The notes under the pieces are model-generated. The model was given only the letters and a program-made list of their open reading frames with translations. It ran no database searches and was not told where the DNA came from. 64,000 nt of DNA from the NCBI RefSeq assembly GCF_035594765.1, contig NC_085844.1, forward strand, positions 187,628,107 through 187,692,106, written 5' to 3'. Position 1 is the first letter of the stretch. Each line of letters opens with the position of its first letter. Below are positions 1-64,000 of the stretch, in pieces. The stretch is from Anolis carolinensis. Lineage: Eukaryota. A program made the translations under genes and the position numbers.

Positions 1-12500: not shown

Positions 12501-14439
12501 TCTGCTGTTGGGATGCTACAGATACATTTCCTCCATCTTGTTACAGGAATTGGCTCCGGAAAAGCTCCCCTATCGCAGTGCATTGAGTTGGCTCAAAGGC
12601 CTGGAGTTCGGCAGCAATGGCTGAACTGTCGCCGTCTGATCATTGATGAGATCTCTATGGTGGAGGGTGATTTTTTTGATAAACTGGAGGCAGTGGCTAG
12701 GTGCGTAAAAGGTTATGCTTGTTTCTGGTTAAAAAACCCTTTGTGTTTGAGATTTGAGATTTTAACAGGGCAAGACACAAAATCTGTTTCACAGGAGAAT
12801 ATTAATCAGAAATTGGGCATCAATCTTACAAGGGTATTTTAGCAGTGGATTCCTACAGTGATGCTGGGTTAGATTAAGTGTGCCTTGGTGTCCTTTCCAA
12901 CTCTATGATTCTGTGAAGAGTCACCATGAATGCTTCCTAAGCAGGTTCTTGATACAGCTTCTCAGTTTGGTTACTCACTGGAGAAAGCTAAGCTTGCAAG
13001 TTACTTTTTCAGTTACATTTAATTAAAATCTAGATTCTTCCTGTCATTATGACCAGCTGTCATTGTAGTTGGGGTTGATAGGTATTGTATTAAAAACAAT
13101 CAAGCAAAAACACTCATTTTCTCCTCTGCTCCTTTCTCTCCAGGGGGCAGTGATGGCCACAGGTGCATTTGGGGGTGGGGCCAGGGGAGGGGCGGGGCCT
13201 CTTCCCAAGTGCCAGAGACAGGGCTGAGAATCTATATCACTCCTGAGGCACTTGTTGGGACACAGAGGGTGGAGCTAGGAAAGGGGGTGGGGCCTCCTTC
13301 CAAGAGCCCAAGACAGGGCTGAGCCTCTATACCTCTCCTGAGAGGCCTTTTAGGACTAAAGGGTGGGGCTAGGGGCGGGGCCTCTGTAGACCTCTCCTGA
13401 GGCGCTTGTTAGAATACAGGGGCGAGGTATAGAGGTTCAGCCCCATCAGGCACTTGGGAAGAGGCCCCGCCCCCTCCTCTAACCCTGCCCCCCGTGTCCT
13501 GGCAGGTGCTGCAGGAAAGAGATAGAAGCTCAGCCCTGCCTCAGAACTCATAACTCTGCCCATCCCAGTCCTGACCGCCCATTTTTGGCCCTGTTCACCT
13601 CCCCCTCCCAGCCCTGTATCTTGGACTAGGGGAGAGGCTCAGCCCCGCCCTCTTAAGCAGGAGCCACGCCCACCTCTCTAAGCCATGCCCCCTTTCCAGG
13701 GTGAGCGCTGAATAATATTTTTTCTGGAAAGGGGGCGGTAGGCCAAATAAGTTTGGGAACCATTGTTCTAAAGCCTGACTTATCCAGTCTCTCTAGATTT
13801 CCACCACTGCCTCCAAATATATCACAGCACTCTGAAATGCTTTATAGTTTATGGCAAGCCTTAATTATATAGAAATTTCCATTTAAGTGTGTGAAAAAAT
13901 GTGAATTTTTGCTTGGAATTTAAAAGTACTGGCAATCAGGACTGTGCTGTATAATATTTCTGTAATATACACAGTGTAAAACTCACAACAAAATAAGCCT
14001 CTGGAAATAAGCATGTGTCTTTGCTGCTGTGGTTGGTTATAGAATATATTGCATGCTGTTCACAAGGTCCAATTAAAGTTAAGCCTATTCCCTCTTCTTT
14101 TATTTTGGATAGAGATGTAAGGAACTGTGAGGATCCATTTGGAGGAATCCAGCTCATTATCTGTGGTGATTTCTTGCAACTGCCTCCAGTCAGCAAAGGC
14201 ACTGAGAAGCCCAGGTTCTGCTTCCAGGTATTCTGCTGCTTCTGTCTCATGATATACTTTGCTCTCAGCTGATTTAAATTTCAAACCAGGAGCTTTCTCT
14301 CACAGGCAAAGAGCTGGCGGAGGTGTATCCACTTGAACATGGAGCTGACAGAAGTACGGAGGCAGACGGACAGAGAGTTCATTTCTCTTCTAAATATGGT
14401 CCGCCTCGGCAGGTGAGATGCCATTTCCTGCTTCACAAG

Positions 14440-14501
<62 letters not shown>

Positions 14502-17500
14502 TTCTGCTTGGAATTAGTGGTCTGCTTATTTATTTCAATTATTTATACCCCGCCCTTCTCACCCGAGGGGACTCAGGGCGGCTTACAAGTGGCATCTGAT
14601 GCCGTTACACCATTATACAATGAACTAAAATGTTAAAACGGTTAAAACAGTCATAAAATACAATATACAAAGTTTAAAACAATGCAAAGTGCTTATGTCA
14701 TTCATTCACCAGACCTTATACAAGAGCCTTAATTCAGACCGCATCGAAGCCAACACATACTTATTCTTCAAACGCCTGCATACATAGCCAGGTCTTCAGT
14801 TTTTTTCTGAACCCCAGAAGGGATGGAGCCTGCCGAATGTCACTGGGGAGGGAGTTTCACAGCTGGGGAGCCACCACCGAGAAGGCCCTGTCTCTCGTCC
14901 CCACCAGCCGTGCCTGAGAGGCGGGTGGGACCAAGAGCAGGTCCTCTCCAAATGATCTTAAGGTTCTCGTGGGCTCATAGGGGAAAATACGTTTGGACAG
15001 ATAAATTGGACCAGAACCGTTTAGGGCTTTGTAGGCCAAGGCAAGAATTCGGCTCGGTAGCATATTGGCAACCAGTGGAGCTGGCTCAACAAGGGAGTAG
15101 TACGCTCCCTGTATGCCACCCCAGTTATTAATCTGGCTGCAGCCCGTTGTACTAATTGGAGCTTCTGGGCTGTCTTCAAAGGCAACCCCACATAGAGCGC
15201 ATTGCAGTAATCCAACCCAGGATGTGACCAGAGCATGGACCACTGTGGCCAAGTCAGACTTCCCAAGGCATGGGCGCAGCTGGTGCATAAGTCTTAGTTG
15301 TGCGAATGCTCCCCTGGCCACCTTTGAGACCTGGGGCTCCAGGCTCAGCGATGAGTCCAGGAGAACCCCCAGACTGCAAATCTGCGTCTTCAGAGGGAGT
15401 GCAACCCTGTCCAACACAGGCTGTAACCCTATTCCCTGTTCAACCTTACGACTGACCAGGAGGACCTCTGTCTTGTCTGGATTCAATTTCAATGTGTTTT
15501 TTTTGTCAATAGTGAACACTAACTATCCTGCTCTAGTGAATATTAACAAATGGCCAACAGCATTCTCCTGAAGCCTCTGGTGAGCAAAATGAGTCAACTA
15601 TTTTGTTCCTTGCTGCCACCCTTTCATTTTTCACTCATCTGATTTAGGCCAGCTTTCAATTTTTTTTTAAATTGGCAGTAACAAGAAATTGTGGGCTTTT
15701 TGGGTTTTGATTAGAAGTCAAAATTGGAAAATACATCCCTTTAAAAAACAAGCTCACACAACTAAAATAGTTCTGCCTTTCCCACCCGGAAATTGATTGA
15801 AACGGTCAGTTCACCCATTAACTAACCCCAACACTTATATCCGCTAAATGGCTGGCTTATATAAGAAGTACTACTCCTACAATCAGTCTGAGAGTTGTAA
15901 CTATATTTCCATATAAGTGCTGGTTGTAGTTCAGAATGTGGGAGCAGTAGTTCTACATACTCCTTATAGACAATCTACACTGGGCAGATATAGTTATTCT
16001 TGTTCAATTAATGTTGGTTTCTATCTGATCAAGGCTTGGCTGTCTAGCACCATATACAGGTACTTTAAGCCACTTGATGTAAAAAGAAATTCACTGTGAA
16101 AAAACAGATGGGACACAAAAAACTACCTAGTTGTCATATGTGACCCTTGTCAACCACCTTGAGATGTGCAAGATAGGTAGGTAATATGTTTCTGACCAAC
16201 ATCTTTGTGCCCTTTTGATTTTTAAATGTACCTGGGCTGCCTGCTAGATGCACAGAAGAAGTCACCAGGCAGTTGACTCTAACAGCGACACACAAAGTGG
16301 AGAGAGATGGGATCCTGGCCACCCAATTGTGTACCCACAAAGAGGATGTGGAGCTCACAAATGCAAGGCAGTTGCAGGAGTTACCAGGTGAGAATGCTTC
16401 TACAGGAAGGAAATAGACTTTTTTTTCAAAAGAAAAGGTGGGGGAGGGGCTTTGTACTGTAAAAGGACTTGCAGAGAACGAGAGCCAAGAGTGAGGTGTG
16501 TTCTATGCCTTTTTCTATCAGAAAAAGTCAATATAAAAGACTAACGTAGAATCAGGCAATGCTCTTTACCAGTAGTGGAGGGATTGCCCTAGATTTCTTC
16601 AGCAGTTCTTCATAGGGTTATCAGATTATTCTTAGATTCATCAGAGGCCAAGGGAGAAAGAAATAGCTCTGATTTGCCCAAGGAATAGGCAATATAGGAT
16701 GTGAAACAAAATGACTAAACTGAGATCTGAAGCTATATGCTTTGGACATATCATGACAAGAGATGGCTCAGTAGAAAAGAAAAATGAAGCCAGTAAGAAA
16801 AGAGGAAGACCACATTCCAGATGGATAAGCTCAATTAAGGGATCCATGGCCCTGAATCTGCAAGGGGTCTCTCATTCATATTCTCATCGTAAGTTTAAGT
16901 TGATGTGAAGGCAGTTAACACTAACTAACCCATGGAATTCTGAGAAGTTATAGCTTTATGCTTCAGAAGTGTAATGAAGAGTCTATTATGTCTAATACGT
17001 GGAGCTCATTGTTGCCTGAGACTGTGAAAGGATATAGTTCCCTACAGATAACTCAGTATTAGGACTAAGTTTGAGAAGAAGTATTTTCAAAATTCAGGGT
17101 GCTTCAAAATGATGGACCCAGTTTCAAAGCAGTGTATTTTATGATGGCAACATGATACAATTATACAAAATGTTGCAAAGGCTTTAATGAGTTACCAAGT
17201 TATCAAATTTTTATAAATAGCAAACTGGGTTATGCAAGTGTTGTTTTTCAGATATCACTGGACTCTGCTACTCACACAACTCATCATTGGCTATTTTAGT
17301 TGGTGTGGTTAGGACCACATATCTACAACAGTTCCATCCCAGTACTAAAAGCATTGCAGATTCTTACCTTTAAATCTATCTTTTCCAGGAGAGCAAAGGT
17401 CCTTTAAAGCAGTGGATAGTGACCCTACATCAGTGAAAATAATTGATGCACAGTGTCCTGTGAACAGTGTTATTGAGCTCAAGCAGGGTGCTCAGGTGAG

Positions 17501-20500
17501 CAAATACAATTATGTTCTGCTGGAGTTAGATGTAGTGTTTTAAGTTGGCAGAAAAAAATGGCTGTACTCAAAAAGGTTCATTTCTATATTTCATGCTAGC
17601 ATTTTTTTTAGCTCTTCCTCACAAGAGTATTTAAAGAGCAGTACCTCATGGTTTGGAATATAATGGCATCATGTGTTAACATACAAATGCTGATTGAACC
17701 AGGGAAGCTAAATTTTGGCTTCTGTACATGATAAAGCTTTGTTACATGATAAAGCTGAAACTATACAGATACATAATTTTTGACCAATTCAGAATGTTAG
17801 AACTTTAAATGTGCTCCATACTGAGCAGGACCTGAGCAGGATACTGAGCAGAATACTGAGTTACTCCTCTCCAACTAATATTGGTTCCTGTTTGTCAGAT
17901 ATGTTGCTGGCAACCACCAGGCTAAAACTTCCCCACTCCTTTATTATGGGGCCTTGCTATAAATAGTGGGATTTTAAGTCCAAATTATCTAGTTTCCCAC
18001 TCTATCTTATAGCCTCCTGGTATGAAGTTCTGGGCAACACTGACATTGACAGTTTAAAATATTAGCCAAGTGGATAGAAACTGTTTCATCTTCTGAAAAT
18101 GCGCTACTCTTTCTAAGCCAAACAGCATACTTCTTTACATTCCTTTGGGAGGCTCTGGAAGTTACAATTTACAAAATGCTACATAAGTTGCATCCAAATA
18201 TATAATAGGTACATCCAAATAACAGAGTTCCTCTCCCAAGATACTTACCTTACACCAAGAATTCTGGAGGATGAAAAATGGATACTGCTCTTAGTTGCAG
18301 TTTTAGATTCTATGGTGGGCGCTGGCATAGAAAAGCAATGGCTAGTGGGGATCTTCTCCTGTTGTGACCTCTGCATTTCCTTTGCCAGGTGATGCTTACT
18401 AAAAACCTTGATGTGTCCCGGGGTCTGGTGAATGGGGCCCGTGGTGTTGTGACTGGATTTGAGACAGATGGAAGAGGTTGGTTTCTTTTCAACAAGCGTA
18501 CTTCCAAGTACTGTGTGCGTAACTGATGTCTATTAGTCTCTGAACTTTTCATTTAGAAGGCTGATTATTTTGAGTCATTTTCTCCTGGTATTCAACCTAA
18601 ACATATATTTTTGGTAGCATAATTACTATATGCACACCATATAGCATCAGTGGCAATACCTTAGCATTGAAGACTTGTATAGCTGGTGCAACATGTGTTT
18701 TCCTTTAACACAAAATAATGATGTAAGTGACTTGATACTTCTCTGAGTATTGGCAATGGCATTAGTAGATTGAGCTTTCCAGGAGCCTGAGGCTTGAAAA
18801 ATCACTCCCAGTATTTATAAGATTTTACCTGCTTGATTGGATGCTCATTTATTTGCCACTTATGTATATTCTGTTTCCTAGTAAATACTAGGACTTTGAA
18901 CATATTGTAGTTAATTACTAGCTTTTCACTTTTGCAATAACTACCCTGAACATTTAATAATCACTGCAAACCAATGCAAGTTAAAGAGAGAAGTACCACA
19001 TCATCTGCATAAAGGAGGGTTGACAAAGGTCTGCCTGCTAGGTTAGGAGGACGAAAATTTGAACCGGAAAGACTCCTAGCCAAAGAGTTAATGCAAATAT
19101 TAAAGAGGATGTAATACACAACCTTGTCTTACACCTGCATGTGTTGGGATGGCCAACCCTGTTACATCTCACTTTCAAACATGTTTTTGCATAAAGACTA
19201 CAAATCAAAATCAACAGGCGCCTGTCAGTATTAGTAATCACCCATTTCTGCCATAACCTGTCTTGGGAAATCATATCAAATATAGACTTAAAGTTAATGA
19301 AAACTGTATAAAGGGCTAGCTTGGCCCTAGATGAATATTTATCCATAAGATGGTATAAAACTATAGCATGATCTTCTTCCATAAGGTTTTCCTCTTCCAT
19401 CCAGTTTTTCAAGGAGGTATACACATGTGAATAATGCTACTAGGACTGGGGTCCACCAACTCTTACTTACTATATGCATCTCAGGAGGGATATCATCACT
19501 CCCTGGTGCTTTACCCATCTTAAGCTTAGAAATAAGACAATTGAATTCAGAAGTGGAGACAGGGGGCCAATCTGGAAGGACTGAGTGATTGACACTTTAT
19601 TTCTCTATTTTGGGACACATCTATCAAAAAAGGTTATTTTTTCATTCATTGTCCTATTTTTATTGTCTTTGGGATGCTTTTCTATGGAGATAGTTGGGGA
19701 TCCTTTTTTTTTTCCTTACAGGGCTGCCAAAAGTGAAGTTTTTGTGTGGCGTCACAAATGCTGTTGGGATGGAACGATGGCTTTTAAAGGGTCCAGCAGG
19801 GACATATTTGAGTCGCCAACAGTTACCCCTGAAACTAGCCTGGGCCATTTCTATCCACAAGAGCCAGGTTAGTGAACTTGAGTGACTGTTGGATTCGATT
19901 TCAGAAAATGTATCACAGGCTGCATCCAGCGATGGATTGGGCTACAAACAAAGAAGTAAGAGCACAAACATAAACACATTGATAAGAAAGTTCTGTCTGA
20001 TACTAATAAAGGCTTAGGGATACATTTTACCCTTTATAATGTGAAAAAGATCTTTTACCGAAGCTAGGAAGATGACACCACTCTGGGACCAAACGAAGTA
20101 CATAGAAGACAAAAAAAAAAGACAAACCATCAAAGGATTGTTTCTTGAAGGAGGTAATATGTCCATCATGGGAAGCTCCAGGGGTCCCCAAGCTTGTCCT
20201 AACATCTGCAAGCAACCAAGGCACGAGTGGGTTGTTCCTAAGCAATATGAAAGTTTGACTTCATATATGTATTTAACTCCTGTATTTAACTCCTACTGCC
20301 TTGGGCTGTTAGCAGACAAGGTCTGCCTCTTTGCAGGGATTCTTAGGAATGTGGCTTCTTTCTAAAGATTTATAGTTAGCTGTACAATAGAACTATCTGG
20401 TTCATTCTTATGACAATGTTATGTATCCATTACTTTGAAATTACTGCAAAATAGCAGCTGCATTATGTCTGTTGTAAAAAAAAAAGTCCTGTGACAGTTT

Positions 20501-21685
20501 CAAAAAATATACAGTAGACTCTCAGTTAAGTGGTACTCATGGGGATTGGTAGATGCCAGATAAATGTAGTTTCCGGTTGCTTGAAAGCTACTATTAAAAA
20601 TAGGTCTAACTAATACTGCACCCCATACCATAACACACCATAAATTCTGCATTGATATGAATACTGAAAATAAGTCATTAATAGCAAATAAAGAGAAACT
20701 TAATGTAATGGTTTTACTTTATTATAAAAGCAACTTTGTGAATGCAGTATGCAATTTTAGTTTAAAAAATGTTGCTGATTGCTTGAGTGTTCCGGTTAAC
20801 TAAGCGTCTACTGTATTATACTATGAACTTTTATGAATTGTAGGCCAGAGGCACCTGGAATTTCAGATGCTTACAGTGTGTTGAAAGGGATTTATAAAGA
20901 AAGGTAATAGTTAGAACTGCAACTGCTAAATAAGCAATTATGTCATGTTAAGGTATAGTTAAGTTGCATTATGCCCTAAATATACTCTCTAAGCAGGTTT
21001 TTACTGTTTCTGCTGCACCGAGTCATATTTCCACCCTGTTTCAATGAGAACTCCCTTACTGATGTTTTCTTCCTCTTCAAGGGAATGTCTCTGGATTGTG
21101 CTGAGGTCTCCCTGGCCCGTGTTTTTGAATACGGCCAGGCTTATGTAGCACTTTCCCGAGCACGCAGTCTTGTGGGTCTTCGTGTTCTGGATTTTGATCC
21201 TAAGGTAGTGAGAGCTAACCCATATGTTTTGCAGTTCTACAAGCAATTAAGAAAAGACAAATTTCTAACTCAGGTAATGTGATAATCTGTCATCAGGCTG
21301 TTCTAACCATTATGGGATGGGAAGAGGGGAAGACAGATATTATAGAAGGTTAGAAATATGCTCCCAAATGACTAATTGTATTGTAGTCAAGTATTTGGCC
21401 ATCACATGAAATGCCACGTGTTCTTGAAAGGAAATTGTCTGCAGCTTTTAACATTTGCAGAAATTATTTACTTACATATTTTGAAAAGTAAAGTAAAACA
21501 TTGGCCAATATTTCAAGAAATAAAGTATTACTAGTGAAATCTCAATGTTCAATCTAAATGACTGAAATGCTTTTCTGATTAAGGATTATACAATATGTGA
21601 TCTGATGTACATAATCTTTTTTTATTTCTAGGCTGCTCTAAATTTTTGCATCCAAGATGACAAAGAAAATGTAGAAGGTACCTGA
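9512..21685 (+). CDS. PIF1: ATP-dependent 5'-3' DNA helicase PIF1, 640 aa, 12 coding exons
   Basis: Exons 9512-10078, 11087-11213, 12262-12387, 12547-12700, 14113-14227, 14306-14412, 16248-16387, 17389-17495, 18389-18476, 19722-19867, 21082-21273, 21632-21685 (1923 nt, phases consistent). Motifs: [65 protein letters not shown]. Confidence 0.97.
13140..13765. mobile_element. GC-rich non-autonomous hAT-like DNA transposon remnant with internal direct and inverted ~100-bp repeats
   Basis: Right end AAGTTTGGGAACCATTG resembles a hAT TIR (CAGTGGTTCCCAAAC in reverse). Repeated GGGGCGGGGCCTC...AGACAGGGCTGAG units occur in both orientations. Confidence 0.55.
14443..14498. repeat. (GA)n microsatellite
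   Basis: Direct reading. Confidence 0.95.
14526..15490 (-). mobile_element. L2 LINE, 5'-truncated, frameshifted
   Basis: ORFs 14857-15519 and 15021-15266 ([13 protein letters not shown]...[10 protein letters not shown]) are nearly identical to the L2 at 52295-54499. Tail is at ~14526-14590. Confidence 0.92.
16695..16870 (+). mobile_element. RTE/Bov-B-type LINE 3' fragment
   Basis: Translates as KLR...[13 protein letters not shown]...[10 protein letters not shown], typical of the RTE C-terminus. Confidence 0.65.
18800..19424 (-). mobile_element. Decayed non-LTR retrotransposon RT fragment (RTE-X-like)
   Basis: ORF 19038-19424 [23 protein letters not shown], and LLYADD at ~19000-19017 on the - strand. 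Confidence 0.65.
20512..20813. mobile_element. Tc1/mariner-superfamily (Tigger-like) MITE
   Basis: TIRs CAGTAGACTCTCAGTTAA / TTAACTAAGCGTCTACTG with TA on both sides. Confidence 0.85.
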
Positions 21686-23003
21686 ACCATGTCTGCTAAA
21701 AATCCTGGGCATTTTTATTGCTCCTTGTCTTCTTTATTAAACAGGCAAAAATAATACTTTGGAAACTACTGATCACCAATATGTAGATTTTTAGTTCTGT
21801 AAGTAGAACATGCTAGCCCTGACATCTTTCGTCTCCAGCAGTGAAGAAAAGTGGGACATACATAATCGGTGATAATTCAAGATATGAACTCTTAAGTACT
21901 TTTTTTACTGGGATGGAAGTGACTTTTTAACTTACTTGAAGCCATTGTGTAGAATATCATTTTGCTATGTCGGATTTAAGCAATGTCATTGTTGTATATA
22001 TGGTTTTTAACATTAATGAACAAACTTAAAGAAATGAAATACTTTTAAAAAGTATCATAGAGGTTAGCAAACAATTATTGAAGCAGATAATTGACCAAGT
22101 AGCAGTACTTATTGCAGTGAGAGCAGCAAAATGACTTGTCAGTGTTTATAAGAGGAACCAGATTATTTTTCTAGACTGTGTGCGTCACAAAACTTGAAAA
22201 TAGTTGTGCTGGCTCCCTCACTAATTAAGCCCTGCACTCTTAGGTGCTAGAATCTGTACTGCTTGTCAACACAATTGTATGAGTGAAACAAATTCAGTAT
22301 ACTTCTCTAAATCTGAATAATTTTTTGGAACAACCCGTCAATTGAATCATTGTATGGTGCTGCTAAATGTGTTTTCCCTCTTCCCCTGTAAATACCACTG
22401 GGATGGTGTGTTGAATGCATCTGCTTAATCAATTATAATTTACATTTGAATATAGGCCTAATGATCTTGCATCATGCGATGAATTTATCTTGCATTTAGG
22501 ATGGTAAGGATTTTTGAAAGTACTTGCATTCTTCAGTTCAATTGTAACAATTATAAGACTAGTTCAGCTAGACAATATTTTGCTAGAACTCATTAGGAGT
22601 TTTACACATTTTGGCATGACAGCTCTTTCTGATGCCTACAATAAGAAAATACTCTAAAATTAAGTGCGTAGAGGTAAAATTCCTAACCCCGTTATAAGAT
22701 TACTAACTACAAATGAAGCTAAGGGACAACTTCAACATCACTATTAACACCAAGTCTCTAGATAGGATTTTCCAATTGACAAGAACTGGTAAAATAAATA
22801 GAGGTAAAACATTAGGACATGATTGAACAGTGTTTATTAACATTAAACAAGGGTGTATCATGCAGAACATGATAGTTGAACGTAGTAATCCCATAACAGC
22901 TACAGCAAGTAGACTATGCCTGGTCCTTGCATTAGTAAATATATTTCAGAACACTTGTGAGAAGTCTGTTGCAGGCTTGTAGTAGCACAGACTGGAGTTC
23001 CCC

Positions 23004-26000
23004 TCACTCAACAGCATCTCCTTTACGTGTCAAAAGATCCAATGGGAACATGAATGAATTCAAAGGGCAGATCCCCAGAGTTTTCCAGTTGATGGCAGAT
23101 GATGATGCTTCATCATTTTTGGAAGAAGAATGGGAATTAGCACCCTCTTGCTGTTGACAGCAGCTGCTGTTTGGGTGGATATGGAAAAATATATCATGTT
23201 GGTCTCTGCCACTGTTTACAGACTGGCTGGACTCTGCTTGTGTTCCGTTTTTATTACCTGTGTAGCGTCCATTTAACTCTCTATAGCATTTGTACATATG
23301 ACTTTTCAATTTATTAAAGTCCAGACACTCCAACTCTTCTGGTAGCGATAGTAACAAGTCTAGGAGCACAGCTGATTCTATAGACAAAAACAAAACATGA
23401 GCGGGATGTTAGGTAGATACTTATCATATGGCCAAAAATGTAATACTTCGCCTCTGGCAAAGTATTCTGGTTTTCAGTACTCTGGTTCTCCGGTTTTGTT
23501 TCCTCTCAACTCCTCTGTAAGCAGTTGTCACAAAAACAGTGCTGTATTTCTTCTATATCAAATACTAAACATTTTAAAAATAGGGTATAAGAGATTTGGT
23601 ATACTTTTCAATACACAGTAAGACATCCAGAAGAGGCACAGGATCCCCATGAAAGTAGAATAAACATAAGATAACAATTCTGTTATTTTTTTGTTTGCAA
23701 GAACACCTATCTAGGAACAATTTCCTGCAAAACTTTGGCATATATAGGGTCATGTTAGAAAACCAAGAGAAAGAATATATTAATCAAATTTGTAAAAGTT
23801 ATACCCACAAATGTGTCTTAAGCTGGACTCTACTTGAAATCCAATAATAACAAATAGCAGCTACCCATTTTCCCCCACTCACGACTAGAAAAACCTTAAC
23901 TTACCACCTGGTGGAAGCTCTGGTGCTTTAGATCCACGTGAGATCACTGAGAGATATTTGTAAATCTTTTCGAAGTCTACCTGAAATTCACCATTTTTCA
24001 CAGGGGTTAATTCTTCTCCATTTGATGATACAGTTGCTTCCCGAGTTTCTTCATTTGATTTATTCTTGTTATGAAGAGTTGGTGATGAACATCTAGTGGT
24101 TTTAACTTCCATAGGCTTTGGGGGCACAGAATGGAGTAAGCAGAGTGGCTCAGTAGATGCAATTGTCAAAACCTAACAAGTAGAGAGTTGGAAACTAGTG
24201 AGTATTCAATAAATAAGTAGAATAGAGATATATGTACTTGTGAATAAGAGAACAGTAAACTCTGCTGTAGAAAGGGTACCACAAGTTCCAAGCAGGTAGA
24301 ATATTCCTGATTTTTTTTCTTAGGAAGCACAGCACATTTCCAACGGTTACATCTTTTCATGAAAGGGGCACAGTGCTAGGTATGGTAGGGCTATGTGGAC
24401 AAAATGTATAGTGACAGAGTTGCCACAGATGTATTGATTGCCCAAATTACTACATTATCATTTAATAAAAAATTTAATAAAATTACAGAAGATGCATAAT
24501 TTTAACCTGGGAAAAAGCAGCTGTTACAGCATCTTCAAGGCATCCTGTCATTTTTTCAGCCAACGCAGTCCACACCTAGAAGGAAATCCAAGAAATAGAT
24601 ATGAATATCTTTCAGTCTACCATATGCCATAATTCCTTACCCAAGTTACCCTTTTTATACCTCAATAGGTGCAGGAACAGGGGCATCCTTCTGTTTACAC
24701 TGGTGGTATCGAAACTGTGCCTTGACTACTTCTTTTGCCACGCGCTCTTTCAGTAGATCCACAAACTTCATGATCTGCAATACCAGCACATTTTAGACAC
24801 GATATGAGCAGTATTTTCAGAAAAATCTTAACTTGCTTTCAGAAAACACTTAAACTGGTAATTCTCCCAAAAAACATGGAACTGAGAAATACCAAGTCAG
24901 AGTTACAGTACTGCTGTAATGAGGAAAACTCTAATGTTTCCATAACACCTTGGAAGAGGCTTCTTTGGCTAACAGAAAACTTGTTTATTTAAAGGTGGAG
25001 ACATCGGGCCAACTACTGAATTACATGTTTTTCATGAATAAGACTCCGCTCTTCTGAATGTTTATTTATGCTAGCATTTATAAATTCAATCAAGCTGTAC
25101 ACAGCACCTGAGGGAGTTTAATCTAATTATTCAAGGCTGAATGAGGCAAACTTCTTGACTTCTCAAACAATCCAGTTTTGCTCTCTTACTCCCATCACCC
25201 TGCTTTGATTAACATCCAGACTGGAGAATTCAAAAGCTTGTTACATATTTTTTGACATTTTGGCTGGTTCTAATAATGACTACAGAGTTCTTTTTATGGT
25301 TCAACATAGTTTTTAGGGTCCAACAATTTCACCTTGCCAGTTTCAGATACATTTGGAGGTCAGAAACTTGATCAAAATCAGGTAACAGTTTATTTATCTT
25401 TGCTGGCATCTAAATGTGTTTGCTGTTAGTCTCCCAAAGGTACCTGCAGATTACAAACTTGTTTATCTACCCAATGCTACTCAAAAGTGGTGACCAATCT
25501 TCAATTGGCTAACTGTCTGCAGGAAGATTTCAGAGAGGGAAAAACAAACCATCTCCCTGATAACAATATGGCAGAAATACATACCAATCTCTGGTACACT
25601 GGAGGAAAAAAAAACCCTGCTGATACTGCACATTAGATAATTCGAGAAGTACTAATCTATCATGTACTGATGGCTCTAGCTTTCCAATCTTTAGCAAGTT
25701 CAAGAAAACCCAGAACTTTTAAAGTTCATCCTTATATGTGTCTTGCTGAGAATCATTAAATGCTTTTTATTTCCTAACACACTTTGTGGTTAAGGTCTCA
25801 TCACACTGAAGTTTTAATATAGTTTTAAACTGGTACTGAAGAACATCATTTTACTGTGCATCATTTTACTGTTTTTCTATTCTGCCTTAGTCAGACCACA
25901 TCTGGAATACTGTGCCCAATTCTGGGCACTGCAATTTAAGGGAGATGTTGACAAGCTGGAATGTGTCCAGAGGACGGTGACTAAAATGATCAAGGGTCTG

Positions 26001-29000
26001 GAGAACAAGCCCTATGAGGAGCGGCTTAAAGAGCTGGGCATGTTTAGCCTGCAGAAGAGGAGGCTAAGAGGAGACATGATGAGGGCCATGTATCAAGATG
26101 TGAGGAGAAGTCATAGGGAGGAGGGAGCAAGCTTGTTTTCTGCTGCCCTGGAGAATAGGACGTGGAACAACAGCTACAAACTAGAGGAAAAGAGATTCCA
26201 TCTAAACATTAGGAAGAACTCCCTAACTGTGAGAGTTGTTTGGCAGTGGAACACTCTGCTCCGGAGTGTGGTGGAGGCTCCTTCTTTGGAGGTTTTTAAA
26301 CAGAGGCTGGATGGCCATCTGTCGGGGGTGTTTTGAATGTGATTTTCCTGCTTCTTGGCAGGGGGTTGGACTGAATGGCCCAGAAGGTCTCTTCCAACTC
26401 TATGATTTCACAGGAAACCCTGGAACCAGTTCAAGGCCCGGATGGTGATGACAAAAACCACAAGACACTGATGAGTACTGGTAAAGTATCCCTTAACTGA
26501 AATGCTATGGCCCAGAAGTATTTGGGATTTTAAAATACTTACTGGTACATAATGAGACATTTGCAAACAGGATCTGAGTGCAAACATGAACACTTCATTT
26601 ACATTTCACATACATCTGAGAAATGTAGCCACAAGGCAATTTTAGACACAACGTTTTAACTAATAATAATAAACCTTATTTATAGTCAGATCTAGTTCCT
26701 GAGAAGATCATGATGCTGGGGAAAAAGGAAGAGCAAGATGGATGGATGGTATCCTGGAAGTGACTGGCTTGACCTTGAAGGAGCTGGGAGTGGTGACAGC
26801 TGACAGGGAGCTCTGGTGTGAGCTAGTTAATGAGATCACAAAAAGTCAGAAGCGACTGAATGAATAAACAAAAACATCTCCCCGAAGGGACTCAGGGTGG
26901 TTTCCAACATACAGCAACAATTCAATGCCCAAAGAAAACCATACAGTTTACATCAAGACAAAGCACATTAGACAATATAAACAACCTAACTGAACCTTAA
27001 TAAACAAAATGACAACAAATGAAATGACTAAAAATTTAAAAAATTAAAAACATAAAATACAAAAACCCTGATAAAACACATTAAAAATAAAATATATAAA
27101 ACTGAGTACATCAAAACTCCATCAGATGAGGTTCAGGATTCCTATGGTCAGGAGTACTAAAAAGGATCTAAGCTATATATATTAAAATGTAATGTGGCGC
27201 TTTATTATGGACTAAACAACAAAACCACTGAACCCAATCACACCAAATTTGGCCACAGAAAACATAGTCATCCAGTCTACATCTTTCAATCAAAAAAACC
27301 TAGAAAGATTGTCCAAATTACATAGGATGGGGAAGAGCCTTTCCCCCCCTAACTGCCAGTTAGAAAGGTAGGCTCTGCTGCCTTTAGCTGCCCCCCCCCC
27401 CCCCCGGCTTTAGGCCCTACCCCCTTTGTATCCTAGCAATTCCCTCAGCCAAAATGGTGCCCAGGGCACAGGCAGAGTGCACTTAGGCCTGATCCACACT
27501 GCCTATAAAATACAGATTATCTGATTTGAACTGGATTATATGGCAGTGGAGACTCAAGGCCCTCCCACACAGCTACAGTGTTCCCTCACTTATCACTGGG
27601 GTTAGGTTCCAGGACCACCCGCAATTAGTGAAAATCCATGAAGTAGGGACACTATATTTATTTTAATATTTATACATTATTTTAGTAGTTAAACACTGTT
27701 TTAAGTCTTTATCAACCAATCATGTGTTGATAAATCGCCTCCTTCTCCTCCTGTTGCCGCTTGGGCTCCTTTTCTCTCCCTTTGGCTTCTCCTTCCTTAG
27801 ACTGTAATTTGTCATTTTTTATGATTTATAATAGTAGTAGTAGTAGTAGTAAACTTTTATTACGGTCAATGACCAGCTCGGATTTATAATAGTCTTTTAG
27901 AGTTTATTTAAAAACCACGAAACAGCGAATCCACGAAAAGTGAACCGCGAAGTAGTGAGGGAACACTGTATATAACCCAGAATGCCAAGGCACATAATCC
28001 ACAGTATCTGCTTTGAACTGGATTACCTTGAGTCCACACTGCCATATGATCCACTTCAATGTGGATTTTATACAGCTGTGTAGAAGGGTCCTCATATAAT
28101 CCAGTATCCTGCTTGTTGATTTTAATGATTGTTTTTATTGATGTTGATGTTTTTTACTGGGATAATTTTTTTATTGCTTTGTTACTGTTATTTGTTTGTA
28201 TTATTGGGCCATGCCCCATGTAAGCCGCCTGAGTCCCTTCGGGGAGATGGGGCGGGGTATAAAAATAAAGTTATTATTATATTATTATTATTCTAAGCAG
28301 ATAATTTAAGATTATAAATATAATATGAAATAATTACTGTGGTATAATAATGCAGAACAATATAATCTCTAAAATCAGGACAATAAATAAAGAGCAACAC
28401 TTTGAAAACGGGAATTCCAGACAGGAAACAATCAGGGCCAGCTAACATCTCCCAACAAAGGATTCCCCCAGGCAGGAAGTATCCAGGCTTTCAAGCTGCA
28501 AGGCCATTAAATGCTAATCAAGGTGACTAATTGCAGCATTCATAATTGCTGCACAAAGACTATTAATTGCTATTCAACCTGGGCAACCAAGGATTCCACA
28601 AGGTAGAAAGCGGCCAGGCTTTTAACCTGCAAAACTATTCGGTGAAATTCAAGCTGGCCAAACAATGATTCCCCTACAAAGCAAGTAGCCAGGCTTCAAA
28701 GCGGCTCTTTGATTGAGGGTGCTACTCCAGCTCACCAAACAAGAATTCCCCTAGCTATAACACAGCCAGGCATTGAAGCTGCAAGGCTATTCAGTGCAAT
28801 TCAACCAGACCAACAAAGGATTAGAAGGCGGCCAGGCTTTCAAGCAGCGATACTACTCTGTACTATTGAAGCTGACCAACCAAAGATTCCCCTAGGTACC
28901 AAGCAGCCAGGCTTTGAAGTAGTGAGGCTATTCACTGCAATTCTAGCAGCCCAAAAATCATTCCCCTAGAATGTAAGTATCCAGCCTTCCAAGCAGCAAG

Positions 29001-30408
29001 CCTATTCTGTTGCATTCCAGCTCACCAAACAAGGATTACTAAAAGAAGATAGCCAGGCTTTGTGGCTGTAAGGCTATTCACTGCTATTCCGCCTGTCCAT
29101 CAATTGACTCCCATAAGCCACAGCAACACATGGCCGGGCACAGCTAGTTATCTATAAAAGGACTGGGTGAGGGGTAGTGCAAACAGTGTACCACTGGGCT
29201 GGGAAAGTGGGCGAGTTGTGCATGAAACCAGGTTTGTGTATGCTGAATTTTATCAGAGAGCAACGATATTCTATCTCAGCCCCTCATATAGACAATTTTG
29301 GTTTTTTGAGTATTTCAGGATATTTATATATTTATTGTGTCAGAAGCGAACCAAGGGTACAATTGTAATGTATTTGAAAAGACAAAGTTAAAAACTTGGC
29401 ATTATACTCAATGTCCTTTGACCAGTAGCTGGCCACGTGGAGTGCCTCTGGTGTTGCTATACGAAGGTCCTCCATTGTACATGTGGCAGGGCTCAGACTG
29501 CACTGTAATAGGTGGTCTGTGGTTTGCTCTTCTCCACACTCGAATGTCGTCAACTCCACTTTGTAGCCCCTTTTCTTAAGGTAGGCTCTGCATCTCATTG
29601 TGTTAGAGAGCAATCTATTCAGCACCTTCCAAGTTGCCCAGTTTGCTGTGTGCCCAGGAGGGAGACTCCCATTTGGTATGAGCCACGGGTTGAGGTTCCG
29701 GGTTTTAGCCTGCCACTTTTGGACTCTTGCTTGCTGAAGTGTTCCTGTAAGTATCTCTGTAGATCTTAGAAAACTATTTCTTGATTTAAAGCGTTGGCAT
29801 GCTGACGGATATCCGAACAGAGGATGGGCCGGAGACTCAGGAAGCGAGAGTCCAAAAGTGGCAGCCTAAAACCCGGAACCTCGATCAGTGGCTGTCGCCG
29901 GATGGTCAAAGGGCATTTGGTATAATGCCAAGTTTTAAAAAAACTTTGTGTTTTCAAATATATTACAACTTGTACCCTTGGTTCGCTTCTGATACAATAA
30001 ATAAACCAAAAGCGAACCCCATCCTCCATCATTGCATCCACACAGTAGCATTAAAGCAGTTAGCCACCACTTCAACTCCCACAGCTCAATGCTATGGCCT
30101 CATGGGAGTTGTAGACACAAACTACGAGTTCGAGGATCCCATAGTATTGTGCCATGGCTGTTAAAGTGTTGTCAAACTGCATTAATGCTGCAGTTTAGAT
30201 GCACCCTAGGGAGGCCTCCACTCACCTCGTCTTCACCCCTTGAAGGCAAATACTTCTTCAGCACTTCCAGCCGCAAAGGACCCGGCGCCTGAGCTTGGGC
30301 TCTCAAGCCCCGGAGCAAGCGTCGCTTTTCTCGATCGGTCCAAATTCGGGAGACGGGGCCCAAGTGGTAGCGAGCAGGAGCCGAGCGCGGCCTCGACGGG
30401 GGCTTCAT
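23004..30408 (-). CDS. SNAPC2: snRNA-activating protein complex subunit 2 (SNAP45), 335 aa, 5 exons
   Basis: Exons 30226-30408, 24661-24774, 24507-24575, 23905-24172, 23004-23377 (1008 nt) encode MKPPSRPRSAPARY...WTDREKRRLLRGL...PAPIEVWTALAEKMTG...AAFSQVLTIASTEP...VDFEKIYKYLS...ESAVLLDLLLSLPEEL...WKTLGICPLNSFMFPLDLL. Confidence 0.95.
25880..26410 (+). mobile_element. CR1 LINE 3' fragment
   Basis: ORF 25977-26336 ([31 protein letters not shown]) plus the CR1 3' tail. Confidence 0.92.
26700..26872 (+). mobile_element. RTE/Bov-B-type LINE 3' end
   Basis: EKIMMLGK...RWMDGILEVTGLTLKELGVVTADRELW...RKRLNE with a TGAATAAACAA tail. Confidence 0.7.
27167..29147 (+). mobile_element. Non-autonomous Helitron-like element carrying nested or captured TE pieces and ~60-bp tandem repeats
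   Basis: 5' TC..TATATATATTAAAATGTAATGT; 3' GCCACAGCAACACATGGCCGGGCACAG-CTAG followed by T; no TSD. Confidence 0.7.
27576..27968. mobile_element. Tigger-like MITE nested in the Helitron
   Basis: TIR CAGTGTTCCCTCACT / AGTGAGGGAACACTG with TA duplication. Confidence 0.85.
29325..30005. mobile_element. Two Vingi/Ingi-like LINE 3' pieces in inverted orientation (29325-~29805 on -, ~29830-30005 on +)
   Basis: ORF 29332-29625 (CGEEQTTDHLLQC...ATPEALHVASYWSKDI). Both pieces share GGTTCGCTTCTGA(C/T)ACAATAAATA ends and AGAGTCCAAAAGTGGCAG. Confidence 0.65.
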
Positions 30409-30753
30409 GGTAGTGAGGAGGGAAGAAACTAGTTCTCTGACCGCTATCGGGATCCTTCCTTCCTTCTACAGCAGCACACCGCCGCATAAGAATGACGTAC
30501 ACAGAACTTGGGAACGGTGGCCGGAGAGGATCATTTCCGGGAACGCCGCGGCTCCACTTTCTAGGGCGAACCTTGGGGAGAGCGGGTCGTTCCAGCGTGG
30601 TGACGTCACCAAGGAGCTCCAAGGACGCGCCTAGCAACCAAGGGATGGAACTTTGCGGGTGGACGCCCAGGGCTCCTCTCGTTGCCATGGCGACAGAAAC
30701 GCGACGCCCTCCGGCGCTCTGGAGCCGCCCAGCGGGGCCTTGAACCCGGCTTC
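30409..30753. promoter_or_regulatory. Bidirectional CpG promoter SNAPC2 / ZPBP-like gene with CRE and RFX X-box
   Basis: The two ATGs are 346 bp apart. TGACGTCA at 30601-30608; TGACGT at 30493; TTCCGG ETS-type site at ~30535; CCTAGCAAC at ~30630; GTTGCCATGGCGAC at 30681-30694. Confidence 0.75.
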
Positions 30754-33700
30754 ATGTCTTGGCCTGTAGTCGGAGTCGTTGTGTGGACCCTGGTCCTGTG
30801 GCTCTACAATGGGGCCAGTACGTGAAGAGGAGCTTCCCACAGCCTCCCTTTTACCCCCCCGGACTTTCTTTGAGGGGGGGTGTTTGTAAAAGGGAGTCTG
30901 CACGGTAGAATTAACGCAGTTTGATACCATTTTATGCTGTGGGATCCAGGTAGTTGCAGTTTGGTGAGGCATCATCAAACTTTGGTAGAGGAGGCTGAAG
31001 ATCTTGTGAAACTACAATTCCCCGAGCTATTAAAGTGGTGTCAAACTGCATTAATTCTACAGTGTAGATCAAGCATGGGCAAACTTTTAGCCATGACGAC
31101 AGTGGGTGCCAGCCATGGACAAACCTGGGCCCGCCAGGTGTTTTGGACTTCAACTCCCACCATTCTTAACAGCTTCAGGCCCCTTCCTTTTTCCCCACAT
31201 ATACAAGCGGCTGTGGGGGGAAAGGAAAGGGCCTGAAGCTGTTAGGAATCGTGGAAGTTGAAGTCCAAAACACCTGGCGGGCCCAGGTTTGTCCATGTCT
31301 GGTGTAGATGCACCCACTGTCGTCATGGCTAAAAGTCTTGTAAAACTACAACTTCCATGTGGAGGGAAGAACTGTATTGAAGTGTAAATGTTCCGAGATA
31401 CAGGAGACTGTGAATTTAATATAAGCCACTTTAGAGGTTTATTTAGTGAAATCAAAATACCCTGCATCATCAAGATTCGATGGTTCTAAAGCTGAATGAT
31501 GGGCTTCGCATGCAGAGCTTCATCAAGACCAGATCAAAGGCTAACCATTTTGTATGTTACGGATGAGGACTAAAGATACAGATTAGGATAACGCCAGACA
31601 TTTGCTTGGTATTATTTTACTTAAGCTACAGATAATTGGAAAGCACTTCTCCTCTGCAATTTGCCCGGCAGTGCCTCACTAGATAACAAAAGCAGCGCTT
31701 ATAGAAGATCCCATTCTACTTTAGTATTATTGCTGGCTTAAACATGAGGGAGCTGTGGGGTGGAGTCCAGGACTCACAAGTGCTGTTGCTTGGTCAACCC
31801 GAAATGAAATGTGTTGTCAAAGTCTTTCATGGATGGAATCACTGGGTTGCTGTGAGTTTTCCAGGCTGTATGTCCATGTTCCAGAAGCATTCTCTCCTGA
31901 TGTTTTGCCCAAATCTATGGCAGGCATCCTTAGAGGTTGTGAAGTCACAACTTCTGAGGATGCCTGTATAGATGTGGTTGAAATGTCAGTAGAGAATGCT
32001 TCTGGAACGTGGCCATACAGCCCGGAAAATTTACAGCAACCCAGTGAGTGAAATCTTATTGAGGTTCCCTATTCTTTCCAGGCTATGGACTGGATTCCCA
32101 TGAGTCATTTGACAATAAAACAGTTTCAAAACTGGATGACACTGAAGAGACAAAAACTACTGGAGAGACAGGTGAGAACATTAGAAAGATAAGTTACCAC
32201 TTCTCGGTGCTTCTATGTCCCAGAGGCCAGTGTCGCTTTATGATGGGGTGATGCCCTGTTACCAAGAAGGATATTGATCAGCTGGAACATATCCAGAGAA
32301 CGGTGACTAAAATGATCAAAGGTTTGGAAGCCAAGCCCTCTGAGGAACTGGCTGGTAAAGGACATGATAGACTGAGACTGAGAAGAGACATTATCAGCAT
32401 GTTTAAGTTTATGAAAGGGTGTCACTGAAGGCGGGACAAGTTTTTTGTTTTTATTTTTTTTTTTGCTGATCTGGAGATGAGAACAGAATAGAACAATGGA
32501 TTCAAATATCAAGAAAAGAGATTCCACCTAAACATTAGGAAGAACTTCCTGATGGTGAGAGCTGTTTGCAGGGCAATATGCTACTCCGGAGCTGGTGGAA
32601 TCTGCTTTTCTGGAGATTTTTAAGCAAGGCTGAAAGTCTATTTGTTGAGAATGCTTTGATTGTGTATTCCTGCATGGCAGGGGTTTAGACTGGACAGCCC
32701 TGTGGTCTCTTCCAACTCTATGGTTTTACTGTAGACAAGTAATTCCCAAACTCTAGGACAGGTGTTTTGGACTTCTATTCCCATAAGCCTTAGCTGATTT
32801 GGCCAATGATTAGGGATTTTGGAAAATGAAGTCCAAAACCTCTGGAGACCAGAATTTGGGAAACAACTGCCCTAGACCAACATGGGCAACTATAGAAGTC
32901 TGCAGGCTGCATTAATCTGACTTTCTGGAGATATTTAGCTGCTGAATCCCTTGCTGTGGTTCCCAGTAAAAAAAACTAAAATCAAAACATTCTGTCTCAT
33001 CTCTGCCATTTTAGGTCCGGGGGACTTTCTTTTATAAACAACTAGCTTGGGGACCCGGTGTTGCCCGGGTTATTTGAAAAAGGCATTATTTGTCTTTGAA
33101 TGTTATGTATTCTGTTTGGAGTGGGTGAACTACAATTCCCAGAATCATGGGTCAATCCTCCCCAAACCCTGCCATTATTCAAAGTTGGCCATTTTGGGTC
33201 TGTGTACCAAATGTGGGTCCAGATCTGTTGTTGGCTGGGTTCAGTGGTCTTTGGATACAGGTGAACTACAACTCCCAAAATCAAGGCCCATTCCCACAAA
33301 CCCCTGTAGTATGTTCAGTTGGTCATGTTCAGTTGCACAGAGGCTTCTCTGTGCAAAGTCTGCTCCTTGTCCATTGTCGGTGGGAGCCACTGTTTCTCTG
33401 GATGCAAGTGAACTATAAGTCCCTTTCCCCAAAACTTGTCCAATATGTTCTATTGGTTATGGGGACTCTGTGTGCCAAGTTTGGTCCTGATCCATCATGG
33501 GTAGGGTTCAATTGTAGGTGAACTATAAATCCCAGTACCTACTACTCCCAAATGTCCAGGCCAATTCCCCTCAAAACCCACCAATATTCAAATCTGGACA
33601 TATTAGGTATGCATGGCAAGTTTGGTCCAGACCCATCATTGTTTGGGTTCATAGCGTTCTGGGTGTAGGTGAACTACAACTCCTCTAAATTCCCCAGTAG

Positions 33701-36700
33701 GAGTCACAGGGCTCTGACTTGATGCAGGGTGAACTACAACTTCCACCATGTGGAGTCAATCCCCAAACTCCTCCAGGAAATTTAGTTGGTGCTCCATTTT
33801 GCTCTGTTTGTTATGCAGACAGATTTGAAAGGGAAGGGCAGTAGGCAGGGTCATGCAAATTCCACACCAATGGAGAACCCTGGGATGCCTGCCTGTGGTG
33901 GAGGAAAATGAAATGGTTCCCAAATGAAAGCATTCCTTGGGTGGTGGTTCGTAGTGTTTGGGAAGGACATTGGCAGGGTTTGGGATACATGTTCATGGAG
34001 CTCGTTGTAACCGCAATATCAGTGGAAAAGAGTGACTTGATGGCTCCTCAGCACTGGGAACTATAGCCTGTTTGTGGAGGCTGGAGGCTGTCTGTGTGAG
34101 CAGACACCTGTGCCACATACACACATACGGGTTTTCACTTTTATTATGGATACAGATAGATATAGATATGTAGATATAGATATAGATAGGAAGTTAGCAT
34201 ATATCATTTTTCTTTGATTCTTTTTTTAAAGGCATCTTCTTTGATTAAAATTGCCTGGGGATGAGGAAAACAGCAAGAATGCCCATTGGAGGGAATTTGG
34301 GCTCATTTTCTATTATTGGAGGCAGGGGAGCCTCAGAGGTCACAAAACATACCCTAGAGGGCTATACTTTTCCCATCCTGCTTTCTCATTTTCAGGACCC
34401 ATCTTTGTCCACATTGGAACCAAGGAAATCACTATACCTTGCAAGCCTGCAAAGTCTGCTGTGGCATTTGGTTTGAATCCCACCTACAATTGGACCAAAG
34501 AAAATGGAGGTAACCTAAGCATTGTTGCATAGGGATCTAGGTTTTTACATTGATGTCAAAAACTACTATTGGGTTGAGATATGGTGTTCTTGATATAGAG
34601 TGGGTGATTTGCTTTAAAGCAAAGACAGCTATGTTATCTGCAAAGAGAAAACCCAGTCCCACAGCCGGACAGTCTTTATGTGGACAAATTACCAGAAGTG
34701 TGCAAACTTTTGAGTTCTCCATAACTATTCATCAGCATAAGTGATACTGAGAACTTCTGAAGACCTACAAATCTTGTTCACTTTTGTGAGATTTTTGGGG
34801 GATGTTGATCTTACTAATAGTAATTTGAGAGGGGAGGAAAGCATTTGTGTGTCAGGCTTGTCAATATCTTTTTAGAATGATAAACACAGCTCCTCCTGTG
34901 GCCAGAATCAAGCATACCCTCATGAAGCCAGAAGCTGGAAATGTTAAATAGCCTCCGTGTCTCTGTCTCTGTGTTTCGTATGTCTATGGCATTGAATGTT
35001 TGCCATGTATATGTACATTGTGATCCACCCTGAGTCTCCTTCGGGGTGAGAAGGGTGAGATATTAATACTGTAAATAAATAAATAAATAAATAAATAAGA
35101 TAACTATAGTGACATAGGTATAATTTAAAAAAATTACAGGTAGTTCTAAATGTTAAGATCTGAGGACTTTTTACCCAAAGATTGTGCTTTGTGTGTAACT
35201 ATGCCTAAGTTATGAGTCCATATTGTCTTTAGGTTCATTATTAGTCATACATACATACACATACTCATCACACTCTGGAGAGACACATTCATCCCATCAA
35301 ACTTTCTTTCTTGTCCTGTACCATCATCTTTAAGAAGTTTTGAAAAGTGAACAGGAGAAGAGCCAATCTCTTTAGTTAGTCCCCATCTCCTCAGCTACTA
35401 CTATTAGTTGACCTTGTTCAACTAACTAAATTGAATTAGGATGTAATCTAAAGAGGCAGCAATGTGTTAGCATATCTGTCAGACATCCTGGAGAAGAAAC
35501 CAAGTTGATTAGAAACTGAATCCCTTGAATACCATTTAGTGCAAAGTAACATGGTTTAAGAGAAAGCAGAACAAAACACAAAACATAGTGGTAAAATTGT
35601 AACAATATATTTTCAATAATGCAAGCTGCCTGGTGTATAACTTCTGTAATAAGAGAATATGTACAGAATGTTAGAAGAGGTTTTGTGTAGACATTCACTC
35701 ATAGCAACAGAGTAACAAGAGAAAGCAGACTTACTTTCATAAATAGGGCAGAGGGCAGGGGAGAAATCAATGTATTCAAAGCTACAGAGTTTTCCTTACC
35801 AAATAGAATTGGAAAATACCTCACAACCTCTGAGGATGCCTGCCAGAGATGTGGGCAGTGAATGCGTCTGGAGTGAATGCTTCTGGACCATGGCTATACT
35901 TCTTGAAAAACTCACAGCAACCCAATGATTCCGGCCATGAAAGCCTTCGACAATACATGGAATTGGAAAAACGACTAAAGGGCTTTTATTGAAGCATTTC
36001 TACAGGACCACATTGGCTGATTGATTGGATTTTTTAACTCAGCATTTATGATTCTGCTGTCTGTTTCCAGGAGTCCATTTTCTTTCTGACGATGCTACCC
36101 TGACTATACATGCATTTAGTGCTGAGGATAGTGGACGCTACGTCTGTACCATATCCTACATTAAAGATGGCGAACTCAATACCAAGGTTTTCTATCACAC
36201 AGTGGCAGGTGCGTTCCTTCCTGCTATGCCAGTATAAATGTTTTGGTGGATGTTCCAGCAGAAGAGCCTTTATTTCCTTATGAAACATTCCTCACCTTGG
36301 GTACACAACAACAGTGGGAGGGCTCGTAGGCATGGTTCAGATTCCTTACATCTAAGGAGGATTTTGAGCTTTCCCCCTTCTTTCTTCCTCCTCCTTGGCA
36401 GTAAGAGAGAGAAAACTCCAGATCCAGTCTCCTCCTTGGAAGTTAGGCAGTTTTCAAAGCTCCAGATCCAGTTTCCTCCTTGGAAGTAAGGCAGTTTTCT
36501 AAAAGAAATACAAAGGGAGCTGGCTGGGTCTGGGGTTTTTCCTCTTTTACTTCCCAGGAGGAAGAAGATCCAGGAGGGAGAAGATACTTCCTTACCTCTG
36601 AAGAGGAGACTAGGTGAGGGGGTCCCCCTTTTCCCTACTCCTTCTTTGAAAATAAGAGAGGAAAAACCCCAGACACAGCTGGCTCCACACATTTTTCTCT

Positions 36701-39700
36701 CTTTGCATAATGGCCGTACCCCCTTTTCCCAAGGAAATAAAAGGGATAAAAAGTGTGGCTATTACATGGTGAATGATGGTAATTTTCTGTCTTTTTCCCC
36801 AGGCTATCATATACGTGGAGAGCTGCAGGTCCTCATGGTTTATGAGACCAACACCTGTGATGATGAATTGACTGGCAAATTTTTGAAGACTCTGCATGAA
36901 CATCTGAATAAAGTGGTGTCTGACTTCAATGCTAATATCCTTCTTGGGGACATCACTTGCTTCCCAACTTTGGATAAACCCACAGATCAATTCAACCTCC
37001 AGGTAGAGCTAAAAGGTCAGAACCAAGAAATATATGAGTTTGGAAATAATGGCACAGGAACTTAGGAGAATTTAGTTCATTAAACATGTGGGGCAGAAAT
37101 AAAATTTAGAGCAATAAAAGGGGCTGCAAAACAATGGGATTTACCAGCTAGGCTGCCTTGTGAAAACATCTGATTGTTCTTGTTTAATGGATTCCTTTCA
37201 ACTTATACAATCCAAGGACATGGGAGGAATGAGGGCAACTACTTGTTCTCTGGACTCTTGCCCATCCTGGCAAATTAAATCAGCTGGGGGGGGGGGGGGG
37301 ACTGGCAAAATGGGTGAAGGTGCTGGTGAATACCTCCTTAACCTAAGACCGAGTGCCAATTAGTTTCAAGGAGGCAGCAGTAAGACCTTTGTTAAAGAAA
37401 CCGGCACTGGATCCCACTCAACTGAATAATTATTGGCCTGTATCAACTCTCCTCTTCCTGGACAAGGTTCTAGATAAGATGGTGGCCCCTCAACTCCAAA
37501 GCTTCTTGGATGAAACCAATTTTCTGGATCGATTTCAATCTTGTTTCAGGACTGGCAATGGAACTGAGACGGCATTGGTTGCCTTGTTGGATTATCTATG
37601 AAGAGAGCTAGACTGGGGAGTGTGTCCCTATTGGTTCTCCTGAACCTCTCAGTGGCGTTTGATAACATCAACCATGGTATCCTTCTGGACCGGCTCTCCG
37701 AGATGGGTCTAGGGATCACTGTTTTACAGTGGCTCCAGTCCTTCCTGGAGGATTGGACCCAGATGGTGGTGCTGGGGGGCATCTGTTCTACTCCCTGGGT
37801 GGTGGCTTGTGGGGTGCCTCAGGGTTCAATTTTGTCCCCCATGCTGTTTAACATTTACATGAAACGGCTGGAAGAGATCATCCAGAATTTTGAAGTTCGG
37901 TGTCAAATTTATGCCGATGACACTCAACTTTATTACTCCTTTCCACCCAAGGATGCACCGGTGCCTGTCATCAGTAAAGGACTGGTTGAGGGCTAACAAG
38001 TTGAACAAGACAGAGGTACTCCTGGTCAGTCGGAAGGCAGTTCAGGGTATAGGGTTATAGCCTGTGTTGGATGGGGTTGCACTCCCCCCTGGAGACAGAG
38101 GTTTGCAGCTCGGGGGTGATCCTGGACTCATCGCTGACCCTGGAACCTCAGGTGTCAGCGGTGGCCAGGAACACCTTCGCACAGCTAAAATTTGTGCGCC
38201 TGCTATGCCTATACCTTGAGATGCCAGATCTGGCCATGGTAGTCCACACCTTAGTTACATCCCATCTGGACTACTATAACACTCTCTACATGCAGCTGCC
38301 TTTGAAGACAGCTTTGAAGCTTCAACTAGTCCAAAGATCGGCAGCCAGGTTATTAACTGGAGCGCCATACAGGGATAAAACCACTCCCCTGTTGCGGCAG
38401 TTCCATTGGCTGCCAGTCTGCTTCCAGGCTAAATGCAAAGTGCTGTTACGGTATTACCTATATAGCCCTAAAAATGTTCTTTCATGTTCTTTGACTCGTG
38501 TTTGGGCGCTGCGTTTGGTGGTCCAGACACGAGTCAAAGAACATGAAAGGCACTGCAGACTAACTCAACCAGAGAAATCAGCCATAGCAGAGCACTTGAT
38601 GAACCAACCTGGACACAGTATATTATTTGAGAACACAGAAATGCTTGACCACTCCAACAACTATCATGTCAGACTACACAGAGAGCCATTGAAATCCACA
38701 AGCATGTGGACAACTTCAACAGAAAGGAGGAAACCATGAAAATGAACAAAATCTGGCTAACAGTATTAAAAAACTCAAAAATCAGAACAGTAAATAAGAA
38801 GCAACACTCTGCAAACAGAGGAGTTCCAGACAGGGACAGCTAATGATGCTGAACAAAGGATGCCCCCAGGCAGGAAAGGCCAGGAGATGAACCTTTTCAA
38901 TGCTAATTAGGGTGATTAACTGCAACATTCACACTGGTCTACAACTGACAAAGAGTTCTTCTCTCACCCTGGACTTTCCACAGATATATATAAACCTTCC
39001 TTGCTTAGTTTCTCTATACCTCACAACCTCTGAGGATGCCTGCCATAGATGTGGGCGAAACGTCAGGAGAGAATACATGGCCATACAGTTCAGAAAACAT
39101 ACAACAACCCAATGTCATTTGTTGCATCTATAAATATAGTGAATAACGAACAGTATGGAATAAACATGTTTTTTTATATCAATATTCTGAAGTGTTGCTT
39201 AGAATTTGTACTCTGATGGGTCTGATAAAAGAATTGATCCCCTGATTGGGACAGCTTGAGGACAATAATGCATTTGTCTTTGTTTTCTAGTGTCTCCCTT
39301 CAAGGAGGGCTGGGATGAGTCCTGTGACCCCAAGGCGGATGATCTGGCAATAGAATGTTACCATACAGCTATCCATACCAATCTGCAGAAGGTGTGTCAC
39401 CAGAACTCCTCTCTGTTCTACTAGAAAATGGTTTGATACAGTTTTGTATGTACTTATTTATGCCCGTGGAGAAGCTTCTGTTAACAGTGCAAAAGTATTT
39501 TATCTAATTGATAAATCACACTAGAACCAAAATGAACGTGTTGCATTGTTTCCCATGGAAGGCTGTCTTTCAGAGCAAAGGGAGCATAAACTGCTCTCTT
39601 CTATTCTTCTCACTTGCTTTGGTACCAACACACTGTCTTCCATTGTGTGTACATCCTGAACCCTCAAATTGGCACTAGACAGCAGCTAACATAAAACACG

Positions 39701-42700
39701 GACTATTTACTGTGGGACAAGACTCAATAATTCTATGCTTATTTATCAGGTTTAACAGGTTAAGTTGAACAATGCTTCTGTACAAAGCATGCATTATGGA
39801 ATTGCTTCTATTTGTGCATTCCCTTTTATGTAACATTGACATGACAGTGTTGTTAAATCATTATCCTCCTGTGTATTCACTATGCTTCTTGTATTCCTTC
39901 TTTGGTTAAGCAGACACATGTAGCCGTGTGATCATGTAATGCATACACTATCCTGTCTGATCCTTCAGTTTTTATCTCCCTTCCCTTTCTTCTCTAACTA
40001 CTATAGGCCAAAGAAGCCCTCACAGAGTTCCTGAATGACAACAAATACTTCCCTGTGGGAGACTCACTAGCTTCCAATACTACCTTTAACAATACCTTCT
40101 TCAACTTCCTGGAGGGTGGAAAATGCCAGAACGGTTACGGACAGACACAGGAGCTAGAGACACACTGTCCCGACTGCTGTAGTGAGTGGAGCAGGTGATC
40201 TATGAGATGCTGCCTCATCCCTCCTCAGACACTGCCTTTGGTAACACAGACTGCAGTTTCTGTTTACATCCTTGGGAAACAACTCATCATGTGGTTATTT
40301 TGTTTGTTTGTTTAAAATAGTAGTAGTAGTAATAATAATAAATTTTATTTGTTACCCACCTTTCCTAATGGTTCGAGGCAGGGTACAACAGTAAAAACAT
40401 ATCAAAATATAATGCATAGATAAAACCACGCCATTATTAAAAGTATACACCAAACACAGGGAACAAAAATTAATATACCACAATAGAATACAAATTCAAA
40501 AGTCATGATACAAAGTTGACTGGGTAGGCCTGCGGGAAGACATAGGTATTTAATTCTGTTTGAAATTCTGATAGCTTGTTTAGCTTTTGGAGTTTTTCTG
40601 GCAGGTCATTCAACAGTCTAGGGATGAATCATGAAAAGCGGTCTGGGTGACCCTTGTGTTACCTTATATAAAGCATTTATTTATTGCCTCTCTATCTGCC
40701 AGAACTCCAAGGAAATGTATAGCCAAGAAGCATTATTGAAATATTAAATATAAACAGATACATATATTATTTAAATGCAAACTAAAAAAATTTCTAAGAA
40801 AACAGCAAAAAGAACCACACATGTGAGGACAGCCAGAACAATCACTCTGGTTTTGAGGAACAAAGGCCATGTGAAATAATATAGCTATAGCTGCTCAGTA
40901 GAAGCTCAGTAGGTACAACATAGAAAGTCCTGCTATTTCTATTTACCAATCTATTCCCTAGGGCTATAGGACAAGCAGCAGTCTCTGCTCACAATCTCAA
41001 ATTTCAGACAAATTCATATGGGAGGAGGCAGTTGTTTAGATACACTGATACCAAGCCGTTTAGCTCTCTGTCAATTAAAACCAATCCCTTTGTTTGAACC
41101 TGGAAGCAAATTGAAAGCCAGTGTTATTGATGCAAAGCTGGTGATACATCATCTTGAAAGTACATATCCAGCAACAGTTGTCCCCTTTTCATTGTCTTTT
41201 GTGAGTTTGTTAATGCCGTCCATGTTATAGTCCTGTATCGGATTTCATGTAGTCGGAACCAGCCCAGTCATTGAGCAGTATTGCAGCATGTATGAGTTCA
41301 CTTAATCAAATAGCTATAACTCACCACAGTATAATCCAACCCACCAAGAGCTGGAAAGGGGAATGTATTTTGTGCAGGGCCTATTTTGTAGCTGGCCAAC
41401 TTGACCCCCCCCCCCCCCCACACACACACACACACAGCTTGATGGAGGAATTAAACTGCTTTCAAAAACCCATGCATTGATCTTCTGAGTTTATCAACCT
41501 CTTTTTGCTTGTATCTGCCCATTGTGTGTGACAGTGTTGTGCCCTCCTGGGACATACAGCGAGGCCACAGTTGACAACTGTGTTCTTTGTCCATTGGGGA
41601 GCTACAGCCTGCACTATGGATCAACTGCCTGTATTCAGTGCCAGCACAACCTGCTTACTTCAGAGCCTGGTGCCAGCAGAGCTGAAGACTGCTTGAGTTT
41701 AAGAGGTATGTACTAGACTGGGACATTGTCACAAGGTGGTGGATTTTATTTCCTTAAACACCATTTGAGAACTTTTTATATGAATTCTTAGACTGACAGA
41801 TTTTGAAGGCCATACTGGACAAAATATATCATAACAAATAATAATATAATCTGGGAAGGAGACTGATAACATTTGGCCCATAGTTAGCTGGGAGGACAGA
41901 TTTCTACTTTGGGAGGGTTTTCACCCAGCACAAAGGCAAACTTTATAGAATGGATATTTCTTTAGATAGCAATAGAGATGGAAAGTGTCCCAGCACTTCT
42001 GAAACATGGCCATACAGCCCAGAAAACACACAACAGCTCTGTCCTAGCGCTACGTTTTCTCCAAACATAATCATGAGCATCCCCTTAAGCTCATGTCAGG
42101 CACCTTTTAAATTCTGGTAGTTGCTTGTTAAATGCAGATGCATTTAAAGTTTTATTTAAATTGAACCTGAGCAACTCATCATTTTTCCATTAGTGACACA
42201 AACCAGCGGAAGAGGTGAGAGCTAGTATTCTAGTGATCTCTGAGAAAGTGTGTGAGGTGTCATGGATGAATTCTATATTGTTAAGTAAAAGTCCTCAAAT
42301 CCAATCTTATGAACATGCAGTAGGTGATCACTTGTGAGAATATGTGGAATGGGGGTTTTCTGATAACAATATTTATGTATATCGCCTGGACTAGTACATA
42401 TTCCTGATTAGAATAGGTTCTTGGTTTCATTGGTTTACTTCTGGAAGCTGTGATTGATAATATGCCTAGCTAAAGCTCTTGAGTGACTTATGTTTCTTTT
42501 CACACAGTCCATTCATCACACCGGATTTCCTTACTGGTGGTAGCCTTTTCCTTACCACCACTTTTGTGCTTCTGCTTCATTGTGTTGTAAGTTCTGGGAT
42601 ATTTACTTTGCCTATCTAACCTCAGTACTCTAAAATATTGCAGAACAAATGGATTTATGTCGTGGGTCGTTGGGTAATGTTAATCCACTGAGGAGTTATT

Positions 42701-43614
42701 TGAGCATTTAAAGAGGTAGAATGATATGAACAAATTGAGCCAAAGGAATGGATCTGAACTGCAGACATGTTGGCTTGCTGATGAAACTTGGCTACCAGGT
42801 TGGTCCATTCACTCGCAGTGCTACTTGAAGAAGATCCATGTGGTGTTAGTATTCCCTACATCCTTAAACTGTCCCTGCCCACATTTTGTATAGAACAATA
42901 CAGGGAGATATGTCAGCTAAGATCTGTATGCCATGTAGTTCTAAGAGATTATCTATCACCTTCTGCAGTTTTTGCTATTGCTTTCGTCGTTACTGGCAGA
43001 AAAAAAGTCTTTTCACTGCAAAAGAAGAGATGGAACAGGAGGAAGACCTCCCAGCCCTTCTAGACACACAAGAACAAGAACATGGCAGTCCCATGCTACC
43101 TGCTAATCTGGAGTATATTGATAAGGCAGCAGCCATGTTTTCACCTTATGGCGACAAAGCAACGGTGCTTCAATCCCCTGCAATTGAAGCAGCCACATAT
43201 TCACCTCCTGGCAGCAAAGCAGACATAGTATCCCCTGCTGGAATTGAGGCAGGCACGTTATCACCTGACATCAAAGCAGCCACAGCATCACCTCCTGTAT
43301 ATGAAGCAGCTGTAGTATCACCACCTGGAAATGAAGCAGCCTTATATTCACCTTCTCGTGATGAAGCTGCTGTGGTTTCACCTTCTGCTAAAGGTAGTGC
43401 CCTTCTGACACCTAAAGTAGAAGAATCTCCTGTGATGACTCCTAGTACAGAGTATCCTTCTATCAAAGAAGAAGTTGAAACTTCGCCTCCTAGTGGGGAC
43501 GAAGAACCTCCTCAGGATAACAGCCCAGAAGGAGCTCTAGAAGGAGAAGAATCTGTTAATATGGAAAACATTGAGTTCCCACCGTCTTCACCTGCCTCTG
43601 TAGAAAGTGCATGA
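30754..43614 (+). CDS. Zona pellucida-binding protein (ZPBP/Sp38)-like type I transmembrane protein, 596 aa, 10 exons
   Basis: Exons 30754-30817, 32082-32171, 34396-34509, 36071-36208, 36803-37015, 39291-39391, 40007-40181, 41535-41705, 42508-42586, 42969-43614 (1791 nt, all AG/GT, phases consistent, no stops). Signal peptide MSWPVVGVVVWTLVLWLYNGA; Ig motifs IPC..YNW..LTIHAFSAEDSGRYVC; ZPBP-type AKEALTEFLN and KCQNGYG..HCPDCCMLCPPGTYS; TM ISLLVVAFSLPPLLCFCFIVFFCYCF-RRYWQKK. Confidence 0.85.
31083..31336. mobile_element. Palindromic hAT-type MITE with extra inverted flanks
   Basis: Inner element 31110-31301 is near-palindromic (CAGCCATGGACAAACC...GGTTTGTCCATGTCTG). Perfect 27-bp inverted arms at 31083-31109 and 31310-31336. 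Confidence 0.75.
31815..32047. mobile_element. Inverted pair of Penelope pseudo-LTR fragments
   Basis: ...GGCATCCTTAGAGGTTGTGA AG TCACAACTTCTGAGGATGCC... head-to-head copies of the sequence at 6830-6960. Confidence 0.75.
32250..32722 (+). mobile_element. CR1 LINE 3' fragment (older)
   Basis: Similar to 25880-26410, ending TCTCTTCCAACTCTATG. Confidence 0.8.
33042..34187 (-). mobile_element. Non-autonomous Helitron-like element with internal tandem repeats
   Basis: On the - strand: 5' (TCTATA)n..ATAATAAAAGTGAAA; 3' ACCCGG..CCGGGT hairpin followed by CTAG-T at 33042. Repeated GCCAAGTTTGGTCC...GGTGAACTACAACTCCC units. Confidence 0.7.
34890..35098 (+). mobile_element. SINE 3' part with an L2-type tail
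   Basis: CCCTGAGTCTCCTTCGGGGTGAGAAGGG stem-loop plus (AAAT)n. Confidence 0.65.
35815..35957 (+). mobile_element. Penelope pseudo-LTR fragment
   Basis: Matches 6826-6962; the hammerhead region is disrupted. Confidence 0.75.
37150..38472 (+). mobile_element. L2 LINE fragment, decayed
   Basis: ORFs 37160-37363, 37353-37601, 37598-37996 and 38071 onward contain RT motifs GVPQGSILSP and YADD, with frameshifts. Confidence 0.9.
38520..39115 (+). mobile_element. Penelope-like element 3' part (GIY-YIG C-terminus plus pseudo-LTR)
   Basis: QTRVKEHERHCRLTQPEKSAIAEHLMNQPGHSILFENTEMLD is a typical PLE GIY-YIG tail. Confidence 0.88.
39027..39067 (+). ncRNA. Minimal type I hammerhead ribozyme motif of the Penelope element
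   Basis: CCU-CUGAGGA-U-GCCUGC(CAUAGAU)GUGGGC-GAAA-CG-UC-AGG: intact CUGANGA/GAAA core, 6-bp stem II, palindromic ACGU minimal stem III, 3-bp stem I. Confidence 0.75.
43141..43446 (+). repeat. Coding ~30-bp (10-aa) degenerate tandem repeat with 11 S/T-P units
   Basis: S/T-P codons at 43141, 43174, 43201, 43231, 43261, 43288, 43318, 43348, 43378, 43408, 43438. Confidence 0.85.
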
Positions 43615-44959
43615 ATCCCAGTAAATTGTTGTTTTCCAAGCAAGTCTGCTCCAGTGTTCTTATAGTCTGCTCGTATACTAATCAGCTGAGGCCATTTCCA
43701 TTCTTTATTGTAAATAGAGTTTAAACATCATGTACCAGGATAGGATACATTAGTCCCACATAACTTCATTTTGTTACAGAATCCACATAAAACTATATAC
43801 AAAGTGTAGGCATTCTGCAAAATTGTTGTCTGAATAATTATACATTTCTCCAGATTTTAGCCTCTTACCATGCATGTCCCCTCACAAAGAAAACCCAAAA
43901 CAACTAGGAATGAAATGCGTCATGTAGGATTACATCTATTTGTTTTGAGAATAGGACAGATTTTAGGAATTGTGTTCATTCATTTAATGTATACTCATCC
44001 TTTTTCCTACAAGGTATCCAAGGCAGGTTTCACAATTTAAAAGAGAAGTACATTAAGATTGTTAAAAGAATAATTAAACAACAATAGTATTAAAACAGGA
44101 TAATTTAAATACATAATTAAAACATAATTAAAAGCAAGTGGGATAAAAACACATCATATCACTATCAACACTATTCCATCATATAGTTTAACTTATCAGT
44201 CATAGGTCTGCCTAAATAAGAAGATTGTAACTTGCCAGCAAAAAAAACACTATAGAAAGGAAGTTCAATGAAATCACATTGGGAGCCTCTATGAATAGTG
44301 GAGACTGCCCACTTCAGATCCACTGCCATGCACATATAGAAGGTGACAGTAGGCTAGTATAGTCTTTTCTAGGCAAGGCTCTTCCTCCTTGATTTGAAAA
44401 CACTTCCCACAAACAATCTTTATCAGAATGGCAGAGATGTTCCCCATCTTAATTTATTCTACAATCTTTTAGCAATCTGACAAATCAAGGAATTTTGAAA
44501 ACATGCACGTTACGCCTTTTTACATATATGGGATTGACTGAATTAACCCATGTCAAAGGTTTTCCATGTACTATATTATTTGCAAAACAGAATGGAGAAG
44601 CAGGGAGTTATAACTGAGATGCAGGTATTTAGGATCAACTATATGTCATATATCTCTGAATTGCCCCTTCCCACCGACTATGGTTGGTCTCCAGATCCTT
44701 ATTTAAGAACTGTCTTTTTCTTTGGGGGCGGGGGGGAATCCCTCAGTGAGGCAGGGTGCCTTTTTTGGTCTTGGGGAGGGTTATCATGACAACATGTACC
44801 TCTGTTAAAAGTGTTTTACCAATCAAGACCTTGAGAATCAACTGTCCCAATTAAATGCTCACTTATAGGAATGGTGTCTTAGGGATGCTGATGAGATTTT
44901 GAAGGATAGCCCTCTTCATGCTGCTTCAGTCTCCCTAGAGGGCCCATCTGGGTCTTCCT

Positions 44960-45430
44960 CATTTATTTATTTATTATTACAGTATTTCTACTCCGCTCTT
45001 CTCACCCAATAAGGGGACTCAGGGTGGCTTACAATATAAAATGCATATAAACAATTACAATAACATTACAATTTAAAACTTAAGTTGCATTAAAACATTC
45101 ATAAATACACATATAGATATACAATTAGGCACATTTCGAGTTCAACCAGGTCTGTCACTTACATCCTAGAACATATGTTGTAATTGATGCTGCCTCTATT
45201 GTCCAAAAGCCTGGGCCCACAGCCCAGTCGTAACTCTTTTACAGAAGGAAAGGAGAGAGGGAGCCTGCCTGATTTCACTTGGGAGGGTGTTCCATAGGCG
45301 GCGGGGGGGGGGGGGGGAGGGGCACCACTGAAAAGGCCCTGTCTCCCAAAAGCAGGGCCTCCTCTGAGGATCTTAAATTATGTGGTGGGTCATAGTAGGA
45401 GACACGTTCGGACAAGTAAGCTTGTCCTTG
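44960..45430 (-). mobile_element. L2 LINE 3' fragment
   Basis: L2 tail (TTCTCACCC..GGGGACTCAGGG) and similarity to 52530-52780. Confidence 0.7.
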
Positions 45431-48400
45431 TCAAACTTGGCACATCTCCCCCAGTCTATTCTGCCAACACTTGTCCTCTGGCAGTGCCCTGTTACTGGAG
45501 TGGCTCTGAAATGGTTTAGGCTCTGCTGACTCTGGGCAGGCTCTTGTCCATAAAATCAAAATCTCGCTAAGGATACAAGTGAAGTGTAGGCAATTGTACG
45601 TCTCTTCTGGAAAAGATGAGAAAGATAAAGGCAGGTCCCCAAATCATATCCTTGGTTATCATTGATGAACAGGACCATATTGAAGATACAGTCCATTTAG
45701 GATGTGTCTTAAATAGCACACATGTAATCATCTCTGCATCAGGTCTCACAGGATAGTCATCTAACCATCTGCCAGCTATCTTGCCTCTTGCCTGGTCCTC
45801 TGGCTCCACAACATGCCGGGTATCATTGGCATCGCAGAATAATAGTCGTGGCTCAAGATCTGCCCGCTAGCATTCTCTGTCCCATGAGAAATACCCTTGG
45901 GGTTAGTCCCAGTGTCTACTGCTCCATTATTCTGCTCAGGTAAGCAGTAAGAAAAAATGCTCCATCTCTCTTTTGAAAAGTACTCAACATTTTCCTCTTG
46001 TTTCAGTGGGTTAGAAGAAAAGTCAGCTGTGCATTCAGCTTCACAAATCAGCTGTATGTGTATGATACTTATATGAGGAAAGTTGCGTGTGTGCGTGTGT
46101 GCACATGTGCTCCTAATTCACAGTGCCTTTAAAATAATACTCTTATTGCCAGAGCATTGGCAGAGGGCAAACATTGGCTTATATTTTAGTATCACTCCAA
46201 AATGAGTGAAACTCCAGTAAAAATTGAGACATGGAGGTAAAATACACACACACACACACAAACGCATACATACATATACAAACACAGGTCTGAATGAAAA
46301 GAGGTGGAGTGCATGCTGTTTGCTAGTAAACTTGAAGACAGAATTAAACTATGTGACACCACAGATACATGCCAACAGCATGAAGAGAGGGAACCATCTA
46401 TTCTGTTCTCTTTCATTGCTGCATGCATAATCTTGCTCCCTTCACTTCCAAGGATGAGGGGAAACAGTTAATACTATTGATTATCTATACATACGCATAA
46501 AACTTAGATATGATTCTATAGCCCCCAGAATCTTTTAGCCAGCTGCTGGTAAGTCTGATTGAAATCTTAGCACAGATTGTGTTTTGCTGCTTCTCCAGGA
46601 ATACCATTGTGCTTGTCTCTGGCACAGACTTTTCTGTTTCCCCAGAGTTGACAGAGCTCCTGCACCACCATGATAAACACAGCACCCATCTGCCAGCTCT
46701 TGATAAAGAGCTCACAGAATGTCTTGCTAATGGGAAAGAGGATAACTGGATCTGAATTGAGGTTCCATTTTACACAAAATGTCTGATATTAATCTTGTCA
46801 ACAAGGGATAAGAAGGGAGATCGGTTATCTGAGTGCATTGCTGGCAGAATTTCAGGCAGCAGCAGTGTTTTCTACCACTCTTGTTCTGACCCAAACCTGG
46901 GTCCAAAATTCCCACTTTGGATAATAAGATGAGTTGACCCAGTACTCATCAGCAATATGGATACCGAGAGGTCATCATTTGATGGCAATTTAAAGACTAG
47001 ATGGTAATTTCAAATCTTAAAATCCCTTTGACCCAGCTTGTAGGACTGGTAATTTATTTTTATGGGGGGCCAGTGAAGATGTATCTTTAAAAGCAACTTG
47101 ATCAGTGGACACTAGAAGGTACTTTAAACTTCTCAAATCTGTGAAATGATTTGCCTAGAAATCAAACAGCTTAAAAGTACAAAAACAAAGAGCACTATTC
47201 TTTGACACTCTCTCACCGGCTGAGTTCCATTAGGTGCCAACTCTATTCACACCTTGTAGAAAGCTCTTGGAAAGCTTCTTGGTCTCTTCCGGTAGGAGAC
47301 AGAGCTTGGAAAACCAACATTTTTTTTTTTTTTACAGTTCCCAAAATCCCATTGCCAAGATGGCCAGTGTGGATTTGTTCCACATCCGGGGGTGGGGGAT
47401 GGGGTGTAGTTTTAAATCCAAGATAGGACTTCTACTTGCACTTGGAAATATTATTTGTTGGAAATACAACTCTCAGAATTCAGGTCCCTGGACATGCTGG
47501 CTAGTAGATTCTGGGCACTGTGGACTAAGCAATAACAGTTGCCAGTTTGCGCTGCATTTATATCCTGGATTTGAAACTGTTTCCTTCTGTTCTGTCACTG
47601 CATCTGAATCCTGTATTATCCCACCAAAACTAGGACTTCTCCTCTATCATACTCAGGGATGTGCAACAGGGTCTTTAGGTGCCACCTGTGGAAGAACAAA
47701 GCCCTGTATGATGAAGAAATATAGCAATATGATTTTCACTGGGAAGAGGCAGAGTCAAAATTTGGGAGGGGTGAAGGTGAGGCAAAGGGCTTGGGCACTG
47801 ATCACTGTAAAAGAGATTTATCTGCAGAAAATAGGTAATAACAAAAATAATTCCCATATTGTCCATTTTAATGAGAAAGTATGCCATGAACCTTTCCCCA
47901 CCCTCTCGAGGCAGATCTCTATTTTCCACATACAAAAACTACTGTGTAAACAAAATAAGAAGTAAATCTATATTGTGCAAATCAGCCTACTATGACGAGT
48001 TGAAATGTTTTGTTTAATTTGTGCCAAAAGCATTGTATATATAAACAAGTATAAAACTGATAAAATAGGGGGAACACCAGTGGCTAAATACTTTTAGACC
48101 AAAAACTGGCAACAGCGACCACATTGTAGCTTTAAACAGTTCTTCCTTTGTGATTGAGGCAGGGCATTGTGGGCAAGCATACAGATGCTGAGTTGTTTTG
48201 CTCTCAATAGACAAAATCATGCACTCAATAGACAAAAATGAAGTAGACGTGTATAAAAATAACATATTTGGTTTACTCACACTCTTCATGTATTCAGCAT
48301 ACACAGGTACAAAACTGATCAGTCCAGTTTCAGATATGTTTGAGATAATTCTCTGTGCCATCCAGCCAGGGCATCTCTCTTATAACAAAACAGCTATCAA

Positions 48401-48924
48401 CAGGTCACATGGGCGAGTGAGAGAGCATGTGGTCTGCAGCCCCTTTTATAACTTTGATGCTGAGCACTGCCCCCCCCCCCCATCAAAATAATTCAATTAA
48501 CCCCAGTGATTCCTACCGTATCACGGCAGGAAGTTCCGCAGATAGTGGTACCCTGGAGTTCGGTTGATCAGTTATGCAAACGTTCACAGAAATGGAGGAG
48601 TCCGGCAGCATCTACCAGCGATACATCTTGCAACTATCTTTTCCCCTTTAGTATTAGTTAATTATAAAGTAACCCTTCAATAAATGTGCACCACGGTGCG
48701 TTACCCTCTATATCTGATTCTATGTATCTCCTTTGATTTCTGTGCCTTTATTTTCCCCTTTCGCCTCTGGCAGCTAGCCCTGGTAACCCTGTGACCTCCA
48801 TAGCCCTTGAAGCGGGGCTTCCCTACTTCCTTCCCTCCTAATACCACTTCCTTGCACCCCTTAGCCAACCCTCGCTCCCATGAAAATACCCTGGCTTCCA
48901 TATGCTGGGTCCGACCCTCGTGGG

Positions 48925-49330
48925 ATTTGGGATGTCCTGGTTTAGCTGCCCAAAGTGATGCTCTTTCTGTTGTTGCGGGAACATTAAGAGGAGTGGTGGT
49001 TTTCATAAAACTTTTCCTTGATTTGAGTCTACTGGGAGGAGGCTGATAGCCATGCAGTGGATGACTTTCAGTGTTCAACCTTATTTTTCTCACAGTTGGC
49101 GGCAACTTCCCGTTGCACATCGGGGGATGGGGGGGAGTAATGCCAGCTAGCTTATAGAGTCTATCAACAGATGTAAGTTTGAGACATCCTATGATTATTC
49201 TACATGCTTTGTTCAGTGCTATGTTCACCTGCTTCATGTGGGTAGACTTGTGCCAAACAGGGCAGGCATAGTCAGCAGTTGAGTATCAGTTGAACTGTTA
49301 ATAAAGTATAATGAGTTATGGTTTCTCTGC
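48925..49330 (-). mobile_element. Vingi/Ingi-like LINE fragment
   Basis: KQVNIALNKACRIIIGCLKLTSVDRLYKLAGITPP...HPLHGYQPPPSRLKSRKSF. Confidence 0.65.
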
Positions 49331-50559
49331 AAACTTGCAGAGAGATTGCTCACTTGAAAGTCCTTCAAATACACCAGCTTAAAAATCAATATCACTAAAT
49401 TTACTTTTGTCTGATGAAGCACAGTGTGTCAGCACCTGTGTCAAAGTGGAGTTCAAATCTTCGTACTTAACCATTGGTGAGTTCAGCAGCAAAGTGATGT
49501 TCTTGTGTGCCTTTAAGACATTTCTGACCTATGACAACCCTAAGGCAAACCTGTTATGGGAGTTTCTTGGTAAAACTTGTTCAGATGTTTGCCATTGCCT
49601 TCTGTGAGACTCAGAAAGTGGATGTTCAAGGTCACCTAGTAGGTGAAAACTTATTTGAACCGTGGTCTCTAAGTCATAGTTCAACACTCAACTACTATAC
49701 CACGTTTGCTTTATTAGGAGAAAGATAGTGTTTTCTGCCTTCTAGGGTCTATGGAGAACTGTGTTGCTGTTGCTGTTCTCCTCTCAGGGAAAATATTTGT
49801 TTATTGAGAAATCCTTGACACAGGAGTCTTAATCTGATCCAGTTCACTGCCCGTTCAGAGTGAATTGGCTCACTCAATATCCAGGTGGCATGGAAGCATT
49901 GTTGCTGCAACAGTCTATGATTAGTGGGCACTGGCTGTGCCACCATAGTGACATTGCTGTGAGTTTGTAAGTAAACAGTGACGCTGCCTGTACTTTCTGG
50001 TGATGGTTATAATTATGTCTCCTTTGCAAAATGACTTAATGATTCACCAAGTCATAATTTTTATTGTTACATTTGAGAGAACTAATGTAATAGAGCAAAC
50101 GTGATCAACTTAAAATACTGGAAAGGTTTCTGAGGGATGAACACAAGAGCATGGGAGTTGTAGTTCATCCACATCCAGAGAGCATTGTGAATCTCAGCAG
50201 CAATGAACCTGGATAAAAACTGGTACACTTGCCCACCATAATCAACTTCAAGTACTAATGGGTTTTGTGGGGGATGGATACAGGATGTTGGGTGTTTCAG
50301 TTCACCCTACATCCAGAGAGCCCTGTGACTCCCACTGATGATGGATGCAGACTGGAAGCGGGGCGCCCTGGTGTCTTTGCTTTTAGGCCTGTTCCTGGGG
50401 TTATTACATTGTCAGCCTCTCAGCTCCCAACATCCCTGTTGCCTCAGCACTATATGAGGGTTTCTCGAGATCAGCTGATCTTGTTGCAGCAGTTTAGTAA
50501 TGGCGAGGCCTCAGACCATATTTTAGTTCTTGTGGTACCACAGGTATCAAAGCTATGTA

Positions 50560-50562
<3 letters not shown>

Positions 50563-50625
<63 letters not shown>

Positions 50626-50643
50626 AAGAGAGAGAAAGAGAAA
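50563..50643. repeat. (GA)n microsatellite
   Basis: Direct reading. Confidence 0.95.
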
Positions 50644-51402
50644 GCGGGGGTGGGGGGTGGGGTGGGGTTAGGGTTATCCATAGAAGTTTTCTCCAGCACC
50701 ACATTTCAAATCTATGTGCCATTGTTTTGTTTTCCGTATACTTACATATCATTAAAAGAAAACCCCAAATACTGTAATGTAATTACAAGTACAAAATATC
50801 TCTCTGTATGGAGAAGTCTGAGTCCATCTATTCCATACACTTGTTCTGCTTGCTATTCAGGGGTGAATTACTGGTGGGCAACCTATAAGCTCATGATCTT
50901 TTTTGCACCTTATTACATTGGGATTTACTCTTTTTATATCAGTATTCCCTATTTTAAAAGAACTGGATACATATTATATTCAGATGTGATGCATACTAAT
51001 CCCATCATACCTGATTCTTATGTCTTGAAAATACTGCACTTTGACTCATCACATCATGGAAGACTGACTCCTCCCAGGCCATTCGAATGCCTCCCCACAT
51101 TGCTTTTAAAAAAATAATCTAATATTGAGCAGCGACATATCCTGGAAGCCTTGAACTACTATTTTCGTGAGATTTTAGCTTGACAGAATGCATACTGATT
51201 TTACAATACCTAGACAGAGTATGACACAGCAAACGAGATATATATGTTGGAATTCGTATCACGGAATCACAAGTCGAACACTCACATTATTACAATCACA
51301 TTATTTTATTATGACACAGCAAACAAGATAGATATGCTGGATTTCGTTTCACAAAATCACAAGTCGAACACTTCCCAAGTGTCTAGGACTGTGTGATGTA
51401 TC

Positions 51403-51403
51403 A

Positions 51404-51466
<63 letters not shown>
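51403..51466. repeat. (TTA)n microsatellite
   Basis: Direct reading. Confidence 0.95.
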
Positions 51467-52294
51467 GCTTCTTAGAAACAGAGTATATCCCAATGTGAAA
51501 AGGTAGTTGTTCATAGAATGGGAATTATTTCAAGTAGAGAACTATCTATTTAGAGTTCTTCAAACAGAACTATCCCAATCAATTAGGAAACAGAAATGGT
51601 TGAATATATATAGGTTGAAGGCATAGCCTATTGCTTCCTGCCACTCCGTATGTAGACCCCAACCAGTGAACATCTCCAAGGAATCAATTTACATTTAAAA
51701 AACAAACACTATCTCTGGGTGAGATTCAGACAAGGCTTTCTACAGCACTGCAGCTACCTGCAGGGGATTATAAAAGTATGAAATAAAGGTATACCCAATA
51801 GAAATTTGTGACTGATTTTTGGACAACCAGTGGAAACAAATAGTTACATATAATTTAATTAGTGAACTACATAATTCCCACCCATTTTAAAAGTTACATC
51901 TGATCAATATTTTTTTTCTGGTATTTTTAGTTCAGATATTTTCTTGTGCTGAGCACGATCATACACATTTCAGCGGATATACAGTTATATTTGCAGCTTT
52001 CTATTTACTTCCTTGTTAAAAAAAGAACAGTCTGAATGTCAGGTTGTATGTGGTGGAGAATCTTCCTCTTGAGTACCTTCTGAATGGGACACCCAGGAAA
52101 AATTCCTTTAAAAATGTCCTGTCTGTCTGTTCAGGGAAACACATTATCTGTTAAATTAGAATTAGAATCAATAAAATAGTATATGCTGATCTGAGCAAAA
52201 CATTTTGTATGTGTAATTTTGATCAATGGGAGAAAGCCTGGAAAGACGTAGTGAGATTTACATATTCTTGCAATTTAAAAGAAAATAGCTATAA

Positions 52295-54499
52295 TTTATT
52301 TATTTATTTATTTATTTCCAACATTTATATCCCGCCCTTCTCACCCGAAGGGACTCAGGGCGGCGTACAAAATTGGCAACAATTCGATGCCTATACATAA
52401 TTAAAACAGCTATAAAAATCCAATAAAACAATAAAAACAATATAAAAAATATAAAAACATATGATTAAAATCCATTCCTCCAAAATCCTCGTGCTGTAGC
52501 CGTAAATCAGTCCAGGTCGTCATTATCGTTTAATCTTCAAAAGCCTGGGCACATAGCCATGTTTTCAGGGCTTTTCTAAAACTCAAAAGGGTTGGGGCTT
52601 GCCGTATTTCTCTGGGGAGGGTGTTCCACAGCCGGGGAGCCACCACCGAGAAGGCCCTGTCCCTTGTCCCCACCAGCCGTGCCTGTGAGGCAGGCGGGAC
52701 TGAGAGCAGGGCCTCTCCAGATGACCTTAGGGATCTTCCTGGCTCATAGGAGGAGATACGTTCGGACAAGTAGATTGGGCCAGAACCGTTTAGGGCTTTA
52801 TAGGTCAAAACCAGCACTTTGAATTGGGCTCGGTAGCATATCGGCAGCCAGTGGAGCTGGCTAAGTAGGGAGGTGGTACGCTCCCTATAAGCCGCCCCAG
52901 TTATTAATCTGGCTGCCGCCCGTTGTACTAATTGGAGCTTCCGGGCCGTCTTCAAAGGCAACCCCACGTAGAGAGCGTTGCAGTAGTCCAAACGGGATGT
53001 AACCAGAGCGTGGACCACCGTGGCCAAGTCAGACCTCCCAAGGAACGGGCGCAGCTGGTGCACAAGTCTTAGTTGTGCAAAGGCTCCCCTGGCCACCGCA
53101 GAGACCTGGGGCTCCAGGCTCAGCGATGAGTCCAGGAGAACCCCCAGACTGCGAACCTGTGTCTTCAGGGGGAGTGCGACCCCGTCCAACACAGGCTGTA
53201 ACCCTATTCCCTGTTCAGCCTTGCGACTGACCAGGAGGACCTCTGTCTTGTCTGGATTCAGTTTCAATTTGTTCGCCCTCATCCAGTCCGACACAGAGGC
53301 CAGACACCGGTTCAGGACCTGAACAGCCTCCTTAGTGACAGGTGGGAAGGAGTGACAGAGCTGGACATCATCTGCGTACAGATGACACCGAACCCCGAAA
53401 CTCCTGATGATCTCTCCCAGCGGCTTCATGTATATGTTGAACAACATGGGGGACAGTACTGAACCCTGCGGGACCCCACAAGTCAATGGTTGTGGGGCCG
53501 AGCAGGTGTCCCCCAATGACACCATCTGGGAACGCCCCTCCAGGAAGGACTGGAGCCACTGCAAAACAGTACCTCCGAGACCCATCCCGGCAAGGCGCCC
53601 CAGAAGGATACCGTGATCGACGGTATCGAAGGCCGCTGAGAGGTCCAGCAGAACCAGCAGGGACACACTCCCCCTGTCCAGTTCCCGGCGTAGATCATCG
53701 ACTAAGGCGACCAAGGCTGTCTCGGTACCATGCCCCGGCCTGAAACCAGACTGCGCTGGATCTAGAAAATCAGTGTCAACCAAGAATGCCTGGAGTTGTG
53801 CGGCCACCACACGTTCCACGACCTTGCCCAAAAAGGGGAGATTGGAAATAGGCCGATAGCTATCCAATTGAGTGGGGTCCAGTGATGGCTTCTTCAACAG
53901 CGGTTTGATCACAGCCAATTTAAGGCTCGCTGGAAATATGCCTTCCCGAAGGGAGGCATTCACCACCACCTTCACCCACTCGGCCAATCCCCCTCTGGCT
54001 TCTCTCACTAGCCAGGATGGGCAGGGGTCTAGGATGCATGTGGTAGCCCTCACCTCTCCAAGCACCTTGTCCACGTCCTCAGGCTGAATCAATTGAAACG
54101 AATCCATCAAAATAGGACAAGCAGGTGCTCTTGCTACATCCTCGGAGACTGCCGTTAATATGGTGTCAAAGCCAGAACGGATCAAAGCGACTTTGTCCGC
54201 AAAGAACCGAGCAAATGCTTCACAGCGGGCTGCCGAGTTGTCAGGGATCCCGTCTTGAGGGACGGGATATAACAAACCTCTGACAACTCGGGACAGCTCC
54301 GCCGGACGGTTCTTTGCAGACGCAATATTAGCTGCAAAGAAAATGTTCTTTGCAGCATCTATTGCCGCGGCATATGCCCTAAGATAGGAACACAGCCGTG
54401 TTCGGTTTGGCTCGCTTGGCTCTGAACGCCACACACCCTCTAGTCCCCTCTTCTTTCGCTTCATCGCTGCCAACTCCTCGGTGAACCAAGGAGATGGTT
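52295..54499 (-). mobile_element. Young 5'-truncated L2 LINE with an uninterrupted ~655-codon RT frame and a 9-bp TSD
   Basis: ORF 52530-54521 has no stops (YRPISNLPFLGK, QSGFRPGHGTETAL, LDLSAAFDTVDH, GVPQGSVLSP, YADD). (TAAA)n tail; TAGCTATAA at 52286-52294 and 54500-54508. Confidence 0.95.
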
Positions 54500-54589
54500 T
54501 AGCTATAAAGTCCACTGTCAATGGTATCTAACCCCACAGGTCTTAGCTAAAATATATAAAACTAGGAAAGGTTTATGCTTGAAATTTAT

Positions 54590-55610
54590 CATTTATTTAT
54601 TTATTTTTATTTAAGAGATTTCTATGCTGCCTTTCTCCAGGTGGACTCAAGGCAGCTCGCATCATCTTAAAATATACATCGTAACATAAAACCACAGCTA
54701 AAAACAAATGATAAAAGTTCAAATAATGCTTTATAGCATATTATAAACAATAAAGTTAAAATCAGTTTAAAATTCCCCGTATGACCATGAAGGGCTTAGT
54801 TAAAGGCTATTACAAACAGGAAAGTCTTCACAGCTTTCCTGAATGACATCAGGATTGGAGCCGATCTGACTTTTTCAGGTAGTACATTCAATTCAATAGC
54901 TTTGGAGCCACCTTCAAAAATATGCATTCTTTAGTAGATTTTAAATGCAAGTTGGCCCTGGATTGTGTGGAAATGAGGATCTCCTTGTTGGACCTTAAAG
55001 TTCTTCCCGGTCTGTAGCATTGGACATGTTGTCTCAAGTAACTGGACTGAAGTTGTTCAGGGCTTTGTAGAGTAGAACCAGCACCTTGCTTTGGGCCTGG
55101 AAACAAACCGGAAGCCAGTGGAGCTGTTTCAACAAGGAGGTGGTATGCTCCCTGGAATCGGCTTCGGCGATTAACCTGGCTGGATGTACCCAGTGTGTGT
55201 ACCACAGTGACCAGATCAGATTCCTCCAGGAACGGGCACAGCGGGTGCACAAGTTTTAATAGGTCACTATCGCCACCTGGGCTTCCACGTTTAAGGCAAA
55301 ATCCAGAATCACCCCCAAACTGTGAACTTGGGAATTCAGGTGGAGGGTAATCTCGTCTGCTGAAGTTGTAACCCTATTCCTGGTTCGATCTTACATGAGA
55401 CTGGCAGTATCTCCATCTTATCTGGATTGATTTGTTTACCCTCATCCAGACCATTACTGACTTCAGGCAACGGTTCAAGTGTGGGACTGCTTCCTTGGCA
55501 TCCAATGGAAAAGAGTCATAGAGTTGGGTATCATTCGCGTACAGATTGTATTGAAATCCAAAACTCCAGATGATCTCTCCCAGCGGTTTCATGTAGATGT
55601 TGAACATAAC
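54590..55610 (-). mobile_element. Older L2 LINE fragment
   Basis: Fragmented ORFs 55374-55625, 55034-55252 and 54888-55250 with L2 RT-like sequence, plus a tail. Confidence 0.85.
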
Positions 55611-57033
55611 AGATGTACCATCCATTCATAACTGGCAACTGGAATTAAGAAAAACATTGAAAATGGACAAATTAACTTGGATAATGAAGGTGAGTTCTCT
55701 AAACAAGGTGAGAAAAAAGTGGAAGAAAGTGGAAAAATATTATAAGGAATATGTCTTATAACAGGAAGGGTGGAAAAATTCTACCAATAAATAAAATATG
55801 AATGGGTGATTCATGGAATAGAGAATAACTATACAAAAAAGGATTCTAAAAGTTTTAAAAAGCCTCAATGTTAGAGGAAATAAGGAAGTAGCAGTAGTCC
55901 CTGTGAACAAAAATAAGCATAGGTATTTCAGTTTTCTTTTCAACAAATGGAATACAAGAAGACTAAGGAAGAACCTCTACCTCATAGGGAAGGAAGGAAA
56001 TCTCGACAAGACACTGAAGTTGTGCCTTTATTTATTTTTAATTGGATGATGTTATGCTTGTTAGGTTTAGGACTGCCATTTTTCTTGTTTGTACTTTTTG
56101 GTGATGTATGTTATTTTTTTTCTTGGTGAAACTCATATGTATATATACATAATATATGTATATGTATACATACATACATACATATATATATATATATAAA
56201 TCTAAGTTGCCATGCAGCTCTTTCTGGAAGAGGAGCCCTGCAAGAAAGAGTTGGTAACCATAATTTTGCCAAGGATTTTGCCAATAATTTGCAGGATCCC
56301 CTAGAAAGTCCCACTACATGTGTAATGTAGCTAGTTCGTTGAAGCATTTTAGAAAGGAGAAATTGTTTAGTAAGTGGAACAATACAAATGAAAAGTAGAA
56401 ATTATGATGTTATCTAACCACCAGGTGGTGTACTCATCTCAAGTTGAATAGATCTAATAGTTCTCTATTTTAGTCATTTCACATGCTGTTGCACATTTCT
56501 AGCTCATGGCAGATCTATTTCAGCAGGAAGAGAGGCACTGTAAATTGGAAAGGCATTGAGTTATAATTTGGGAAAGCTTGATGCAGATGACAGCATAGTA
56601 GCTATCCATCTCTTGAAATCTACAGATCCTGGCATTTTGCCTGGATCAGAGAAAATGCCTCCAGGAAGGAGATAGGAATCCAAATGTACTGGTTTCTGCT
56701 ACTGTGTTGGTAGCCGAAACTTCATTTTGAGGAGCATCTCATATTTATTTATTTATTTATTTACTTCACTTCTATCCCACTCTTCTCACCCTGCAGGGGA
56801 CTCAGAGCGGCGTACAACATATATTTAGACAAAAATGCAATGCCACATTATACAATGCAAATAAAACATAACAAAAAATCAATAGAAACAAATAAAATAT
56901 AAATATAATTTAAAACCATTAACATTAATATATTAAAACATAGAAATATAAAAACAGCATCTGAGTACACCTTCCCCTCCCCCTTCATGGTCTTAATGTC
57001 TTCTTTGACTCTCTTGGATGCACTGGGCCCTTG

Positions 57034-58106
57034 CCTCCTTTTATGCCCCAGCCTCAGGAGGCAGCAGATGTTTCTGCTGGGCCTTGCTTCAGCCAGGCAG
57101 TCAGGGCCAGAGTCTGCAAGGAGCCATTCACCAGGAGCTGAGGTCAAAGGCAGCCTGCAGCAAACAAACACTGCCCTTTCCTCCAAGCTCCTCGTTGTTG
57201 ATGTTCCATGGCTGTCTAAGATGGTGCTGGGTGACTGGGCCCCCACCAGCATCCTCCTTTTATGCCCCAGCCTCAGGAGGCAGCAGGTGTTTTGGCTGGG
57301 CCTTGCTTCAGCCAGGCAGTCAGGGCCAGAGTCTGCAAGGAGCCATTCACCAGGAGCTGAGGTCAAAGGCAGCCTGCAGCAAACAAACACTGCCCTTTCC
57401 TCCAAGCTCCTCATTGTTGGTGTTCCATGGCTGTCTAAGATGGTGCTGGGCGACTGGGCCCCCACCAGCATCCTCCTTTTATGCCCCAGCCTCAGGAGGC
57501 AGCAGGTGTTTCGGCTGGGCCTTGCTTCAGCCAGGCAGTCAGGGCTAGAGTCTGCAAGGAGCCATTCACCAGGAGCTGAGGTCAAAGGCAGCCTGCAGCA
57601 AACAAACACTGCCCTTTCCTCCAAGCTCCTCGTTGTTGATGTTCCATGGCTGTCTAAGATGGTGCTGGGTGACTGGGCCCCCACCAGCATCCTCCTTTTA
57701 TGCCCCAGCCTCAGGAGGCAGCAGGTGTTTTGGCTGGGCCTTGCTTCAGCCAGGCAGTCAGGGCCAGAGTCTGCAAGGAGCCATTCACCAGGAGCTGAGG
57801 TCAAAGGCAGCCTGCAGCAAACAAACACTGCCCTTTCCTCCAAGCTCCTCATTGTTGGTGTTCCATGGCTGTCTAAGATGGTGCTGGGCGACTGGGCCCC
57901 CACCAGCATCCTCCTTTTATGCCCCAGCCTCAGGAGGCAGCAGGTGTTTCGGCTGGGCCTTGCTTCAGCCAGGCAGTCAGGGCTAGAGTCTGCAAGGAGC
58001 CATTCACCAGGAGCTGAGGTCAAAGGCAGCCTGCAGCAAACAAACACTGCCCTTTCCTCCAAGCTCCTCATTGTTGGTGTTCCATGGCTGTCTAAGATGG
58101 TGCTGG
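57034..58106. repeat. 219-bp tandem repeat, ~4.9 copies
   Basis: Unit starts (CCTCCTTTTATGCCCCAGCC) at 57034, 57253, 57472, 57691, 57910. Copies differ at only a few positions. Confidence 0.95.
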
Positions 58107-61100
58107 TGTTGTTGTTGTAGCTGTTGTCATTGTCATTGTTGTCATGTGCCTTCAAGTAATTGTGCGACCTTGTGCGACCGGGGGCTCCACTATGATTCCA
58201 CTTTAATTGTCATGGCAATAGCCTAAGGAATCCTGGGTTTTATAGTTTGGTGACACACCAGAGTTTTCTGGATGAGAATTATTAGTCTCACTCCTAAACT
58301 GCAAATCTCAGAATTTTGTAGGATGGGTCTATGATAGAGAAAATTGAATCATAGTATTATAATTGTGTAATCTTGAAAGGCCCCTTGACACTTAAGGTGG
58401 TATCAGACTGCTATTTTATAGTGTGGGCGCTTTCTATTTATTTATCTGTTTGGAAGTAATTTCCCCATCTGCAGATTACTAAAAGTTTGTTTCTGTCCAA
58501 GGGACTAGCACAGTGCTCACTGATCTGCCCTTCTAGATGTATTGGTCTAAAACAGGGCTGGGCTTCTAAACAGGTAAGGACCATTTCCCCTTCCTATGCC
58601 TGGCAGGCTGCAGCAACATATGTCAGCATGCTCAAAATGGTCAAGTCCAGTTGCCATTTTGGCCAAATTTGACTATTTTTGGTTTGGTCTGGGTTTTTAT
58701 GGGAGGCGGGTGTAAGTTGGCGGAAGTCAGGGGAGCAAAGTTGCCTTTTAATGTGATGTTTGAAGATATGCTTGAAACAAAATAATTTGGTTGGATCTGA
58801 GGACTTTGAGGGCTTCTGTGAACCATCCATAGGTTCAAAGATTCACATCTGGCATGTGGGCTGCATTTTGTAGCCACCCATAGTCTACAACAGAAGGCAG
58901 GGACTTATGAGCTGGATATGATTAGGGACTATACTCCAGAACCTTAGGATGGCACCAGACTAGGAAAAACTGTTGCAGCCCTTCTTGTTACAGTAATTTT
59001 CTATGGCCTTGAGACAAATTCCTTTGCATCATCTAACATAGCAGAACATCTTGAATGATTTCAAGAGTTGCAATGAATCAGCATCTTTCAGCTGATCTCC
59101 GTGAGATGACACAAAAAGATGTATCAGCTTGAGATATGGCCCTCTTCGTTTTGAGGAATGTATTTGCAAGGGACTCTTCTGAAATGTCAATGATTTGCTG
59201 CAAGGCATATAGAAAACAGGACACGAGCAGGTTTAGAAGCTGTCACGTGACATCTTCCCACTGCTTCATAAATATGTAGGGCAGCGATACTCCAAGGAGG
59301 TGTTATCCTCAATTAAAAATCTGGGGAGTTATGGATTTTTTCTTTGTGATACTTTTCTTTGTAGCTAGATTGCCATTGTGTTCTACACTCATTTATTCAT
59401 AATTTCCATTGGTAGTCAAGCAAATACTCTGCATCTCATCCTTCTAATAGCAAAGCAGAAAACATCAGACAGAATGGAAATAGGAGGTTTAATTGCTACT
59501 GTTGCTGATAAAGCAACTTAAGTCTGGATAAGCATTATAGGTGTTGATTTATTATAATTAATAAATTTATTATAATTAATGTTTGATTTTTATACCTATT
59601 ATGTATAGGTATATATACCTGGGGTCATATAAACATTTCTTGAGCAGAAAAGGATTGCAATTTCAAGAAGACCTATTCTAGAAGACCTCTCTCTGAATGT
59701 CTATAGACATTCAATGATGGATTTGTCTGCTGTTGTTCTTCTGCATTTTCTCCAGTCTGAAACTCAAGGTTACTTATGATCTCATCACGCAATGGGCTGC
59801 AAGCGTCCTGGGATGCTTACAGCACAGCTAATCGATGGAGCCCCACATCACCCATTATACAATGAAGGCTGACTTCCTATGGGGCTCCATCCTAGGACAC
59901 TTGGCCCAGAACAAGGAAGGTCTCTCACGTTCCATAAGGAATCACAGGGCCAGTGTGGGTAAAGCCATGCAGTGACGCTTCCCCATGTGTGACGGGGAAG
60001 TGTTGCTGCTGGAAAGGCAGGGTGTGGGGCTAGCCACGCTGTCCCTCCAATTTGCCATGAAGGCTGGTGTATTGATCCTGGGGTCCTCATCAATGTGAGA
60101 TCCTCTGTAACAAACATACCATCAAATTCTCTTGTTGGGACCTCATACTAAGCTAAAAATGTAATTAAACAATCAATAAAAACACACTGGTTAAAATGTA
60201 GCCATTAAAAGATACATTGTGGAAAGTGGAGTTGAAAGAGGGGCAATGTTAAAGGTAGGAGGGAGTATGAGAAACACCTAACAAAGGGGCAGTAGATGTA
60301 AACATGAAGAGCATCCTAAAAGCTGCTTATTACAGTGTGCTTAAGAATGTTGTGGCGCTGCAATCAAAGAAACCTTGGAGGCTGTCCTGGTGAAAGAGAT
60401 GGCATGGAAAGTGGCCTACAGCATAAATATTTTCCTATTCCAAGAGGGAAAGCGGGGTCATGTCAGGTAAAGTTAGGTTTCAACAACAACAAAAAATATG
60501 TCATGACCTAGGAGAGCATGATGCAGAAGATACAGGCTGGAGTAATTGAGGCCTTTGGAAAGTCATGTCTGAGACTTTAGATATTGGCTACATTTCTTAG
60601 AAGAGCTGTAATGTTTGGAGCCTTGTATTCTTTGTAATTGGGGGACAGACTTGTTCTTGGATTCTGCGATACATAAGGGGGTGCTGAGGGTTTTTATTCT
60701 ATTTATTGTATTAAAAGACTTTCAAAATTACATTAAAAGTTAAAAAAAATTTTTTCAAGGGAATATAGAATTAAGATAAGAAGCACAGAACAGAAACACA
60801 AAAGGTGCCAAGAAAAAGAAAGAAACTTGGAAAAGAAGAGAGAAGGAATAGAAGAAATAATGCTGAGGCTTCTTCTTGAAGTGGGGTGAGCTTTTGGACT
60901 TCAGCTTTGTCTCAGACTGATGCAGGTAATGGTATCTGTCACAGGAGTGTTGAGTCTCAGCCAAGGAAGGTAGAGTATAATAATTCATTAAGTGATTCAA
61001 TGATTTTGGAGTTCAAAATGGATTGGTCATAACAATTCAAGCTGTGTGTATTGGCTCTTTTGCATTATAATGAATGACTGCCAGGTGTATAATACCATAC

Positions 61101-62446
61101 CTATTGTTGAATTATGCTATTATATCTGAAATAAACTAAATGATGTCCTTGCCTGTGTCAAAGCTGATATACCCACTCTAGGTTCTTGTAGACTTGCAAG
61201 CTGATGCCCAGTCAGGCAGATAATAGGGAGAAAGCACTTAGAACTGATGTACTGTTGCAACATGTAGGCTTTTGGCAGTGCTAATGAGCCTTCTGGAGGT
61301 TCCATCCTTCTGTCTTAATAATGTGTGACATTTTAAGGGCACTATCATAGGCAGGGATCTCGTTGGAGAGGCGAAATGTATCCTTCCCAGAGTCAAACAT
61401 AATTCAGTATAGATGAATGTAAACAGGAAATAAAACTTTACATCAGCCACTGACTTTCCTACCATTTCATAAAAAGTGCAACCACATGTTACAACATTTT
61501 GCTGGTATATTTAACCAGTGTGTGGTGTAATGATATGAGTGTTGGATGTGGGTACCAGGGGGCCATGGATGAACCTCTCCTCAAACTTTGGGTGGCAAGT
61601 TAAACTCAGCCTGAAGGGTTAACTTTCTCTGAATAAAAATGTACCCCCCTATGATAGGGTTGCTGTAAGTTGGAACTGACTTAGGATATCACCACATTAC
61701 TTTTTTCATTGTCCTGGAATGCTTGGAGAATGCTGCAAACATTGAGCCTGTCAGAACCCATCAGACAATGTAGGGCTACTTTGTGTCCTTTGATCTGCCT
61801 TTAGACTAATCAGGAGGTCCCTGACATGTCTGAATCAAACTTTAGTTTGTTTGCCCTTATGCATGTTTGATGACAGTCACCAATTTAGAAGATATATAGC
61901 CTTCTTGAAGTCAGGCAGAGAACAGAAATAGAGTTAAGTGTCATCAGCATTACTGATGATGCTTGACCCACAAACTCCAAACAACTCTTCCCAGTGATTT
62001 CTTGTATATGTTATATATGATGGTGCACAAAAACAGAACCCTGAGGGTTTCCACAGGTCAATGACCAAGGAGTCAGACACAAATCTTCCAGCATCTTCTG
62101 AATTATTATCTCCAGAAAAAACTGGAACCACTGTAAAACAGTATTTTCAGGTCCCATCCCATAAAAATATATTTGGTAGCAAAAAGTGCAGAGAAATCCA
62201 ACAGAGCCAATACATGTATTTTCCCACTGCCCAATTTCTGCTGTAGATAATCAAACTAGCCAAACCCATCTGCATCATAAAATCAGGTCTGAAGCGTTAT
62301 TGAAATGGTTTTAAATCAGAGTTCTCAAACATTTTCAGCCGTGGAGTCCTTTTGGAAGCAAAAGTTTCTTGTGGAGCCCCAATAAATGTTTATATATAAT
62401 ATAATATAATATAATATAATATAATATAATATAATATAATATTATA

Positions 62447-63043
62447 CCATATTTCCCTGAAAATAAGACATACCCATAAAATAAGCCGTGGCAGGATTTC
62501 TAGGCATTTGCGCAATATAAGCCATACCCCAAAAAAGGAGAAATAGTGATAGGCATGGCTACGTAGTGTACCGGCGCATAGTGGTAAAGAAGGCAGCCGC
62601 CCCTTCCCTCTGCCATGGCCACAGCTGGCTTACCAGTTCACACCAGCACGCCCTCCTCCCTGCACAAGCAAGGGAAGGGCGCAAGGCACTCCAAAGCCTC
62701 CCAAATGGAAGGAGCAGGATCAGTGGCAAGCCCCGGTAAGGGGAAACGCTGGAAGAAGGCAAAGGGGACAGGAACCGCTCAGGCCCCTACCCCACCCACG
62801 CTGCAGCAGCAGGGCTCCTCCATGGTGCTCTTGCTGGAGCACTACTCGCTGGGCCGCCTTTCTTGCTATCACAGGGCTTGGGCACCACAGCATTCCCTCC
62901 CTTACAGGAGCAGCAGAGAGTCATCTGGCCATCACACCATCTGAGCGCTTGAGTACTGGCCATGGATATAAAAATAAGACATCCCCTGAAAATAAGCCAT
63001 AGTGTAAAATATAAGAAAATGTCTTATTTTGGGGGGAACATGA
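62447..63043. mobile_element. Tc1/mariner-superfamily (pogo-like) non-autonomous element
   Basis: TA-CCATATTTCCCTGAAAATAAGACA... left end, with subterminal repeats AAAATAAGACA/AAAATAAGCC repeated at the right end and inverted TGTCTTATTTTGGGGGGAAC. Confidence 0.6.
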
Positions 63044-63171
63044 TATATAATGTATATATATCAGGCATGGGCACCTGTTTGACCAACATAAACTTAACAG
63101 CATTTCATTGGAAGACCCCAGGGGCATCCTGTCCAACCCCCTTCTGCCATGCAGGAAAAGCACAATCAAAT

Positions 63172-64000
63172 TGTTGTCAAGCAAATTTAGGGTTTGTCCC
63201 TGGAGCAGGGACGAACCGATGCCCTCTGACCGCAGGATTTGATCCTGGCCAGCGGGGGCACTGCGAATTAAAACCCTATTTCCCACAATAATCTCACCCA
63301 AATTCTTGAAGAGAGCGAACCGAGTTGTCTTTATTTCGAGTCAGCTGATGCGGATGTCAAGACGCAATCATTCACAGTGATGACATGTCACATAATACAG
63401 TGCAGCGATTTTTATAAGCAAAAAGACAGGCGGAGCAATTCAAATCTCCCTCCCCGCCTTTCACCGCCCAGTTCCACTCTGATTGGCTCTTTGACTGGGT
63501 GGCTCGAAATCCCCCCAATCAGATGGCTTCCTACAGTCCACCAATCAGGGACAAGGGGCAGGCTGAGCAGCGATTAATGGACAGCCAAGCAGATTATGAA
63601 AAGGATGGATGAGTCAATATGTCCAATCTACATATGTGTCTGACACGCTGATCTGGTTTATTGACAAAGAGAGAGCTGTTTCCTGAATAATTGTGTGGAT
63701 GAAGGGTGAACTATCTTTCCTTCTGATGGTCTGCTCCGAACTCAGAAGGAGGAACAGCCCGAATAATTGTCCATGCAAGAGTAGGTGATAATCTCCTCTG
63801 GGCAGGGTACTCCAGCCCATCGGGGGGGGGGGGGCTGTCTGCACATAGCTGAGTCAAACCTCAGTCACTCTATTTTTCATATATGAGGCATTTTGGGAAG
63901 GGAGACATATAGGAATATGCCACCCAAAGGTCTAGAGTTCATAAAGTTTCATACGAAAGTCCAGAATCCAAAGGAAAAGATTGTAAAGCATGTGGTTTAA
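63172..64000 (-). mobile_element. Probable retroviral-type LTR (U5/R/U3); the other end was not located
   Basis: Starts TGTTGTC right after a CR1 tail. On the - strand: AATAAA at ~63330-63335, TATAAAAA at ~63409-63416, and CCAAT/ATTGG boxes at 63482-63545. Confidence 0.55.

What the first reader, a model, noticed from the sequence alone, without database searches (positions are those of the whole stretch)
30754..43614. Membrane-anchored, receptor-like ZPBP paralog (signal peptide-Ig-Sp38-Cys-rich-TM-long cytoplasmic tail)
Seen in sequence: ten exons splice in phase into a stop-free 596-aa protein. Its ectodomain aligns by eye with ZPBP1/Sp38 (Ig DSGRYVC, YETNTCD, AKEALTEFLN, CQNGYG, CPDCCMLCPPGTYS). 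Where ZPBP1/2 end after a short Cys module, this protein continues with a longer Cys-rich segment (CVLCPLGSYSLHYGSTACIQC..PGASRAEDC, ephrin-receptor-like/GCC type), a 26-aa hydrophobic helix followed by RR..KK, and about 210 cytoplasmic residues. Established knowledge: mammalian ZPBP1 and ZPBP2 are secreted intra-acrosomal proteins with no TM, and they sit beside IKZF1 and IKZF3. Inference: this is a third, receptor-type branch at a non-IKZF locus, possibly a reptile sperm-surface or inner-acrosomal-membrane egg-coat receptor absent from mammals.
Basis: partly seen in the sequence, partly recalled or inferred. Interest (0 to 1): 0.85.

Follow-up and report, generated by a model that had tools for sequence, protein, structure and literature searches.

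The report
Membrane-anchored ZPBP-like gene of reptiles and birds
This is a real green-anole gene, already predicted in databases but never studied, for a membrane-spanning relative of the mammalian sperm proteins ZPBP1/2; reptiles and birds all keep one copy, and no mammalian copy turned up.

Summary
Ten exons with AG/GT borders (30754-43614, + strand) join in frame into a stop-free 596-aa protein. RefSeq's Anolis carolinensis LOC100564912 isoform X2 (576 aa) can be rebuilt exactly from the window using one alternative donor and acceptor.

The protein has a probable signal peptide, an Ig-like domain, a ferredoxin/S6-like alpha-beta domain, an EGF_Sp38_C plus Ephrin_rec_like cysteine module, one conserved transmembrane helix and a ~205-residue disordered acidic tail.

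Single-copy orthologues occur in lizards, snakes, turtles, alligator and many birds, usually auto-named 'ZPBP2-like' or 'uncharacterized'. Their tree follows the species tree. No mammal, amphibian or fish hit appeared, but the searches have known blind spots.

ZPBP kinship is supported by Pfam (EGF_Sp38_C 44/44 orthologues, Sp38 Ig 33/44), language-model neighbours and a modest fold match.

In Anolis and Podarcis the gene lies head-to-head with SNAPC2, downstream of PIF1. No IKZF motif was found in the window.

Two things were not shown. No tree with real ZPBP1/2 could be built, because no tool returned their sequences. 'Third branch' and 'sperm egg-coat receptor' therefore remain inferences. 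No searched paper describes a membrane-anchored ZPBP.

The parts
30754..30817 (+). Exon 1: start codon and hydrophobic N-terminus (probable signal peptide), ends in phase 1
   Evidence: 100% match to residues 1-22 of RefSeq isoform P0050. GT donor at 30818. The signal peptide was judged by eye only.
32082..32171 (+). Exon 2: 30-aa acidic, poorly conserved linker with one N-x-T site
   Evidence: AG/GT borders and phase 1-1. 100% match to P0050 23-52, but only 60% to A. sagrei.
34396..34509 (+). Exon 3: first half of the Ig-like domain (PIFVHIG...PCKP...YNW)
   Evidence: H, P-C and Y-x-W are invariant in 44 orthologues.
36071..36208 (+). Exon 4: second half of the Ig-like domain (DSGRYVC)
   Evidence: Weak Pfam Ig hits on the exon alone: V-set E 3.9e-4, Sp38 N-Ig E 0.13. 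The Ig fold in the model of the A. sagrei orthologue scores Z 9.8.
36803..37015 (+). Exon 5: start of the alpha-beta (ferredoxin/S6-like) middle domain (GYHIRGEL...YETNTCD...CFPT)
   Evidence: This exon found the orthologues when used as query. The donor at 37016 was chosen because orthologues read ...QVELKVSPF. No Pfam family.
39291..39391 (+). Exon 6: middle domain (SPFKEGWDESC...CYH...NLQK)
   Evidence: W-D and two Cys are invariant.
40007..40181 (+). Exon 7: end of the middle domain and start of the EGF_Sp38_C module (CQNGYGQT...CPDCC). Isoform X2 uses an alternative donor at 40194.
41535..41705 (+). Exon 8: Ephrin_rec_like (GCC2/GCC3-type) cysteine-rich module. Isoform X2 uses an alternative acceptor at 41608.
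   Evidence: Pfam PF07699 E 2.4e-11, 43.7 bits, covering profile positions 1-48 of 48. Borders.
42508..42586 (+). Exon 9: short stalk and most of the transmembrane helix (ISLLVVAFSLPPLLCFCFIV)
   Evidence: Kyte-Doolittle 19-residue mean up to 2.64. The L-P-P-L-x-C-x-C motif is conserved across non-avian reptiles.
42969..43614 (+). Exon 10: end of the TM helix, basic RRYWQKK stop-transfer, about 205-residue E/A/P/S-rich tail with a short 30-nt repeat, conserved C-terminal FPPSSP motif, stop codon
   Evidence: 100% match to P0050 363-576. Composition and C-terminal motif. Tandem repeat at 43274-43341.
30409..30753 (.). 345-bp spacer between the start codons of SNAPC2 (- strand) and this gene (+ strand); probable shared bidirectional promoter
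   Evidence: SNAPC2 first exon 30175-30408 (-) gives Pfam PF11035 E 5.4e-9. The same head-to-head order occurs in Podarcis, locus L013. The promoter function is inferred.

Best explanation
The stretch is the green anole gene LOC100564912. It has ten exons and encodes a type-I membrane glycoprotein of the ZPBP (Sp38) family. Shown here: the gene model; a luminal/extracellular part built of an Ig-like domain, a ferredoxin/S6-like alpha-beta domain and an EGF_Sp38_C plus Ephrin_rec_like cysteine module; one conserved TM helix; and a long disordered tail. One copy is inherited vertically in squamates, turtles, crocodilians and birds. In squamates the locus is SNAPC2/PIF1, not IKZF. Inferred: it is a separate, membrane-anchored branch of the ZPBP family that mammals lack. 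It would work in spermatids and sperm as an integral acrosomal-membrane version of ZPBP. Its ectodomain would face the acrosomal lumen, where it would hold matrix proteins and be exposed to the egg's perivitelline (ZP) coat after the acrosome reaction. Its proline-rich tail (conserved FPPSSP/FPPPP end) and membrane-proximal cysteines would tie it to cytosolic sorting or cytoskeletal partners.
For: Gene model: (596 aa, AG/GT borders, RefSeq isoform rebuilt exactly). Orthologues: (more than 70 sauropsid proteins, TM retained). Alignments show an invariant cysteine framework and a conserved TM motif. The gene tree follows the species tree with one copy per species. ZPBP kinship: Pfam EGF_Sp38_C in 44/44, Ephrin_rec_like in 44/44 and Sp38 N-terminal Ig in 33/44 orthologues. 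The nearest named Atlas clusters are ZPBP1 (0.94) and ZPBP2 (0.93 and 0.92). The model matches a ZPBP2 cluster at TM 0.45/0.56 over 206 residues. Fold: AF2 pLDDT 82, pTM 0.73; Ig Z 9.8; S6-like domain Z 9.1. Locus: PIF1 and SNAPC2, in the same order in Podarcis. The exon-5 peptide, searched against 1.84 billion representatives, found only sauropsid proteins of this family and no canonical ZPBP1/2, as expected for a distinct branch.
Against: No tree including true ZPBP1/2 was possible, so 'separate branch' is not proven. Some birds carry the name ZPBP2 for this gene. The Sp38 N-terminal Ig model is not significant on the Anolis proteins themselves. The structural match to ZPBP2 is modest (TM about 0.5). 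The absence from mammals rests on searches limited by word filters or by a 66-aa query. The signal peptide was not tested with a predictor.
Confidence: 0.6

Rival explanations
1. It is simply the sauropsid orthologue of mammalian ZPBP2, not a third paralogue. Either the ancestral ZPBP2 was membrane-anchored and mammals lost the TM and tail exons, or sauropsids gained them, and the gene changed neighbourhood.
For: Many bird records call it 'ZPBP2 protein' or 'zona pellucida-binding protein 2'. Atlas neighbours include ZPBP2 clusters, and 11% of one canonical ZPBP2 cluster also hits Ephrin_rec_like. No second sauropsid ZPBP2 was seen in my searches.
Against: In squamates the gene lies by SNAPC2/PIF1, and no IKZF motif was found in the window. 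RefSeq leaves it as LOC/'-like'/'uncharacterized' in Anolis, Podarcis, Mauremys, Alligator and many birds, which means no orthology call to ZPBP2. A paper states that birds have both ZPBP1 and ZPBP2, citing Lin 2007 (PMC7647744), but which gene is meant is unknown. My searches could not have seen canonical ZPBP2 because of the word filter, so their silence means little.
Confidence: 0.25
2. It is a ZPBP-fold cell-surface receptor or adhesion protein used outside reproduction (somatic tissues). In that case family kinship does not predict its role.
For: No expression evidence of any kind was obtained. It shares a bidirectional promoter region with the housekeeping gene SNAPC2. Ig plus cysteine-rich plus TM plus long tail is a generic receptor layout, and the fold hits are mostly to generic Ig receptors.
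Against: All characterised family members are acrosomal (established knowledge; PMC4492047). Divergence is fast, at 33-38% identity between Anolis and archelosaurs with long branches, which is typical of reproductive proteins but not specific to them.
Confidence: 0.12
3. The long protein is an annotation artefact: a ZPBP-like gene wrongly joined to unrelated downstream TM and tail exons, or a decaying pseudogene.
For: Some database models are truncated or read into introns (P0005, P0007, P0006). Isoform X2 disrupts the Ephrin module.
Against: The same ectodomain-TM-tail order is predicted independently in more than 40 species. TM residues are conserved, and the reading frame is intact in squamates, turtles, alligator and birds. 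The compact duck locus carries the TM and tail exons within 1.2 kb of the Ephrin exon. The window has no stop or frameshift.
Confidence: 0.03

Closest known systems
ZPBP1 (sp38 / IAM38) of mammals
   Same: The ectodomain plan is the same: Ig-like N-terminal domain (Pfam Sp38), a middle domain with a conserved cysteine framework, and a C-terminal EGF_Sp38_C module. The nearest language-model cluster is ZPBP1, at 0.94.
   Different: ZPBP1 has no TM helix and no cytoplasmic tail. It is an acrosomal matrix or peripheral inner-acrosomal-membrane protein next to IKZF1 (established knowledge, not tested here). The present protein has a full Ephrin_rec_like unit, a TM helix and a ~205-residue tail, and lies by SNAPC2/PIF1. 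Sequence similarity is too low for a 66-aa phmmer query to find ZPBP1.
ZPBP2 of mammals
   Same: It belongs to the same family by Pfam. An Atlas ZPBP2 cluster matches the predicted structure at TM 0.45/0.56 over 206 residues. Databases borrow its name for this gene.
   Different: ZPBP2 is secreted and acrosomal, about 340 aa, with no TM, and lies beside IKZF3 (established knowledge). Orthology to the present gene was neither shown nor excluded.
IZUMO1 / SPACA6 / TMEM95-type sperm membrane proteins
   Same: They are type-I membrane proteins with an Ig-like domain, used on the acrosomal membrane and exposed after the acrosome reaction. The Ig domain of the model aligns to SPACA6 (Z 8.9) and IZUMO1 (Z 8.5).
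   Different: Those Z values are no better than for dozens of unrelated Ig domains. There is no Izumo four-helix domain. This is an analogy of layout only, not kinship.
N-terminal region of alpha-dystroglycan (Ig-like plus ribosomal-S6-like domain)
   Same: It has the same two-domain arrangement of an Ig-like domain followed by a ferredoxin/S6-like alpha-beta domain. Foldseek hits 1u2c and 5llk at E about 1e-4, and the S6 fold scores Z 9.1.
   Different: The similarity is in the predicted fold only, with 9% identity and low TM-scores for the pair of domains. No functional link is implied.
GCC2/GCC3 (Ephrin_rec_like) repeat proteins: SCUBE, thyroglobulin, ELAPOR1
   Same: Exon 8 is a bona fide Ephrin_rec_like unit (E 2.4e-11). 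Thyroglobulin and SCUBE appear among the fold hits.
   Different: Those proteins carry arrays of the unit in other contexts. Here there is a single unit fused to the ZPBP-type EGF module.

Membership tests
ZPBP / Sp38 family | C-terminal EGF-like cysteine module (Pfam PF20626 EGF_Sp38_C) | tested here: met
   44/44 orthologues at E<=1e-3. A. sagrei orthologue scores 34.2 bits against a cut-off of 24. The module spans window exons 7-8, so single exons do not score. The joined Anolis model was not sent to any search.
ZPBP / Sp38 family | N-terminal Sp38 Ig domain (Pfam PF07354) | tested here: inconclusive
   33/44 orthologues at E<=1e-3, best 5e-8. The turtle scores 23.0 bits against a cut-off of 23.1. 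Both Anolis proteins fail to reach it, and window exon 4 alone gives E 0.13. The domain is Ig-like by predicted structure.
ZPBP / Sp38 family | Overall similarity to ZPBP1/2 beyond the Pfam pieces | tested here: met
   The three nearest named Atlas clusters are ZPBP1/ZPBP2, at 0.92-0.94 with 206-216 shared features. The fold matches a ZPBP2 cluster at TM 0.45/0.56. Both are leads rather than alignments.
ZPBP1 or ZPBP2 orthologue (canonical) | Secreted protein ending after the cysteine module, with no TM segment | tested here: not met
   A 26-residue hydrophobic helix, a basic stop-transfer and a ~205-residue tail are present. They are conserved across sauropsids.
ZPBP1 or ZPBP2 orthologue (canonical) | Position beside IKZF1 or IKZF3 | tested here: not met
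   Upstream lie SNAPC2 (head-to-head) and PIF1, in the same order in Podarcis. No IKZF-type motif was found in the window. The 20 kb downstream is repeat-rich with no gene recognised. Archosaur and turtle neighbours were not resolved within 10 kb.
ZPBP1 or ZPBP2 orthologue (canonical) | Placement within the ZPBP1 or ZPBP2 clade in a tree | not testable with these tools
   No genuine ZPBP1/2 sequence was returned by any search.
ZPBP / Sp38 family | Testis-specific, acrosomal expression | not testable with these tools
Ephrin_rec_like (GCC2/GCC3) domain proteins | Match to PF07699 over its full length | tested here: met
   Window exon 8: E 2.4e-11, 43.7 bits against a cut-off of 23.1, profile positions 1-48 of 48. 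44/44 orthologues match.
Type-I single-pass membrane proteins | N-terminal signal peptide plus one TM helix with positive-inside flank | tested here: inconclusive
   The TM helix and the RRYWQKK flank are clear. The N-terminal hydrophobic stretch MSWPVVGVVVWTLVLWLYNGAS was judged by eye only. No SignalP or DeepTMHMM is available.

The most novel reading that the evidence does not exclude
Sauropsids keep an integral-membrane ZPBP that serves as the sperm's built-in inner-acrosomal-membrane receptor for the egg's perivitelline (ZP) coat. Mammals would cover this role with peripheral ZPBP1 and unknown anchors. The membrane-anchored form might even be the ancestral state of the family. That would name a candidate for the still unidentified avian and reptilian sperm receptor for the egg coat.
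Probability: 0.22. Interest if true: 0.75.

Novelty: new variant of a known kind. Interest (0 to 1): 0.5.

Why it matters
ZPBP1 and ZPBP2 are needed for acrosome formation and sperm head shape in mice, and they are candidate zona-binding proteins. How they are held on the inner acrosomal membrane is unclear. The sperm-side receptors for the egg coat in birds and reptiles are also poorly known.

A conserved, single-copy family member with its own membrane anchor and a long cytoplasmic tail gives a concrete, testable candidate. Chicken is the obvious system, using primordial-germ-cell knock-outs and perivitelline-layer binding assays.

The finding also warns that many database records labelled 'ZPBP2' or 'ZPBP2-like' in birds and reptiles are this different, membrane-bound protein. 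That could mislead selection scans and proteome studies that cite 'ZPBP2'.

The predicted fold of the family (Ig + S6-like domain + cysteine module) may also be useful for the mammalian proteins.

Tried and rejected
- **Retrieving true ZPBP1/2 for a tree.** I tried phmmer of exon 5 against 1.84 billion representatives and three word-indexed searches: Pogona protein, an 8-sequence profile, and a 12-sequence profile at E<=10. All returned only the TM family or unrelated Ephrin-repeat proteins. The decisive tree was therefore not built.
- **Expression.** The Logan contigs of the bird orthologues are genomic, with introns read through, and give no transcript evidence.
- **Atlas search with exon 5 alone.** It gave only meaningless short bacterial clusters.
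- **Neighbours in birds, turtle and alligator.** Six 24-27 kb loci list no other gene. Motif and tblastn scans for PIF1, SNAPC2, ORMDL, IKZF and GSDM found nothing. A cross-bird comparison of the flanks showed only frame-independent non-coding similarity.
- **Literature.** Seven searches found no description of a membrane-anchored ZPBP. Lin et al. 2007 (PMC2099232) is not held. Papers that mention bird or tortoise 'ZPBP2' do not say which gene they mean.
- **Alternative exon choices rejected.** A donor at 37002 with an acceptor at 39305 keeps the frame but drops the conserved VSPF segment seen in all orthologues.
- **Joined model.** The joined 596-aa model was never sent to a search, fold or family tool. 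Searches used single exons by reference or stored orthologue proteins. The join was made only inside a local script, to count length and stops and to compare with P0050.
- **Complex prediction.** Complex prediction was not used, because no specific partner is claimed.


Full report
**What is in the sequence**

Reading the splice sites and comparing with orthologues gives ten exons:
- 30754-30817
- 32082-32171
- 34396-34509
- 36071-36208
- 36803-37015
- 39291-39391
- 40007-40181
- 41535-41705
- 42508-42586
- 42969-43614

All internal borders are AG...GT and the phases chain. The coding sum is 1791 nt, which is 596 codons plus a stop, with no internal stop.

A public protein returned by the homology search is P0050, 'uncharacterized protein LOC100564912 isoform X2 [Anolis carolinensis]', 576 aa. 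It maps at 100% identity to these ten blocks. It is rebuilt exactly when an alternative donor (40194) and acceptor (41608) are used. The close relative A. sagrei has that form (P0049, 604 aa).

Searches used exon references or stored orthologue proteins. The join was only counted in a local script.

**Architecture**

- Exon 1 encodes a hydrophobic N-terminus. I take it for a signal peptide by eye only.
- Exon 2 encodes a poorly conserved acidic linker.
- Exons 3-4 give weak Ig hits.
- Exon 8 alone is a full Ephrin_rec_like unit (E 2.4e-11).
- Exons 9-10 encode the helix ISLLVVAFSLPPLLCFCFIVFFCYCF, with a Kyte-Doolittle mean up to 2.64, followed by RRYWQKK.
- The tail is about 205 residues, rich in E, A, P and S (13% each). 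It contains a short 30-nt repeat and ends in ...IEFPPSSPASVESA.

An AlphaFold2 model was made of the A. sagrei ectodomain with a 44-sequence alignment (pLDDT 82, pTM 0.73). It shows three parts:
- An Ig-like domain (model residues 25-117; best Z 9.8).
- An alpha-beta domain of the ferredoxin/ribosomal-S6 type (120-263; Z 9.1 to S6, rmsd 3.0 over 94 residues). Foldseek also finds the Ig+S6 pair of alpha-dystroglycan and the MAD12 domain of protocadherin-15.
- A disulfide-rich C-terminal module.

**Relatives**

The 66-aa exon-5 peptide was searched against 1.84 billion representatives. It found only proteins of this kind. Further searches gave more than 70 proteins from these groups:
- Lizards: Pogona, Phrynocephalus, Sceloporus, Phrynosoma, Podarcis, Rhineura, Varanus.
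- Snakes.
- Turtles: Mauremys, Natator, Chelydra, Caretta, Chrysemys.
- Alligator.
- Many birds, from emu and tinamou to chicken, duck, parrots and penguins.

Their names vary: 'zona pellucida-binding protein 2-like', 'ZPBP2 protein', 'ZPBP1-like', 'uncharacterized protein', 'Ig-like domain-containing protein' and once 'mucin-1-like'.

All full-length models keep the TM helix and a tail. The compact duck-like locus L001 has the TM and tail exons right after the Ephrin exon. The cysteine framework is invariant, and in non-avian reptiles so is an L-P-P-L-x-C-x-C-x-I-x-L-x-C pattern inside the helix.

An ML tree of 27 orthologues follows the species tree. Squamates separate from turtles, alligator and birds, and within birds palaeognaths, Galloanserae and Neoaves are recovered. 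There is one copy per species, and branches are long. Anolis is only 33-38% identical to archelosaur proteins.

No mammal, amphibian or fish protein appeared. Given the word filter of one tool and the short query of the other, this is suggestive, not proof.

**Kinship with ZPBP**

- Pfam's two ZPBP models both hit. EGF_Sp38_C matches 44 of 44 orthologues. The Sp38 N-terminal Ig domain matches 33 of 44 (best 5e-8), but not the Anolis proteins themselves.
- A protein-language-model search of the ectodomain puts ZPBP1 (0.94) and ZPBP2 (0.93, 0.92) clusters first.
- The model matches a canonical ZPBP2 cluster at TM 0.45/0.56 over 206 residues. Its own family forms a separate Atlas cluster in which 94% of members carry Ephrin_rec_like.

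**Locus**

- PIF1 helicase lies upstream on the + strand, with exons from 9416 to 21279.
- SNAPC2 lies on the - strand from about 23007 to 30408 (Pfam E 2e-23 and 5e-9).
- The SNAPC2 start codon is 345 bp from the start codon of this gene, so the two are head-to-head.
- Podarcis raffonei has the same order, PIF1 then SNAPC2 then the gene.
- No IKZF-like motif occurs in the window, and the 20 kb downstream is mostly repeats.
- In birds, turtle and alligator nothing recognisable lies within 10 kb. The bird gene sits on 5-8 Mb chromosomes in the chromosome-level assemblies seen. Their synteny is unresolved.

**How it most likely works (inference)**

All studied family members are acrosomal proteins of spermatids and sperm (established knowledge; PMC4492047). 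ZPBP1 is described as associated with the inner acrosomal membrane without having an anchor of its own.

A paralogue with a signal peptide, the same ectodomain plan and its own TM helix would be delivered to the acrosomal membrane with the ZPBP part facing the lumen. There it could organise matrix proteins. After the acrosome reaction it could present a ZP-binding surface to the perivitelline layer.

The tail could connect to sorting or cytoskeletal factors. The relevant features are the conserved acidic-FPPSSP end in squamates, EFVFPPPP/FVFPSPP in alligator and turtles, and the cluster of cysteines at the cytosolic face, which are possible palmitoylation sites.

None of this was tested.

**Rivals**

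- The main rival is that this is the sauropsid counterpart of ZPBP2 itself. It could not be excluded because no true ZPBP1/2 sequence could be obtained for a tree.
- Points against that rival are the different locus in squamates and the lack of an orthology-based name in most RefSeq annotations.
- A somatic receptor role is possible.
- An annotation artefact is very unlikely, given conservation in more than 40 species.

**Novelty**

The gene models are public, so the sequence is not new. I found no paper that notes a membrane-anchored ZPBP-family protein.

I rate it a new variant of a known kind. It is of moderate interest now, and of more interest if the tree and testis expression come out as inferred.

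Noticed in passing
window 9416-21279 (+): PIF1 DNA helicase gene. Exon 1 is a long ORF (9416-~10100), and later exons carry [25 protein letters not shown] and LSRARS. The last coding exon matches human PIF1 structures at E 2e-21.
   Followed up: partly
window 23007-30408 (-): SNAPC2 (snRNA-activating complex subunit 2). The first exon is 30175-30408 and the last coding exon 23007-23393, with Pfam PF11035 at E 5e-9 and 2e-23. It lies head-to-head with the ZPBP-like gene, 345 bp between the start codons. PIF1 next to SNAPC2 is also seen in Podarcis (L013). From memory, these two genes are on different chromosomes in human (15q22 and 19p13).
   Followed up: partly
window 40182-40194 and 41535-41607: RefSeq isoform X2 uses an alternative donor and acceptor. 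This replaces 25 residues of the Ephrin_rec_like module, including four of its cysteines, by SEWSS. The module should then not fold, so this may be a regulated or noise isoform.
   Followed up: partly
window 37353-38739 (+), inside intron 5: A fragment of a non-LTR retrotransposon in the sense orientation within the gene (reverse transcriptase, Pfam RVT_1 E 3.6e-17).
   Followed up: partly
window 52533-54521 (-); also 3-413 (+) and 14857-15519 (-): A 663-aa open reverse-transcriptase ORF of the same kind of non-LTR element (RVT_1 E 8e-38), with further decayed copies. The long open frame suggests a young insertion.
   Followed up: partly
window 57034-58106: Tandem array of 4.9 copies of a 219-bp unit at 97% identity. 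It produces long spurious ORFs on both strands (435 and 377 aa).
   Followed up: partly
window 14440-14520 and 50590-50680: (GA)n/(AG)n microsatellites, read as poly-ER in ORF lists. The first lies in a PIF1 intron.
   Followed up: no
orthologues P0043 (Sceloporus), P0003/P0002 (Podarcis), P0055/P0057 (turtles), P0024 (alligator): The cytoplasmic tails carry lineage-specific tandem peptide repeats. Sceloporus has six FPPPVNE(T/A)A units, Podarcis has DSPLLPSPTLENAEKD units, and turtles and alligator have ~25-residue A/S/P-rich units. The membrane-proximal part and the C-terminal end stay conserved. Bird tails are much shorter.
   Followed up: partly
database names of the orthologues: Naming is inconsistent. 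Isoforms of the single Pogona gene are called ZPBP1 and ZPBP2, many birds are labelled 'ZPBP2 protein', and Chrysemys is labelled 'mucin-1-like'. Studies that report 'ZPBP2' in birds or tortoises (PMC6993853, PMC12225707, PMC7647744) may be referring to this membrane protein.
   Followed up: no
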